IMG/VR virus record: IMGVR_UViG_3300025141_000075
Span: 931-64,930 of that record
Source: a virus
Lineage: Duplodnaviria > Caudoviricetes
Strand: one strand, 5' to 3'
DNA: 64,000 bases
The notes under the pieces are model-generated. The model was not told the origin of the DNA and did not search any database. It saw only the letters and a program-made list of their open reading frames with translations. The stretch's first letter is position 1. Every line of letters starts with the position of its first letter. Below, one piece after another: positions 1-64,000 of this stretch. The position numbers were made by a program, and so were the translations under genes.

Positions 1-667
1 TGATTGAGTCGCTGGCACTTGAATCTGCAATAATAAACTCATCATCATTTGACGGGCCGCCGCTCTTGTTTGTGGTTTTGGACGCATCCACTTGCAGCGT
101 TTGTCCAGTGAAAGCAAGTCCGCCATTTGAAGCTGTAAGGACTCTAACACCTTCTGTATCAACTGTTATGCCCTGACCTCCCGTAACTTCAAGTTGCGAG
201 TTATCCATGCTGCTAGATATGCCAATGCCTTGTACAAGATATGAAGCTGACAATCTATTTGCCATTCCGTCATAATCCGTAACAGCAAGATGATCGGGGT
301 TCAAAATAATGCCAGTTAAACCATGAGCAGAACCAGAGAAAGTTGAGCCGGTTATGTGACCTGTTGTAGATAAATAAGTAGTGGTATTGCCGGCGTCGAC
401 TGTAACTGTCACGGTTGATTCTGCCGATAACGTACCATCACCGTCGGAGGTTAAAACTCGGTTGGCGCCGTCGCTACCAATCAAAGATTTTAATGCCCTG
501 ACCTCGCCGCCGGCTGTAGTATCCCAAAAAGCACTGGCAGATAAAGTGCTACTGAATGTTTTTACTCCACCAACTGTCTGGTTCCTCCATATATCAACCA
601 AACTTTCAACAGAACCTGTTGATGAATTCGAGAATTCAACCCTTCCTTTAATAATATTATAAGCCAT
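1..667 (-). CDS. Fibre-like virion protein, partial (runs off the left edge)
   Basis: Not in the ORF track; translated by hand from ATG at 667: MAYNIIKGRVEFSNSSTGSVESLVD...NRVLTSDGDGTLSAES..., open to position 1. GAGGAAGG RBS upstream. N-terminus resembles MGYNVLSG (2650..3438); Gly/Ser/Thr-rich. Confidence 0.75.
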   Translation of the reverse strand, partial: MAYNIIKGRVEFSNSSTGSVESLVDIWRNQTVGGVKTFSSTLSASAFWDTTAGGEVRALKSLIGSDGANRVLTSDGDGTLSAESTVTVTVDAGNTTTYLSTTGHITGSTFSGSAHGLTGIILNPDHLAVTDYDGMANRLSASYLVQGIGISSSMDNSQLEVTGGQGITVDTEGVRVLTASNGGLAFTGQTLQVDASKTTNKSGGPSNDDEFIIADSSASDSI

Positions 668-686
668 TATTTTTCCTTCCTCGTAT

Positions 687-694
687 TAAATAGT
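687..694 (-). promoter_or_regulatory. ACTATTTA putative late promoter
   Basis: Recurrent motif 19 nt upstream of the ATG at 667, directly after a terminator. Confidence 0.55.
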
Positions 695-697
695 ACG

Positions 698-736
698 AAA
701 AAAAGGATGCCCCCCATTCGGGGGACATCCAAAAAA
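698..736 (-). terminator. Rho-independent terminator (possibly bidirectional)
   Basis: Minus strand GGATGTCCCCC-GAAT-GGGGGGCATCC followed by T7; T/A runs on both sides; just downstream of 759..2540. Confidence 0.85.
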
Positions 737-758
737 GAAATTGTGAAACAACTTCGGC

Positions 759-2540
759 CTAGTAGATTACCCATTTAGCATCAGACTCCGCCCAAATCAG
801 CGAAATAGCGCCATGTGGGGACTCAATTACTGCTTGTGAGAATCCATCGATTTCATTCTTATTGAGTGAAGACGAAATCTTGACATAGTTAGTTGAACTA
901 ACTCCAGCGGCAGTTTTAACAACAATGATATCGCCGGCAGAACCAGAAGGAAGCGCAAAGTTACAGGAACCGGTTGCATCAGATGTCATGTAGTTAATGC
1001 CAGCAGTGAGCACAGCATTACCGTAGTTAGCCAACGGAATATGAGTAGAAGTCATACTGTCACCACCAGTGGTATCAACAGAAAGAACACCGTCAGTAGC
1101 AGTAATACCAGTACCAGCTAATACATCGGCGTAAACTTTGAAGTCTGTTGTTTTCATCTCGCCCGAATCAATATCGTAGAAAGCAAGTCTAGACTTGTCC
1201 GCAGCAACATTACCAACAGTGATACTTTCTTCAGCGAAAGCAGCACCAGAGACATGTACAGGTCCGGTCATAAGTACTTGACTGTCAGAAACATACAAGC
1301 GATTGTTACCAAACGCAACTGTTCCAGCCAAAGTAAGGCCACCAGAACCACTCATATCACCAATAAGCACCGGAGCAGTAATACGATCCAATGTTGCGTT
1401 TGCTAAAGTAGCAGTAGCGGATGATGAAAGAAGACCAACAGCCGAAACAGTTGTTTGGTTTTCAAGGCCAAAGCTAGATACACCAGCAACATCAAGAGTG
1501 CTTGAAGCTGAGAGAGTAGTGAATTTACCGGATGTTTGCGAAGAAGCACCGATAGTTGCAGCGTCAATTGCACCACCGTTAATATCGACCGTCTGAGCGA
1601 TAAGAGCATCAGTAGTCACTCCATAAAGAGTGGAGATACCCGAGCCAGAAAGAACACCAGCAGCAGAGATGCTAGCGAGTGCGCCGGGCCCGAACGAAGA
1701 TACACCCTCAACACTCATAGTGCTTGAAGCTGACAATGTGGTTGCCTTAAGAGCACCAGCAACGGTAGCTGTATTAGCAGTCAATGTTAATAAGTCAAGA
1801 TCACCAGTGACACCGATTACCCCTGTTCCACCAGCGTCAAGTACGAGACTTAAACCACCAAGCGTGTTCGAAGCGGAAAGAGAAGTAGCAGCAACAACAG
1901 CTTCAGTAGAAACTGTGAATTTACCGTTACCAGCAGTAACGATACCAGCAGCTTGAAGCGTGCCAGAACCAGAAATGTTGGTTCCAGTAACCGTTGTGAA
2001 AGTACCAGCAGCGGCTGAATTGCCACCGATTACAGCACCATCAACAGTACCACCGTTAATGTCAGCAGAGCCGACAGTGATTTGATCTAAAGTAGCATTT
2101 GCCAAAGTAGCAGTTGCAGAACCTGAAAGAAGACCGACACCTGAAACCGTTAACTGGTTTTCAGTACCGAAGCGCACAGCACCCGGAAGATCAACCTGAC
2201 CAGAAGCTGAAAGAGCACCATTCACACTAACCGAGTTAGCAGCAAGCTGAAAAAGATCAGCATCATCTGATGTACCGATTTTACCGGTTGCATCAAGCAA
2301 TATATTGCCACCAGCAAGAGCCAATGAAGCAGATAACTCGCCAGCGACGGCGACTTTATCAGCAGTAAGTGTCATGAGATCAGCGTCGGCGCTGGTACCG
2401 ATGACACCTGCGGCATCAAGAATAAGTTCTTTACCAGAAAGTCTCCCTGAGCCTGAGATTGTGGACTGACCAATTAACGATTCTTCAAAAGTTGTTGAAC
2501 CGCTAAGTTTGGTAGTTCCAAATTGAAATTTATAAGCCAT
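759..2540 (-). CDS. Repetitive fibre/decoration virion protein
   Basis: 593 aa, G/S/T/A-rich. Internal repeats LxLDAxGxIGxxxDxDL (x3), DINGGxxDxxxIG (x2) and FGxENQxTVSxVGLLSxSATATLANATLD (x2). C-terminal LP..G...IVK...IDG...W domain. GGAGG RBS. Confidence 0.75.
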   Translation of the reverse strand: MAYKFQFGTTKLSGSTTFEESLIGQSTISGSGRLSGKELILDAAGVIGTSADADLMTLTADKVAVAGELSASLALAGGNILLDATGKIGTSDDADLFQLAANSVSVNGALSASGQVDLPGAVRFGTENQLTVSGVGLLSGSATATLANATLDQITVGSADINGGTVDGAVIGGNSAAAGTFTTVTGTNISGSGTLQAAGIVTAGNGKFTVSTEAVVAATSLSASNTLGGLSLVLDAGGTGVIGVTGDLDLLTLTANTATVAGALKATTLSASSTMSVEGVSSFGPGALASISAAGVLSGSGISTLYGVTTDALIAQTVDINGGAIDAATIGASSQTSGKFTTLSASSTLDVAGVSSFGLENQTTVSAVGLLSSSATATLANATLDRITAPVLIGDMSGSGGLTLAGTVAFGNNRLYVSDSQVLMTGPVHVSGAAFAEESITVGNVAADKSRLAFYDIDSGEMKTTDFKVYADVLAGTGITATDGVLSVDTTGGDSMTSTHIPLANYGNAVLTAGINYMTSDATGSCNFALPSGSAGDIIVVKTAAGVSSTNYVKISSSLNKNEIDGFSQAVIESPHGAISLIWAESDAKWVIY

Positions 2541-2649
2541 TTATAAAACCCTCCATTAATTTAGTTTTTATAAAATGATAAGCAGCCATAGATATGACCT
2601 AAATCATAAATACAAGTCGCCCATCGCTCATAAATAGGGCTGTTGATGG

Positions 2650-3438
2650 TTAGTAAACATAGTACTTGCTGACTCCATTGCAATAAAGTGAGAAAGAAGA
2701 GTAAGCAGACTCTAATACTAGTGAATTTTCGCCGTCAATAGTTTGTGATCCAGAGGCCAAAATTGTTATATTATTGGTGCCTGCGTTACCTCCCTCATCC
2801 TTTACAATGTAGGTGTGACCATCTGTTAACACTGCCGCATCTGGTAATCTTAGTTCAACTGCAGCGGCAGTAGAATCCATTCCAATGTAATAATCGTCCA
2901 CTGATGCGGTCATAGTGGCGGCTGAAGTTTTGTGGTGAAGTACAACCGCGCCTGATATATGTAAACGCCCACCAACAAAACCTGAAGCAGAAACGTTCAA
3001 ACTAGCAGACATTGCACCGCTTAATGCTATAGCATGGTCAGGGGCAGTATTACCTCCGATTGCTATACTACTTGTGGTAAAAGCGGTATCAGCGGCTAGC
3101 TCTGTGAATATACCTCCGCCAGTACCGCCGCCGCCGCCACTAATCCCAGTGAGTTTTGAGCCGTCGCCGTAAAAGGCAGACGCAGATATATTAATACTGG
3201 CGCTAACATCCCCAGTGATCGTCAACGTATTACCATTAAAGGTTAAATTTGACTCACCTGTAAGCTTATAGGAATCGGTACCGATCGTCGTTAAATTATA
3301 ACGATCGGGCCCGGAAGTAATCTTTAGAACATGTTCAAGTTCTTTGCCATCACCAACGAAAGCACTAGATGAAACTTGACCATCTGCTAATAATTGACCG
3401 GGAAGCAGTACGTTTCCCGATAAGACATTATATCCCAT
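2650..3438 (-). CDS. Fibre-like virion protein
   Basis: GESNLTFNG and ISASAFYGDGSKLTGI fibre motifs; C-terminal LPDA...YIVKDEGG...TIDG domain shared with neighbours. Confidence 0.75.
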   Translation of the reverse strand: MGYNVLSGNVLLPGQLLADGQVSSSAFVGDGKELEHVLKITSGPDRYNLTTIGTDSYKLTGESNLTFNGNTLTITGDVSASINISASAFYGDGSKLTGISGGGGGTGGGIFTELAADTAFTTSSIAIGGNTAPDHAIALSGAMSASLNVSASGFVGGRLHISGAVVLHHKTSAATMTASVDDYYIGMDSTAAAVELRLPDAAVLTDGHTYIVKDEGGNAGTNNITILASGSQTIDGENSLVLESAYSSFSLYCNGVSKYYVY

Positions 3439-3480
3439 CTACATCAGCCCTCTAATATAATTATACAATTACAATTATAA

Positions 3481-4212
3481 TTAGAAGACAAACCAGTTAG
3501 AACCATTAGAATAAACAGATATTGCCGTCATAGTACCAGTCATTTCGTAATATGGTTCTCCATCGATGGTTTCACCATCAGTGCCAGAGAGTATAATAGC
3601 GCCGGGAACACCATCAATCGGCATGCGTTCACCTGTGAATTCATCCTTGATCACTATTATAGAGCCTGTGGTGCTGTAGCCCGCAGATCCTGACGCAGAG
3701 TGTAACCTTATCTCCACTGGGCACTGACCTTTTACACCTATGAGGTAGTCACTGATAGATGACGATTGATACTTAATGACACCTGCGGCGCCGGAGACAT
3801 TGGTATACTTATGTTTGACACCACCATAAAGTGAAATTGCTACGTTATCTACATCAGCGTCAAGAATGACAGAGCCTGCAGCCTTACCTACAATGAGACT
3901 ACCAGTTCTAAAATGGTTGTCGTCGTTAGTGTTGCCAAATCTTGTTGAGCCACTAGAATCAATTCTGGTTATATCTTCAAAGTGATAGCTACTTGCGGAG
4001 ATTGCACCAGAGATAAAAAATGTTCCGGTTAGGATGAGGCTGCTTGTTGTACCACCGGCGCCGGGAACTGACCCGTTGTAGTTGTACATGAAATAGTTCG
4101 AACCAGACATGGAGTTGTTCCCTGTCAGGAACATGACTGATCCGGTCACACCATCCACGTTGGTGTGACGAATGTCGTCGCAGTTTACATATGCCCATCC
4201 AAATCTTGACAT
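3481..4212 (-). CDS. Fibre-like virion protein
   Basis: SGSTRFGNTNDDNHFRTGS motif; C-terminal VIKDE...ETIDG...SNGSNWFVF domain paralogous to neighbours. Confidence 0.7.
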   Translation of the reverse strand: MSRFGWAYVNCDDIRHTNVDGVTGSVMFLTGNNSMSGSNYFMYNYNGSVPGAGGTTSSLILTGTFFISGAISASSYHFEDITRIDSSGSTRFGNTNDDNHFRTGSLIVGKAAGSVILDADVDNVAISLYGGVKHKYTNVSGAAGVIKYQSSSISDYLIGVKGQCPVEIRLHSASGSAGYSTTGSIIVIKDEFTGERMPIDGVPGAIILSGTDGETIDGEPYYEMTGTMTAISVYSNGSNWFVF

Positions 4213-4215
4213 AGT

Positions 4216-4683
4216 TTAACCAACCCCGTTATAGGAACCTGACCAGCTAATACCGTTTGAATCCAAATGCCACTGGTCTTTAGAACCTGTATTGAAGTTG
4301 ACTTTGTCGGCATGAATGCTGGTGAGTCCTGCGACAACTGAGACACCCTCATCGCCCCCGGTGCGTCCGGTGTCGCTGCCACCCTTAAGGTAGATACGAT
4401 TTACTTTTACTTCAAGACGATCACTTTGGGAGCCGCTGGGGATAGTAAAGTAATTGTTGTTATCAACAACAAACGCGTTCGGGCCAAAACCAACTTTCAC
4501 CGATGCAGAAGTACTATTTATAACTTGTACCCATCTAGTAACATATGGGAAATTGATAACTGCTTGACCACCACCGAGCGAGTCTATGCCGCCCGAAGCG
4601 AATGGGCGGCCGCTAGTTTGAAAAGCAGGAACGTGATTGATTCCTACTCGCATTTGCCACGATGGGTCTTTCCAGTTTGACAT
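4216..4683 (-). CDS. Hypothetical, probably virion protein
   Basis: 155 aa, beta-rich; GGAG RBS; preceded by ACTATTTA. Confidence 0.6.
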   Translation of the reverse strand: MSNWKDPSWQMRVGINHVPAFQTSGRPFASGGIDSLGGGQAVINFPYVTRWVQVINSTSASVKVGFGPNAFVVDNNNYFTIPSGSQSDRLEVKVNRIYLKGGSDTGRTGGDEGVSVVAGLTSIHADKVNFNTGSKDQWHLDSNGISWSGSYNGVG

Positions 4684-4714
4684 ATTAAATCTCCAAAATT
4701 TGTATCATTCGTAG

Positions 4715-4722
4715 TAAATAGT
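4715..4722 (-). promoter_or_regulatory. ACTATTTA putative late promoter
   Basis: 31 nt upstream of the ATG at 4683. Confidence 0.55.
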
Positions 4723-4724
4723 CT

Positions 4725-4961
4725 CTAATTTTTTCTACGACGTTTTTCTAACAGTCTCTTTTGCTTAAGTTCCTGTCTTTTTCTCTCCCTTTCTGCTCTC
4801 GCTCGTTTCTCACGTTTTTTTTCAGAAGGTTTTTTATAGTGTCTGCGGTCCTTTACCTCTTCAATGATCCTTTCTTTTTTACATTTTTTAATAAAACGCC
4901 TAATCATTCTTTCGTGATTACCGCGACACTCTTTCGAGTGAACTACTACATTACTACCCAT
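4725..4961 (-). CDS. rpsU: Ribosomal protein bS21 (phage-encoded)
   Basis: ERMIRRFIKKC...EVKDRRHYKKPSEKKR matches the S21 pattern (LRRFKK...R.HY.KPS..R); 78 aa, very basic. Confidence 0.9.
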   Translation of the reverse strand: MGSNVVVHSKECRGNHERMIRRFIKKCKKERIIEEVKDRRHYKKPSEKKREKRARAERERKRQELKQKRLLEKRRRKN

Positions 4962-4962
4962 T

Positions 4963-5391
4963 TTATTTCCTATTCATTTGTTTCCAGATTTGTGAAGCGC
5001 CGCCCATAAGAGAGGTGATATCAACTCCAGAACTGCTAGGATCTCCTAAATCAACCGCGCCGGCGTGAGCTTCTTGCTGCGCAGGAGTGGGTGTTGTCCC
5101 TTCAAATAGATCGACACCGTTGTAAGCGTCTGCGCTCACAGCTTCTAGTAACTTCTTTCTATGCTCTTGGAGCTTCAAGCGACCTTCTTTTTGACTTCGC
5201 TTCATTTGCAAGTCTTCATTAAATAGGTGCTCTTCTTGTTTTTTGTTCTCAACAACAACGTTACCTCGTGTTTGCATACCTTTGGCGACTTCCGAAACAA
5301 CATTAGACAAGACGCCCTCTTCTATAAGAACTTCGTGAATACATTCTTTCACCAATGGTTTGATTAATCTTTTTAAGTCAGCTTTTTTCAT
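4963..5391 (-). CDS. Hypothetical head-module protein with LKxLIK..E leader
   Basis: MKKADLKRLIKPLVKECIHEVLIEE; ATGA overlap with the upstream gene. Confidence 0.7.
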   Translation of the reverse strand: MKKADLKRLIKPLVKECIHEVLIEEGVLSNVVSEVAKGMQTRGNVVVENKKQEEHLFNEDLQMKRSQKEGRLKLQEHRKKLLEAVSADAYNGVDLFEGTTPTPAQQEAHAGAVDLGDPSSSGVDITSLMGGASQIWKQMNRK

Positions 5392-7169
5392 AATATCCTC
5401 TTATTAATTCCTGCTAAAGTTTGCCAGCGATCAAGTGTTTCCTGAAGATTTTTCTCGTCTTTGGGCTTTCTTCTTGTTTGAAATACTTTTTTAAATTCTT
5501 TTACATACATTTTCAAATATTTTTGAGATATAGGGGTTACATTTTTTGTTAGAACCAAGCCTGCGATATCGCTACTCGCTTTGGTGGAGAAGTGGGCTTT
5601 CGCTCGGTTAAAAAAGTTTTTTACATTCGCGGGTACAGTAAGACCGTACATGTATTGTCGTGGGGATAATTCGTAGGTGCCATTCATGAATGGACGATCA
5701 TCTGTTGTTTTGACCCATCTGGGTTTTACGCCCTTATCGCCAGTTTCCCTATCTTCAATAGACAACCCTCCCCCTCGTTCGATCAGGTCTTCTAGATATT
5801 CTAGTTGTTTTCTAGCATACTTATAATTGGTCTCCGCGGCGGCGTCGGACGCGAGTACAGTCACAAAAGAACTAAGAGCGTTTTCGGGCGTCGGATTTTT
5901 TATCCACCGCTCGTTAAACCCATCCCATCCTTGGCCTTCGTACTCGCCTTTCTCGGGCGTGGGCTGCGGCGTGGGCTGCGGCGTGGGCTGTGCTTCCGGA
6001 GCAGGGGCATTTGGGCCCGGTTCGGGAAGATCTGTAGGATCTTGCAACTTAGAAGGGGGTTCACCAGTTTTTGAGGCTTGAGGCGGAAGCTCATCTGGGG
6101 GCAATCCAATATCTGTGTCAGGTTCTTTTGATGGAGCACTGAACTTGACCGTGTTCATTCTGGCCCACTTGTTTAAAGTCTTTTCTAGTTTTTGTTGAGC
6201 CTTGGGTTCTAGTTGAAAAGAACTCACAAGATCATTTAAATCTCTCACCGTATTTGGCGAGAAAGTACGTGGCTCTCTATCTGGACCCCCAAGCGCTTCC
6301 AACACAACGTTGTCCTCTTCTGCTGCTTTTAACATTAGTAAAAGCAAGCGGCCCTTTTCATCTTTGGTTAAAAAATCAAGAGGCTTGAGCATGTTCAATA
6401 AAGAGTCCGGATATGCGTCACTGTTGATCCCGGCAATGATCTTGTCTTGATCATCCGGCTCATCGGACGCAGCCTTTGAAGCATCGGCTTGAGCTTTTCT
6501 TGCCGCTACCTCGTCAGGCGAAAGCTTTCTCCTCTCCGGGTCTACTTCTGGTTCGACGTCCGGTGCCATTTCTGCCGGCACTGGGGCTGTTTCTAATTCG
6601 GGCTCCTCAAGACCAAGAGTATCTAAATCAAAATCACCTAAATCAATCTGTGAAAGTTGCTCTTCGTCGGATATGCCTAGGTCTTGGAAATCCAATTCTG
6701 GTATGGCTTCAACGGCTATAGGTATATCAATCTCTTTTCCAAGTCGTTTTTCAACAGCGCCAATAAGAGTTTGTACCCACAGGTTTCCTAGTTCTAATTC
6801 AAAGGAAGATGGTGGGCGCCCGAAATCGTCGCCACCGGTGTTCATGCCAAGGTCATTTGAATTGAACAAATCAATAAATTCTTCTGTGCCCACTGAGACT
6901 GGAACCATTTGTGGGTCTCCGTTTTTGAAAAAATACAACCACTGTGGGGTTATATCCGCTGGCGCCAGAGATAGTCTTTTATAAAAAATTAAATCCTCGG
7001 GATCCCGATCCGCGACGGCCGCCGCGGTGGCCCAGTCCATAACGCGCTGATCTATCCGTTTTTTGATCTCTCTTGGAACATTATTGGTCGGAGATCCCGG
7101 CTTAAAATCATATTTAGCTTCACTTAAGTGACGGTGCCAACCTTCATGTATAACTTTGTAGTCACTCAC
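5388..7169 (-). CDS. Acidic/Pro-rich hypothetical protein, candidate internal head protein
   Basis: 593 aa; leader MSDYKVIHEGWHRHLSE; ends LQETLDRWQTLAGI; immediately downstream of the prohead protease. Confidence 0.7.
   Translation of the reverse strand: MSDYKVIHEGWHRHLSEAKYDFKPGSPTNNVPREIKKRIDQRVMDWATAAAVADRDPEDLIFYKRLSLAPADITPQWLYFFKNGDPQMVPVSVGTEEFIDLFNSNDLGMNTGGDDFGRPPSSFELELGNLWVQTLIGAVEKRLGKEIDIPIAVEAIPELDFQDLGISDEEQLSQIDLGDFDLDTLGLEEPELETAPVPAEMAPDVEPEVDPERRKLSPDEVAARKAQADASKAASDEPDDQDKIIAGINSDAYPDSLLNMLKPLDFLTKDEKGRLLLLMLKAAEEDNVVLEALGGPDREPRTFSPNTVRDLNDLVSSFQLEPKAQQKLEKTLNKWARMNTVKFSAPSKEPDTDIGLPPDELPPQASKTGEPPSKLQDPTDLPEPGPNAPAPEAQPTPQPTPQPTPEKGEYEGQGWDGFNERWIKNPTPENALSSFVTVLASDAAAETNYKYARKQLEYLEDLIERGGGLSIEDRETGDKGVKPRWVKTTDDRPFMNGTYELSPRQYMYGLTVPANVKNFFNRAKAHFSTKASSDIAGLVLTKNVTPISQKYLKMYVKEFKKVFQTRRKPKDEKNLQETLDRWQTLAGINKRIL
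5956..5990. repeat. 12-bp tandem repeat, about 3 copies, encoding QPTP
   Basis: ggcgtgggctgc at 5956, 5968 and 5980 (last copy 11 of 12 nt). Confidence 0.9.
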
Positions 7170-7767
7170 AATCCAAAACCTCGTTTAACAATCTGTTAAT
7201 ACGGTCGGCTTTGGTGAACACTTGGTTGTTGTAATCTTTTGCTTCTTTCATCATGAAAGCATTGGGAGTTGAGGGCTCGGAAACAAAGTCAAAGCATATT
7301 AATTGAAAATCTTCTTGAACAACGGTCGTATCATTTGATTCGGAAACAGAGCCCATGCCGCGGCTAGAGATACCAAGTTTAACGCCACTTTCAACCAGAG
7401 ATTGCAAAACTTTTCCGGAAGGGGTATTGAGTACTTTTACCTTCCCCATAACTGTTTTTTCTTCCATCCATATAGCAGTAACCATATGAGAAGCATTTCT
7501 TAAGTTAATTACAGAATCATCTGGGTGGTCAAGCTCTCCTAGAGCACGATGCTCGTCAACAAGTTTTTGATAGTTCTTGACTTCACGCATCAAGACATTA
7601 TACGGATACATTCTGCGGTTTCCATTTATAACATCAGCCTCTTGCAATTTGCCGGTTAGCATAAGCCCACCTTCAGCAACAAACTTTTTTTCAGCTTCAG
7701 TTAAAAGGTCTTGGCAAACGCCACCCTCACAAAGCTCATAAAATTCTCTAAGTAGTTTCTTACCCAT
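7162..7767 (-). CDS. Prohead core protease (T4 gp21-like)
   Basis: NGNRRMYP, ALGELDHP, NASH, GISSRGMGS and FDFVSEPS are gp21-family motifs. Confidence 0.95.
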   Translation of the reverse strand: MGKKLLREFYELCEGGVCQDLLTEAEKKFVAEGGLMLTGKLQEADVINGNRRMYPYNVLMREVKNYQKLVDEHRALGELDHPDDSVINLRNASHMVTAIWMEEKTVMGKVKVLNTPSGKVLQSLVESGVKLGISSRGMGSVSESNDTTVVQEDFQLICFDFVSEPSTPNAFMMKEAKDYNNQVFTKADRINRLLNEVLDCE

Positions 7768-7769
7768 AG

Positions 7770-7859
7770 CTAAGATCCTTTGCAGCAGTGTCTAACTGGC
7801 TGAAGCATCCACTTTCTTGTCCAAGTGGCAGGACTGTTCATTTGCGTGTTTGTGTTCAT
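7770..7859 (-). CDS. Small overlapping ORF (29 aa)
   Basis: MNTNTQMNSPATWTRKWMLQPVRHCCKGS; GGAG 6 nt upstream of ATG; overlaps the 3' end of 7792..8157 in another frame and stops 2 nt before the protease ATG. Confidence 0.45.
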   Translation of the reverse strand: MNTNTQMNSPATWTRKWMLQPVRHCCKGS

Positions 7860-8157
7860 GTTTAACTCCATTATCTCCGAATACCATGTTCATTACATAA
7901 GATGTGCCAGATGATAACCAACCAAGAAGGAAAAAGTTTGCTACTGTAACATCATAGCTAAATAGTTCTGTGAACGGAGAAAGCAGCATTAAAAACCAGC
8001 CAACGTGAAATCCCATGCACATTGGACAGTGAAACGCCTTTCCATATCCACCTGCAGCATCTTTGGCTGGGCGCCATCTTTTTAAAAGTGGCAAGTCGCT
8101 ATACACTAAAATTTGTGTAAGCCCATAGGCAATAAGTATAAATGTTATTAATTCCAT
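7792..8157 (-). CDS. Small membrane protein (DUF1360-like)
   Basis: Hydrophobic segments flanking FHCPMCMGFHVG (CxxC). Confidence 0.65.
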   Translation of the reverse strand: MELITFILIAYGLTQILVYSDLPLLKRWRPAKDAAGGYGKAFHCPMCMGFHVGWFLMLLSPFTELFSYDVTVANFFLLGWLSSGTSYVMNMVFGDNGVKHEHKHANEQSCHLDKKVDASAS

Positions 8158-8726
8158 TATTGTCCTGTATTGGTTTTAGATGCGACGTTGCCGGTGCTGT
8201 CTTTTTTGGGGCCCAAGGCTTGTTTAGACAGCCATAGATTAACTACCTTATCCATATCCTCTATGGGCTCGTTTGGGGCAGTGTCGGCCATTTTTTCTAT
8301 TTTTGGCAGCATGTGGTTAACAAACGCATCTTCAAGTTTGTCGTCGATAAGATCTTCAAAACCATCATCCAAATTAAATAAAGCTAACACTGGATTATCT
8401 TTGGTTTTCTCATCAGATTCTCGGGCGAACAGCCGGAACATTTTGGTTATGGTCTCGGCGGCCGACAAGCCGCCGGCGGCAATGCCAAGGGCCGCACCGA
8501 GGCCACCTGTGGCAAGGGTGGCGGCAAGGGTGAGTCCAACGGTTCCTAATATTCCCAGTAGCACTTTTTTGCGTTCTGCCGTTACTTTGCCAGTGGCCAG
8601 CTCATCGGCGACTTCGATGGCGCCCTTTAGCTGGGCCCATGTTATTCCTTGGGCAGCTTTCTTTTCTATCTCAAGTTCAGTTATAAAACCTTCCCAGTTC
8701 TCCATTATGACTTTCATTTCAGACAT
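8157..8726 (-). CDS. Leader-bearing protein with glycine-rich hydrophobic segment
   Basis: Start reassigned to ATG 8726 (AAGGAA RBS, no overlap with upstream gene): MSEMKVIMENWEGFITE; contains LLGILGTVGLTLAATLATGGLGAALGIAAGG. Confidence 0.7.
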   Translation of the reverse strand: MSEMKVIMENWEGFITELEIEKKAAQGITWAQLKGAIEVADELATGKVTAERKKVLLGILGTVGLTLAATLATGGLGAALGIAAGGLSAAETITKMFRLFARESDEKTKDNPVLALFNLDDGFEDLIDDKLEDAFVNHMLPKIEKMADTAPNEPIEDMDKVVNLWLSKQALGPKKDSTGNVASKTNTGQ

Positions 8727-8739
8727 TAGACGTTCCTTA

Positions 8740-9318
8740 TTAAATAGTATACATATAAGAGAAGGAATGCGGATCTCTGACGTATCCCGGACGAATAGAG
8801 CCCTGTTGCGCTTGTTGCGGCACTTCGCCAAGCTCTGTAGAGTCAGCCAGATCTGGGTCTACAAACTCAGAATCTGTCGCTGATACCATTGCTTCTAAGT
8901 TTTCAAAATAAGGGCGCTCTTCCTCAATAAATTTGCTAATATTAATAAGGGCGAATTTGGCTGCATTAATTTTGTCGCTATAGGGCGCTTCCATCATTCC
9001 CTCAATGGCGCCATAGTAAGAACCACCCTGAACTGACTCAGCAATTACAATTCCCTTTTTGCGAAGAAATGCAAACAATCTATTTTGGGCTCCATAGACG
9101 ATATCGGTCATTGTCTCTTTTGGAAACGCAGTAATTTTATTATTTTTTGAGGACATGACAATGTCAATGTCTGCGTGGTCAAAAATCATCAAGTCACCAC
9201 TCAAACTTTTACGTATGTTAAGTTCCAGAGTAATAGATGGCACGGGCTTTCGGGCCGCTGCACCTACTTTAATGTGGATGGGTTCATCAGAAGGTATTAA
9301 ATTAATTGTGACCGACAT
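8740..9318 (-). CDS. Hypothetical protein (head module)
   Basis: 192-aa ORF in the portal-protease operon. Confidence 0.7.
   Translation of the reverse strand: MSVTINLIPSDEPIHIKVGAAARKPVPSITLELNIRKSLSGDLMIFDHADIDIVMSSKNNKITAFPKETMTDIVYGAQNRLFAFLRKKGIVIAESVQGGSYYGAIEGMMEAPYSDKINAAKFALINISKFIEEERPYFENLEAMVSATDSEFVDPDLADSTELGEVPQQAQQGSIRPGYVRDPHSFSYMYTI
8741..8748 (-). promoter_or_regulatory. ACTATTTA putative late promoter
   Basis: Overlaps the upstream stop codon; 14 nt before the ATG at 8726. Confidence 0.45.
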
Positions 9319-10132
9319 CTTCGAAAATTTCCTTTACAAGTTGTTGCGTCCTTAGCACAGTCATAATGACATTTTCACTGATTGTTTCATGTGAGTACCC
9401 CTCAAGGCGTGCCAAGACCTGCTGTGTTTTTTCAGTCATTGAAGAGTCCGTATTAATCTCTTCTATTTGTTTAGCTTTCTCCAGCTGTTCTTTTAATCTA
9501 CCTATCTCTGCGTTCAAAAACACTTTTAATTCCAGAGAGTTATCAGAAAAAGATGTTATATAATTAGATAATAGGCTCTTTTGTTCTTCAAGAAGTTGGT
9601 CATCATATTTTTCATTAAATTTATTAACAAAGGTCTTATATACAATGTTGTCAATTGGCGCCTCAGTTTCATTTATTGTTGGTGATCTACACATATCGTT
9701 GATAATCTTAGTTTCTAAAATGACTTTTTCTTTAGGAGATGAAGTATTAAACATTTTGTTAATTGTAGCCAAAGCTTTATAATTCGGGACAAAGTTGCTA
9801 AACACAGAAGGCGAGATCGCCTTATTGACTACATTAATAATTTCTGTTTGTTTGACGAATAGCTCATCAGGATTGATCATTCTTTTAGCTAATGAAGCTT
9901 CTTTCAATATCTTTTCACTAATTTTTTGTTCAAGCGATTGGTTTTCGTAAAGTGATCTATAACACTCCAAATCCTTAGTCAACAATGATTCTGCGCAGAA
10001 GTATTCTCTAATTACATCTACTACCTTTTTGCTTCTCTCATTATCATTTTTTAAAACAGCGACTGTGGCCTCTTTAATCAGGGCCTCATAAACAAATGCT
10101 GTATTACGTTTCTTGTTGTGTTTAGCTTTCAT
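9302..10132 (-). CDS. Hypothetical helical protein downstream of portal
   Basis: Likely start MKAKHNKKRNT at 10132 with GGAG RBS. Confidence 0.7.
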   Translation of the reverse strand: MKAKHNKKRNTAFVYEALIKEATVAVLKNDNERSKKVVDVIREYFCAESLLTKDLECYRSLYENQSLEQKISEKILKEASLAKRMINPDELFVKQTEIINVVNKAISPSVFSNFVPNYKALATINKMFNTSSPKEKVILETKIINDMCRSPTINETEAPIDNIVYKTFVNKFNEKYDDQLLEEQKSLLSNYITSFSDNSLELKVFLNAEIGRLKEQLEKAKQIEEINTDSSMTEKTQQVLARLEGYSHETISENVIMTVLRTQQLVKEIFEDVGHN

Positions 10133-12101
10133 CTTTTTGCTCCGTTGGCTTTTCTTTATTATCAAGTTCTTCTAAAAGAACTGCTAGCGATCTATTCATC
10201 GATAACATTTTTTGTTCTTCATTTTGCTCTCTCAAAGAGTAAATAGGCTCATTATCTCCATAAACACTTTCAGTAATGCCGCGGCCCAACGATTGTAGGC
10301 CCGTATACCCTAAATTGTTCGTTCTTACGGTGTTCATTTCTGGTGTTCCTATGCGGGAGAAATGAAGGCTACGGCGGCCGGCTGGACGTTTATCAACTTT
10401 CTGTGGATAATAAACTTTACCTTTAGAGCCCGGGGTTAGCCGCGGTGAATTTCTTGTTCCGGGCGGAGCAGCTAAGAGTGAGGAATCATCCTCGGCGTCG
10501 GCGCCTTCGGGCTCAGTACCGCCGGTATCGCCGAGATCTAAACCACCACCTTCAGGGCTGGCATCCCCGCCAAGGTCTAAGCCACCGCCGGCATCGTCGG
10601 CGCCGAGATCTAGACCCCCGCCGGCTGCGCCGGCAGCTTGAGCTTCTGCGACCGCTTGGAGAGAAGAGTCATGCTTGCGATCATAATACATCTCATGCTG
10701 GTTTCTAGCAAACTCCTCATGAGACATATTGAATATATTTTCAGTGACCCAACGACGAGAAAAATATCCCTCAGTTGCTGAGCCGGCGATATCAAACTTG
10801 GCTTTCCAGTGTTCAATTTCTTGAAGCTCCGCAATCTTGGATGGGTTGTTTAAAGAAAGTTTGAAATTAATAAGATCATCGCCGCGGAAACCAAGAGTAT
10901 AAAGATGAATGATCCCAATTTTTTCAAGCTCGTGGATTACGGTTCTCTGTAATCTTTGAACTGTACGGGCGAAGCGAATGTCCTTCTGTGCTAATGTTGT
11001 TTTATCTTCGGTAGCACCTTCGCCCATTGACAAATAGGACTGTGGTACTTTTAATGCAGAAAAGAGTTTGTCACGTAGGTATTTGATGTCGTCAATCTCT
11101 GTTGTATTTGTTCCTCCGGCGATATTCGAAATGTCTGTAGCTGAGCCAGCACGAACAGGAATGTAATAGTCTTCTTCAATTGATAAAGGATTATAACGCA
11201 GGTCAACGCGACCGGTGTCTTTGTCTACGATTGAGTGCCTTTTAAGCTGTGATACAATCTTTTGCATGTAACCCTCAACATCTTGTGGAGGGATGGCGCC
11301 AACATCAATCTTGAATACGCGTCTTTCGGAAGATCTGACAATTCGATATGCCATCATGGCGTCTTCCATAAGTGTAAGTTGGCGCCAAATACGGCGCGCT
11401 GGTTCAAGAACTGATGAACCATAAGGGACATATTTATCGTTACCGAGAATACGAAAATGAGCAACCTGCCAATTTTCAAAAGTCATGCCGGCCGAGTTCC
11501 ACTGATACTGTACATAATTGGGATTAGTCGCGTCTAGGCCCTCTAGTCTCTCAACTTCTTGCAGTGGCAGCGCGATGGCTGACTGCACTCCCATCTTGTC
11601 GTCAATGTCAAGGTAAAGCATGAAGTCGCCATATTTACACATGGTGCGGCACCAACCAAAAAGATTATATTCAATATTCAAAATATTATGATATAAAAGA
11701 TCCAATACTGCTTTAATCTCTTCGTTCGTGCATTTGATGTTGAGCATTGGTCGCAAAGCAGAAAATGTTGTCATTTCATCAGCATAGATATCTAGCGACG
11801 AGGCAATCTCGGGCATGTATTCCATCTGATCAAAATCAATATATCTCTCGGAGCGACGTTGATTGGATATTGCATTAGCGGCAATTTGGTCTAACGGATT
11901 ATAAGTCTGTTTCTTAAACTGCTGACCGGAGGCGGTCTTGAATCTAGAAGCGTATTTGTCCAGATGTTGCCTTCTGATCTTGCGCCCAGATTGCGAACGA
12001 TAGGTAACTATCGGACCTGAAAAAAGTCTAGTTAGCGACTTAAATAACGATGATTGTGTGTTTACAGGGTTTTTCCCTTTTCTCATATTTCTTGGTGCCA
12101 T
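10122..12101 (-). CDS. Portal protein (T4 gp20-like)
   Basis: MEDAMMAYRIVRSSERRVFKIDVG, EEDYYIP and DIKYLRDKLFSALKVP are gp20 motifs; long acidic Gly-rich tail. Confidence 0.95.
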   Translation of the reverse strand: MAPRNMRKGKNPVNTQSSLFKSLTRLFSGPIVTYRSQSGRKIRRQHLDKYASRFKTASGQQFKKQTYNPLDQIAANAISNQRRSERYIDFDQMEYMPEIASSLDIYADEMTTFSALRPMLNIKCTNEEIKAVLDLLYHNILNIEYNLFGWCRTMCKYGDFMLYLDIDDKMGVQSAIALPLQEVERLEGLDATNPNYVQYQWNSAGMTFENWQVAHFRILGNDKYVPYGSSVLEPARRIWRQLTLMEDAMMAYRIVRSSERRVFKIDVGAIPPQDVEGYMQKIVSQLKRHSIVDKDTGRVDLRYNPLSIEEDYYIPVRAGSATDISNIAGGTNTTEIDDIKYLRDKLFSALKVPQSYLSMGEGATEDKTTLAQKDIRFARTVQRLQRTVIHELEKIGIIHLYTLGFRGDDLINFKLSLNNPSKIAELQEIEHWKAKFDIAGSATEGYFSRRWVTENIFNMSHEEFARNQHEMYYDRKHDSSLQAVAEAQAAGAAGGGLDLGADDAGGGLDLGGDASPEGGGLDLGDTGGTEPEGADAEDDSSLLAAPPGTRNSPRLTPGSKGKVYYPQKVDKRPAGRRSLHFSRIGTPEMNTVRTNNLGYTGLQSLGRGITESVYGDNEPIYSLREQNEEQKMLSMNRSLAVLLEELDNKEKPTEQKDES

Positions 12102-12109
12102 TTATTTTC

Positions 12110-13693
12110 TCACTTTATAATCCACATATATTCTTTGTATAAATTTTCTGCATCTGACATTTTATCCATAACTCCATCTTCTTTGTATCCAATTTGTCCC
12201 CTTATTTTTGTATCAAAACTGGTTCTTGAGGTTATTATAGCATCTACGAAAGCCTTCTTGTAGTTCAAATCTCTTTGATTTGTCTGTAGTGCTGTGTCTC
12301 TGACCCAACATGCAATCGCAAGCGCCATAACTAAATCATCATTGTATCCTTTTAATGCTTGGGGTTTTCCGTTTGTCCAAATAAATGTTCTCAATTCATT
12401 TGCCAGACGAGACGAATATGTAGTAATTAGTTTGTTTCTTATAAACTCTTCTAATTTAGCAACAACCAGTGGCCGAGTTTTTGAAGATGTTGTAAATCCG
12501 GGTACCGCTGAATTCTTATGTTCTGCCATGTGCTGCTCAATATATTCATGGGTAGATTTTACAGAATAATAAATATTTGGGTAAGCATAATCAATTAATT
12601 TGTCTAAAACCGTGTATCCGATGCTGTTGTTCTCTATAACCATCATTGCGTTTCCAAATTCTCGGCCGATTTGATTTAACATGTTCGCATACAAATCGGG
12701 CGTTGGTTTACCTTGATACTCTCCCACAACCTGCATTGTTTCTAACTTAATAATATGAAAGGTTGAATAGTCTGCTCCATCGCCGCGAGCCACGTCTGCG
12801 GTCAACAGGTAGCTGCACGAAGGATCGTGCTCTTCCCAAATCCAGAAATTACGATCAAACGCTGTTTTGTATTTTGGTTCAATTATATTGTTTGTGATCC
12901 ACTCAAGGGCGTCTGGATCGATCACAGTTTCACCAGAAGTGTTGAAATTACATTCAAGCTCTTGGGCAATTTGCCGGCGTGACATATTGCGGGTCTCTTT
13001 TTTGAACCACTCTTCATCGCGCTCGGGATGGACGTCCCACATTAACGTTGTTAACTTGAAATTATTCTCTTTGGTCTCGGCGCCCACACATGTTTTGTGG
13101 AACCAGTTACCAACACCATTTGGGGTTGATATCGCTATGCAACGACCACCGGTGGACAGTGTGGGATACAGGCCGGTCCATAAATCCTCAAGCCCGTCAA
13201 TGTGTGCGGCCTCATCAAGAACTAAAAGAGACAATGCTTCTGAACGACCTGCATCACCAGAGGTAGAAGCAGCTTTGATTGTTGAACCATTAGAAAGCTC
13301 AAATGAAGTGCGGTTATCAGTAGAGATAGAAGCAATTCTAATCCAATCTGGTAGATTTTTCATTATACTTTTGACTTTGCGGACAAGGTTTCCAGCGGTC
13401 TCAAACTTGGTGGCCATAACAAGAATGGACTTATCACGATGAAACAGCATCATCCATACAATATAGCCGGCGGTCAATGTAGAAATACCAAGCTGACGTC
13501 CCTTGTTGATCACGTTGAAACGATAGTCATTAAAGTCGTCCAATAAATCATCTTGGTAATCAAAGGTGTTGAAAAGAATCAACCCGTGCATCGGGTGAGA
13601 TATACGGGCATACGTTTTAAGGAAGTAGGAGGGGTCTTTACCGCATTTAACTACTTCTTTTAATATCTCTTTCTTTGTTAATTTGAAACTCAT
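12110..13693 (-). CDS. Terminase large subunit (T4 gp17-like)
   Basis: Walker A KGRQLGIST, Walker B LLVLDE, STPNG coupling motif; nuclease ADVARG..D and DDLVMA. Confidence 0.95.
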   Translation of the reverse strand: MSFKLTKKEILKEVVKCGKDPSYFLKTYARISHPMHGLILFNTFDYQDDLLDDFNDYRFNVINKGRQLGISTLTAGYIVWMMLFHRDKSILVMATKFETAGNLVRKVKSIMKNLPDWIRIASISTDNRTSFELSNGSTIKAASTSGDAGRSEALSLLVLDEAAHIDGLEDLWTGLYPTLSTGGRCIAISTPNGVGNWFHKTCVGAETKENNFKLTTLMWDVHPERDEEWFKKETRNMSRRQIAQELECNFNTSGETVIDPDALEWITNNIIEPKYKTAFDRNFWIWEEHDPSCSYLLTADVARGDGADYSTFHIIKLETMQVVGEYQGKPTPDLYANMLNQIGREFGNAMMVIENNSIGYTVLDKLIDYAYPNIYYSVKSTHEYIEQHMAEHKNSAVPGFTTSSKTRPLVVAKLEEFIRNKLITTYSSRLANELRTFIWTNGKPQALKGYNDDLVMALAIACWVRDTALQTNQRDLNYKKAFVDAIITSRTSFDTKIRGQIGYKEDGVMDKMSDAENLYKEYMWIIK

Positions 13694-14508
13694 ACATCTT
13701 TTAAGTTTTCGTTAGCTCGGCCAAGAGAATCTCCCGTGTCTAAACCATCTAAAATATTAGCGACATTATCTAGAGCGCTTTGTAGTTCTGGATGGTGTTT
13801 GACTGCATCCTCAAGAGCGTGATATGTTGTCATTAACTTTTCGTAATCGTCGGGGGCTTCTTTGGTTGGGGTGTTAGTTTCTGGGGGGCTCTCCCCTTTC
13901 ATTACATCGTAAGATGCTTCAAAATCTTGGTAATCATCAAATACTTCTTTAATCATGGCTTTAACTTCTTCAAATCCTATTCTGCGACGTTGAGGTTCTA
14001 TGTATTCGGGAGCAAGTTTTTCAATAACGGCTGTAAACAAATCTAACATTTCTTCTGGTGGCAGCTCTTGTACCAAGGATACGACCCGATCTTCTAAAGG
14101 GGGACCAGCACGATCTTGAAAACCACCGTAATCACTCTCTGGTGCGTCATCTGATGGAACATCTGAGACTGCGGCTTCGGCTTCCGGATCATATGCACCT
14201 TCTTCGTCGTACTCATCATCGTATTGAGGCATATCATCCGTAGGAAGGGGCATTGTTTCAGCAGAACGATCAACATTGGAATCATTTGCTGGTGTTTGTT
14301 TTCCGCGTTTGTAGCTGCCCGGGCCATATTCACGTTCAAGCCACTCTGGTTTGGGCCCTTCTTTCTTAATCCAAGCTACAAACTCATCAGCTTTTTCTTG
14401 AGTCATAACTTCGTCAAGATTAAATTCTTTAGCATATTCTTCTAAAGCTTCTTCTTTGATGTACTCTTCTAAAATAATCTGCTTAAGTCGGGATTTACTA
14501 ATTTTCAC
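13690..14508 (-). CDS. Acidic leader-bearing protein, candidate internal head protein
   Basis: Start reassigned to GTG 14508 (AGGA upstream): (M)KISKSRLKQIILEEYIKEE. Confidence 0.7.
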   Translation of the reverse strand: MKISKSRLKQIILEEYIKEEALEEYAKEFNLDEVMTQEKADEFVAWIKKEGPKPEWLEREYGPGSYKRGKQTPANDSNVDRSAETMPLPTDDMPQYDDEYDEEGAYDPEAEAAVSDVPSDDAPESDYGGFQDRAGPPLEDRVVSLVQELPPEEMLDLFTAVIEKLAPEYIEPQRRRIGFEEVKAMIKEVFDDYQDFEASYDVMKGESPPETNTPTKEAPDDYEKLMTTYHALEDAVKHHPELQSALDNVANILDGLDTGDSLGRANENLKDV

Positions 14509-14509
14509 T

Positions 14510-15058
14510 TTACGATTCCTTTTTTCTGGAATCATTCTCTGGGCGCTTGCCACCCTTACCATTCCATCCACCTTGGTCAAGGAACTTTTTAAAACTATCT
14601 TCTAGGCGATCTTCAGATGGTTGACTGTATGCCATGTCTTCATCTAAGCCGCCAATCTTGTAGTGCATTTTGGCAGTGACCCAGCTTCTCACTCTGGATG
14701 AATTTTCAACACGGACATCAACTTCACCTTCTTTGGTAAGAGTAACTCCACTACCTGTGATCTTCTTGTATTCTTTCTTGAGAAACTTAACAATATCGGC
14801 AAGGCGTTGTTCAATCTCTTGCTCAAAGCCATTAGCATATACTTCGCGAAGCTGTACTTCAGAATGGTAGCCTAAGCAAAGCATGTTACCATAAAAACTA
14901 ACATTAAAACCATCCATCACCCTTTTATCAATCAGTGGGCGCCCTTCATCGCGTTGGAGACCGGGCTTTAAAGCTTCTCCGTTTTCATCCAATGCCCCAT
15001 CATAAGCATTAGCTGCGGCCTGTGATAAGCCTTGTATAATTTCGTAAACTGTTGCCAT
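14510..15058 (-). CDS. Hypothetical protein
   Basis: 182 aa; AGGAG RBS; ACTATTTA at 15088-15095. Confidence 0.7.
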   Translation of the reverse strand: MATVYEIIQGLSQAAANAYDGALDENGEALKPGLQRDEGRPLIDKRVMDGFNVSFYGNMLCLGYHSEVQLREVYANGFEQEIEQRLADIVKFLKKEYKKITGSGVTLTKEGEVDVRVENSSRVRSWVTAKMHYKIGGLDEDMAYSQPSEDRLEDSFKKFLDQGGWNGKGGKRPENDSRKKES

Positions 15059-15639
15059 TACTGATCTCCTTTAGTTTTCTTGTATTGTAAATAGTGTTTA
15101 ACTGAAGAAAGGTAATCAGAGGCTTTGGTGATTTTGGCCTGCACCCAAGCATCTAATTCTTCTCCATCGTGAATCATTTGTTCTAGCTCCGACGCATATT
15201 CGGCGGTGCGATATAGCTGCGACTTTGCCATTTGTGATTCATCCTGATCATAGTCGCTGGTCACTTGTGGCAATGGTTGTGTGGAGGGCATGGATGACCC
15301 ACAACCCTCTGTTGTAGTTAGAGGGTCGTCTTCTGTGCTAGATCCGCCCGGGTGCATTCTTTTGTCGAGCAAATCAAAAACAATTTGAATAACATTTCTT
15401 TTGGTATTTAAATCCATACCTTCCTCTGCTGCCAATTGGAGTATATACTCATAAACCTTGGTGGCTATATTCCGCTCTTGCGGACTAATCTCGCCGGCAG
15501 TGGCTTTGGTAGCAGTGCGCGTTTGAGTCGTTGCTTTTCCGACGCCAGCACTGGCGCGGTCTTTCTTTACATCAAGGGCGCCCTCTTCATTAAGTGATTC
15601 TAAGATAGCTCTCTTGATATCATTTTTCGTTATCTTCAT
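15058..15639 (-). CDS. Leader-bearing hypothetical protein
   Basis: MKITKNDIKRAILESLNEE; C-terminal MAKSQL...WVQAKITKASDYL helical domain of a kind I recall from T4-like phages. Confidence 0.7.
   Translation of the reverse strand: MKITKNDIKRAILESLNEEGALDVKKDRASAGVGKATTQTRTATKATAGEISPQERNIATKVYEYILQLAAEEGMDLNTKRNVIQIVFDLLDKRMHPGGSSTEDDPLTTTEGCGSSMPSTQPLPQVTSDYDQDESQMAKSQLYRTAEYASELEQMIHDGEELDAWVQAKITKASDYLSSVKHYLQYKKTKGDQ
15088..15095 (-). promoter_or_regulatory. ACTATTTA putative late promoter
   Basis: 29 nt upstream of the ATG at 15058. Confidence 0.5.
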
Positions 15640-16012
15640 TTGGTCTCCATCCTTTTATCCACCTGTCTTCTCTCTGCTGTACATATTTGTAGTAGCATTT
15701 CTCGCAACATTCAAACTTAGCCATACAAACATTATCCATAGATTTTTTGGGATATCTCCCGCAAACCGGACATGTCTGAACAGGTTCTCTATTAAGTAGT
15801 TTTTTCGATACCTTTATTCCATTAATATCTATTTTCTCGGCAGACTGTTCATTTTGCTTCGCTTTCTGGTACAGTTCTTTCATCTGCCGAAGATAATCTT
15901 TCTCTTTGGATTCATCCCAATTGGCTTTTGGGTTTTGAATAGCCTCATCGCCGTATTTCTCAGCTATAGCTTTTTCTACAGCAGCAATTTGATCGTAGTT
16001 TTTATTTGTCAT
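15620..16012 (-). CDS. Cys-rich (putative Zn-binding) hypothetical protein
   Basis: CPVC...C...CCEKC. Confidence 0.7.
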   Translation of the reverse strand: MTNKNYDQIAAVEKAIAEKYGDEAIQNPKANWDESKEKDYLRQMKELYQKAKQNEQSAEKIDINGIKVSKKLLNREPVQTCPVCGRYPKKSMDNVCMAKFECCEKCYYKYVQQREDRWIKGWRPNEDNEK

Positions 16013-16424
16013 TTATGGCTCTATATGCGCCATATGATGCCGCAGTACCAACGAGGATCCCACCAGCAAAATACAACCATTTGTGCCGCGGAGAAGTTTT
16101 TTTTAGTGAATTAGCCAAAGCTTTAATTTCCATATCTTTCTGTAGTATAAACAAATCGTATTCATCTGTTAAGGCTTTATGTTCAATTCTCAGATCCTCT
16201 AATTTGAATTCGTATTCTTCTTTTTGAATTTTTAGTTGATAGTCGGTTTTGATATCACACGAATACTTGTATGTGTCATAGTCTGCTAATATTTTTGCCA
16301 TTGCTTTCTCGTCAAAAAGAACGCCGGTAAACGGCGCTGGCGCCTTGTATTCTAGGAAGGTAAACTTAGCCGGCTCAGTCGCACTTGCTGAGAGGCTCAA
16401 CATTATAAGAAGTTTAAGGAACAT
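16002..16424 (-). CDS. Signal peptide + coiled coil + C-terminal TM protein (spanin-like)
   Basis: MFLKLLIMLSLSASA signal peptide, central heptads, WLYFAGGILVGTAASYGAY tail. Confidence 0.55.
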   Translation of the reverse strand: MFLKLLIMLSLSASATEPAKFTFLEYKAPAPFTGVLFDEKAMAKILADYDTYKYSCDIKTDYQLKIQKEEYEFKLEDLRIEHKALTDEYDLFILQKDMEIKALANSLKKTSPRHKWLYFAGGILVGTAASYGAYRAINDK

Positions 16425-16797
16425 ACTCAATACCAAATTTAGTTTCTATATCTTTAATTAGTGCTTCCTTATCATGTCTGAACTTTCTTTTATATTCGTT
16501 ATTCTTTTTTTCTCGAAGTCCTTCAAGTTCTTCTTGAGCCTTCTCATACTCTTCTTCAATCGCCGCAATTGATTCTATAAAGCTCTCCATTAATAATTGC
16601 TTCTTTTCTATTTCTCGCTTGTGGATTTCTCTTAAGCCTTCTATCTGGGCTTCGTGAGATTCTATTTGAGTTTCATACGCGGTCTGCATAAGTTTATAGT
16701 CGTGACCGTTCTTGAGAGCCACAACGGTCAAAAGCAATACTATTAGTATTGCCTTCCAATTCTTCAGAGCAAATTCTAGTATCTTCTGCTTAATCAT
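16414..16797 (-). CDS. N-terminal TM + coiled-coil protein (i-spanin-like)
   Basis: WKAILIVLLLTVVAL followed by a long charged coiled coil. Confidence 0.55.
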   Translation of the reverse strand: MIKQKILEFALKNWKAILIVLLLTVVALKNGHDYKLMQTAYETQIESHEAQIEGLREIHKREIEKKQLLMESFIESIAAIEEEYEKAQEELEGLREKKNNEYKRKFRHDKEALIKDIETKFGIEYVP

Positions 16798-16990
16798 TAT
16801 ATCCCTTTAGCCGGGCAATACCATCGATAACCGTTTGGCCCCCAATATAGATTGCTGAGATAATCACCCAGTCTTCACTGGTGACGTGCTCTGTGAAGGT
16901 CAACGCCGTAGCCGTTAACCATACCATCAACTTGCGCGATGTTAATTTTTCTAACCAACTGTCTACAAATGCTTGTGCTTTTGCCATCAT
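16790..16990 (-). CDS. Putative holin
   Basis: 66 aa, two hydrophobic helices, KLTSRKLMVW start typical of small holins; Met-Met start. Confidence 0.55.
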   Translation of the reverse strand: MMAKAQAFVDSWLEKLTSRKLMVWLTATALTFTEHVTSEDWVIISAIYIGGQTVIDGIARLKGYND

Positions 16991-16992
16991 TA

Positions 16993-17166
16993 TTACCTCT
17001 CTTTTAATATGTTTTTTAATTCTTCACGAATAATTTCTTCAACAGAATACAGCTTTTTTAAATATCTTTTAGCTTTTGAAACAGAGCTAGAGCAGCCCTT
17101 CTTTTTACCCTGTGAGCCATCTCGCATTTTCTTGTATATACACTTGCCGACGCGCTTGTAAGGCAT
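16993..17166 (-). CDS. Small basic protein (57 aa)
   Basis: Not in the track. MPYKRVGKCIYKK...KKGCSSSVSKAKRYLKKLYSVEEIIREELKNILKER fills the gap exactly (TAATG coupling). Confidence 0.7.
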   Translation of the reverse strand: MPYKRVGKCIYKKMRDGSQGKKKGCSSSVSKAKRYLKKLYSVEEIIREELKNILKER

Positions 17167-17453
17167 TACTTAAGTTTTGCCAGCTTTGAGGCCAAGGCCG
17201 GTGTTTCATGCTTAAATTGGGCGATTGAATCCATAATACTTTCTGCGTTTGCGGGACCATTGTACCATTCAAAGAATATAGATGCCATATTATATTTAAT
17301 AATCCACTTCTTTTGAATTCCAGCTTCAACACACAAAGCTGTGAATATCTCGGCTACGTCACCAGCATCTTCCTCTTCCTGTACTACTACAAGTGTGGGA
17401 GATACAGAAGTCTTCTTTACTAATTTATTCCAAAGTGTTTTTAATAAATTCAT
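17166..17453 (-). CDS. Hypothetical protein
   Basis: 95 aa, translationally coupled at both ends. Confidence 0.65.
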   Translation of the reverse strand: MNLLKTLWNKLVKKTSVSPTLVVVQEEEDAGDVAEIFTALCVEAGIQKKWIIKYNMASIFFEWYNGPANAESIMDSIAQFKHETPALASKLAKLK

Positions 17454-18208
17454 GTTGCCAATCCATTCATGCTTCTTTTCAGTTCATTTAATGAAAAGTT
17501 TTCAAATCTTTCTTCTTTGATGGGCAATTTCCATTTACCGCTACCTGAATTCCAATCAATTTCGCAATAGCAGGATGTTTGCCCGTTCTCTATAAACTCA
17601 ACCAATCTGTGTAAGCCGTCTACAACTAAAAACTTTTGTTCTTCCTCGATCCAATTAACTTTAATTGGGGCTTGCGGGGTTCTGCTTCGTGCCCCTTTCA
17701 AGACATTTTGATAAGCAGCAAGAATTCCCTGCTCCGTGTTACCTGTTTCGACAATCAAATGATCAAAGTGGATCTTAGCTTCGCCGAGGGCGCCCTGTAG
17801 CGATTTTAGCACCTGCTGCAGCTGGCCGGCCAAAGCAGACGCCTTGACTGTTGCCTGTTTTACTGCTGCTGGATTTGCTTTTGCTTGCTGGCCGCCTTTC
17901 GCTGCTGGCGACACAGCGGTACTCTCAAAGCCTTGAGGGCCGGAAGCAGCTGCTTTGGCTTTCTTGTCGGCGGCGACATCGTCGGCGGTTGCAACGTAAG
18001 TATTTTTGAAGGGATCTTTTGTCTTTGGTTCAGGTTCGCCGGCTTGCTGTCTTTTAAAGCGTGCAAGCTCTGCTTTATACTCTTCGGGAGATATGAGGCC
18101 CTCATCTGCCATGGCCTTCAGTTGCTTAAGCTCTTGTTCTGTATTTTCTTTTATGTGCTTTCGCCAATTTTCAAATAGTTTTTTCATGTTGCTAATCCAT
18201 TCATACTT
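17449..18208. repeat. 26-bp imperfect direct repeat (17449-17474 and 18183-18208)
   Basis: ttcatgttgcYaatccattcatRctt; both copies encode SMNGLAT-stop. Confidence 0.9.
17450..18187 (-). CDS. Leader + SHOCT-like + ParB/Srx-like domain protein
   Basis: Start ATG 18187 overlaps the ftsZ TGA: MKKLFENWRKHIKE. LKQLKAMADEGLISPEEY is SHOCT-like; PIKV...FLVVDGLHRL is ParB/Srx-like. Confidence 0.7.
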   Translation of the reverse strand: MKKLFENWRKHIKENTEQELKQLKAMADEGLISPEEYKAELARFKRQQAGEPEPKTKDPFKNTYVATADDVAADKKAKAAASGPQGFESTAVSPAAKGGQQAKANPAAVKQATVKASALAGQLQQVLKSLQGALGEAKIHFDHLIVETGNTEQGILAAYQNVLKGARSRTPQAPIKVNWIEEEQKFLVVDGLHRLVEFIENGQTSCYCEIDWNSGSGKWKLPIKEERFENFSLNELKRSMNGLAT

Positions 18209-19326
18209 AGTATCGCAATCAATCCGGGCACATTCTTTCTGACATAAACGCCAGAGAAAAGTGTCTCGCATCGGCCGCCGACATAAGCGATTGCCGACTC
18301 AATATTCTTGCTGACTTTTGGATCAGCCACCATCTCTTCTGACACAACCAGCACTAACGAGCCTGCAGCAGCCTTTCCCTTGGGGGGAGGGCATGCAGAA
18401 CGATTCATGCAGTTATGGAGGATCACCGATCCAAGCTTAGCTGTATTTGGATCTTTTATCATAGTTGAGCCCAAGAAGGCACGACCGTCATTGCCCAAAC
18501 ATGTTTCCAAATCCTTGCTGTCAAAAGATTGGATCGGTGAATCCTCAGTGGAGAGCTTTAACACTTGGGCAAGTGACTTAGCAAAAGTTGTGTTGGCGAC
18601 AGGGTACATGCCAAGCATGCCGATTCTGCCGCGCAGTAAGCGTGTAGCTCGTTCGTTATCAAGAACGATATGCGGATGTTTAGCAACGTCATTTGCCAGT
18701 GTCAACGCATTACGAGCGATTGTGGGGTTAAGGTTTTCTTGTGCGGTTGGCCATGAGACTATGTAAACGACCTTGCCGCTCGACTGCACAGAGCGCATGT
18801 AACGCTCAAAGACAGGGTGCAGAGCGGTAACACTACTACCGGTACCGCCACCACCGCCAGCAAGGACGAATAGCCAATCAACTTTACCGAGTTTGATGCG
18901 GAGGGCATCTTCAACAATTGCACCATTTTGACTTAAAACCTCTTTTCCGTAGTCTACGTTTTTTCCAATCCCGTCTGAATCGGGGATGAGGACAACGTGA
19001 TCCTCTTCTACATTCTTTGGAATGTCTTTACCTGTTGAATTTACGAGTAGCGTTTTGTTGAATCCAAGTTCAATAAACGCATTCGCCATTTTATTGCCTC
19101 CACCGCCGACACCAACGAAACCAACATTGATAGATGAGGGTGCTGTGTTCTCGGGGAGTAAATCTTCATCAGAGTATTCCATCTGTAATCCGAAATCCTC
19201 AACCATGCCGAAATCTTCTGCATCTACTTCTTCGTGGTAACTGTCTTTCTCCTGCGCAAACGCGGGAGGTGGTTCTGCGGGAGGCAGAAAATCAAATTCG
19301 TTTTTATCGTCGTTTTCGTCTGACAT
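18184..19326 (-). CDS. FtsZ/tubulin-family GTPase
   Basis: VGVGGGGNK, LLVNS, GIGKN and GGGGGTGS (tubulin signature); IVLDNE; T7-like FDSKD; acidic N-terminal extension. Confidence 0.92.
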   Translation of the reverse strand: MSDENDDKNEFDFLPPAEPPPAFAQEKDSYHEEVDAEDFGMVEDFGLQMEYSDEDLLPENTAPSSINVGFVGVGGGGNKMANAFIELGFNKTLLVNSTGKDIPKNVEEDHVVLIPDSDGIGKNVDYGKEVLSQNGAIVEDALRIKLGKVDWLFVLAGGGGGTGSSVTALHPVFERYMRSVQSSGKVVYIVSWPTAQENLNPTIARNALTLANDVAKHPHIVLDNERATRLLRGRIGMLGMYPVANTTFAKSLAQVLKLSTEDSPIQSFDSKDLETCLGNDGRAFLGSTMIKDPNTAKLGSVILHNCMNRSACPPPKGKAAAGSLVLVVSEEMVADPKVSKNIESAIAYVGGRCETLFSGVYVRKNVPGLIAILSMNGLAT

Positions 19327-19337
19327 TGTTTATTCCT

Positions 19338-19691
19338 TTAAGCTTGATGCTTTCCGTGATGTGGTTTACCAAGTTCTGCAAAGATCTGAGAAATCTCAAT
19401 GAAAGCTTCTTTGCCCGGGCGTCCCATATACTTAAGACCGTTCTCAAGTGAACTCGCAATATGATCTACACTGAAATATTTCAATGCGTTTTTCATATCT
19501 GTGGCAAGTTTCGCCTTATCAACCTCAACATCGTCGTTGTAGAAAGGATCATAAGGCTCTGACATATCCGGGTACTTCTCTGGTTCGGGCTCTGGTTCGT
19601 AAACGCTTTTTCCTGCGGGGGCGTCGAAGTTAATTGCCTCTTTTATCTCTTCCTTAATAATTTGTTTAAGTTGCGACTTACTAATTTTCAC
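19338..19691 (-). CDS. Leader-bearing hypothetical protein
   Basis: GTG start, MKISKSQLKQIIKEEIKE; GGAG RBS. Confidence 0.75.
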   Translation of the reverse strand: MKISKSQLKQIIKEEIKEAINFDAPAGKSVYEPEPEPEKYPDMSEPYDPFYNDDVEVDKAKLATDMKNALKYFSVDHIASSLENGLKYMGRPGKEAFIEISQIFAELGKPHHGKHQA

Positions 19692-19702
19692 TTTGTAATC
19701 TC

Positions 19703-22700
19703 CTATTGGTTTACTCTTGCGTATCCGTCTTTCTTTTCAATCACGATTTGCATGTCAACACAATCTTTGAGCGAATCAAGGTGCGAGATCAGCAAAACGT
19801 TCTTAAAATACACTTTAATTAGTTCCAAGATCCGAATAAAACCCTCCATATTTTCTTCGTCTAGTGCGGTACCCGGCTCATCAAGGATAAACAAGTCGCT
19901 TTTAGGCAATGATGAAACACTCAAAAGTGCCAAGCGGATGGCCATGGCGGCCATTGTTTTCTCTGCTCCAGATGCCATCTCAATTGGGCGCTCGTTATAC
20001 TGTGGGTGTTTGATGAAGATATCAAATTTATTTCCTGATGTCTCAAAGAAAATTTCGAAATCTACAATATTGGCTAATACTTTGGCAATTTCTGAATTAA
20101 TAACAGGCATTTTCTTTTTGATAATGTCATAAGCAATACCATTGGAGTGCATACAACGCATAAATAAATCATAAGCTGAGAACTCTTTTTCCAGCTGAAT
20201 ATACTCTGCTTTTAATTCTTTCAAATTTTCAGATTGTTGTTCAAATGAGCCCACCTTTTTATAGAGACCAAGGGTCTTATCTGTTTCTATTTTGATACTT
20301 TGTCTCACCTTAATAATACTCTGTTCATAATCTTCTTTATTGTTGAGCAGTTTTTCAAGATTTTCAATAGCTTCTTTGTTTTGCTCATAGGCCATCTTTT
20401 TGTCGGTCAAATCAGAAACAGAGTTATTGATCCTCTCAAGAGCGATATTGTTTCTTTCAATACTCATTTTTAAATCGTTAATCAAAATCTCTGTTTCTTG
20501 TTTTTTGTTCTGCAGTTTCTTAAATTTCTCTATGTGATCCGAAACGATTGTGGGAGCCAAGGCAGACAAGGTCTTCTCTAATTGTACTACTTCGGTTTTC
20601 ATTTCAGGTATTGTTGCGACTGCAATATGTGCATCTTTTATAAACTTACACGTAGGATATGATGTACCACAAGGTATATCATCCAGCAATCGTTCTTTGC
20701 TTATTGCGGAATCTAACAAACTTGTAAACTCAGCTAATTTATGGTTAGTCTCGGTGATTTGTGTCTGCTGTGTAAGCAAAGCATCGTAATCAAGCTGTCC
20801 CATAAGAATAGTTATTTTATCATATCGGGCTTTTTCATTTTTGAGAGTTGTTGAGTCTTCAATTATTTTATTAGACAATAAATTAATCTGTTTTTGATTC
20901 TTTTCTAAAGCACGATAAATATCGAAGATATCAATTGCCTCCGCGGGGATGTCTGAAATTTGTTTGTCAGCCTCAGCCAAATTTGCTTCTTGCTCTTTTA
21001 AAACTTTTTCTTTAGATTTTACAATCTTTTCTTGTTTTAAAATTTGATTTTTACAGTTTTTCAGATTTTTGAGTGCTTCTTCAATTTCAGCCTCATATTC
21101 CCTATCTTCTAATTTTTTAAGATATGCTTTCGCTTCAACTGATTCTTCCTTCGCCAATTTAAACTTTTTATCAAAAATCTCTAAGTCTAAAAACTTGGCA
21201 ATGATTTCCTTACGACGCGTGGAACCTTCGTCGATAAATGCCAGTGAACCATGTTGTGAGGCTAATGATGATACGTTGAAATCCTCAATTGTGCCAAAGT
21301 GTTTACGTATATTCGCATCCGTGTTATTACGTGTTAAGCCATTTAGAGATGTTGTCTCGCCGGTGGCACAATTGTGAACTTCAAAATTTAGCTCAGTCTT
21401 AGCTTCTTGTGTTTTCTCCCCCTTCAGCGTCTTAACATATTTCGTGGCTGTTCTTTCAATCATGAAAAGGTTATCATTAATTTGAATTTCTAATTTGCCG
21501 CGGCCGTGATCTTTGTTTTGATTAATTACATTAAGGTTTTTGCGCTCATTCTTAGAGGTTGTATTGAACAATGTCCATAAGGCGGCATCTACAACAGAAC
21601 TTTTGCCTGAGAAGTTTTTGCCAAATATACCAACGATCCCATCCAGTGTATCAAAACAAACATTATTTTCTTCACCGTAATTAAACAAATTATCAAATTC
21701 AAAATTTATCAATTTCCAATTAATGTTGCGAGAGACGTCTTCCTCTTTTTCAATGATCACGTTGTACTTTCTATTTAATTCATAAACGCTTTCTAATATA
21801 TCATCTGTAATATGGTAATCCTTCAGATATTCGCTGATCAATTCTTCTTGAACTTTGATATCACGTAGGTTCTCGGTCTTAAGACCATCTGTTAACTCTT
21901 CTACATTGCCACGTTGGCCTGATGCTCTGTTAAGAAACGAAATGCTTTCAGGCTTAAATCTATGTTTAGCGATATCCACTGCACGTTTCATTACATCTAA
22001 AGGCAGGTTGTTATTGCTGACTAGTCGTAAACGTGAACCGGTAGGAACCGCGGTGTTTTTGGGCATGCGGCCCTTCCGCGTAAGTTCTATTGTAATAAAC
22101 GCCTTGGGGTTTATAAGAGATACATGACGGGTATCAAAATTGTTTTTGTCTTCTATCTCCCATATCAAATAACCTTTGTCGTTGCTTTCACCATGGTTCT
22201 GCTGTACTAAACTGCCCGGGTATCTTGCTTTCCCATCATTATCAATCTTTTGATTAGTCTTGTGGATATCACCCAAGAGCGCATAGTCGTATTTCTCAAG
22301 GGTTTCCATGTCAATATCACCGTGAGTCATCATCCAACCACTGTCGGTGACTGAGCCAACCACAGAGCCATGATAAAGGGCGATGTTCGTGCGGTCTTCC
22401 GGCAACGTCTCTTGCCAATTTTCTGGATCAACAATAGATAACACATGTAGATCAATTCCGTCAGCAACTTCAATAACATCTGAATATTTGTGAAAATGAA
22501 TATTGGGGTGCTTCAGATTATCCACAATAGGGCTTATTGCATCCAGTCTTCCGCTATTCTTAAGGTTCATATCATGATTACCAAGAATTATATGGTATGG
22601 TGCGATGTCTGCTAAATTAACAAACAGATCACTCATCATACGAATCGCCTCGGGGCTCAAATCAAGTTTAGTGTGAAAGGTGTCACCGGTGTTAACAATA

Positions 22701-22819
22701 ATATCTGGTTTTTCTTCTTTTAGTTTTTCGTAAAGCTGTTCAAATACAGCACGGTATTCCTTATGATACTTCAATTTTCGGACATGGATATCCGATACAT
22801 GCGCAATCTTAATGCCCAT
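19703..22819 (-). CDS. Fused SbcD/Mre11 nuclease and SbcC/Rad50 ATPase (gp47-gp46-like)
   Basis: Phosphoesterase motifs DIH, GDTFH, GNHD, HG and GDIH; then Walker A GKNFSGKSS, coiled coil, SGAEK signature, FILDEP Walker B, ISH. Confidence 0.92.
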   Translation of the reverse strand: MGIKIAHVSDIHVRKLKYHKEYRAVFEQLYEKLKEEKPDIIVNTGDTFHTKLDLSPEAIRMMSDLFVNLADIAPYHIILGNHDMNLKNSGRLDAISPIVDNLKHPNIHFHKYSDVIEVADGIDLHVLSIVDPENWQETLPEDRTNIALYHGSVVGSVTDSGWMMTHGDIDMETLEKYDYALLGDIHKTNQKIDNDGKARYPGSLVQQNHGESNDKGYLIWEIEDKNNFDTRHVSLINPKAFITIELTRKGRMPKNTAVPTGSRLRLVSNNNLPLDVMKRAVDIAKHRFKPESISFLNRASGQRGNVEELTDGLKTENLRDIKVQEELISEYLKDYHITDDILESVYELNRKYNVIIEKEEDVSRNINWKLINFEFDNLFNYGEENNVCFDTLDGIVGIFGKNFSGKSSVVDAALWTLFNTTSKNERKNLNVINQNKDHGRGKLEIQINDNLFMIERTATKYVKTLKGEKTQEAKTELNFEVHNCATGETTSLNGLTRNNTDANIRKHFGTIEDFNVSSLASQHGSLAFIDEGSTRRKEIIAKFLDLEIFDKKFKLAKEESVEAKAYLKKLEDREYEAEIEEALKNLKNCKNQILKQEKIVKSKEKVLKEQEANLAEADKQISDIPAEAIDIFDIYRALEKNQKQINLLSNKIIEDSTTLKNEKARYDKITILMGQLDYDALLTQQTQITETNHKLAEFTSLLDSAISKERLLDDIPCGTSYPTCKFIKDAHIAVATIPEMKTEVVQLEKTLSALAPTIVSDHIEKFKKLQNKKQETEILINDLKMSIERNNIALERINNSVSDLTDKKMAYEQNKEAIENLEKLLNNKEDYEQSIIKVRQSIKIETDKTLGLYKKVGSFEQQSENLKELKAEYIQLEKEFSAYDLFMRCMHSNGIAYDIIKKKMPVINSEIAKVLANIVDFEIFFETSGNKFDIFIKHPQYNERPIEMASGAEKTMAAMAIRLALLSVSSLPKSDLFILDEPGTALDEENMEGFIRILELIKVYFKNVLLISHLDSLKDCVDMQIVIEKKDGYARVNQ

Positions 22820-22830
22820 ATACTCTCCTA

Positions 22831-22932
22831 TTAATTAATAGCTTTGAGTAAAAATAGGGTACTGTAATACGCGGCGGCCAAAACAGTGGCGTCCAGAAGT
22901 GTTTTAAAGATAAAGAAAACAACTTTGTTCAT
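22831..22932 (-). CDS. Small hydrophobic peptide (33 aa)
   Basis: MNKVVFFIFKTLLDATVLAAAYYSTLFLLKAIN; GGGAGG RBS; directly after a sigma70-like promoter. Confidence 0.55.
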   Translation of the reverse strand: MNKVVFFIFKTLLDATVLAAAYYSTLFLLKAIN

Positions 22933-22957
22933 AGCACAGCCCTCCCAAGCTACTATT

Positions 22958-22985
22958 AGTATATCATGTCTGTGGATAAATGCAA
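22958..22985 (-). promoter_or_regulatory. sigma70-like promoter
   Basis: TTGCAT-N16-TATACT with TG-n extended -10. Confidence 0.6.
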
Positions 22986-23003
22986 GCTTTTTCTGTTAAT
23001 ATT

Positions 23004-23900
23004 TTACTTACCGACGTTTTGGCCGGTAATTTTATTAAACATTTGCATGTAATATTGAGAAGCAGACATGCCTGCATTTGGAAGTTCAGGATTCACCATA
23101 TCTAACAAGGGGTAAGATTCGTATCCGAAAGATTCACCCTTACCTTTAAGGAATTTTATACCGCCTTGAGATGCCTTTTGCATTTGTGCTTGGTTTCCAC
23201 CAATTTCGCCTTTACTTACCTTGGCGGGATTAAAATCTGGTAAATCATATAACTGTTTATACTGTTGTGCATATTGTTCTTTGGACATATCGGCATCCCT
23301 AACTGTGTCAAGATCAATACCCGGCCTTAGTTCTGCCTTGCTGGTTACACCCTTGGCAATTTGGTTTTTAATGTCTTTCTGTAATTTCAGCAAAACGCCG
23401 TATTCTTGTGAAAACATTTGTGTGCGACCACCATCGTAATCTTGGAAAATAGGGAAGTTTTGCATTTGAGATACTCTATCACTAAAATCTTGACCTGCTT
23501 CACCACCTACAGAACCCTTGTCTGCATCTGGGCTTATATTCCACATAAAGTTGGCTGATGAACCTAGCAGGTCATTAACTGATTCTAATGCGTGGCCGGA
23601 CAGTTGTTTTTCAGCTTCTACGCTAGCTTCTGCAGCCGCGCGTTCAGCAGCTTTAATATCAGATAAATCGGAACTTCGGTCTCCGAGAACAGCCAACAAA
23701 CCGCCAACAACTGCTAGGGGGAGTAGACCTTTTTTAATTCTAGAAACCAAGTCGCGGCGGTGTTCCTTTTTGTATGCTTGCAAGTCTTCATCATTTTCAA
23801 GAAGAAATTTATCCAATTCTTCTTCAATTATTTGTTCTAAAAAATTATCAACTATTTCTTCTAAAATAATTTGTTTAAGTTTTGACTCTGTGATATTCAT
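23004..23900 (-). CDS. Leader-bearing protein with TM segment
   Basis: MNITESKLKQIILEE...LEQIIEEE...FLLE, then GLLPLAVVGGLLAVLG. Confidence 0.75.
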   Translation of the reverse strand: MNITESKLKQIILEEIVDNFLEQIIEEELDKFLLENDEDLQAYKKEHRRDLVSRIKKGLLPLAVVGGLLAVLGDRSSDLSDIKAAERAAAEASVEAEKQLSGHALESVNDLLGSSANFMWNISPDADKGSVGGEAGQDFSDRVSQMQNFPIFQDYDGGRTQMFSQEYGVLLKLQKDIKNQIAKGVTSKAELRPGIDLDTVRDADMSKEQYAQQYKQLYDLPDFNPAKVSKGEIGGNQAQMQKASQGGIKFLKGKGESFGYESYPLLDMVNPELPNAGMSASQYYMQMFNKITGQNVGK

Positions 23901-23901
23901 G

Positions 23902-24840
23902 CTATACCGCCGATAGTAAATCTAGCAGTAAATAGTTGTCTCTATCGATAAAGGAGGCTTTATTCTTTCTTTCAGCAAACACTTCTTTAGGCATTGAGCC
24001 TACATCTTCGAACCCAGAAATATCAATCTTGTAAAGTTCAATATCATATCGAAGAAGCATTTCAATAATCCTCCTCTCTTTGCTGGCTGCATCTGGGTCA
24101 AGTGCGACGTAGATTGGGGTGTCATTTCGTACAATCTTTCGTAATAAATCGGACCCGGCGCGTAGGGTTGAGCCCAATATAGGAACAGCATTTCCGGCGA
24201 CAAGTGCATCAAAAACTCCCTCGACCAATACTAGGTCTCTATTCCAGTCAATATATAGGTCGTTAAACACTATATCCTTGGATGCTCTTGGATTTTTATA
24301 CTTATAGGAGTCCCCAGTATAGGATCTCGCGATAAAGTAGCTACAATCGCCATCTTCGTCAAAAGATGGAATAATGATTCTGTTGCGATATTCGCCGCTA
24401 AAACAAAAACCTATCTTCCACTTAATTATGTCTTCTTTTGTAAGTCCTCTTTTGAGTAAATATTTGAGGGCGTAAGCACCTGTTGCTGGGACTTTGTTTG
24501 TGCAGAGTGTTGCGAATTCTTCTGGTAATTGTATTTTCTCACTCCTTGTTTCAGGCTCGTATTCATCAAAGAGTTCATTAAACTTCTCCAAGTCTGTCCG
24601 AACTGTAATTTCGTCCCACCGCTGGAGTTGTGTAAAAGAACCAAAACGCCTAATAACCCGCCTAATATTACGACCGCGATAATCACAAACCCAACACTTA
24701 AAAGCATTTTTATCCAAATTAATAGAGAATTTACGCTTGTGGTGATTGCACGCAGGACACGTGAAAAGAAGTTCCTGTCCTTTGTCAATGTTGTTTCCAA
24801 ACGTTTCATATAATATTCTCTTTGCTTCTTTCTTATTCAT
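23902..24840 (-). CDS. DNA primase (DnaG-like)
   Basis: Zn finger CPAC..H...CWVC; RIIIP; YKYKNP; TOPRIM LVEGVFD and LDPDA. Confidence 0.9.
   Translation of the reverse strand: MNKKEAKRILYETFGNNIDKGQELLFTCPACNHHKRKFSINLDKNAFKCWVCDYRGRNIRRVIRRFGSFTQLQRWDEITVRTDLEKFNELFDEYEPETRSEKIQLPEEFATLCTNKVPATGAYALKYLLKRGLTKEDIIKWKIGFCFSGEYRNRIIIPSFDEDGDCSYFIARSYTGDSYKYKNPRASKDIVFNDLYIDWNRDLVLVEGVFDALVAGNAVPILGSTLRAGSDLLRKIVRNDTPIYVALDPDAASKERRIIEMLLRYDIELYKIDISGFEDVGSMPKEVFAERKNKASFIDRDNYLLLDLLSAV
23929..23936 (-). promoter_or_regulatory. ACTATTTA putative late promoter
   Basis: 28 nt upstream of the ATG at 23900, inside the primase 3' end. Confidence 0.5.
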
Positions 24841-24854
24841 ATGCCCTCAAAGCA

Positions 24855-24883
24855 AATTTATCATGAATTGGTGTTCATGTCAA
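24855..24883 (-). promoter_or_regulatory. sigma70-like promoter for primase
   Basis: TTGACA-N17-TAAATT with TG-n. Confidence 0.7.
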
Positions 24884-24885
24884 GT

Positions 24886-24910
24886 AAAAACCCCGCCGAA
24901 GCGGGGTTTT
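24886..24910 (-). terminator. Rho-independent terminator with C(UUCG)G loop
   Basis: AAAACCCCGC-TTCG-GCGGGGTTTTT just after the FKBP stop codon. Confidence 0.9.
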
Positions 24911-24914
24911 AATT

Positions 24915-25490
24915 TTACTGTGCTTGTAAGGCGTCAATAATTTGAGCCTTGGTGGACTTTGTGTTGACCGGCAAGCCTCGCGACTTTGCAACTTCAAGAA
25001 GTTCAGCCTTCTTCATGCCAGCACTCCAGTCAGTGAATGTAATGTCTGGAGTTGCTTCCGGTGGGTGACCTACACTCACCAATTCGATCTCAAAAGTTAA
25101 CTCCTCTCCAGCTAACGGGTGATTGAGATTTAATACAACCTCATCTTCCAAGATCTCGTGAATCTTGGCCAAAAAAGATCCTTCAGGACCATTTCCTTGA
25201 ACTACTTCTCCCACCACAAAATCAAAATCAGCCCCAAAAGCTGATTTTGGCGCTGGGCGAAGTGCATCGGGGTTTATAGGCCCGTAGGCTTCTTCTGGAG
25301 AGAGATTGACTACAGTCTTTTCTCCCGCAGTCATGCCAACAATGGCGTTCTCAAAACCTTCAATCATGGTTCCGGTGCCAAGACTGAAATTTAAAGTTTC
25401 ACCGCGTGTGCGTGAGTTGTCAAATTCGGTACCATCAATTAAGGTACCCTTATAATGGACACGAACTCTGTGTCCTGTTTCTGCTTTCAT
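24915..25490 (-). CDS. FKBP-type peptidyl-prolyl isomerase (SlyD/SlpA-like) with C-terminal Rho_N/HeH-like domain
   Basis: VHYKGTL.DG..FD, GFENAI.GM, PEEAYG and LNHPLAGEELTFEIEL; tail MKKAELLEVAKSRGL...KAQIIDAL. Confidence 0.9.
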   Translation of the reverse strand: MKAETGHRVRVHYKGTLIDGTEFDNSRTRGETLNFSLGTGTMIEGFENAIVGMTAGEKTVVNLSPEEAYGPINPDALRPAPKSAFGADFDFVVGEVVQGNGPEGSFLAKIHEILEDEVVLNLNHPLAGEELTFEIELVSVGHPPEATPDITFTDWSAGMKKAELLEVAKSRGLPVNTKSTKAQIIDALQAQ

Positions 25491-25526
25491 TTTTATCTCC
25501 TAGGTTGATGAAAGAACATCATGTGT

Positions 25527-25555
25527 AAGATAACACATGAAGAGTTATTTGTCAA
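25527..25555 (-). promoter_or_regulatory. sigma70-like promoter with an inverted repeat around the -10
   Basis: TTGACA-N17-TATCTT; TCATGTGT-N6-ACACATGA at 25519-25540. Confidence 0.7.
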
Positions 25556-26109
25556 GAACATTCTGTATTATAACCGGCTTGAGCTATTATAATAGCATCT
25601 GCTCTATCGTAAGATTCTGGCTTGGGGTTTCCATACCTTGTATATTCAATTTTGAAGGCCGGCTCGGTTTCTAAAAGATGTTCTAATACCACTTGTTTGG
25701 CCTTCTGACCGCGGGGGACTTTGATTCCGGCAAGCTTCCTTGCGGACGTGGCACCGATAAATTTGGGCTTAATTTCAAAAAGTTCATATACAACCCAAGA
25801 TACAATTCCATTAAACTTTTGTAACGTAGCCATAGTTTTAGCGGAAGATCCACCAGAATTAAAAAACGTAAAAGGCTGTTCAATATAAATATGTTCAATG
25901 GGATATTTAGAATCTCCAAGACCCGCCACATCTTCATTGTTGCATTGGTACATCTCATATAAATCAAGTAGTTTTTCTTTAATTGTTATTGTTTTCTCAA
26001 ACACATCTTTGTATTTTCTTAGATCAATTGAATCATAAAAAACCAATTGTCCTTCAGCAACAATAGCAAAACCAGTAATACTGGTGCTTATATCAATTCC
26101 TAAAATCAT
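25552..26109 (-). CDS. RuvC-like Holliday junction resolvase
   Basis: ILGIDISTSITG, YIEQP and DRADA give the RNase H-fold acidic residues. Confidence 0.85.
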   Translation of the reverse strand: MILGIDISTSITGFAIVAEGQLVFYDSIDLRKYKDVFEKTITIKEKLLDLYEMYQCNNEDVAGLGDSKYPIEHIYIEQPFTFFNSGGSSAKTMATLQKFNGIVSWVVYELFEIKPKFIGATSARKLAGIKVPRGQKAKQVVLEHLLETEPAFKIEYTRYGNPKPESYDRADAIIIAQAGYNTECS

Positions 26110-26110
26110 T

Positions 26111-26452
26111 TTAAACCCTATATTTTCGCCAACTATATGGTTTTCTGTTGTCTAGATAGTATTCATTGAACATTTGAGCGTACGCTTCTTGTTCAAAACG
26201 AATCCTGTGGTATGCTACCTCTTTATCTCTGAACTTTATCATTCCCTTTAGATAATCCCAACCATATAACAAATAAAAGAATACCACAAAAAGTTCTTTT
26301 TGTTGAGCAATATGTATACTTTCATGATTTAAAACATCAGGTGACATGTCTTCGCGCGAAATAATAAATGGGTATAGTGTAATTGCACAAATATCAATTA
26401 CCCAAGAAATCGCTTTCAAAAATTTTGGAGCTATTATTACTATTGGTTTCAT
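26111..26452 (-). CDS. Small HExxH putative metallopeptidase
   Basis: LNHESIHIAQQ...FEQEAY. Confidence 0.7.
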   Translation of the reverse strand: MKPIVIIAPKFLKAISWVIDICAITLYPFIISREDMSPDVLNHESIHIAQQKELFVVFFYLLYGWDYLKGMIKFRDKEVAYHRIRFEQEAYAQMFNEYYLDNRKPYSWRKYRV

Positions 26453-27747
26453 TATATATCTATTTTCAATTTAAACGAATAATCATCATCTTCATTTTTC
26501 AGTACTGGGTTAGCTAAAGTTGCTACACCTATTAAGTTTTTATGTTCATCATATATTGCAATTCTTGAAATGTATACTTGTCTTTTAAAATCAGCATTAT
26601 GGCCCATATAACTTGATGATACCATATTAACTATCAATTTGTTTTCATTTTCTTGGTATACTGCCGAAGAAGAAATTGAAACCTTCTTTTGTCCATATTT
26701 TATATATGACGGATTATTAGAATAATTCACTTCGCCCTTTTTAGCATGCGCAAACATAGTAACAACCTGTGTATCTGTTTGTCCCCTAAAGGACAGATTA
26801 AAAGAAGCAGATACAAAATTGCCGCCGGCGGTCGATTGATTAACACCATCTAGTGCGCCGGCGCCGAAATAAATCCACCGTGGTCTGTCACTGGTTGTGT
26901 CACTTTTGATCGGGATGGAATCGCCCTCAAGTTGCCAAGACCCTGTTAACAATAAGAAACCTTCGTCGTAAAGGACAACACCAGCCACAGAACCTGAACC
27001 AGTGGAACCCGGGGGCCCGACCTGCACAAGTTCTCCATTTCGCTTTTCATCTCTAAGTTCACCAACAAGTGAGCCTGTAAAATACCATTTAAGAGAGACG
27101 GTGCCGGGTTGCAATTGGGTGCCATAAAATATTGATGGAATTGAGACTAAATTAATAATTTGATTATCTTTGTTCCAGTTCCAGTACCCTCCATCAGCGG
27201 CGCCCATGGTGCCGCCTTTTGATTCTACCAAATAGTGGCGGCTTCGGGTTGCTCCATAAAAATCCAGCCTGTTCTTCAAAGCAAAATAAAACGGATGAAT
27301 TGGTGTACCTTCACTTGTTCTAGTGCCGGTGTTGGTGTCAACAATTGTGTCTCTTTGACTGGGGTTAGCCATGTAATACCGATGTATAGAGGCAGACATC
27401 GGATAACTACTTGTTATCGTGTCACCATAAACAAATTCATTACTGTAACTGGCTGGGCTAGCTGTTCTGAAACTAGCGCCGGCGGAATCCTTTGTAATAA
27501 ACGGGTAAATTGACTTCGCGGTTGACGGCTTTCCGGGGGTACCGCGGTCAATCACGCGATCAATATTATACTCATATAAACTTATGTGGCCTTCTGGAAC
27601 ATTATAGACGTCGTGTGACAAGACACCAGACTGCTCTGGTATGCTATTGTAAAACACGCGACTATCAAATATTAAAAACTCAACGCGCGGGTGAGCGCGC
27701 ATTGTGTTGATTATAATATCTTTGTCCGAGAACTTCTTTAGGGACAT
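26452..27747 (-). CDS. Virion (baseplate/tail) protein
   Basis: C-terminal ISRIAIYDEHKNLIGVATLANPVLK...FKLKIDI, paralogous to 27758..28882. Confidence 0.7.
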   Translation of the reverse strand: MSLKKFSDKDIIINTMRAHPRVEFLIFDSRVFYNSIPEQSGVLSHDVYNVPEGHISLYEYNIDRVIDRGTPGKPSTAKSIYPFITKDSAGASFRTASPASYSNEFVYGDTITSSYPMSASIHRYYMANPSQRDTIVDTNTGTRTSEGTPIHPFYFALKNRLDFYGATRSRHYLVESKGGTMGAADGGYWNWNKDNQIINLVSIPSIFYGTQLQPGTVSLKWYFTGSLVGELRDEKRNGELVQVGPPGSTGSGSVAGVVLYDEGFLLLTGSWQLEGDSIPIKSDTTSDRPRWIYFGAGALDGVNQSTAGGNFVSASFNLSFRGQTDTQVVTMFAHAKKGEVNYSNNPSYIKYGQKKVSISSSAVYQENENKLIVNMVSSSYMGHNADFKRQVYISRIAIYDEHKNLIGVATLANPVLKNEDDDYSFKLKIDI

Positions 27748-27757
27748 AACGGCCCCC

Positions 27758-28882
27758 TTAGTAATCCAGCCTGACGCGGAGGGTTAATTCATTTGTTGGA
27801 TCTTTGCGCAGCGGCTCAGACAGTTTGGCAGTAGCTAACAGTTCGCCGGCGGCACTATACATGCCCACAGTGGTTACATATGAAATTGGAATATCACTAG
27901 AGATGTTTTTAACAACAATCGCGGCGCCCGAAACATATGTTGGGTTTGTGCTGTAATTGAATTTATTCCAAGGTACGCGACAGAAGAAAATATTTGAGTT
28001 AATTTCTGTTGTATTGTTGAAAGCAATGTTCGTGATTCTGTGGCGGAATGCGTTGCAGGCACCGGAGATCGAAGAACCCGAGAGGGTCGCGACGACGCCC
28101 TTAGTATTCGCGTCCAAATCCCCCTGATTCCATGAAAAATCGCCATTAAAATCAACGTTAAGTGTGTCCGCTTCGGCTTTTCCACCCAGATCATTCTTAA
28201 AAATCGAAGCAGTTAAAACCGCAATTCCTGCTTGATAGAAAATGTTGCCGACTTCAGCCCTACCAAGTTTTGTAGCCAAAACACCGTCTTGGGCATAGAG
28301 AATGCCATACTCGCCGCCGAGCGCAGCGACTGTACCTTGGTTATCAGAAGCACTAACATCAGCTATGGTGACAACGGCGCCGGCGGTGGTAGCGTCAGCC
28401 CATGAGCCCGTAGCCACTGTCATACTAAAGGTACCCTTTTTGATCTGGTCTTTTGTTAATAATCTAGAAAAGTTAACGAATACTACTTCAAGCATTTGAT
28501 TGGTGTTATCTGAGATATTTAAGTCAGACTCGAATCTTTCAACGAACTCGCCCGTATCTTTACTATAACCCAGCAGCACTTGGGCCATAGAATTATACAT
28601 ATTGATCTTTTTAGCGTTTTGAATACTTGCAGAACCACTCAGCGCAGAAGCTTCGTCGTAGCCCACTGTTAAATCAAAAATGTGGTTTGCAGAAGAACTC
28701 AAATAGGGATAATCATAGACGGACTGAAATTGTCCGTGGCTAAAATTCTTGATATTTTCTTCAATATAAGAGCCCGTACCGAACTTGTAAATAGCTCCGG
28801 TCATGGGGATTGCTTCGTGAAGCAATGTCTTTGTCGTGATGATGTCCGTACTTAAATTAAACGGCTGAAATTGGTTAGGCAT
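27758..28882 (-). CDS. Virion (baseplate/tail) protein
   Basis: FNYSTNPTY...YVTTVGMYSAAGELLATAKLSEPLRK...RVRLDY. Confidence 0.7.
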   Translation of the reverse strand: MPNQFQPFNLSTDIITTKTLLHEAIPMTGAIYKFGTGSYIEENIKNFSHGQFQSVYDYPYLSSSANHIFDLTVGYDEASALSGSASIQNAKKINMYNSMAQVLLGYSKDTGEFVERFESDLNISDNTNQMLEVVFVNFSRLLTKDQIKKGTFSMTVATGSWADATTAGAVVTIADVSASDNQGTVAALGGEYGILYAQDGVLATKLGRAEVGNIFYQAGIAVLTASIFKNDLGGKAEADTLNVDFNGDFSWNQGDLDANTKGVVATLSGSSISGACNAFRHRITNIAFNNTTEINSNIFFCRVPWNKFNYSTNPTYVSGAAIVVKNISSDIPISYVTTVGMYSAAGELLATAKLSEPLRKDPTNELTLRVRLDY

Positions 28883-28894
28883 TAGTAAACTCCA

Positions 28895-29926
28895 TTATAC
28901 TTTCCTTACTACTCTAATAGGTATGTGTGCTGTGACACCCGATGTTTTTCCAACTGCGTACACAGTGGTGTCAATATAATCATATGTGTTGCCATCACTA
29001 AACAAATCTTGGCTAGTTTTTCCATATAGGGCATATTTTGCAGCGCTATCTTTAAGATCTGGGTGTACAGTGAAAGAGAGACAGGTAATAACACCACTAG
29101 GGCCATTAATAGCTGAATAGTCATCTGCTGCTGTAGAACCATCTGCACGGGCAGAAATTTGGGTGGTGATAGTGGGTACAATGGCTGTGCCATAGTTAGA
29201 GATCCCTATCCTATTGGTACCCGCACGAACTCGGCTTCCGAACGCTATCTTAATCTGTGAATCACCTTTGGCTGGATATAGCCATTGAGAATTAGCTGGG
29301 GAAGGATGTGCCACGCCGTTCAAAAATCTCGTATCCATTGATATATCCATATTATTATCTATTAGATGTTGATCTGAAAGGTATGCTTGTTTATTGGTGC
29401 GCCCCACTGTTCTCGGCGGATCAGCATTAAGGGAATCAATGCCGGTCTCTATATAGATAGCAGTATCGCCACTTCCCGGGGCTTGGTAATAACCAACACC
29501 ATTGCCTGCTCCGTGAGCGGTGTCTAATGCGGATTTGAGGGCATCACCAGTCTGGGCATTAACCGAGACGTAATAGATGCCACTGCTAGTTCTTTGAACC
29601 GCGGGCCCTTTGATACCGACGGTTTTATCCCACACTTTTAGTGTTGGCATATAAAGCAGGTTCAAATTACCATTGAAGCTGACCAAACCATAGTTGATAT
29701 TTGCATTTGAAGAGGCGAAAGCCTCTAATACCGGTGTTTGTAAAATTTCTAAATCATAATATGCCGAACCGGACGGATGATTTTTGTTATAAATTCTATA
29801 ATCAATTTCGTCGTCACCTAAAGCAAATTGAGTAATTCTAAAATTACCTTCTGCCATTCTTTTGCGACCTAAATCTGTTAAAACTGCATCGAGAACAATG
29901 TCTCCGCTGTTATCTAAAAAAGCCAT
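28895..29926 (-). CDS. Virion protein with tail-collar-like N-terminus
   Basis: DAVLTDLGRKRMA...ITQFALGDDEIDY resembles the N-terminal domain of contractile-tail fibre/collar proteins. Confidence 0.7.
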   Translation of the reverse strand: MAFLDNSGDIVLDAVLTDLGRKRMAEGNFRITQFALGDDEIDYRIYNKNHPSGSAYYDLEILQTPVLEAFASSNANINYGLVSFNGNLNLLYMPTLKVWDKTVGIKGPAVQRTSSGIYYVSVNAQTGDALKSALDTAHGAGNGVGYYQAPGSGDTAIYIETGIDSLNADPPRTVGRTNKQAYLSDQHLIDNNMDISMDTRFLNGVAHPSPANSQWLYPAKGDSQIKIAFGSRVRAGTNRIGISNYGTAIVPTITTQISARADGSTAADDYSAINGPSGVITCLSFTVHPDLKDSAAKYALYGKTSQDLFSDGNTYDYIDTTVYAVGKTSGVTAHIPIRVVRKV

Positions 29927-29945
29927 TTATTTTCCTCTCTCCTGA

Positions 29946-29953
29946 TAAATAGT
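29946..29953 (-). promoter_or_regulatory. ACTATTTA putative late promoter
   Basis: Intergenic, 19 nt upstream of the ATG at 29926. Confidence 0.6.
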
Positions 29954-29965
29954 AGTCAAAATTGT

Positions 29966-32818
29966 TTATCCCCTTGACAATTTATAAGTAATGTTCAAAT
30001 CAATTTTTTTGCCCGTCTTCTTTGAAGTTAAACGAATCTTAAAGGTTTTATCCCAAATGGGGTCTTCCGCAAGTCCGACTTTGATTTTTTCTTTTTGACT
30101 ATATGATGGTCTGGAATAATCAACGCCATCGGTATTTAATAGCAGTTGCTGAATATTTGGTACAAGGTTAACTAGTTTTTTAAATTCTTTTGTTGTATTA
30201 ATCGCAACGTCGGGCACCAAATCGTGCGGATAAATGGTATCAAAAATGGGATACATATAACCGCCATCACTCACAAGCTCGGCCTGATATACAGGACTGA
30301 AGTAACCCGGCTCTTCGCGTTCATTCAGAAATCTCATAGTATAATAATATTTTTTATTTGGCTGTATCTTGTCATAAAATAGTGCTTCCGAGGCAACTGA
30401 TATATCTTTCAAAACTATTTTTGGTCCGCCGGGGCCGCCTCTGATAGCCGGCTGACGGGGCGCCATCGCTAGGACACTCTCATGGTCGCCCTCGGGCGCC
30501 CAGTGGTGGAAATCCGGTAGATATTCGGCCATGGCTTTATAATTCGCTAGATCAAGCAAAGATACTCGCTTACCTTCAAATTCTTTATAACTCGTTGGTT
30601 TATGATCAAGTCTATAAATTTCAAGGTATCGCGCGATGGAGGCAGACTCTCGTTCTAATTCGGTAGTTTCAGTAAAACTATTAGAGGCTAAATAATCTCC
30701 TTTGTTTTTTTCTTCTTCTTCTGTCAAGACCGCCGGATATGGGAGTTTTTCAAATGCCCGGTGTTCAATCTCAAAACCAATTCTGCTAGAATCATCATCA
30801 ACCGGGAAAGGAAGGGCATATGCGGGACTAGTTGGGTGATCAAGAACCCTAACTGTCTTTGTAGCTACCGGGATTTCAAGCAATTTCAGCGACGGCTGGA
30901 TTGCAATATTTAAATCGGCCAAATATTTGTAATGTTCGCTAGCAACTTGTGCATCTGTTGCGAATTCATTTTCTAAAGCACGTGCAGCAAGGGAGGGCCT
31001 TTTCGCCGGTGGGGCGCCCGGTCTCATAATATCAATTAACTTATCTTTTCTTTCTTCAGTAAACGGATCATAAAATTCAAGACAGTATAGGGGGTTCATA
31101 GTTTCAACAGTCAAATCAGATATAACCTTTGTAATTCTCAAATCGCTAGCTTGATATCTAGATCCGTTCACAAGCACGTAAGCGTAGATTTTATAAGTAT
31201 ATTCTTCACCATATTTCACCTGAGTGTCAAGAATTTCTGCCCTATGGATGTCGTGAGCATTCATGAGATAAAAGTTTTGCAGAACGTTTTGAGATTGACC
31301 ATCGCCGGTTGCTGGGCCGCCAATCTTTTCAACCCGGTACGCCATGGTCTCAGCGAAGCTTGATTCTCGTACGGATTCAAAATAGGGGCTTTTGATCTTC
31401 TCTAAATATATGTCATCGTCAACATAATCAAGATATTCCGTCAAAGCATAGGTCATCGCGATTGTATTCAAGTGTCTAAAAAAGCCATCTTTATCATATA
31501 GGGCTCTCTTTGTGGGTTCGTTCATATTACCAACACAATAGAAGTCATCTGAAGTATTCAAATAATTTTCTCTCATATGAAATAACAATTTACCCATATC
31601 TACTAACTTTATATCAGCATTGTAAAACTCGTTGCTTTCTTTGTTGGGATTTAGATTTTGTGTCTCTTGTACCGAGAAGGACGTAGTAGTGGTTTGCAGG
31701 GCTGCTGATTTATCGACAAATAAATCCTTAAGTGTCAACAAAAATTTAGCGGAGGCATCATTGTTTATCACACTATCGGTTATGGGGCCGGAGCCTTGAG
31801 GCGGCAACTTAACTTTAGTGTACATCGGCAGAGCTTTCTTATTGTCCAATATTTCTAGAAACTCTTTTTGTAATGAGTTATGATCAAATATTATATTTTT
31901 TAATTTTTGAGTGACATACGCCTCTGTTTTATCATTTAAAGGTGCAACGTCTAGAGTGTTATAATAATGCTTAAGTACTTGTGATTCACCCATGTATGAA
32001 AATTCTGTTGGTTTCGCAGCCATCATATTGTGATAATCTTTGACAGTTTTAAGGAATTGTAAAGTGGTACTTGTGGGCCACACACTTTCACGATTTATAT
32101 AATTGAGTATATCAGGTTGACACTGTGAATAGCTATAATCCTCTAGAGACACTGCGGGACGTGCTTCATCACCCAAATAAACATCGTCAATTGAGCTAAC
32201 AGTTTGTAAAATATATGCATTTGGTATAAGAAGCTCGTTATCCAGTGTTGACAAATACTCTTCATATTCTTTATAATAATAGTTGTATTCATATCCTATT
32301 TCAATATTTGAAAAAGAGTCTTTATTTTCTATATTAGATTCTCTTAGTTGCAAGGCTTCATATGGCAATGAATAATCAAACCAATGATCATAGTATTCCT
32401 CACCCGAGTATAAGGCGCCGTACACTTGATTATTAAAATTTCCGCCGGCCCAGATTGCTTGCCAGTGTTTATCGTTTTTTATTAACTTATTGTTCCCGTA
32501 TATTCTAATAGGATACTTTATAATTGGCTGCACGACTTTTGAAGCATAATGTTGGCTTCTTATAATATTTTGTTCATGATCAAACCTCAATACATAAGTT
32601 ATATATGGATTTGGATACATTTCTACGGGAACGATTTTGGTGTCGTGCCCGGGCGATATGGGTTCCGCGCGATAAACCGATTCTAGCGTATACTCCGATC
32701 CTCTCTCGGAAGAGCTAACTACTTGCCAGCTTCCCCCAAGCGCTGTACGCAAAGAATCAGACGATCCAGAAATTAAGTTCTTATCAAAAATTCTAAGTTT
32801 TCTGGTATATAAACTCAT
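29966..32818 (-). CDS. Large hypothetical (likely virion) protein
   Basis: Start reassigned to ATG 32818 (TAATG coupling); about 950 aa; FnIII-like DTQVKYGEEYTYKI and DKIQPNKKYYY segments. Confidence 0.7.
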   Translation of the reverse strand: MSLYTRKLRIFDKNLISGSSDSLRTALGGSWQVVSSSERGSEYTLESVYRAEPISPGHDTKIVPVEMYPNPYITYVLRFDHEQNIIRSQHYASKVVQPIIKYPIRIYGNNKLIKNDKHWQAIWAGGNFNNQVYGALYSGEEYYDHWFDYSLPYEALQLRESNIENKDSFSNIEIGYEYNYYYKEYEEYLSTLDNELLIPNAYILQTVSSIDDVYLGDEARPAVSLEDYSYSQCQPDILNYINRESVWPTSTTLQFLKTVKDYHNMMAAKPTEFSYMGESQVLKHYYNTLDVAPLNDKTEAYVTQKLKNIIFDHNSLQKEFLEILDNKKALPMYTKVKLPPQGSGPITDSVINNDASAKFLLTLKDLFVDKSAALQTTTTSFSVQETQNLNPNKESNEFYNADIKLVDMGKLLFHMRENYLNTSDDFYCVGNMNEPTKRALYDKDGFFRHLNTIAMTYALTEYLDYVDDDIYLEKIKSPYFESVRESSFAETMAYRVEKIGGPATGDGQSQNVLQNFYLMNAHDIHRAEILDTQVKYGEEYTYKIYAYVLVNGSRYQASDLRITKVISDLTVETMNPLYCLEFYDPFTEERKDKLIDIMRPGAPPAKRPSLAARALENEFATDAQVASEHYKYLADLNIAIQPSLKLLEIPVATKTVRVLDHPTSPAYALPFPVDDDSSRIGFEIEHRAFEKLPYPAVLTEEEEKNKGDYLASNSFTETTELERESASIARYLEIYRLDHKPTSYKEFEGKRVSLLDLANYKAMAEYLPDFHHWAPEGDHESVLAMAPRQPAIRGGPGGPKIVLKDISVASEALFYDKIQPNKKYYYTMRFLNEREEPGYFSPVYQAELVSDGGYMYPIFDTIYPHDLVPDVAINTTKEFKKLVNLVPNIQQLLLNTDGVDYSRPSYSQKEKIKVGLAEDPIWDKTFKIRLTSKKTGKKIDLNITYKLSRG

Positions 32819-34266
32819 TAGTACATGCCCCCATCGCCGGTGGGCAAGCCACCACCGCCGTCGCCGGGCCTCCAATCTGCCTTAGAGCCGGCGTCTCGTG
32901 CTTCTTCCATTTCGGCTGCGTCAAAGCCGGCGGTGTCGGAGGAGGTTGGGACCAGCGTCGGGTTCATCATATAGTAATAACTAAGATCAAAAAATCCTCC
33001 TGTTGGAGTTTCGGGCGCCCTATAAGCTTCACCACTATATGTGTCAACATAATGAGATGGGTAATATCCTGCTGTAGAGAATTCAGCATCGTCTGTACTG
33101 GCTATCGCCGCTTGAATATTGGTACCTGACGATAACGCCAAATTAGCGGGCGTGATTTGTTCCGGAGTCAATTGTTGTGTATCTACTTTCTTAAACGTGT
33201 ACGCCACCTCAATAAAGGTCGTTGCCAAAAAATTTGCCATCCCCATATACAAGTTGTTTAATGTTGTATTCAGATCATTTGGTTGGCCGAACCGAGCCTT
33301 AAGTGCTTCTTCTTCTAATATATTGTAGGTAACTTTAAATTCATTTTCGCGAGGTACTTGTCGTTCCTTATAAAGTGATTTGAGGCGGTCTTCTTTAAAA
33401 AATTGAAGACTCGTAGCCTCTGAGGTTGCCGGGGTACCGGGCACGTTTTCCATCCGATCAATGATTGTAGAAGGATAAGGTACTTTAAAAGACAATACCG
33501 CGGAAGAATTTTCGACAGCGCGGATCCAGTCTGGAAAGGGCAATACGCTGTTTTGGGGTTCGCCGGCTGTAGACTCCACATATTCACCAGTATATGGATC
33601 GAGGTGGTAACCGGCCGTCGCAAATCCGCCGCCGGGTCGACCATCGCCGCGCGCGATGCTATCGGCCCAGTCATCTATTAGAGTAGCTCGCTTCCCGGAA
33701 GTTGCTTTGGCTTTTTGGAAAGGCATACAGTATCTTACACCATCTGTGGCCTCAATTATAACATTTTTTGGTCGTGTGGCTGCCTCAACGACGGTGAAGT
33801 CAGCACGTTCAAGTTCATCCGTTGTATAGCCGGCTGAGGCAGCGTATGAACCATGGTCGCATTTCCAAAAGTCGCCGGAGGGGTCTTCACCATTGGTATT
33901 AACGGTAACCATAATTGGGGGGTCACCAATAGGATAATAAGTTTTGGCATATACGCTTTCACCTTGCTGGACGGAATTATATACAGAATTCCTCGTCCAT
34001 CCGATCGCAATTTCAGAATTAGTTCTTTCGCTAAAGTCCCCCAACCGTTTGGTTGTTGATCTAGCAGTTAACGGCTCAAACGTTTCTTGATCATAGCCTA
34101 TAATTGAATATGAGCCACCACCAAAAATATTTTGAGATTCCGGGGAGGAATCGGGTGATGCAAAATTGGCAACCTTGGGCTTGTTGTCAGCTTCTAGATC
34201 CCTCACGAGATCCTCATCCGCTAATTCCTTGTATGCGCCGGCCATTTCGCCAAATGGTGCTCCCAT
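32818..34266 (-). CDS. Hypothetical protein
   Basis: 482 aa; GGAGG RBS. Confidence 0.7.
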   Translation of the reverse strand: MGAPFGEMAGAYKELADEDLVRDLEADNKPKVANFASPDSSPESQNIFGGGSYSIIGYDQETFEPLTARSTTKRLGDFSERTNSEIAIGWTRNSVYNSVQQGESVYAKTYYPIGDPPIMVTVNTNGEDPSGDFWKCDHGSYAASAGYTTDELERADFTVVEAATRPKNVIIEATDGVRYCMPFQKAKATSGKRATLIDDWADSIARGDGRPGGGFATAGYHLDPYTGEYVESTAGEPQNSVLPFPDWIRAVENSSAVLSFKVPYPSTIIDRMENVPGTPATSEATSLQFFKEDRLKSLYKERQVPRENEFKVTYNILEEEALKARFGQPNDLNTTLNNLYMGMANFLATTFIEVAYTFKKVDTQQLTPEQITPANLALSSGTNIQAAIASTDDAEFSTAGYYPSHYVDTYSGEAYRAPETPTGGFFDLSYYYMMNPTLVPTSSDTAGFDAAEMEEARDAGSKADWRPGDGGGGLPTGDGGMY

Positions 34267-34269
34267 TAT

Positions 34270-34935
34270 TTAACCTCCTTGTTTTCCATATGCTATTTTA
34301 AAATGTGGTATCATAAGTCTTGGACTTGTTTTTGAAATACGTTTCTGTTGTTTTGTAATCTGCTCTACCAATCGCACAACATTGGGAGTGTTGATTTTCT
34401 GTATCCTAAGTTTGTGCCGTTTTTCAAGATCTGTCGGATTGTCATCTGGTTTAAAAATATTAGAGGTCTCAGCGGCATCAAGCTCTGATGGGATTTTGTA
34501 TAATTCACCTATTTTAACCATAAGTGGGGGCCCTTGTTTCTTATCAAAACTAACTTTATCAAACAAATTTGCATTTGGTATATTTGTAGTATCTGTCTCT
34601 AACTGTAATAGTGAAAAATCAACGGCAAATTGCGCAACGGAGCTGTCAGGAGACCGAGGACTGGGTGCCTTTGGCGCCGTCATAACAAATCCAATCCCCA
34701 TTGATGAGAGGATCCCTAGGGCATCGTCGTTAGCTGTACTGTTGTCAGGCGGTTCGGCCAGAAGTCCCTTGTTGGCGAAATTCATTCTAGCTTGTTTTAA
34801 ATTTTGAATATTTTGGCCCGGGCCCGTTCTTTTATTGCAGCCCGGGCATTTTATTTGAGTTCTGCGTGCACCAGTCGTACTACCAGCTACCTCTTGCGCT
34901 TTGGCTAGATCTTTGGGGCGTACCTGTCTTGGCAT
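34270..34935 (-). CDS. Hypothetical protein
   Basis: 221 aa; AGGAG RBS; preceded by ACTAATTA (34953-34960). Confidence 0.7.
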   Translation of the reverse strand: MPRQVRPKDLAKAQEVAGSTTGARRTQIKCPGCNKRTGPGQNIQNLKQARMNFANKGLLAEPPDNSTANDDALGILSSMGIGFVMTAPKAPSPRSPDSSVAQFAVDFSLLQLETDTTNIPNANLFDKVSFDKKQGPPLMVKIGELYKIPSELDAAETSNIFKPDDNPTDLEKRHKLRIQKINTPNVVRLVEQITKQQKRISKTSPRLMIPHFKIAYGKQGG

Positions 34936-34983
34936 GATTTTGTCTCCTTTTTTAATTAGTATTAATGTTATATTTTTGCTTGT

Positions 34984-37900
34984 TCAATCCATCTTGCGGC
35001 CGATGTGATCTTCACCAATATTACTGGTTTCTGTGTCGTCTAATTCGTTGAATCCAGTATTAGCTTGATCCATTGCAGATTCGTGCTGCTGGCCGGTTGT
35101 ATATGTTTCGGAAGAATATTCCGTCGCGGCGCCGGACATGGAGGAAGCGGCCTTTCTTAGATATTCATCGTAACTCGCGAAGTCGCGGATGACATCAAAG
35201 CCCGGGATTTGTCTTTCATAACCTCCCTGCGGTGTAGACCCCTCGGGGTAATAGTTGAGGTAACGTTTGGTGTCGTCAACCAGGAAATCAGGGCCGTTGT
35301 AGAGTTTTCCGGCGCCTTTGGGGCTGCCGGAGAACCAGCCATATCTTCTTTCACCCTTTTCGTTGCCTGCTTTTTGTTTGCGTTTTTTGGCGCGGTATCT
35401 ATAAGCTCGTTTAATAAACCTACACTTAATATCGCCCTCGAGGTCGCGACGATAGCTGGCATAAACTGTTGGTTCACCATATTTTTCAACATCATACCAA
35501 TCTACCACATCGTCTTCGTAATGTGGGTCAATCCAAACATAACCGTATTTATCATTGGCAATACCCATGGGATCAATATCTGAAAATTCGTCTTTTACGA
35601 CGTCGTAGTTTTGTGCTTGAAGGCTTGTTTTGCCATATTTGGAGAAATCTTTCTTTGTATTCCAAGCATCCCACCACCAGACGTACCAGCATCCGCCCTG
35701 CCAATTAACTCGCTGGGCCTCATACTCTAATTTTTCCTCGTATACGAGCTTCCTTTCCTCAAAAAGCAGTTTGATATCCTCGGCGACATCTCCGCGGACT
35801 GATTGAAGCGCCTCATGATAGGCAGCTTGTGCATCATTATATCTTGTCTGTTCAGCGTTAATGACACTTATAAATGCATCGCGATCTGATTCAGACTGAT
35901 TAGAATAGGTAGAGTCCGTCCAGCTGTTTTCAAGAGTCAGTGTCTGCACAAATGGAGTAGCAAAGGCGCTTGGGCCGGCATAGCCGCTGTCCGGACAAGC
36001 TCGTGGTTCCGACATATACTTACCGAGAGTAGAAGATTCAGAATAATATGTTTCATAAAAATCAATATAATTATAATAAAAGGCCTTTAAAGCTTCTAGG
36101 GTGCCCGATCTCGGTGATATTTTTTGAACAAGATTGCGCGCAGCTATCAACATCTGCGTTGGATCGCCGGCATACTTATTTGTCATAAAATCTACATTTT
36201 TAATATAGGAGACCGCGGTCATAAGCCATGGCGCTGAACCGGGTGCGGCAGCAAACTCGGCGTCCATAGACTCAGCGAAGAAATCGTTAAATACTCCATC
36301 AATATTATTATAGCTGCACTCCTGTGACGCGTCTAATAAATATGCTCTGAGTGCTTCTCCGAGATAATAATAATGACTAATAAGATCAACCATTACTTGT
36401 TTTGTCCCATCTTGTATGTGTACCTCATAATCATATTTGTCCAAGGTGGGGAGATTGTATTCATGCATGGTGCTATGCTGATCTATATTTTGAAACTCAA
36501 ATGCCATCAGTTTGCCATTATTGTCTGAGGCTTCTTGGGTATCAGCAAGGAATCCCATATTTCTTTCAGTTAAATAATGTTGCAAAATCTTGTTTCTGTT
36601 GGTTGTTACTTTTTCAGGATAGGCTGCCTGAGATACCGTGACGCCCAGTGTGCTCGGTGATGGGCCCGAAGTTCGCTCAACTTGACTAGTGGCAAGATTG
36701 GGATCATAGTTGGTTGCCGGGGACCAGCCCGCAGTTTCTGTCATGTCTCTGGTATATGTAAGAATTGGGCTGTGCGCTCCATCTTGAGCATCTTGGGCGT
36801 CCTTGGGATTAGCTTCTGTTACGGGCATATATTTTTTCAATACTGCTTTTTTGGGTACGAAATACCTTTGTAACAATTCATTGCCAAAATGTTTTTGAAA
36901 ACTTCTAACATTTATCATAGTAGCCAAAAATGAGTTATTAACAATATGTTGTTGCCAGTCATAAAGAAAATATCCAAAACTAACATTATATTCTTCTTTA
37001 GCAAAATAGTTTGTCTGGAATAACCCAGCGTACGCCGGATCATCAACGGTGATTGTTTTTCTGCCTAACAAGGTATCCATATAAATTACGAGATAACCTT
37101 CTTCGTTGATCTCAAAATTGTAGTTGACGTTTCCAGCCTGTGTACCGCCCGTGGCAGATCTGGCATATCGATCCTTCAACTCACCGACTCCGACCTCGCC
37201 CGGGCCAAATTCAGCTCCAGTTTGGCCAACGAAAGGAGTATCATCTAAATAATCCGCTAATTTTACCCTATATGATGGCTCATCTGTCCAAACAATACTT
37301 CTCCCTAAATTAAAGTTTTTCAACAACTCTTCGGCCGCCAAGGGTCTTGGATTCGGCAATTCATAGCCGGCCCTTTTAAACTTTCTTTCGTCCATGACTT
37401 TAGCATTAATAGTCAATTTCTTCGTTAGAGGGGTTCCAGAGATTATGACACTGTTGGCTCTATTTAATAATTCTCCAGAATCACTGTAAAATGCGCCCGT
37501 TTTAGTACCAGATGAGCGATCCAAAATAGTACGGCGGGCTTGTGCGAGGCGCGGTACAAGATTTGGGGATTTCGCGTATTTTGTTAAGGCATAACTGACT
37601 GATTCTAACGATGCTTCAAGCATTGGATCCGCGCTATCACTATCGTTTAATGGTCGTGCGCCGCCGACGGAGGTGGCTATAACATCCAATCGTTTAAATG
37701 GTGATATTAATTTATGATATCTGTCTATAAGCATCTTAAATTCAGACGCAATTATTTTATGATTTGTGGTATCAGCTTTATAATATTTACCATTTAGTCC
37801 TCGTAAGGGAGCTTGGCCATAGATTTCATTATTTGCATCAAAAAAACTATATTCAATTTGCGAGTCACTAACTGCGCCGTCAATAAGAACATGCTCGTAA

Positions 37901-38787
37901 GCCACATCACCGAATGCCATGGAGAGAGCAGCGTTTGTTTTAATATTTGAGGTCCGGAGTTGTTCTGGCGTCAAAATGCTGGAAAATGCTAAAATATTCA
38001 CATTGGCATTATGAGATTCTGCGTACCGATATTTAAGAAGGTGCTCGTAGTCTTCCGGGTATCTATCATACATCAATCGTTCGCCAGAGGTCAACGGAAC
38101 CTGTTCCGGAACTTTAACAACGGTTTGATGGTTTTGAACAGTCTGCACCTTCAGGATTTTTTGGCCGTCTTTAGAATAAAATGTAGTATATTGACCTTCG
38201 TCTATTGCTCTCATGATATCTTCTTTTGAGATGTGTATTATATCATATGAAACACCTTTATTCGGAGCGTCAGGATCGAAACCTATTGTGTGGGCGCCTA
38301 TGTTTTGGTAAGAAGTTGGCGGTGGGTCTTTCAATAATTCAACCAAAATGGAGCTATCATATAATAATAGAGACAACTCATCAACAGCATCTTCAGCGTC
38401 TCTGAAATCAACACCTGTGGCCTTTTTATATTTTTTCATCGTCTCCTCGTGGTCTGTTCTGGGGCTGACAAGGTGCTCTTTTGTTTTCTTTTCAAGCGTA
38501 TAGAATAGATCGGGACCGTGAGATGTGGACTTGGTAACAATATAATAAAATTGTAACTTATTAACTATGTCTTTAACAAAGTTGATATCGTTATTTGGCA
38601 TAACAGGATCGTGTTCCGGCACCGTAAACAGGAGAGAAGATCTAATTTCCATAATGAAAGCGCCGCGGAGCGATTCACCGGTTATGGAATGGGTCGGGCT
38701 TCTTAATGTAACCAAATCAATGTAAGGAGTTGGAAAAAATTCCCCAAAGTTCTTATTTAAATCGCCAGTGTATACTAATCTAGACAT
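34984..38787 (-). CDS. Large hypothetical (likely virion) protein
   Basis: 1267 aa in the baseplate region; aromatic/basic patch near the C-terminus. Confidence 0.7.
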   Translation of the reverse strand: MSRLVYTGDLNKNFGEFFPTPYIDLVTLRSPTHSITGESLRGAFIMEIRSSLLFTVPEHDPVMPNNDINFVKDIVNKLQFYYIVTKSTSHGPDLFYTLEKKTKEHLVSPRTDHEETMKKYKKATGVDFRDAEDAVDELSLLLYDSSILVELLKDPPPTSYQNIGAHTIGFDPDAPNKGVSYDIIHISKEDIMRAIDEGQYTTFYSKDGQKILKVQTVQNHQTVVKVPEQVPLTSGERLMYDRYPEDYEHLLKYRYAESHNANVNILAFSSILTPEQLRTSNIKTNAALSMAFGDVAYEHVLIDGAVSDSQIEYSFFDANNEIYGQAPLRGLNGKYYKADTTNHKIIASEFKMLIDRYHKLISPFKRLDVIATSVGGARPLNDSDSADPMLEASLESVSYALTKYAKSPNLVPRLAQARRTILDRSSGTKTGAFYSDSGELLNRANSVIISGTPLTKKLTINAKVMDERKFKRAGYELPNPRPLAAEELLKNFNLGRSIVWTDEPSYRVKLADYLDDTPFVGQTGAEFGPGEVGVGELKDRYARSATGGTQAGNVNYNFEINEEGYLVIYMDTLLGRKTITVDDPAYAGLFQTNYFAKEEYNVSFGYFLYDWQQHIVNNSFLATMINVRSFQKHFGNELLQRYFVPKKAVLKKYMPVTEANPKDAQDAQDGAHSPILTYTRDMTETAGWSPATNYDPNLATSQVERTSGPSPSTLGVTVSQAAYPEKVTTNRNKILQHYLTERNMGFLADTQEASDNNGKLMAFEFQNIDQHSTMHEYNLPTLDKYDYEVHIQDGTKQVMVDLISHYYYLGEALRAYLLDASQECSYNNIDGVFNDFFAESMDAEFAAAPGSAPWLMTAVSYIKNVDFMTNKYAGDPTQMLIAARNLVQKISPRSGTLEALKAFYYNYIDFYETYYSESSTLGKYMSEPRACPDSGYAGPSAFATPFVQTLTLENSWTDSTYSNQSESDRDAFISVINAEQTRYNDAQAAYHEALQSVRGDVAEDIKLLFEERKLVYEEKLEYEAQRVNWQGGCWYVWWWDAWNTKKDFSKYGKTSLQAQNYDVVKDEFSDIDPMGIANDKYGYVWIDPHYEDDVVDWYDVEKYGEPTVYASYRRDLEGDIKCRFIKRAYRYRAKKRKQKAGNEKGERRYGWFSGSPKGAGKLYNGPDFLVDDTKRYLNYYPEGSTPQGGYERQIPGFDVIRDFASYDEYLRKAASSMSGAATEYSSETYTTGQQHESAMDQANTGFNELDDTETSNIGEDHIGRKMD

Positions 38788-39833
38788 ATCTCAGCCTCCG
38801 ACACGCTGCCATAAATATCAAACAATAAATCTTCCTCATCTCCAGGATTATCACAATTAAAGTCCAAATCAACATAATAAGAATCTTTGTTAAAATTAGA
38901 AGCTGCCTTACACGCGTAGTAGCTTGGAATATCAGCGTCAAGCACTAAATCAAAGTAGTATTTAACATCTTGGGGACTTAAAGTGCTGCCAACATCGTCG
39001 CGATCCAAATATGACCCCTCAACAGTTTCTTCCGGCAAACTTTCATCCGCATTTGTGGGCATTGTCATATAGCCATCAATAATCTGAGGAGGGATCTTGG
39101 GGAAATATTTTCTCTTAAGGTGCTGAAATTCTTCTCCTACTACTTTATCGCTGAATTCAAATACTTCTATTTCAAAATTTTTAGTCAGCAACTCTGTGTT
39201 CATTTCTTCAATGTAAAAGAGGGAATCGTCTCTTTCTAGAAAAATTATCTTTTTATCTATAAACTCAGTCGTTGCTAACTCAAAGTCTCTTGGTTCAATA
39301 GAGTTGTATGAATCATTATAATATGATTCAGCCGTCATGGTTCTTAGGGTATAACTGGCAGTCAGATGTAGTTGCGGAACCCTAGAATTATTTTGAGCAT
39401 CTAAAAAGCTGCTAGATAGAATCTTATTGTGGAGAGATACCACTTTCCACGCCGGCGCCACTTGGGCACCGCCTTGAAGATACGCATCCCCCAATACTTG
39501 ATCGAATCTAAAAATATCTTTTCGAGGCGATTCTAAAGATGGTTCAATATCAACAGTAAAAAAGTTAATCTCTCCTACGCCATCGCGATTATTAATTTCT
39601 TCAAGATCACGAAATAGAGTCAAGCCTTCCAAATATTGTGTTTCTTCTTTAATTCGCTTGCGCGTTTCATTCTGAACTTCGGCAAGGCCGGCGTATTGCG
39701 AATCATATAATATATTATCATCAAAGAACGCATAATAAATAGGTTTAAAGTTACCACGACCAAGGAGGTGTTTGCCATAAGATGTTAGCTTAAAATCAAT
39801 TACATCCTGTTTTTTATTTAGAAATCTTGCCAT
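38775..39833 (-). CDS. Virion protein, N-terminus similar to 28895..29926
   Basis: DFKLTSYGKHLL...YYAFFDDNILY; preceded by ACTAATTA (39849-39856). Confidence 0.7.
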   Translation of the reverse strand: MARFLNKKQDVIDFKLTSYGKHLLGRGNFKPIYYAFFDDNILYDSQYAGLAEVQNETRKRIKEETQYLEGLTLFRDLEEINNRDGVGEINFFTVDIEPSLESPRKDIFRFDQVLGDAYLQGGAQVAPAWKVVSLHNKILSSSFLDAQNNSRVPQLHLTASYTLRTMTAESYYNDSYNSIEPRDFELATTEFIDKKIIFLERDDSLFYIEEMNTELLTKNFEIEVFEFSDKVVGEEFQHLKRKYFPKIPPQIIDGYMTMPTNADESLPEETVEGSYLDRDDVGSTLSPQDVKYYFDLVLDADIPSYYACKAASNFNKDSYYVDLDFNCDNPGDEEDLLFDIYGSVSEAEICLD

Positions 39834-39868
39834 TTTTGAATCCTTTATTAATTAGTCGCTTGTGAAAG

Positions 39869-42800
39869 TTAGTTGGAGAATCGTAGGGGGGTCCATACGA
39901 TTCCTCCTGTGCCGCCGCCGGATGGTGGTGGCGGTGGTGGTGGAGCGCCGCCGCCGGATGGTGGTGGCGGTGGTGGTGGCGGAGAAGAGCCGGGTGGTGG
40001 TGGCGGGGCCCCCCCGGGGATAGAAGGAGACATATCTCTAATTGCGGCGGTCGCTGCGGCTTTGGTAGAATATACCTGTGGTAATATTTGTGCTTGTTGT
40101 TTAATAAGATTCAGCGTATCCACCGGGGGTGATAAGACAGGCGTAGTAGTGGCAGATGAGGCTTGCTCTCTAATTAAAGATACACCCCTATTTGATTCAT
40201 CATCAAACAATATTTCAATATCAACCTTAATACCTTCAACAATCGACACAAAGTCGTAAGGCCAGTTATATTGAACTTCATATGCTTGCACTGGGGGTTG
40301 GGCCGGTTGGGCTTCACCGGGAGCCCCGGATGTGCCGGTTTCTTCCTCAGCAGTGTTGCTTCCTGCTCCTGTCCCCCAGCCCCCGGGGTTTACCATGCCC
40401 GGGACGTCTGCGCCAAGTACAATGCCTTGGCCCGGCCATCGGGATCGGGCGCCGGAGGGACCAACAAATTGAATGCCTGTGACTTTGCCAAAAGAATCTT
40501 TAGCTTGCTCTAATACATGACTGTTATACTCTCCAACGGCTTTTTGTTTGACCTTGAATGCCATAAAACGTACATCGGGTGTTTCAATCCCTAGGGCCTC
40601 ACTAGTGCCTAAGAGATGACTAGCGTTCAATAATTCGCTGGTATCTAAGCTGTGTGCGATTGATTGTTCTTCAAATCTAATTTTCTTATAGTCTGCCGGA
40701 GCGAGATTCTGCCAGATGTAAGACAAGTCATTTTTATGGAATTTGTGAGAAAACTCAAAAATATACATTACAATTGGTGTAGTTTCAGGATTTCTAATAA
40801 AGTCAAACTCTGGTGGTAATATATACTTATCCATCTTAGCAATGAGTTTTCTAATTGATTCTCCAGCAACATCTATATTAGCACCCGTCGCACTTTGGGC
40901 ATTGGCAGAAATAGCTGCCTGAACCGCAAGCATCGGAATGCCAAAGAACTGTTTAGCAGCGTTTAAAGACACGTCATCGGCCGCTTCAGGGTGTGTTGAA
41001 AGCGTCGTATCAAATTCTTTGGTTGTTATATATGGGATTAACACAACCGCTTCTTTTATTGTCCGGGTGGGCGCGAGTTCGCCAAGTCTTCTCCTTCTAT
41101 TTATTGGTGTGAAGCCAAGCCGGCTCGTGAGAGATTTAAATTTATTTTTTATTGAATTACCGTTTGATCCGGGGTCGGAGACAATGCCCGGGTTGCCTTT
41201 ATTATAAATACTGGCGTCGTTTACCACATTATAGTGATGTGCTAACCAGTTCTTTGGAATATCACCAATTTCCATAAATATTCCTTTTTTCTTATTAGGT
41301 TCAATAATTCCAAATTGGTGCCACATTCCGCGGGGGACTGAGCCAGATCCAAATACTTCCGGTATTGTTAAAGATCCGGATGCTGCGCTGACTCTGCGAT
41401 AATTAGAGTTAAAGTTCAGCATCGGGGTCTCGAATTTTGGTTTAATAACCCACCGCATAGCTTTTGTCTCGTTGCGTGTTTCTTGTAGAAGTTCAAGGGC
41501 ATCATTAGTCTGGAAGGGTATTCTTTCAATACCAAACATATTTACACTAGCACTCAATTGAACAGCTTGGTTGTTGATATTTCGTGCACCACCGACGTAT
41601 GATAAAGAATGACCAGTTGGGCGGCGCACATCATGCATAAATGCTGGCCTTGTATAAGCTGCATTAGAATATTTAATTTCGGGGCCCGGGTCGGCGCGCC
41701 AATAAACAGTTTCTGCTCTGGCTAAGATCTCATCGATAGCATATTTTCTAGTTTCATGTGGATAAAATAAGATGTCGGCCCATGCCTCACCATGATAATA
41801 AGGTGGGGTAAATGACCAGTTATATCCATTTACGCAGTCCATTGCACCAGAAAAAGAAGCGCTGATAAATTCATCTTCATCCGCGCCGCGGCCGGCCACC
41901 GGGGGACCAAAGGCCGTAGGCCTACTGTACATTGTGAATGTTTCGTTCACGCCAGAATTATCGGATGGATTAGGATCTTGAGGGAGTGGATATTCGCCGG
42001 AGCCAAATCTAGTGCCTTGTTGGTTGGCGGCTGCATCGCCCCCATTTGAACCACTGTTGGCAAGTAATCGCCTACCACCTGTCTTGCCCAAAGAAGCCGA
42101 AGCATTAACATCTGTAACGGTATGGAGACTGGAGTGTCCGCCTGTGCCGGCTTCCAACAACCTATAGCCTGCATTATCAAAGTCCATCCCGTAGTGTTTT
42201 GTTCCGTTCGTGGAGCGGTACATTTTAAGGCGGGCGCCCCATAGGGTACCACTTTGGAAGAAAAGGCCGTCGCTCGGTATTTCAGCTGATTTCATCTGTG
42301 TGAAGTCTCCGCCTCGTAAGAAAAAGTTTGCTGTTTCGCCAAAAAAGTTCCGGGCCGCTAATTTATACGTGAAGTCGCTGTCAGTCGTTAAAGAGGCTGT
42401 GAAAGGTGATGAGGATGAGACTGCCACCTCTAAATCACTTATTTTTTTATTCAGCAAATACTCAGCAGGATCTAATAGTGTTTCAAACGGAAGTCTATCA
42501 TCCCAGAATGGACCCTCAGTCCAACTGGACTCGTCCATTAAACTAACGGTGCCAGCACCAAAGGGTGAACCTTGTGATCCGGCATATGCCCTTATAGAGC
42601 CACTTCTATTTTTATCTTTCAAAGCATAAATATAATTTGGCTTTGTGGTGGTACCGTACAAGATCGGATGATCAACGGCCATACCAGATTTAATACTATT
42701 ATAAAGGAGCCCGGGATTAAATAAAGGCCCTACTACCGGGCGAATCTGGGCGAATAAATCTTTGTTATAACCAGCGCTGAGGTCGATCTCCTTAGTGATC

Positions 42801-45800
42801 AGAGGCCCCGTGTTCAGATCGGAGCCCGAATAATATGTTAGCGATGGAAGGATACTATCTTTAAAATCGTCATAAAATATTGAAACCAAATCAAGTGTGC
42901 GCTGGGCAGGGTAGAAACCCTTATAAGGATTGAATTTTTTAACTGCCGCGACGGTGATTCTAATCTCTTTAGGTGTCATCGTCGTTTTGGCTTTTAAGGC
43001 CCGGGCATACATTAGTTTTTCTGAGTTTGTGTAATCCCTGTAGAATGATGAGGTTACTGCCCTCATTGCTGTTCCGGGGATTTCAAGATAATCCTGAAAT
43101 TTTGACCAGTGGTTTCTCAATAAATCTGGCACGTGTTGACTCATTCTAAATTCTGGCACAATTGCGTAATCTTTTGCCAATACCCGTATATCATCGCGGA
43201 AATCTTGGTAATTGTCATACCATGGTTTAGATTTGCGTGAATGAAATACTGGGTGAAGTTTCATATCTAATGATCTTGACAACTGAATATAGCCAGCTTG
43301 CTCATCAGCCTCCCACAAGGCTTCGCCCGAAAAAGGTTCAACAGTATTAACAATCTCTGGGTTGGCTGCCATGTTTGCGACCCCTGTGGAGTCCAGAGAC
43401 GCTTGAGTTCCTTTTTCCGGGATGGACATACCGGAGGGAGGAACAACAGATCCAATATTTGGTAGCATTTGTTTTCTTGTATACAAAGCGCCGTTGGAGA
43501 GTTGAAATCTCATATCAAGATTGCGGAACGCGAAGGCCAGGGCGGCTTTGATCGCGGACGGTGCACCAGAATCAGCCGGCGCTTGTTCAAATTCTGCCAG
43601 ATCTTGGTCAAAGAAATACTGTGTGTAATTATTCTGTAGTTCTCCCGCTTTTCCGTAAGCGATCAAACTATCTTGTGGCGAAATATAGGCGCCCATGCCG
43701 GTTAAAGAACCAGTACGAGTCAAGAAATCTTCTTGTGCATCTAAACACCAAGCGCTTTGACTCAGAAGATTGTGATGTGTTCCGAGGTTGCCTTCGCGCG
43801 TGCCAGCAGAATTAGCAAAAGTGGAGCCCAAAGTAACACGATCCGCTATGAGATCTCTCCAGAACAAGTTGTCATAATTCGTTCTTCTTCTCGATGATGA
43901 AACGAATTCCATGCGTTGTGATGGGAAAATATTTTCTGTATATATCAGGTAATTTGGATCAGCCCAGCCAATAGATTCACCATCCATAGTCGCCATAAGA
44001 TAATCAAAAGGTGTTAATATTTCATGGGGATTTATATCGGTGTAAGTGTTTAAACCATTAGAATTAAAAAATATTTTATTATTATTATCTGTCGCCTTTA
44101 AAGTAATTGAATTACCTAGAGGTGAGGCACCCATTCCGCATGGGGTCGTTTCTACACTTGGTGTATAATTAATGATCGTAGGGCGCCCCCTCATTGACAC
44201 TGGCGGCAACGTGAAATTAGTCATCGCATATGTTCTTTCTTGTCCCGTTATGGTGTGTTCAGGATTCCAAGTTGGGGGCCACGGTGATAATACCCACGCG
44301 CCGCGATAAACATCCCTCATAGCATGGGTTATGACTGAAATTTCACTTGATGATCTTTCGTTACGTAACACTGGGTGGTTGGGGTTGCGTCTAAACTGAG
44401 CGTGTGTTCCGTATCCATATGGGCCGTTGCGTTTAAGCATCAGGGTGTTAAACATATACCCTTGCATTTGCCATGAAGTCCAATCACCTTGAGGGCCACC
44501 GGAATAAGAACCAGAGGTAGAGCCACGAATAGTTGTGGATGTTGCATCATTTATAAGTGCGCCTTGGCCCTTATAAGATCTGTTCATGTAATGAGGTGTT
44601 TGATCCAGCGTCGTGGATGAAGATGGGAACCAATGACCAGTAGTTCCTTTTGAACGTTCAAATAGTGGAGTTCCTTTAGGGTATCCCAGCATGTTCGAAG
44701 ATGCGGTGATGGGTTCATAAATAATTGTGTTGAGGCCAACAAAATCTTGCGGAGTAAAGGATTCTTTTACTCTCGTACTATAACTCATAGCCCATTTTTT
44801 AGTAGCACCGAATCTTCTGCTGGCGCTGCCACCACCGTTGTATATACCAACTTCACCGCCGCTAATCATCGTCATCCATGGCTCCCAGCCAGAAGATGCA
44901 GAATATCTACCTTGCTGTTCGCCAAATAAAGGCATATACCCAGAGTATCTAAAGTTATGACTGCATGGGTCTGTGTGTTCCATAGCACCCGTCATCCATG
45001 TGTATTGACGATCTCCGCGAGGGATTTGGTGATGCTGATTAAGGTTGTCGTAATGATTTCCACAGGAATAAGTCATAGAGGAAGAATAACCAAGGACTGC
45101 CGGCGTGCAGCCGTCAAGGGGCGCAGGATAATGGCCACCTGCCCCAGCGCCTTCATCAATCACTAATGCTGTATTTTCTGTGATTGTGGCATACGCCAAG
45201 GGGAATAAATGATTTCCTGCTGTATGTGAATTCCATATAGCGTTTGAAGATGAATTAAAAGCTTTGGGATTACTTTTGTCAATAGCATCTGTTTGGTTGC
45301 CATCTCCAAGTTTGTACCAAGCAAATAAATGTGACCCGCTAGCACCATATACTGAAGATGCTGTAATATCACAAGGGATTCCACTATTATATAATGCTGT
45401 AACTTCAGAAGCGCTTAGTGCAACGGCCCATAGAGATATCTGGTCCATGGCACCGGTGTGGTTTTGAGTCCCGATGGATGTTCTAGAACAATCTGTTCCA
45501 AAACCCATTACCGAATCACTGTCTCTCGGGACCGCACTCAAGACAGAATATGAACTATCAATTTTTTGATCGAAGTATTCACGTGGGGATGTGTTCTCTA
45601 CAACTATCTGCGATTCTCCGTTAAAATATATTGATGGGAAACTGGGGCCATTGACTCCAGCAGAGACAGGCAGCGATACTGCAACATGTACCCAACTTCC
45701 GTTGTTTAAATTGGCAGCTTGACCTATCGTTCCCGTGGTTGAAACCAGATATTTAGCGCGAGTATGGCTTCCACCATGACCGGTGGCTTGGTTTCTCGTT

Positions 45801-48800
45801 GCAACTTCCAAGCCTAAGCTTGCTGAAACTTTTGAAATCTCTATAAAGGCCTTAGAGCTAGCGCCGTTTTTTCCAACACTAAACAGTGAAGTGGAGCCGT
45901 TGCTGGGGGAAATTCTAATCCAGCCTGTATATGTAAAACCCCTAGAACGAGAAGCAGTCAAAAAGTTAGTACAAGATGCTGATTCTGCATTGAGCAACAT
46001 ATGGCCATAGTTAACCGACTCCATGAAGTACACAGCGTTAACGTTTGTCAGTGATGAACCAGAAGTAACCGCGTAAAATGTTTCTGCACCCTTTTCTGGC
46101 CGCCATAAATTATTTCGGTGAACTCTGTGGAATGCCGGCTTCTCATCGTATGTGGCGCCCTGATTGCTGGGTACTAATATAGAATCTCGGAAGAACCTCT
46201 CTGTGTGGCGTGCAGCGTGAATGGTGTGACCATAGTCGTTACCATGTATATCAAATACTCTTATACCATCAACTTCTGGGCCGTCTGTTCCTCCGGTCAT
46301 GCCAGTGGAACTATAGAGCCAAGTTCCGGCGGTCGAAATCGCGACGTTGCCCTTTTCATAATGTTTTATATTATTAAGACTGGCAGTGGCGCCCTGAATA
46401 TTATCCTTATATCCACCGCGAACATAAAAATCTCTTTGTGAGTTTAAAACAGATAAGAATTCACTCATCTGGTCAGCAGTGTTTGATTTGCGAGCAACCC
46501 ATGTTGTGTCGGTAGCTGCCATCGATGTTTTAAATGTAAATATTCTGCTTGTTTGTCCATCACTTATTGTAATTGTATTATTATTAGCCGGCACTTCGTT
46601 CATTGCAAACTCGCCAGTTGGGTGCGTCCCGGAGAGGCCCGGATGACTTTGAAAAGGTCTCTTAACTGTAAGGTTTCTGTTATTCAGCATGTTGTATACT
46701 GAGAATTCACCAGATCTAAAGTCTTGATATCCTCTTGACATGACTTCAATGCCGCCGGGAGCGCTGAATTTAGAAACAAACACTGAATTATTAGTGGTTG
46801 CTTGACCACCTAGAGGTGTTGTAGTATAGCCTAGGCCGCCTTGCAGATAGTCAGTTGAGTAATCGCCACTCCAGTCTGTGTGTGCTGTGGAAGAACCAGT
46901 TATAGCTTGATGTACACCATCAATAGAGCCGCGATGAATATCCAACAGTGTTCGCACTGATGTTGAACTAGAAAGATATTTTACGTAGTTTGGATCGGCA
47001 GACGAGCTGAATATTGTCTTTGGCAGATTTGGCTGTCTTTCAATAAATTGTCTTGGGTTAGACCAGCCACCATGAGCGTTAACTACTTCATAGTTATGGT
47101 TGTAATTTCCAAGAATTGTAGAACCAGTGGTGTGGCGAATATTTCTAATGTTAACAGGGCGTTTAGCAGTAAATCCTCTATAATACACAGCCTTTTGTGA
47201 TGCTGTGTGTGGATATTGCCCCAACTCTTCTGGTGCGTTAGCCAAGGGATAGTCCGGACCCACCATACCGATCGCGCCAGATATGGGCGGATCGTCAGCT
47301 TTACCAAGAAGTATCTTCCATGCTTCTGGCCTAGAGTCCCATCGATCAAGGCCGCCTGTACCACCAGCCATTCCACTTATAGCATACATCCATGCGCCCG
47401 TAGAGGTAATTGCAATATTACCGATTGTATAGTCGGGAGAATTAACAAAATTTGTTAAGCTAGCTGTACCATTTGATGTTATACCTGCTTTAATTGTAAA
47501 ACCCGGATACGAGTTGATTGCAATAACAAGATTTTCCATTGTTGTGGTTGTATCACCATCAATATCAACATCTTCTGGATTAGTGGGTGATGCAGTAAAC
47601 GTGAATTCTACAGACGTACCACCGTCGCTTATGGTTACAGTTCTGCCCTCAATTGAGGCAATAGTATTCATTGATATTTCCCCAGTTGGGAAATTTGAGC
47701 CGACTGCGGCCTTATTTACCTTTACATGTCGCGACTGATGGCCGCCTACGGCGTAGTTTGTAAACGGGCCTTGCATTGGGCTTTCCATGTCAGGACCATA
47801 CACATCATTATGTAAGTTAGTAATAATAACACCGGACATTACACGAGCAACAACTGCCTTTTGATAACCAGTGTCAAGATTTCCACTAATAATATTAAAG
47901 GGGAAGGAAATATCTGATTTTATGTTTTTATAGCCTATTCCGTCTTCCCAGTCTCTACCATGTTGTACTTTAACTGTTCTCTTTACTTTATCATTAGGTT
48001 TAGAGAGCGGATCTTGTATATTTTTAAGTCTTACAGTTTCATCTTCTTCACCGTCAATGCCATATACCGAAGAAAAAAGTACGTTTTCTGGGACGTATGC
48101 GCCGGCATCTTGGTTAACAGGCCCATGGGGGCGTGTAGCATTATAGGTTAAATCAATCTTTTTGTTTCTTTCAAAGTTTACACCACCTTTAATCGGCATT
48201 ACTGGTGAGGCTGTGCGATAGACGGTAAGTTTGTAAGGTTTTGCTAATTTTCTAATAACGAAAATAGAACCACTGTGTACACCATCTGACAGAGTTGAGA
48301 GCATATTGAGTTTCTGATTATTGTCATTCTCAATTGACATTCTCATGTTGTCTCTTTCAGCATCGACATAGGGGTTGCCGCTGCTGATATCAGACTTTTG
48401 TCTTTCTGCTCTCTCTTTCCACCATTGAGCGTTTATCATCTGTTTAGAAGACCCGGTCAGATCTGTGGATGGATGATGATTTACTCTCCAATTATAAAGC
48501 CTTTCATTGATTCCCATTATTGGAGTAATCGGATCATCAAGCCTAAACTCAATTGTTGGAAATTGTGACTTATATTTGTTTCTTTCAAGAACGTGGCTTT
48601 CAATAACATTCATGGTGTCGTCGGTAAACTTAGATGATGCTGGCATTAACTGGCCAATAATTTGAGAAATTGTGTCGTCAAACCACTGATAATATTCAAC
48701 ATACTTTTCAACGTCTGAAACAGTGGATACTCTACGGAAAAACGCTTCTCTCAATTTTTCTAATTTTTTATATCTTGCGCGGTACCTATTGACTGGCTCA

Positions 48801-51800
48801 CCAATCATATTATTAAAGTCTAGGGCTCCAGCAAAGAAATTCAACATTTCATCTGAAACCGCTGCGTACATGCTTTTCTCTACCGTATGATGATAGTTGG
48901 GGATTGTCTCTACAAATCCGAAGGCACGATCATCCGAAGTCAAAATTTGAACCATATCGGATGATATTGGCGATTCGGGGTCCATAAACTTGAAAGTGTT
49001 GGTAAGAAATTCTCTTTGTACTTTGCTGGAGTTTACAGTAAATCCGTATCCCAAACCGGGATGTTTGTATCTAGACAAACCACCAAGCCAACCGAGAGCA
49101 CGGCGATCTTGAGCAGAACCCGATGACATATCTACTGTTAAAAACTGTCCGGAAGCATCTGAGCTAGTCACATCATTAAAGTTCCAATCTAATACCAGTG
49201 TATTGATATTTAAAAGATCTAAATTGTTTGAATTTGGATCCAACGGTGAGAGGTGTTGAAAGGAGCCCGAAATGCCGGCATTATCAATATCATATATGTG
49301 TTGTTTTAATGAATCTTCGTCTAAAAACTTGCCCCAATAGCGCGCGTTGAACAGTCGTATATCGGTTGGATGATTTACTGTTCCTGAAAAATTGATTCTA
49401 TTAGCGCCGGCATAAAAACGTTTTGAGCCGGACAAAAAGTGTTCAGCAGTAGTTCTGCTTACCGACGCTGTTAACACAAATTGATCTTCAATGGCGCCGA
49501 GCTTAGTGTTTAAACCTTGGAATATTAAGTCATATGTGTAGCCGACATCGGAGCCGGATACAGTTTTTGTCATCCCAAATGTGCTTGGCTTGAGGCGTAC
49601 CGATATATTCCAATCTGAATTACTATAAGCATCAAAAAATACACTGCTTGTTAGAATCGGGAAGGGGCCGGCATTCGGATTCAACCATGGGGTGCTGCCG
49701 GCCGGATCATTCGGATAGTATGACGATGAGAGCATGAAGAATGCGTTTTTAGAGTATCTTGCTTCTCTGACAACATATACTTGGAAATTGGCACTGTCAT
49801 ATACGTGCCAGTTAGTGTTTGTGTCTTCGCCGGCCGATGCACTGTACATCCCATAGAGCGATGATACTTCAAAGGAGCGGTCTACACTGTCATAGTCAGT
49901 TTGAAAAGATGGTAAAGTAAAGTCGGCCTCTGCTGTAAAGCCGTATGGATACTCATAGCCGAACTGACCGGAGCCAGAAATATAGCCTCTGGTGGCGGAG
50001 GTATCATCTGGGTCTTGATACTGGAAGCATGTTGCATTAATATGGCTTGAAGTATTAAAATAAAGCGCTTTTTTATTAACCAGCGTTTGTTCTAAACGAG
50101 GAGTCCGGGCATCTAGATCATATACTGTGTTGTCTGCATAAGTTCTTACTTTTATTACAGTATCATCTAAATTAAAACACCTGAAAACATTTTTAATTGT
50201 TTTTTCGGTACCCTTTGTTTTGTAAATGTTCGTTAAGTTATTATAAAGGTTCTGGTAGATCAGGTTTTTAGTATCAGTTAAATCTGCTTGAAATCTAAAA
50301 TCATCTGTTTTATTCGCGAATCGGCTTATTACTTTCGCATCAACAAACAATTGTGGCATGTAAAGACCCAAAGATTGAGGTAGATGCTCCGCAAACGGCA
50401 ATGGAGTGTATGATGCGCTTGTCATCTGCATATGTTTAAAGGTTGGAATGGCTTCTATTTGGTTGTAAATTTTGTCAAAATAAGCACCAAGAATGTGAGT
50501 TAATAATTCAACATTTGTATTTCCGATAGCCTCGTGTTCTTCTAAAATCCAGCTTGGAATCAAGGTTTTTAAATTTGAAGTGTTGTTTCTATCATGATAA
50601 GAGCCAGAATTAAAAAGACCTTGGCGCACATTGACAATATCCGGATGCAAAGAATAAATAATCGGATCTTTGTATTCGGAGGCGGCGGCAGAGGCCTCTA
50701 CAATCGCTGAACTCAACGTTCTTGAGGGGGTACCCGTCCATGTACCGTTGGTAATGCGACCAGAATAATCCAGCACGTTTTGATCTAAATAACCATAGCC
50801 GGAATTTCCTTCATTAAACTTGTAATACACTCCCAAAGTTGCATTACTTATATCTGTATTTGTTCCGCCGCGGACCTGAGCAAACCAATTTCTGCCGATC
50901 TCTTCGGCAGACCGGGCAGCTTTCCAAAATCTAAATTCGTCCACTGAGCCTGTTAGCGTGTGAGTATTCGCCGCGCGCGTGCTAGCGACAGCATCAGCTC
51001 TGAAGGGTGCCGTTATTAACGCGCCGATGCGGGCTTTCATATCTCTTGACGGAAGTTCTCCTATAGCTAAATCTGAATTAATTACAGTGTGATTGAGATA
51101 TCCGTTAAGATAAAAATTAGTTCTAAAGTCAGAGCCAGAATTTTGAAACACGAATGCATAGTGATTCCAATCGTCTAATGTGGTGGAAGTTATAGTTTGG
51201 CCGATAGGTTGTTGGAATAATGTTCCAGAACCCGGTGCGCCAGAGGTCATAGAGCCGGACTGAACCGTAAATAAGAATGGCGAAGTTGAAGAGGCACTCA
51301 AAACCTCAATAGTCATTCGGCCCATATCATGCGAACCAGATGCATTATCGTTCCACATATCAAATATAATTGAATTGGCATTGGCACCGATATCTTCGGC
51401 TTTTAGCCAAAATTCAACTGTAACGCCGCTATCAAAATTCGTTCTCAGGTTTGATTGTCTGGAGCCGGTTCCATATGAAGTAGGGAGGCCGGCAGTTTCA
51501 TAAATATTTTTATCATACAAATTCGCGGAGTGTCTTTTGCTATCATGAGGACTATCAAATAACTGATTTACTGTATCGTAAGTTACACCATGTGGGCCTC
51601 CCTTAAAATCGATGTAAGAACTAGAATCAAAATTAGCATACCCGTTAGTCCGCGGGAACAAATTATTGAAAATGTATTTTTCAACATCTAGTGATTTATT
51701 ATAAAACTCATTCTGTTCGGCGTCGGAACCATCATATGGATAATAGTCTATAATTCGGCCCATTGCTCCGCTGTAATAATAATAGGCGGATCCAAACTTG

Positions 51801-51973
51801 GCAAAATTTTCAGGCTTACCATAATCAATTTGTGGAACAAAAGTCTCTTGTTTAATAGAGAGTTGTTTCATGTTATCGGATGATTCTACATCTCTGAAAA
51901 GATTTTTTTGATTGGTTTTTGCTAAATAATTTCTACTATTTTCAACAGAGCCAAAAAGCTTTTTAATACTCAT
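39869..51973 (-). CDS. Giant baseplate/receptor-binding protein with LamG-like domains
   Basis: 4034 aa. LamG motifs TVEFWLK...WNHYAFV...GSVDEFRFWK and FTYTGWI...WVHVAV...GAMDQISLW; YKTKGT wedge-like motif; polyproline tail. Confidence 0.8.
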   Translation of the reverse strand: MSIKKLFGSVENSRNYLAKTNQKNLFRDVESSDNMKQLSIKQETFVPQIDYGKPENFAKFGSAYYYYSGAMGRIIDYYPYDGSDAEQNEFYNKSLDVEKYIFNNLFPRTNGYANFDSSSYIDFKGGPHGVTYDTVNQLFDSPHDSKRHSANLYDKNIYETAGLPTSYGTGSRQSNLRTNFDSGVTVEFWLKAEDIGANANSIIFDMWNDNASGSHDMGRMTIEVLSASSTSPFLFTVQSGSMTSGAPGSGTLFQQPIGQTITSTTLDDWNHYAFVFQNSGSDFRTNFYLNGYLNHTVINSDLAIGELPSRDMKARIGALITAPFRADAVASTRAANTHTLTGSVDEFRFWKAARSAEEIGRNWFAQVRGGTNTDISNATLGVYYKFNEGNSGYGYLDQNVLDYSGRITNGTWTGTPSRTLSSAIVEASAAASEYKDPIIYSLHPDIVNVRQGLFNSGSYHDRNNTSNLKTLIPSWILEEHEAIGNTNVELLTHILGAYFDKIYNQIEAIPTFKHMQMTSASYTPLPFAEHLPQSLGLYMPQLFVDAKVISRFANKTDDFRFQADLTDTKNLIYQNLYNNLTNIYKTKGTEKTIKNVFRCFNLDDTVIKVRTYADNTVYDLDARTPRLEQTLVNKKALYFNTSSHINATCFQYQDPDDTSATRGYISGSGQFGYEYPYGFTAEADFTLPSFQTDYDSVDRSFEVSSLYGMYSASAGEDTNTNWHVYDSANFQVYVVREARYSKNAFFMLSSSYYPNDPAGSTPWLNPNAGPFPILTSSVFFDAYSNSDWNISVRLKPSTFGMTKTVSGSDVGYTYDLIFQGLNTKLGAIEDQFVLTASVSRTTAEHFLSGSKRFYAGANRINFSGTVNHPTDIRLFNARYWGKFLDEDSLKQHIYDIDNAGISGSFQHLSPLDPNSNNLDLLNINTLVLDWNFNDVTSSDASGQFLTVDMSSGSAQDRRALGWLGGLSRYKHPGLGYGFTVNSSKVQREFLTNTFKFMDPESPISSDMVQILTSDDRAFGFVETIPNYHHTVEKSMYAAVSDEMLNFFAGALDFNNMIGEPVNRYRARYKKLEKLREAFFRRVSTVSDVEKYVEYYQWFDDTISQIIGQLMPASSKFTDDTMNVIESHVLERNKYKSQFPTIEFRLDDPITPIMGINERLYNWRVNHHPSTDLTGSSKQMINAQWWKERAERQKSDISSGNPYVDAERDNMRMSIENDNNQKLNMLSTLSDGVHSGSIFVIRKLAKPYKLTVYRTASPVMPIKGGVNFERNKKIDLTYNATRPHGPVNQDAGAYVPENVLFSSVYGIDGEEDETVRLKNIQDPLSKPNDKVKRTVKVQHGRDWEDGIGYKNIKSDISFPFNIISGNLDTGYQKAVVARVMSGVIITNLHNDVYGPDMESPMQGPFTNYAVGGHQSRHVKVNKAAVGSNFPTGEISMNTIASIEGRTVTISDGGTSVEFTFTASPTNPEDVDIDGDTTTTMENLVIAINSYPGFTIKAGITSNGTASLTNFVNSPDYTIGNIAITSTGAWMYAISGMAGGTGGLDRWDSRPEAWKILLGKADDPPISGAIGMVGPDYPLANAPEELGQYPHTASQKAVYYRGFTAKRPVNIRNIRHTTGSTILGNYNHNYEVVNAHGGWSNPRQFIERQPNLPKTIFSSSADPNYVKYLSSSTSVRTLLDIHRGSIDGVHQAITGSSTAHTDWSGDYSTDYLQGGLGYTTTPLGGQATTNNSVFVSKFSAPGGIEVMSRGYQDFRSGEFSVYNMLNNRNLTVKRPFQSHPGLSGTHPTGEFAMNEVPANNNTITISDGQTSRIFTFKTSMAATDTTWVARKSNTADQMSEFLSVLNSQRDFYVRGGYKDNIQGATASLNNIKHYEKGNVAISTAGTWLYSSTGMTGGTDGPEVDGIRVFDIHGNDYGHTIHAARHTERFFRDSILVPSNQGATYDEKPAFHRVHRNNLWRPEKGAETFYAVTSGSSLTNVNAVYFMESVNYGHMLLNAESASCTNFLTASRSRGFTYTGWIRISPSNGSTSLFSVGKNGASSKAFIEISKVSASLGLEVATRNQATGHGGSHTRAKYLVSTTGTIGQAANLNNGSWVHVAVSLPVSAGVNGPSFPSIYFNGESQIVVENTSPREYFDQKIDSSYSVLSAVPRDSDSVMGFGTDCSRTSIGTQNHTGAMDQISLWAVALSASEVTALYNSGIPCDITASSVYGASGSHLFAWYKLGDGNQTDAIDKSNPKAFNSSSNAIWNSHTAGNHLFPLAYATITENTALVIDEGAGAGGHYPAPLDGCTPAVLGYSSSMTYSCGNHYDNLNQHHQIPRGDRQYTWMTGAMEHTDPCSHNFRYSGYMPLFGEQQGRYSASSGWEPWMTMISGGEVGIYNGGGSASRRFGATKKWAMSYSTRVKESFTPQDFVGLNTIIYEPITASSNMLGYPKGTPLFERSKGTTGHWFPSSSTTLDQTPHYMNRSYKGQGALINDATSTTIRGSTSGSYSGGPQGDWTSWQMQGYMFNTLMLKRNGPYGYGTHAQFRRNPNHPVLRNERSSSEISVITHAMRDVYRGAWVLSPWPPTWNPEHTITGQERTYAMTNFTLPPVSMRGRPTIINYTPSVETTPCGMGASPLGNSITLKATDNNNKIFFNSNGLNTYTDINPHEILTPFDYLMATMDGESIGWADPNYLIYTENIFPSQRMEFVSSSRRRTNYDNLFWRDLIADRVTLGSTFANSAGTREGNLGTHHNLLSQSAWCLDAQEDFLTRTGSLTGMGAYISPQDSLIAYGKAGELQNNYTQYFFDQDLAEFEQAPADSGAPSAIKAALAFAFRNLDMRFQLSNGALYTRKQMLPNIGSVVPPSGMSIPEKGTQASLDSTGVANMAANPEIVNTVEPFSGEALWEADEQAGYIQLSRSLDMKLHPVFHSRKSKPWYDNYQDFRDDIRVLAKDYAIVPEFRMSQHVPDLLRNHWSKFQDYLEIPGTAMRAVTSSFYRDYTNSEKLMYARALKAKTTMTPKEIRITVAAVKKFNPYKGFYPAQRTLDLVSIFYDDFKDSILPSLTYYSGSDLNTGPLITKEIDLSAGYNKDLFAQIRPVVGPLFNPGLLYNSIKSGMAVDHPILYGTTTKPNYIYALKDKNRSGSIRAYAGSQGSPFGAGTVSLMDESSWTEGPFWDDRLPFETLLDPAEYLLNKKISDLEVAVSSSSPFTASLTTDSDFTYKLAARNFFGETANFFLRGGDFTQMKSAEIPSDGLFFQSGTLWGARLKMYRSTNGTKHYGMDFDNAGYRLLEAGTGGHSSLHTVTDVNASASLGKTGGRRLLANSGSNGGDAAANQQGTRFGSGEYPLPQDPNPSDNSGVNETFTMYSRPTAFGPPVAGRGADEDEFISASFSGAMDCVNGYNWSFTPPYYHGEAWADILFYPHETRKYAIDEILARAETVYWRADPGPEIKYSNAAYTRPAFMHDVRRPTGHSLSYVGGARNINNQAVQLSASVNMFGIERIPFQTNDALELLQETRNETKAMRWVIKPKFETPMLNFNSNYRRVSAASGSLTIPEVFGSGSVPRGMWHQFGIIEPNKKKGIFMEIGDIPKNWLAHHYNVVNDASIYNKGNPGIVSDPGSNGNSIKNKFKSLTSRLGFTPINRRRRLGELAPTRTIKEAVVLIPYITTKEFDTTLSTHPEAADDVSLNAAKQFFGIPMLAVQAAISANAQSATGANIDVAGESIRKLIAKMDKYILPPEFDFIRNPETTPIVMYIFEFSHKFHKNDLSYIWQNLAPADYKKIRFEEQSIAHSLDTSELLNASHLLGTSEALGIETPDVRFMAFKVKQKAVGEYNSHVLEQAKDSFGKVTGIQFVGPSGARSRWPGQGIVLGADVPGMVNPGGWGTGAGSNTAEEETGTSGAPGEAQPAQPPVQAYEVQYNWPYDFVSIVEGIKVDIEILFDDESNRGVSLIREQASSATTTPVLSPPVDTLNLIKQQAQILPQVYSTKAAATAAIRDMSPSIPGGAPPPPPGSSPPPPPPPPSGGGAPPPPPPPSGGGTGGIVWTPLRFSN
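39911..39979. repeat. 33-bp direct repeat x2 encoding polyproline-SGG
   Basis: gccgccgccggatggtggtggcggtggtggtgg at 39911 and 39947. Confidence 0.85.
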
Positions 51974-53501
51974 AATTCTCTACTCTAAACCTGAATGTTT
52001 CATCTTGTTCAACCCAATCACTTAGGCTTGAATCATAGAATGCAAACTTAAATGCATATTCATATCCGGGTTCAAGAAGCGTCATATCAAAATCAAAATA
52101 ATTTCCTGATATATCGTGTGATAAAACAGTGTGTAAATCACTGCCTGTACCATGTGGAATGGCATTAAAGCTATCTAATACGCGATAAACCCTATAAGAC
52201 GCACTTTCAATTGTTGTGGTTTCAATATTGTTATTGGCCTTGGTATAAATTGTTGGGGACCAGAATTTTTCCCTAACATATAGGTTAAATCTTGCATTTT
52301 CTTTGGAGCGATATCTTTGTTTTAAGTTTGTAATATTCAAATAGTAACTTGGTCTAATTGAAATTTCATTTCCTTCGAATGTCTGTGGCTTGAACGAGCC
52401 CGTGAAAAACCTCGTACTACCCGTGTACCAAACATCAAACATATCTGTGATCTTGTTCCTTGCGGTACCTGTAATAGCAAGACTACAACTATAAATACCT
52501 GTTGAGACCTGACCAGCAGTAGCATAAAGCTGGGAATCTCCGTATCCAGTTCGGTCATCAACACAAAGTGTCAACGCGCTTCCAGATGGCGTTGTGTTGT
52601 CCACTGAGCCAGAGTGAAGGCGGACCCTCAAGAGGCCAGTACCCACGTTGGGCAAGTTTTGTAAATTGCCGCGGACATAGTTATAATAATATAGTGTATT
52701 TACATTTTGGTCACCGGAAGCTACTGAACTACTGTAATAAAAATTTGCTCGGTCGTCTTTAATACTGGAATCCCAGCGCGCCTCTATGACCGGTCTTTTA
52801 AAATAATATTGAGTGCCGCGGGCGAAAAAACGTTTTGTATAAAAGGAGGTGGCGGTGCCGGTTAAATTGTAAGATGCGGTCGTCTCTTGTGAGGCGGACA
52901 AGCCAATACCAAATCCGTAATTTGAGTATACACTACCAAGCCACTCTTCCATAAGAATAGTAACATCAACTTCAAGATCTTCAAGGCCACTCTCAAAAAC
53001 TTGATTAAAGTTTGAGGCCGTCAGATAATCCCCCCCTGCTTCAGCCCAGTCTGATACTGTTCCATTATCTTCTCGCTTACGTTGAACCCAATTCGAGCCT
53101 GTATTTCCAATCGTATAATCAAGATAGTTTTCCAAGTCAAGGCCGCTGCCTTCTTGCCACGATTGGGAAACTGGCTTAACCGTGAGAGTATAATTTTTCG
53201 GAACAGTTTTAGATGTTTCTGCGTTGTATAATTTTAAATAAAAATTAACACTTCCGCTAGCGGGGATGGCGCCACTACTTCTGTCAGTACTAATTGACGT
53301 AACAGGGAACTGAACCAATATTCTTGATAATTCAACTTGTTTATTTTCGACCGAGGACGTATAGGCGCGCCCAAATATAGAATATGTTTCAAGAACGTCT
53401 GCGGCGCCCATGTTTGAGCCCGTGGCGCGGCGAGTCAAGTTAGCCTGCCATGCATTTGAAATTGTATTATCTGCCGTCGCGGTGTAGCGCTTTATCGCCA
53501 T
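51963..53501 (-). CDS. Virion protein with DNRLRE-like domain
   Basis: ATADNTI...SRILVQF...SWQEG.G...W...GGDY...DVT..W...NYG...RPVIEARW pattern. Confidence 0.65.
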   Translation of the reverse strand: MAIKRYTATADNTISNAWQANLTRRATGSNMGAADVLETYSIFGRAYTSSVENKQVELSRILVQFPVTSISTDRSSGAIPASGSVNFYLKLYNAETSKTVPKNYTLTVKPVSQSWQEGSGLDLENYLDYTIGNTGSNWVQRKREDNGTVSDWAEAGGDYLTASNFNQVFESGLEDLEVDVTILMEEWLGSVYSNYGFGIGLSASQETTASYNLTGTATSFYTKRFFARGTQYYFKRPVIEARWDSSIKDDRANFYYSSSVASGDQNVNTLYYYNYVRGNLQNLPNVGTGLLRVRLHSGSVDNTTPSGSALTLCVDDRTGYGDSQLYATAGQVSTGIYSCSLAITGTARNKITDMFDVWYTGSTRFFTGSFKPQTFEGNEISIRPSYYLNITNLKQRYRSKENARFNLYVREKFWSPTIYTKANNNIETTTIESASYRVYRVLDSFNAIPHGTGSDLHTVLSHDISGNYFDFDMTLLEPGYEYAFKFAFYDSSLSDWVEQDETFRFRVENYEY

Positions 53502-55297
53502 TATCTAACTTTTCCTTTAATATCTATCTCTGGAAATTTAACCTCAACAATAGCATTTTTAGGTACCATCAAATAATTGCCGTCTGGTGATAGATTATCA
53601 TTGATGCTAATGCTTGCTTGGTTGTATTCAGAAGTTGTTTTTGGTACTATTTTAACTTTCAATGCATCCAATACGCCGGGCACATCCTTCAGAAATGAGT
53701 ATACATCACTAATTGAAAATTGTTCACCGATATATTGCGTATCAGTGAATCTTGAACGGACTGCGCGAACGGCGCGGTCTAAAATAACAAATTTATTTGC
53801 TGACGGCATTGGCTTTATAACAAATTCAATGCCCACATTTAGAATATATGGATCTAATATATCAATGGTGTCACTAAGCATTCTGTAATTGTTCAACCAT
53901 GTCTTAAGATTCTTCTTTATTGTATCATTGGATAGTGTTAATTTTCCAAACTTGTCTTCCGAAATAACATACATATTTAGATTGCGCTTTTGAGAGTCTG
54001 GGTCTCTTTGGACGGAGATCCTCTTGATTGAACCGTATTTAGGTGGCATTCTATATGCTAAATTTTCATAATCTGCTTGTGTCACTGCTCTATTTTGAGT
54101 CGGAAAGGTGTCAAACACTCTTCTTTTAAGTTCATCCGCCGACAAAAGCGTCGTATCACCTAAAATTGGCTTTTCGTTAGTAACTTCCAATGAATCATTA
54201 ATGTCTTTTATAGCAGCACTGCTCAGGCCGGCGCGCTTAGGATAATCAAAAAGCCTACTTGCTACATTAGTTAAGGCGTTCACAGCAACGTTAGAATTAG
54301 TGGGATTTGTTGACCTATAAATAATTGTTAGAGTTGTATTAGAGGGAACAATTCCAAAATTTTGATTATTGGATAATTTAGTTGGATCAAATGTCTTGTC
54401 AGTGGTGTAGCTTTTACCATAAATATCCATAGCCACCGACTGCGGGCTAGCAATAACATTGGATTCAGATTCATTACCACTACCAAACTGGAGTATTGTT
54501 TTGTCTCGTTGATATTCAACTATAAACTTTCTGGCGACCAAATAAGGCTTTATGATTGAAGGCACATTATCGTTTTTATAATTATTGTTGGCAAGTTCTT
54601 TAAACACAAGATCTTGCGCAAGGTAATCTACTTCAAAGTATTCGTTACCTTGAGAATCAACAACAGAAATTATTTCAGAGACATTTATATTTGAAAGCTC
54701 AACATTTCTGAATCTTTGAAATGAACCAACCTCTATTACTTCCTGATTTAGCATGCCAGAAACAACATGGCCATGGGCCCTTACTGCATAATATGTTGGT
54801 GCACCGGTCGTGGTGTCGTTCCTTGCTATAGCGACATCATTTTTAGGATCGGAGAAATCAACGTTTTCTGTAAGCATAAAACTTAAACCTGAAGATGATG
54901 TGAATCGGGCGCCGCGGCGCAGAATAGGTAAATAATTTTCATCCGGCCCCAAAGCAACCGTGGAGGCAGGGACAATTATAAAAAGTGTGACCTGTCCAAA
55001 AGTTGAGGGGCGGCCTTCAGCTTTATAACCTAAGATCCTTCCATGCCTTAAAATATTGTTGTATTGGTATGCTGTATCTAGAAAAGCTTCATTTACATTG
55101 TAGTCTAAATAAAAGTTTAATTGGTCACCGACGTATGCCGCGGCATCTAAAACAATCGCTCCGAAGGAGGCTTCGCTAAAATCTTGAAAAGTGTCTGGAT
55201 AAAACCTTTCTGCCATATCCAATAAATCTTCTCTAATAGAACCAAATTCTCTATTAGTATAGTTTATTGGCATTATTTTCTTCTGGTCATCCGACAT
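53501..55297 (-). CDS. Baseplate wedge subunit (T4 gp6-like)
   Basis: NYTNREF..IR..L, DFSEAS.G, NEAFLDTA, LQFGSG and QNRAVTQADY. Confidence 0.9.
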   Translation of the reverse strand: MSDDQKKIMPINYTNREFGSIREDLLDMAERFYPDTFQDFSEASFGAIVLDAAAYVGDQLNFYLDYNVNEAFLDTAYQYNNILRHGRILGYKAEGRPSTFGQVTLFIIVPASTVALGPDENYLPILRRGARFTSSSGLSFMLTENVDFSDPKNDVAIARNDTTTGAPTYYAVRAHGHVVSGMLNQEVIEVGSFQRFRNVELSNINVSEIISVVDSQGNEYFEVDYLAQDLVFKELANNNYKNDNVPSIIKPYLVARKFIVEYQRDKTILQFGSGNESESNVIASPQSVAMDIYGKSYTTDKTFDPTKLSNNQNFGIVPSNTTLTIIYRSTNPTNSNVAVNALTNVASRLFDYPKRAGLSSAAIKDINDSLEVTNEKPILGDTTLLSADELKRRVFDTFPTQNRAVTQADYENLAYRMPPKYGSIKRISVQRDPDSQKRNLNMYVISEDKFGKLTLSNDTIKKNLKTWLNNYRMLSDTIDILDPYILNVGIEFVIKPMPSANKFVILDRAVRAVRSRFTDTQYIGEQFSISDVYSFLKDVPGVLDALKVKIVPKTTSEYNQASISINDNLSPDGNYLMVPKNAIVEVKFPEIDIKGKVR

Positions 55298-55320
55298 AAA
55301 AAACGGGCTCCTTAATTATA

Positions 55321-55689
55321 CTAAATAGTAAATTGCAGCAAATCTGAAACTGAAATGCCGGGTAAATAATAAGAAATACTGACTGCTAATTTGTTTGCAT
55401 CTTGTTCAGCTGACGAAAATCTAATTTCATTTATTTGTATTGCCGGCATGTAAATTGCAATTTGTTCTCTTATTTTGGTATCAATTTCGCTATATGTATC
55501 GCCCGAGAAGTTGTGAAACAAATATTTTTTCATCCCCACTCCATAATCTGGATCCATCACTCTTTCACCGGGGATCGTAAGCAACAACATTTTAAGATTT
55601 TGTTTAGCAGTCGTAGCAATTCTTTTAAGCATTGTAAAACCATCAATATCATTTTTTGTTAAAGGGAGTGCTACACCAATTGAAGCCAT
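55321..55689 (-). CDS. Baseplate wedge / sheath initiator (gp25-like)
   Basis: KQNLKMLLLTIPGERVMDPDYGVG...LF. Confidence 0.92.
   Translation of the reverse strand: MASIGVALPLTKNDIDGFTMLKRIATTAKQNLKMLLLTIPGERVMDPDYGVGMKKYLFHNFSGDTYSEIDTKIREQIAIYMPAIQINEIRFSSAEQDANKLAVSISYYLPGISVSDLLQFTI
55322..55329 (-). promoter_or_regulatory. ACTATTTA putative late promoter
   Basis: Overlaps the gp25 stop codon; 24 nt upstream of the gp6 ATG. Confidence 0.45.
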
Positions 55690-55733
55690 TTTTTATTACC
55701 TCTTATTTAAATATATACTAAAACAATTACTTA

Positions 55734-58700
55734 TTATTCTTTTTTGCAAATATCGCCATTAGCATTGAAAGGATTAGAGCGAAGCATTTTACGCTTGTGC
55801 CATGGTATGTGGCGCAAGGCGGCATTAGATACAAACATGCTCTTGTAATTTTGAAGATGATAGGGTTTATTCAATTTTCCAATTCCGAGGCCACCAGCGC
55901 CAGCATTCTTGCTGGGATCGAACTTTCTATGGAAATAGTTTGTTTTGAACATTGCTTTAATCTTTGATTTTGTATAGTACAATTCTGACCGATCCCAATT
56001 GTCAAAATGTAGTAAATGTTTACCATATCCGCGAGCAAAGCCCGGATATCGCTGCCATTTTTGGGCCCAACCATCAGCGCCATCGACTAATGAATACACA
56101 ATCTGATCATTTTCGTCCATTGAGGTCTCAATGCTCATGCCCGGCTTTTCATCAATATCGGAATTGATAACATTCCTCTGTACTTCTCCAATTGAAGGTA
56201 TAAAGCCCATGGCCGAATAAATTGCCAAGGATGAGATAAATTTAGGTATCGGAAATACGTATTTAAATAATAATTGGAAGGCCGGCTCGTCAATCAGATT
56301 ATTTATTAAGCAGTACATCAGTTTACTATCATATTCTAAAGGTGGTATCTTACCAATTGGGACATCAAGGGCATCAACCTCTGTATGTAAGAGTACTCTT
56401 TTCCTAGTGTCCATCACCAGAGTAAATTTGAGCCCATACCGAACCCCCAATTTTCCTTCAATACCTACAACCTGATCGGTTGTCCGGCCGTCGGCGTCAG
56501 TAACGGGCGCCGTACGGAGCTTCATAGTGCCGGGATATACCTCTGAAATATTTTTAGTTGCGTCGGCTTGCCTGAGCTTCGCCATCCCGGCCTCTACTGT
56601 ATACTCTTCATTATCAATAAGCATATATGTTTCTGCCATAAACGGCTTAGTTGGGTCATCCACTGCCGAAACGAGACTTCCTATACCACCGATCGGCAAT
56701 TTTACTCTATTTGCCAAAGGTTCTAGAACCTCATGATCTGAGTCAGTGTGTTCCTCTCCTTCCATGAAGATTATTTTATCTTCTTCATTCCTATGTACGT
56801 GGTAATACCCAACATAAGAATTACCATCTGGGTAAATCAATTCGCCGCCGATCGTGTAAAGTCCGGAGGTTTCTTCTTCAGGAAATCCGATTGGTTCTTC
56901 TAATATGGTTTTGTGTAAATCTAACTGAGTGTTGGAGGATAGGTTTTGAAGCACATAGTATCCCAAATTGCGATACATGGAATCTATACCTTCCATCTTT
57001 GCTATAGTTAGGCTTTTCTCAAAGGCCTCGCCAAGAGAATCAAGCTCAATAGACACAAACTCTGTCAGTATGATCTTGGCATCGTCTTCGGTAGCTTGTA
57101 CACCTTCTAACACTTTTTCGTACCGGTAATTCTTGAATGATTCTTTACGCGATGTATCTCCGATAAGTTTTGCCATTTTAAAATCTTGTCTTGAGGGCAT
57201 TTTGTAACTCATTTCGAAGTTTTCCATCCTCTCAAGAGCAGCAACAATCTCTTCTGATGGTTCTCGTATATCGCCGGTCTCAACTAACCTAGCATATGTT
57301 TGGACAGCTTGTTCCAAAAATGCATACCAAAATTCATCATCTTTGAATGATGTAAACATCTCCATGATATCATTTTGTGCATCTTTAAGACCTTCTTCCA
57401 TAACTTCTACAATATACGAAGCAAAAAGGTTGCTATAATTTTCTTTAAAGTCTGGAGCAAATTTACTAATCACTGGGTAAGCTTTAATCATTTCCATGCT
57501 GCCGAATACCCTACATGCAGCTTTGACGACCGCTTCAATGGTAGACTTCGGTGCACGATGTAAAATTCTATTATATGGTTTCTCAGAAACGCATTTAGGA
57601 TTTTTTTGTAATCTTTTGTCTTCGGCAATTTTAGAATACGATACATCAATACTGTTTTTTATCTCTTCAAAATCAACAAAAGGTTTACTTCTGGGTTCGC
57701 AGGCGGAGTGTTCTGGGTATAGGGCTTGTGCCATACCCAGCCAGCCGCTGGCCGAGGGCGACTTAATATAAAATGGGGGATTCACGTTTTTGCCGCCATA
57801 ATCTTTTGGATCTAAATAAAATACTCGGTTTTCTGGTCCTTCTTTATTTTCTGCCTCAAACTGCATGCGGCTGATACCCAGAGGCAGTGTTCGCATCTTC
57901 CAGTCAGAGTCTTCTTCTATCCGCTTCATAATATATTCGAAGACAGTCAAGAATTCTCCGTTTTCTTCAAATCCATAATCTATCTGGCTTTTAGTTATGG
58001 AGTCTGCCGCGGCGCCATAACGGAAGGCCGGCTCGTTATCTACGATTTCGGCAGACAACGCTTTCCAAATTTTGTTCATAGTATCATTATAAACCGTTTC
58101 CAAGCGGCCTGTCGCCATCGTTTGTCCAAGGGCGGCCTTGGTGGCCATCTCACCAAGTAGAACAAGTTGTGGAGGGACGAGGGTTGCATTAATGGGATCA
58201 GTTAGTGCTTGATCAAATTTAATATAATGACCGGTGCCGACAAGTGGGTTGTCATCTAATACATTGTCTTTGGCTATAAACTCATATTCTTGCCATGTGA
58301 TTGGTTGCCACGGGGCATCGCCACCGCGAGTTTCCTGTTCTTTTTCGCCTGCAATAAAGAAATTATCACCAGAACTCGGGGATGAATTATCGATAGTTTT
58401 ATGAACGACCATTCTTGAGGTGTCGCCCGGGCGCCAGTAGAATTCTCCATCTTCTTTTCTAATATCATTAGTGAATAGTTCTATATCAAATCCATATGTA
58501 AATACTTCATGATCATTAACTGTTTCAGGGGTTCCGAAATAGCCACCATCTCTATAACTTAAGCTTAAATCAGGAGTTCTCTTTCTAGCATATTTCATGA
58601 ATTTGACGCGTTGGTCGCCCCATTCAACAATCGGCTTTACGTTGTAGCCGTGATCTGGTAAAATTGTTAATTCTACATCAATATCCGTATATTCTTCGGC

Positions 58701-61700
58701 GCCTATTCCAAACCATCCGCCGGAGGTTTTACCTTTTCTAATGAATCCAAGCTCTTCATAATTTTGATAAAATATTTCAGTATCTGCTACATCCATAGTT
58801 GCTCTGAAATCATGGTTATCCGGCAATTGTCGGAATTCGCCTTGAAGTTGTTTGGCTATAGTTTTTGGGTATGCACCATATTGATCTTCGTGGCCGGCCC
58901 ACGCGCTTTTCTCTGTGGGCGGGTTATTCGGGGTATAAGGAACATAATAATCGACATATCTAGTGAACCCAAAGATGCTTGAGAATGTTGTCATATCACT
59001 GTGATTTGAATATGGTCTCCCCATCGTATCTGACAGTACCATATTCAACCAACCCCACTGATGGGCCCTATCATGACCTTCACCCATCATATCGCGATAG
59101 AAGGCGGCTTCTATTGCAGAAAATGCTGCTTTTGATGTGCCGGTCACCGATTCTCGGAGGACAGGTGGGTCGTATGGTAATATACCATCATCACAAGTTG
59201 GTTCAGTTGACATGATAGGCGGCATATTTTCATCCAACCAAGCAGGAACTCCTTTTTGAAAAATGTCTCCAATATCCTGTAATTCTTGCTTGAGGGTGTC
59301 ACGGCCGGCATCACAAAGACGTTGGATTTGATTCGGTGAGGCGCGACCGGTGAGCAGCTGGGCACGAGTAGAACAAAATTCTTCTACTTCTTCCGGTGTA
59401 GCGCAGAGACTAGGATTGGCTGGCATCATGTCGTCATCTTCTAGCATGCCTCTAAACTTATTAAGTTCATCTCTGGCTTCAAGTGGCATCAATTTACCAA
59501 TATTTTCAAAGAAAGCTGCAGCCTTACTACGATTACCGAATGTGCTAGCATATTCTGGGTATTCAAATTCAACAAGACTTTCTAAAACATTTAAGAATGT
59601 ACTAGATGCATCTCCAGAAACCGCGTCGGTTAACTCTTTACGAGTTACAGCCGAAGATAGGTCTTCAACAAAGTTGGTAATTTTTTCTTTGTCTGAGAAT
59701 GCCGCAGAGCCATCGCCGAAGCTTTGGAAGATACCTTGAACTGTTTCTTCTATTTCTGCTGGATCTGAATCTGGACCACAAATCGCATCTTTAACAACGT
59801 CATGGAAACTTTTTGGCGAACCAGTAAGAGCATTTGCGACTGTAGCACCAACAATTTCTAAAGCTTTACAAAGAGCATCTGATAGTAATTGGCATAACCA
59901 AACCATCAAATTCATAATAATAATGATGAGCAATTGTTGTAAAATTTTCTTTGCTAGCCATAAAAGAAATGCCAAAATGTCATCTAACTTCGGAATCCAC
60001 GCAAACAAGTTATCTATTCTTGGCAAGCCAATGGCCCACTTACCTTTACAAAATGGAAGTGCTAAATCACCCAAGAAATCAGCCAATGTTGGATTGAATA
60101 ATGGTGGACGTGGGCAATCCAAAGTAGCAATCAAGTATTTAATTATCGGGGCGCCGGGAATGTCATCAAGCATCTTTACCAAGTCTGTGAGATTATCAGA
60201 GTATTCTTCAATCAACAAACTGACGTATGCTTCCATAACAATGCTTGGGTTCAAATCGTCACCAATACCCTTCACTTGTGCTGCGACCGTTGCTCTAGAT
60301 AGTTGGGATTCTTGGCTGCCCTTTCTGGGTGTGCCCGCTGGTGAGAAATCAGACAAGGGGCCTTCTCTCATATAATTTCTTTTTTGTTCCTCAACTATTT
60401 CTTTATTCTCCCAAGGTTTTTCAATTGTGATGCTTTTAGCAAATAAGGGTGCTCCATGAGGTACTCCCGAACTTCCATCTCTATTTCTGGTTTCAATAGA
60501 GTCGGACAAATTCTGACCCGGCGAGCCTTCACTGAAGATATTGCCGGAAGCTAATTTTTGTTTAACCATGGCATCAAGCTTAGCTTGTTTATCAGGAGGT
60601 AAGCCAACAAATAAGAATCCAAAATCTTCAATATTCATGGCTCTTAACGCCGACCTTACTGCGGCCGCTACGAGTTCTTCAAAAGTAAGACCTGAAAACA
60701 AACATTCGATAACGTCAAGCATCATATCCATTAGAAAACACAGTAAGGCAGGATCTAGACCATGGAACCAAATTTTATCCAACATCTGCTGCCCTGTTCC
60801 GCCGGCGATTGAAGACATCCTCGCACACATGCCAGCAAATAGCATATCTTTGTCTTTAATTTCACCAAATGCCTGTTGTTGGGCATATTGGAATATCGTC
60901 TTTTCTCTTTCCTCTAGAGGTAGGTCAGGGTTTCCTCCGGGGTCTTGTACTTTTCCGATCTTAAAGTCTTCTTGGAGCATTTCGCGATAATCACCAAGAC
61001 ATAAAGACTTGTGGAATTGGGCGGCGAGAGCATCTCCCATGTCGAAAATATCATCTTTGATATCTTGACCCAGTTGTTTAAACTCAGCCTCTAGATTATC
61101 GCCAATGCACCCCATAATTGTTTTTTCTGCATCTCCAGAGTCTGATGAGTCGGATAATTTCACTGGATCTGCAACTTTGACGCTTTTGATGGGTGGGTAA
61201 GTATAATTGACCACTGTATCTAGCCATGGTTTTGGTGCCCGGGCCTGAGCATCTCTTAGGAGTTCACCTTGGTGCGCAAAGTATGAGACAGCGGTGGGGT
61301 CATTCCATCCCATTTTAGAGTTCAGAACACTAAGTTTAGCTGGACCGAAGACTTTTGCATCACAGCCGCCCTGCAGGTGAACTTTCATTTTCTTTAATTC
61401 ATATTCGTGTGTGAAAGTGAAATCAATTTTTGTCGCGACGGACCAATGCATATTAAAAAACATAGGGAATGGGCGTAAGAAAATATCATATCTTTGCAGA
61501 AAATGATCCAACGCTGGAACCATTCGTTCTGTAATTGATTTACCAAAGGGCGCAGAATCACCATATAGGTCAAGATTAAAGACGCCACCTTTTATAAAGA
61601 ATAAATTCTTACCCTCTATAGCACGATACACTTTTAAATTACTTGAATAATAATCCAATGCTCTTCTAACACGGATCATATTACCTATTAACTTTGAGGC

Positions 61701-62246
61701 GAACAAGGTTACATCAATGTCGTCAGTATTGGGCTCTTCTTCTTCATCATTATATGGGGCTTCTGGAAGCTCTGCAATTGTACTATGAGGCACTGAGTAT
61801 AGAAATTTAAGATGAGACATTGGGCGAGCATCTAGTTCCCAATCTGACCACTCCATAGCATCTACTATTTTTTTAATTGAGGTTTCACTCGCATCTTTGT
61901 TGTAATATCCAGCGAGTGTTTCGGCAGCGTTATCCTTAAAAATTTCGGCTCGTTCTTCTAAAACTATTTGGGCTTGTTCTTCAGTTGCATTGGGTCCGAA
62001 TTTTTCATATGCACCAGTATCAGTATAGGGAGTTGGATATGTTATTTGGTATACACATCTCCTTTCATTCAAAAACGGATCATTCTTGCTTCTAGGGCGC
62101 CATCGCGGTACCAAAGCTGTTGGTTTTGGTATGCATGATGGACACTTTGGTGCCTGAATTGGTATTTGCGGAGTACAGACATCCGGTAAACCATCATTGT
62201 TCTTATCTTGATATTTTAAAAATTTTGAAACTTCCCAATTTGACAT
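55734..62246 (-). CDS. Very large hypothetical baseplate-region protein
   Basis: 2170 aa; Cys-rich helical centre with hydrophobic segment ILAFLLWLAKKILQQLLIIIIMNLMVWLC; lies between the spike-like gene and gp25. Confidence 0.75.
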   Translation of the reverse strand: MSNWEVSKFLKYQDKNNDGLPDVCTPQIPIQAPKCPSCIPKPTALVPRWRPRSKNDPFLNERRCVYQITYPTPYTDTGAYEKFGPNATEEQAQIVLEERAEIFKDNAAETLAGYYNKDASETSIKKIVDAMEWSDWELDARPMSHLKFLYSVPHSTIAELPEAPYNDEEEEPNTDDIDVTLFASKLIGNMIRVRRALDYYSSNLKVYRAIEGKNLFFIKGGVFNLDLYGDSAPFGKSITERMVPALDHFLQRYDIFLRPFPMFFNMHWSVATKIDFTFTHEYELKKMKVHLQGGCDAKVFGPAKLSVLNSKMGWNDPTAVSYFAHQGELLRDAQARAPKPWLDTVVNYTYPPIKSVKVADPVKLSDSSDSGDAEKTIMGCIGDNLEAEFKQLGQDIKDDIFDMGDALAAQFHKSLCLGDYREMLQEDFKIGKVQDPGGNPDLPLEEREKTIFQYAQQQAFGEIKDKDMLFAGMCARMSSIAGGTGQQMLDKIWFHGLDPALLCFLMDMMLDVIECLFSGLTFEELVAAAVRSALRAMNIEDFGFLFVGLPPDKQAKLDAMVKQKLASGNIFSEGSPGQNLSDSIETRNRDGSSGVPHGAPLFAKSITIEKPWENKEIVEEQKRNYMREGPLSDFSPAGTPRKGSQESQLSRATVAAQVKGIGDDLNPSIVMEAYVSLLIEEYSDNLTDLVKMLDDIPGAPIIKYLIATLDCPRPPLFNPTLADFLGDLALPFCKGKWAIGLPRIDNLFAWIPKLDDILAFLLWLAKKILQQLLIIIIMNLMVWLCQLLSDALCKALEIVGATVANALTGSPKSFHDVVKDAICGPDSDPAEIEETVQGIFQSFGDGSAAFSDKEKITNFVEDLSSAVTRKELTDAVSGDASSTFLNVLESLVEFEYPEYASTFGNRSKAAAFFENIGKLMPLEARDELNKFRGMLEDDDMMPANPSLCATPEEVEEFCSTRAQLLTGRASPNQIQRLCDAGRDTLKQELQDIGDIFQKGVPAWLDENMPPIMSTEPTCDDGILPYDPPVLRESVTGTSKAAFSAIEAAFYRDMMGEGHDRAHQWGWLNMVLSDTMGRPYSNHSDMTTFSSIFGFTRYVDYYVPYTPNNPPTEKSAWAGHEDQYGAYPKTIAKQLQGEFRQLPDNHDFRATMDVADTEIFYQNYEELGFIRKGKTSGGWFGIGAEEYTDIDVELTILPDHGYNVKPIVEWGDQRVKFMKYARKRTPDLSLSYRDGGYFGTPETVNDHEVFTYGFDIELFTNDIRKEDGEFYWRPGDTSRMVVHKTIDNSSPSSGDNFFIAGEKEQETRGGDAPWQPITWQEYEFIAKDNVLDDNPLVGTGHYIKFDQALTDPINATLVPPQLVLLGEMATKAALGQTMATGRLETVYNDTMNKIWKALSAEIVDNEPAFRYGAAADSITKSQIDYGFEENGEFLTVFEYIMKRIEEDSDWKMRTLPLGISRMQFEAENKEGPENRVFYLDPKDYGGKNVNPPFYIKSPSASGWLGMAQALYPEHSACEPRSKPFVDFEEIKNSIDVSYSKIAEDKRLQKNPKCVSEKPYNRILHRAPKSTIEAVVKAACRVFGSMEMIKAYPVISKFAPDFKENYSNLFASYIVEVMEEGLKDAQNDIMEMFTSFKDDEFWYAFLEQAVQTYARLVETGDIREPSEEIVAALERMENFEMSYKMPSRQDFKMAKLIGDTSRKESFKNYRYEKVLEGVQATEDDAKIILTEFVSIELDSLGEAFEKSLTIAKMEGIDSMYRNLGYYVLQNLSSNTQLDLHKTILEEPIGFPEEETSGLYTIGGELIYPDGNSYVGYYHVHRNEEDKIIFMEGEEHTDSDHEVLEPLANRVKLPIGGIGSLVSAVDDPTKPFMAETYMLIDNEEYTVEAGMAKLRQADATKNISEVYPGTMKLRTAPVTDADGRTTDQVVGIEGKLGVRYGLKFTLVMDTRKRVLLHTEVDALDVPIGKIPPLEYDSKLMYCLINNLIDEPAFQLLFKYVFPIPKFISSLAIYSAMGFIPSIGEVQRNVINSDIDEKPGMSIETSMDENDQIVYSLVDGADGWAQKWQRYPGFARGYGKHLLHFDNWDRSELYYTKSKIKAMFKTNYFHRKFDPSKNAGAGGLGIGKLNKPYHLQNYKSMFVSNAALRHIPWHKRKMLRSNPFNANGDICKKE

Positions 62247-62257
62247 TTTATTCTCTC

Positions 62258-63295
62258 TTATGTTGCCCTAATGCTTCTACTGCCAATAAATTTATATCCG
62301 CCATGTTCTAAGTGATCAAAATCTATGGCCATCCGCTGTGCGCGAGAGTGATATAAACCATTTTGACCCAGAATCATAATTATCTGTCCAAGAACACCCA
62401 CGAGAACCTGAACAATTATGTTGAGGATAGCCATGAAACTAAACGGGAGCGGAGTATAAGTTACACTAAGATTCATAATGATCGTGCAAATAGCTTGTAA
62501 TAAGATTGATTGGTTTGTAACGGAGCTATATAAATCATCAGTTAACGCGCTAACTTCCTTTAAATAGTCTCTAATATTATATGTTTTACAAACGGGTTGA
62601 AGATCCAACAATTGTTCTGGAATGTTCCACGGATTCCACACGTACCGGTCACCGTTGAAAGCACCAGCAATCATATCAATTCCGCCCGCAACGGGAAGCT
62701 TCCCGCCTTTTGATGTTGTTTCTCCGCGAATACCGAACCCTCTAACATTGTTACCGCCACCGGTGCAGATTTTAATACCGGTGCGACCCATAATCCTCGT
62801 TTGGTCTGATTTGATCGCCACAGTTGAGACACCTTTTGGGTTTCCGACAATACCTTCAACTAAACCGAAATTTTGATCTACGTTGGTTGTTTCACATATA
62901 TAAATTCTTGCAGCATCAGCAAAGAAATTATTGTCGACGTAAGTTCCGGGTGGCACACCATCTCCTTTGTTGACCGAAGCCATGCGACCCACTACCAGAT
63001 CAATTCTAGAAGATCCAATACTTTTATTTTGATGACCGGTCCAGCCGCGAGCGCCGAAGCCGGAGCCACGAGAATCGGGACGATCAAGACCAAGTGTTAT
63101 TTGGGCGCCGCCCGGATTAGAAATAACCGTTTCGTTTGAAGCATATTTATAAATGGCTCTAGGGGTACCCTTCGGGTCTGAGTTTAAGATTCCAGCCTCT
63201 GCCAATCCATTGTTGATTAATTTCTGTATATCTTTGAGGGGCTTACCGCCTCTTTTGGCATAAGCTACACTTCCTTTCGGATTACCTTTCTTCAT
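62258..63295 (-). CDS. Putative baseplate hub/spike (gp5-like) protein
   Basis: ITLGLDRP...IDLVVGR...DAARIYI...VAIKSDQTRIMGR beta-repeat-like region; position upstream of gp25; hydrophobic C-terminus. Confidence 0.5.
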   Translation of the reverse strand: MKKGNPKGSVAYAKRGGKPLKDIQKLINNGLAEAGILNSDPKGTPRAIYKYASNETVISNPGGAQITLGLDRPDSRGSGFGARGWTGHQNKSIGSSRIDLVVGRMASVNKGDGVPPGTYVDNNFFADAARIYICETTNVDQNFGLVEGIVGNPKGVSTVAIKSDQTRIMGRTGIKICTGGGNNVRGFGIRGETTSKGGKLPVAGGIDMIAGAFNGDRYVWNPWNIPEQLLDLQPVCKTYNIRDYLKEVSALTDDLYSSVTNQSILLQAICTIIMNLSVTYTPLPFSFMAILNIIVQVLVGVLGQIIMILGQNGLYHSRAQRMAIDFDHLEHGGYKFIGSRSIRAT

Positions 63296-63319
63296 TTATT
63301 TTCCTTTTAATAATAATTG

Positions 63320-64000
63320 TTAAACTGTCGCACTATCATAATAAGTTTTGGCTGTTGTCCATATGGTTGCCTTTTTACGTCTGTAATTCACCCATTTAGG
63401 ATCGTTACTATTAACTCTTTCTTGCTTATCGCTGGGGCTGAGCCACTTAAGAATGTGTAATTTTGCCCACTGTTCACCAGTCGTTGCGCTAGCAAAACCT
63501 CTATTTTTTAAGTGAGAAGCCATGAAGTCAATTCCATCCTCTTCTTTTTCGAAGGCGGCAAACCATCTATTCTTTTCTCTACGATCGCCAGTGCCACCGG
63601 CACCTTCGGTTGATGGGACGGAACATTTTATTAGGCCTACACCCCAACCTCCTCTGAGATCCGTCATAATCCCATAACGATTATAATTATAACCTGTTAC
63701 TTTACCACCTTTACCTTGTTCTTGAATTGCAATTGCTATAATAGAGAGCGCCAATGTCTTATTTGAGATTCGGCTTTTTACAATTTTAGCATATTCGTTA
63801 AGTGGGGTCGCGATCCATTTTTTCGTTATACCATCTCTATCTGCATTACACTCAGGATATTCTGCGCGCACGGCTGATGTGTCGCCCACTGTGGAATTAA
63901 AATTAAAACCCGATTTATCTTCAATACAGGATTGTTCGGTCAATGTTTGTTCATTAAAATACATGCTAGGCTTAGAAATGGTAGATACAAAACGACCTAC
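63320..64000 (-). CDS. Lysozyme-fold (GH73 glucosaminidase-like) cell-wall hydrolase; may be 5'-truncated by the window
   Basis: IIAIAIQEQG...NYNRYGI...WFAAF...DGIDFMASHL parallels the GH73 pattern AQAxLESG...NNxFGI...F..Y; the frame stays open to 64000. Confidence 0.55.
   Translation of the reverse strand, partial: VGRFVSTISKPSMYFNEQTLTEQSCIEDKSGFNFNSTVGDTSAVRAEYPECNADRDGITKKWIATPLNEYAKIVKSRISNKTLALSIIAIAIQEQGKGGKVTGYNYNRYGIMTDLRGGWGVGLIKCSVPSTEGAGGTGDRREKNRWFAAFEKEEDGIDFMASHLKNRGFASATTGEQWAKLHILKWLSPSDKQERVNSNDPKWVNYRRKKATIWTTAKTYYDSATV

Follow-up and report, generated by a model that had tools for sequence, protein, structure and literature searches.

Conserved boundary or 'linker' sequences lie between the modules of lambdoid phages and have been proposed as preferred crossover points. 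In integron arrays, promoter-less single-gene cassettes follow a fixed anchor in one orientation, with recurring attC hairpin sites and a tyrosine-recombinase integrase. Insertion with long target duplication was reportedly first described in H. pylori, by Nobusato et al. in 2000. The cleavage-site motif of the prohead protease is (L/I)xE. In T-even phages, hypervariable internal-protein genes carry a conserved capsid targeting sequence, as described by Rao and Black (2010; PMC3012670). In T4-type phages, promoter-early stem-loops (PeSLs) of about 100 bp combine a sigma-70 promoter with a terminator stem-loop; in the accounts of Arbiol et al. (2010; PMC2839356) and Comeau et al. (2014; PMC4122927), a genome has about 50, distributed over many of its regions, and every cassette carries its own transcription signals. 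For bacterial restriction-modification systems, Furuta, Abe and Kobayashi (2010; PMC2853133) describe insertions with long target duplication, each representing one event, with repeats of 46 to about 400 bp (above a 30-bp threshold); according to the legend of their Figure 3, some of these repeats overlap the 3′ end of a neighbouring gene.

The repeat described here, R, was found in a window of 64,000 nucleotides (positions 931 to 64,930 of IMG/VR record IMGVR_UViG_3300025141_000075). It is probably a promoter-less junction, taken from the coding end of a conserved gene, which serves as a crossover site for cassettes and preserves translational coupling. The features concerned are:

16790..16990, minus strand: conserved 66-aa gene, the right anchor of the variable slot, which ends all 75 complete islands
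16993..17166, minus strand: 57-aa gene, variable (family 9; 11 of 75 islands, 7 contexts)
17166..17453, minus strand: 95-aa gene (MNLLKTLWNKL...), a variable cassette of family 12
17449..17474, minus strand: repeat copy R2, at the end of the cargo gene, its TGA sharing bases with the start ATG of the 95-aa gene
17452..17473, minus strand: 22-nt core of R2
17450..18187, minus strand: cargo gene, 245 aa, with its start ATG at 18187, ending ...ELKRSMNGLAT, the last 7 codons being R2 in frame
18183..18208, minus strand: repeat copy R1, consisting of the ftsZ codons S-M-N-G-L-A-T, TGA overlapping the next ATG, and the first bases of the next gene
18186..18207, minus strand: 22-nt core of R1
18184..19326, minus strand: tubulin/FtsZ-like GTPase gene, 380 aa, the left anchor of the variable slot, ending ...LIAILSMNGLAT before its stop
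19338..19691, minus strand: 117-aa gene with a MKISKSQLKQIIKEE-type N-terminal module, in a second variable slot between an SbcCD-like gene and ftsZ

The earlier note had reported a duplication of 26 bp with copies 734 bp apart, two synonymous changes and ATGA overlaps, all of which was confirmed. The copies at 17449-17474 and 18183-18208 are direct repeats of 26 nt, spaced 734 nt start to start and identical at 24 of 26 positions, the mismatches being AGC/AGT (Ser) and TTG/TTA (Leu), and the stops of ftsZ and of the cargo gene each overlap the following start as ATGA. With up to 3 mismatches allowed, there are 2 matches in the window vs none in 100 dinucleotide-preserving shuffles; the whole 64,930-base record also has 2 matches, and the reversed control has none.

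The name FtsZ, given to the upstream gene in the same note, is borne out by a match to Pfam PF00091 above the cut-off (34.1 bits vs 33) and by an AF2 model (pLDDT 78.7) with an FtsZ fold, for which the best Foldseek matches are solved FtsZ chains (E 2e-20, TM 0.62-0.78 by target); TubZ and CetZ are matched as well, and the sequence contains a GGGGGTGSS motif. There are 899 homologues at E<=1e-5, and those down to 57% identity retain ...PGL[IV]A[IV]L[SCTG][MV][NS]G[LI], after which the tail varies. Residues 369-378 (LIAILSMNGL) are modelled as the final beta-strand of the fold, not as a free tail. Based on this conservation and on the model, SMNGL is native to the FtsZ-like protein and R derives from the end of ftsZ, its source being the last 8 codons and the stop; one copy of R, in the related locus L006, extends to 56 nt of the ftsZ end. 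A tblastn search with the FtsZ-like and cargo proteins against 50,697 deposited phage records gave no match at E<=1e-5, and a limited search of the literature on phage-encoded FtsZ in marine or jumbo phages found nothing on this lineage.

Copies of R, defined as matching the 22-nt core with at most 4 mismatches, were counted in the window and in 80 related IMG/VR loci (81 sources). The consensus is (ATA)CTAAGYATGAATGGATTAGCRACAT, about 24-28 nt. There are 129 copies, all on the gene strand, of which 74 are at the ftsZ end and 55 follow variable small genes; two or more copies are present in 33 of the 81 sources, with up to 6 per locus. Five long relatives (187-196 kb; four rated 100% complete) have 2-5 copies each, only in the ftsZ island, with none in the reversed control. 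Across IMG/VR there are at least 155 exact matches and, among the matches listed, 92 are at ftsZ ends, 60 are elsewhere and 3 are too near contig ends. R is missing from 146 of 189 inner island junctions and degenerate in 3 more, therefore it explains only part of the gene flux. At the junction before the conserved 66-aa gene it was present in 0 of 74 cases, the first junction being counted apart.

Comparisons with a sister clade show that 20 loci in which ftsZ has the tail ILSMNGIEKGK have no duplicated tail. In L084, another locus of that clade, ftsZ ends in a different tail, and a further copy of that tail (1 mismatch in 24) follows a cassette; this independent origin suggests that the process recurs and is not a one-off. 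Within loci, the similarity between the ftsZ copy and the other copies is significant (1.38 vs 1.72 mismatches, p=0.0012, for loci that are not independent), which fits recent duplication as well as gene conversion; the pooled within-locus concordance of all copies is not significant (1.64 vs 1.76 mismatches, p=0.20). No published account of R was found in a literature search which was narrow and is weak evidence of absence from print.

The hyperplastic slot downstream of ftsZ ranges from 12 to 3545 bp and has 65 architectures in the 75 complete islands, which contain 164 gene families, 113 of them singletons. Identical architectures occur in different samples, for example L037/L072, L039/L056, and L005/L058. 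The 95-aa gene family was found in 7 of the 75 islands, in 7 different neighbour contexts; in L015 and L019 it directly follows ftsZ, and in L001, L035, and the window it comes after other cassettes. The second slot, between the SbcCD-like gene and ftsZ, spans -4 to 1895 bp among relatives; in L047, a homologue of the 117-aa gene (ending ...GKPHHGKHQDI) is instead on the downstream side of ftsZ, with R after it. Of the 34 window proteins, 28, among them the products of all the slot genes, had no PHROGs family, and PADLOC gave nothing for 4 slot proteins.

An empty allele, with ftsZ coupled through one repeat to the homologue of 17166..17453, had been anticipated and was found in L015 and L019, where the single R aligns to both R1 and R2; L053 is fully empty. 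Homology between the window and its relatives ends at the end of R1, or about 40 nt further on where the next gene shares an N-terminal module. As the partners change, the left edge of R goes with the upstream cassette, and the right edge and leader go with the downstream gene. The first option of the earlier note, that the cargo gene was inserted at the ftsZ 3′ end with target duplication and coupling kept, is therefore upheld as to the origin at the ftsZ end and the empty allele, but R is not the scar of a single insertion, given its 55 non-ftsZ copies and as many as 6 copies at one locus.

Cassettes are most likely exchanged through recombination inside R. The 3′ end of ftsZ has been copied behind small accessory genes in the slot just downstream, and each copy lies after one gene's stop and ahead of the next gene's start. 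Because the next start is either an ATGA overlap or has a Shine-Dalgarno (SD) leader, an incoming gene would stay in the translationally coupled ftsZ operon. Because R is at ftsZ in every relative and has many extra copies, it provides a short stretch shared by otherwise unrelated cassettes, at which co-infecting relatives could recombine, in or out of register, so that cassettes would be added, deleted, and re-ordered. The 734-nt unit of the window (the cargo gene and one R) would be one such cassette, and recombination between R1 and R2 would produce the empty allele of L015 and L019. The mechanism would be homologous recombination inside R, begun by rare illegitimate or unequal events; 22-28 nt is close to the lower limit for homologous recombination. 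R is also presumed to be important for expression of the next gene. The distribution, origin, frames, breakpoints, and empty alleles of R are observations, and recombination is read from the comparison of sequences, no event having been seen directly.

It is rather unlikely that R instead persists chiefly because selection maintains it as an element acting in cis, on translation or at the RNA level, with recombination secondary. Such an element could be a re-initiation relay through the mini-ORF ATG AAT GGA TTA GCA ACA TGA, which begins 2 nt beyond the usual TAA and terminates on the following ATG, or an operator through which one regulator would control ftsZ together with its neighbours. The position of R on the gene strand and directly 5′ of a gene start is consistent with this: an ORF of at least 40 aa starts within 20 nt after R in 128 of 129 copies, 58 by ATGA overlap, 67 behind an SD leader of 7-20 nt, and 3 otherwise. 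Synonymous variation is lowered over the last 8-13 codons of ftsZ, where the third positions of the last 8 have an entropy of 0.50 bits, compared with 0.94 bits at 99 other codons whose amino acids are conserved (p=0.005, from 71 unique sequences). The identity of the untranslated copies is about 90% or higher over the stretch cTAAG to ACAT, and the tail copy of L084 includes the AAGGA ribosome site of the next gene. However, frequent recombination would also lower synonymous variation and conserve the copies, the genes at the 146 inner junctions without R use ordinary SD sites, and the ATG of the mini-ORF is altered in some copies (CTG in L009, ATA in L022 and L059, and GTG in L024). RNA folds of 36-71 nt around both copies have z-scores of -0.50 to +0.41, with no structure predicted. 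Between 16700 and 19800 there are nine promoter-like sites, none of which overlaps R1 or R2, and there is no terminator-like site at R. A cis-acting role is compatible with a crossover junction.

More speculatively, and with the odds against it, R may be an actively maintained 'plug-in socket', in which the end of ftsZ has been co-opted as both a portable recombination site and a re-initiation signal, including the 6-codon relay mini-ORF. If so, a promoter-less ORF that landed there would be co-expressed with ftsZ and transferable between co-infecting phages. The island would then be an integrase-free analogue of an integron, feeding fast-changing, leader-tagged, possibly capsid-loaded proteins in abundant uncultured marine phages.

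It is very unlikely that a dedicated mobile element or enzyme, such as a transposase, an integrase acting on an attC-like site or a homing endonuclease, placed the cargo gene with a 26-bp target-site duplication. A single gene between direct repeats, the existence of an empty allele, and arrays in one orientation as in integrons would all be in keeping with this explanation. However, no inverted repeats were found at the cassette ends and no hairpin is predicted for R. Nuclease, recombinase, and transposase families were absent from the island proteins scanned, which were 81 of the 141 candidates of at least 75 aa (77 were without any Pfam match). A transposon-type target-site duplication would have terminal inverted repeats, a transposase and a fixed length, whereas the left limit of the duplicated stretch varies here, from 22 to 56 nt, and R occurs nowhere else in the 187-196-kb genomes.

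The body of the cargo gene has a homologue in only 1 of 80 loci (L009, 69% nucleotide identity), where the gene also ends in R. In its product, the N-terminal module is MKKLFENWRK, there is a helix with a weak likeness to SHOCT, and the C-terminal domain is conserved, without an assigned function; 15 database relatives have the same core behind three different N-terminal modules, types of which recur on many island gene families. The label 'SHOCT/ParB' in the earlier note stands only in part. SHOCT is weak (20.8 bits vs a cut-off of 27), and ParB is not supported by sequence searches: the PDB, searched with the protein and with a 15-member profile, gave no ParB match, nor did Pfam at relaxed thresholds. 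A ParB/Srx fold found no support in the family either, PF02195 being matched by 0 of 15 members at E<=1; ParB is pointed to solely by unscored Atlas leads under the Atlas's own bar. The AF2 model from the 15-sequence alignment (pLDDT 42) is too poor for a fold search.

The second option of the earlier note, that SMNGLAT is a functional C-terminal peptide of FtsZ and cargo proteins for docking or degradation, is unsupported and highly improbable, as is a role in localisation. Two proteins of the window and an unrelated cassette protein in L020 (5128-5607) do end in SMNGLAT, and in alignment A1 a tail of the SMNGLAT type closes 7 of the 15 sequences of the cargo family, with SMNGLTK closing 3 more. 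However, among the 54 true non-ftsZ copies, the SMNGLAT frame is translated in only 3; in 36 there is a stop at the left edge of R (24 TAA, 7 TAG, 5 TGA), in 14 the stop precedes R by 3-23 nt or is 16 nt into it, and 1 has no upstream ORF. The close cargo relatives have SMNGLAT or SMNGLTK, but those at 65-67% identity have unrelated ends. Conservation of SMNGLAT had been proposed as a check, and it holds for SMNGL in the FtsZ-like homologues, where these residues lie in the predicted last beta-strand, but not for the residues after GL or for the distant cargo tails. The heptapeptide is shared in the window only because the original end of the cargo gene has been lost, so that its reading frame continues through R as it does in ftsZ. 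It is a by-product, not a tag.

Evidence from reads was sought in Logan contigs. R2 is bridged by independent contigs in 3 runs of 3 studies, without a difference in the copy itself and with 0-5 differences over the contigs: X1 record 2 (17395-18181), X2 record 10 (17041-17676), and X3 record 19 (17304-17702). R1 is bridged only by one short contig, X2 record 13 (18151-18318). Excision junctions were looked for in the assembled contigs, the uncovered parts in X2 and X4 being uninformative. One X3 contig joins 17453 to 18189, skipping 735 nt, with 18 other letters between; this is no proof of excision because there are only 25 letters on one side, and it fits any R that precedes the SD-leader form of the 95-aa gene. 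That the two-copy arrangement is an artefact of joining strains at a shared repeat, as metagenome assemblies (from which all arrays come) could in principle do, is scarcely credible: there are many loose contig ends at 18144-18182, many IMG/VR contigs, among the matches listed, begin or stop within about 120 nt of R, and the ftsZ end has a summed depth from the hundreds up to about 10,000 vs 3-31 for the cargo gene (X1, X3, X4), but R2 is bridged as above, typical read length spans a 26-nt repeat, the same architectures recur across samples, homologous cargo ends in R in L009, and the exact cargo protein is on record on 5 contigs.

R as a crossover junction thus gives a sequence-level view of how large uncultured marine phages may gain and swap small accessory genes without a mobility enzyme. 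The end of a conserved gene would be re-used as a common boundary, with newcomers kept within the translation of the operon. R marks a point at which assemblies break and also a hot spot for the turnover of ORFans, as seen from the singleton families of the 75 islands, therefore it is a place to look for host-interaction genes. There is also a caution, in that shared terminal peptides should not be taken as functional tags. The PeSL idea would be extended from promoter and terminator modules to a translation-coupled junction made from a coding end, and would thereby be linked to the bacterial insertion with long target duplication.

Compared with the known systems, R resembles the linkers of lambdoid phages in being a short shared sequence at gene boundaries, proposed as a crossover point between unrelated modules. 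Those linkers are, however, homologies of ancestral origin, intergenic or at gene ends, that the alleles of one position share, not re-used tandem copies of the end of one gene. The T-even internal proteins, as far as Rao and Black describe them, are like the predicted island cargo in being diverse, fast-changing small proteins with only a short N-terminal module in common, three modules occurring here on one core; this likeness concerns the N-termini of the cargo, not R. Like integron arrays, R arrays have promoter-less single-gene cassettes in the same orientation, with a recurring site beside a fixed anchor. Unlike attC, R has no hairpin or inverted repeats and is a coding-end copy, not a recombination site of known type, and the scan of 81 island proteins showed no integrase.

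Insertion with long target duplication, as presented by Furuta, Abe and Kobayashi, is similar in that an insert without a mobility gene lies between two direct copies, with one copy in the empty allele. R differs in being 26-28 nt, under the 30-bp threshold of that report, in being in a phage, and in being recurrent, with up to 6 copies per locus and many cassettes. As PeSLs are described in the two T4-type reports, the likeness is closer. Both are short conserved motifs between the stop of a small ORFan and the next SD or start, in hyperplastic regions; the end-points of insertions, deletions, and replacements between relatives fall on the motif, where one phage has a gene between two copies a relative has only one copy, and recombination between copies is proposed to shuffle cassettes. 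For PeSLs, mini-circles of a single cassette have been shown. Unlike those PeSLs, R is 24-28 nt without a promoter-like or terminator-like site or a predicted structure, is a copy of the coding end of a conserved gene confined to one island (2-5 copies in the five long relatives and 2 in the window's record), and has its genes linked by stop/start overlap or a short SD leader. By this analogy, R would work like the PeSLs of T4 but is not itself a PeSL.

All genes around the repeat lie on the minus strand, and three of them are arranged as follows.

18184..19326, minus strand: tubulin/FtsZ-family gene (ftsZ), 380 aa, ending in NVPGLIAILSMNGLAT before the stop
17450..18187, minus strand: cargo gene, 245 aa, ending in ELKRSMNGLAT before the stop
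17166..17453, minus strand: gene of 95 aa, its ATG overlapped by the TGA of the cargo gene

The SMNGLAT ending shared by ftsZ and the cargo gene, as described in the earlier note, was confirmed as written, including the direct repeat of 26 nt behind it (R1, 18183-18208, at the end of ftsZ; R2, 17449-17474, at the end of the cargo gene), the spacing of 734 nt, the two differences (24 of 26 positions identical, both changes synonymous) and the stop/ATG overlaps, the TGA of ftsZ likewise overlapping the ATG of the cargo gene. There is no third copy in the window at up to three mismatches (none in 100 shuffles), and the whole 64,930-base record has the same two copies only. The label FtsZ is supported by a PF00091 score of 34.1 bits (cut-off 33) and by an AF2 model (pLDDT 78.7) for which the best solved matches are FtsZ chains (E 2e-20). 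The labels given to the cargo protein are not: the SHOCT match is below the Pfam cut-off and ParB is unsupported by every sequence search, ParB_N being named only by Atlas leads under the Atlas's own bar. The structure model of this protein is too poor for use.

The record, a fragment by CheckV (34%), comes from an uncultured tailed phage of marine origin and has genes for portal, large terminase, baseplate wedge, primase, and a fused SbcD-SbcC-like protein; most of its other proteins are without a PHROG family. No relatives of the FtsZ-like and cargo proteins were found in deposited phage genomes. The single 1038-aa ORF at 19703..22819 (minus strand) matches an SbcD-like nuclease PHROG over residues 1-472 and an SbcC-like ATPase PHROG over residues 302-1037, and resembles a fusion of what are usually two separate genes. 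At E<=1e-5 no PHROG family matches either of two giant ORFs on the minus strand (39869..51973, 4034 aa; 55734..62246, 2170 aa); the baseplate-wedge-like gene (53501..55297) is near both.

Read-level support was judged on Logan contigs. R2 is bridged with 0-5 differences by contigs of three runs from three studies, and R1 only by one 168-nt contig; a contig from run X3 passes over 735 nt with 18 other letters between, but with only 25 letters on one side it is no evidence of excision. Summed depth at the ftsZ 3′ end is in the hundreds to about 10,000 (runs X1, X3, and X4) versus 3-31 over the cargo gene, and there are many loose contig ends at 18144-18182, as expected for a conserved gene with many alternative cassettes after it. 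It is unlikely that the two-copy arrangement is an assembly artefact: different samples yield identical architectures, and five contigs on record encode the exact cargo protein. Many viral contigs start or end within about 120 nt of the repeat (among them IMG/VR loci L128, L138, L141, L142, L151, L172, L178, L180, L187, L192, L193, and others), therefore the region is a frequent assembly break-point in marine metagenomes.

The repeat, hereafter R, is a recurrent DNA element and not a peptide. In the window plus the best 80 loci out of 150 confirmed in IMG/VR (FtsZ-like protein 81-99% identical; all relatives metagenome assemblies, with ORFs called by a simple script), there are 129 copies of the 22-nt core AGTATGAATGGATTAGCAACAT at up to four mismatches, although these loci are phylogenetically related and the counts are not independent events. 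All 129 lie on the strand of the genes, with no copy on the opposite strand; 74 mark the end of the FtsZ-like gene and the other 55 are elsewhere. Loci have 0-6 copies, two or more in 33 sources. One of the 55 belongs to a 5′-cut ftsZ, leaving 54 true non-ftsZ copies, in which conservation begins sharply at cTAAG and ends at ACAT. The upstream ORF stops exactly at the left edge of R in 36 of these (TAA of cTAAgt in 24, TAG in 7, TGA in 5), stops 3-23 nt ahead of R or 16 nt within it in 14, and is absent in one. Read-through in the SMNGLAT frame is limited to three (the window copy, that of the homologous gene in L009, and one in L020 after an unrelated cassette), therefore the heptapeptide is incidental, and its suggested role as a docking or degradation tag is not upheld. 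The relatives of the cargo protein (15 in databases) are direct evidence of this: they end in SMNGLAT, SMNGLTK, or similar above about 70% identity and have unrelated ends after FSLKELK at 65-67%. In five long relatives (four rated complete, 187-196 kb) R is confined to the ftsZ island described below, and a collection-wide exact scan gave at least 92 copies at ftsZ ends, at least 60 elsewhere, and at least 3 too close to contig ends. Copies upstream of ftsZ are present in L034 and L006.

FtsZ-like homologues down to 57% identity all end in PGL[IV]A[IV]L[SCTG][MV][NS]G[LI] plus 2-4 variable residues, and in the AF2 model the last β-strand of the fold is made up of residues 369-378 (LIAILSMNGL); the sequence of R is therefore native to ftsZ, and the remaining copies derive from it. 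L006 has a second ftsZ 3′ end of 56 nt (3893-3948, position 3924; 96% identity, reading NVPGLIAILSMNGLAT) approximately 1.9 kb downstream of the true gene end, longer than the usual 24-28 nt; many other copies reach leftward to ATACTA. In a sister clade with the protein end ILTM[SG]GLPQGR, L084 (5105-5780) has a second copy of its own tail (ATGrGTGGATTACCACAAGGAAGATAA; 1 mismatch in 24). The copy is 649 nt downstream, where it follows a DnaJ-domain cassette and directly precedes the start of the next gene, to which it provides the AAGGA ribosome site. Here the process has recurred independently and with another sequence. No tail duplication was seen in the 20 loci of another sister clade (ILSMNGIEKGK).

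The island extends from the FtsZ-like gene to a conserved 66-aa gene (window 16790..16990). In 75 complete islands it spans 12 to 3545 bp (median 1453) and 0-8 genes, with 65 architectures and 164 gene families, 113 of them singletons; that of L053 is fully empty. R is found at the junctions as follows.

Junctions of the island with R
First junction, after ftsZ: 61 with R, 2 with degenerate R, total 75
Inner junctions: 40 with R, 3 with degenerate R, total 189
Junction before the 66-aa gene, when not also first: 0 with R, 0 with degenerate R, total 74

On domain searches, the cargo is almost entirely ORFan: of 81 scanned island proteins (80 of 141 family representatives with a length of 75 aa or more, plus that of the L084 cassette), 77 match no Pfam family at E<=0.001 and two have a DnaJ domain (PF00226; L078 5127-5846, E 8e-10; L084 5131-5751, E 5e-6, just under the cut-off). 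No nuclease, recombinase, or transposase is among the 81. A second hypervariable slot lies upstream of ftsZ, toward the SbcCD-like gene (window 19327..19702), with -4 to 1895 bp and 0-3 genes among relatives. In L047 the homologue of window gene 19338..19691 is downstream of ftsZ, followed by R.

Small proteins here begin with one of three conserved N-terminal modules (MKITKxQLKQIIKEE-, MKKLFENWRK-, or MA[IR]RKNxKRxDPRYF-type); those noted in the window are as follows.

17450..18187, minus strand: cargo gene
19338..19691, minus strand: module-bearing gene
15058..15639, minus strand: module-bearing gene
13690..14562, minus strand: module-bearing gene

The cargo core domain is found behind all three module types in different relatives (alignment A1), therefore swapping extends to 5′ coding modules in addition to 3′ junctions. 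A complete 195-kb relative has only seven module-bearing genes, five near ftsZ and two at about 92-94 kb. The modules may be likened to the T4 capsid-targeting leaders on diverse internal proteins, as outlined in PMC3012670.

Homology between the window and its relatives ends at the end of R1, or approximately 40 nt further where the next gene has the MKKLFENWRK module; L009 (69%) is the only locus with a relative of the cargo-gene body. Each side of R keeps to its own neighbour while the partners change: the left edge, stop-codon variant included, goes with the upstream cassette, and the right edge plus leader with the downstream gene. Three different partner/leader combinations come after island gene family 17; family 12 follows ftsZ in L015 and L019, and in L001, L035, and the window it follows a different cassette each time. 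This pattern is most likely the expected product of crossovers within the shared core. If two co-infecting relatives recombined once between their R copies, in or out of register, cassettes would be gained, lost, or re-ordered, and recombination of R1 with R2 would convert the window to the L015/L019 form, in which ftsZ and a single R, aligning in L015 to both R1 and R2, are followed by the homologue of the 95-aa gene. This is the empty allele that the earlier note predicted from an insertion footprint; the footprint itself stands only in part, since the allele exists but R recurs as a boundary element. Transposon and integron models fail on structure, and no matching enzyme is among the 81 scanned island proteins. 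The initial copying of the ftsZ end behind a foreign gene would have to be an illegitimate or unequal event, and the variable left limit (22-56 nt) together with L084 suggests that it occurred more than once.

An ORF of at least 40 aa starts within 20 nt after R in 128 of 129 copies (58 by ATGA overlap, 67 after a short SD leader, 3 other), so R would keep expression intact across the junction. No promoter-like or terminator-like site was found in R, and no RNA structure is predicted. Synonymous variation in the last eight ftsZ codons is about half that at other conserved codons (0.50 versus 0.94 bits, p=0.005), and the ftsZ copy is closer to copies of its own locus than to those of other loci (1.38 versus 1.72 mismatches, p=0.0012; related loci are not independent). 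Both fit two readings equally: frequent recombination or conversion, and a function of R at the nucleotide level in translating the next gene. R also contains a six-codon mini-ORF (MNGLAT), starting 2 nt past the usual TAA and ending on the next ATG, a possible translation relay; its ATG is altered in several copies.

The closest known system to R is that of the PeSLs of T4-type phages, outlined in PMC2839356 and PMC4122927 as promoter-plus-stem-loop motifs of roughly 100 bp between ORFans, about 50 per genome, that are end-points of indels between relatives and can loop out cassettes. R too appears to act as a cassette boundary and crossover point; however, set against that outline, it has no promoter, stem-loop, or genome-wide spread, and with these three defining features missing it is therefore not a PeSL. 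The single cassette seen in the window likewise fits 'insertion with long target duplication' of bacterial restriction-modification genes, as outlined in PMC2853133, with repeats of >30 bp, some overlapping a gene 3′ end, and no mobility gene. R can be summed up as a cassette junction that derives from a coding end, lacks a promoter, and keeps translation coupled, located in a hyperplastic slot of phages from an abundant uncultured marine lineage. It is a clear and well-replicated example, including independent recurrence, of a principle that is known in general, and it implies no new machinery.
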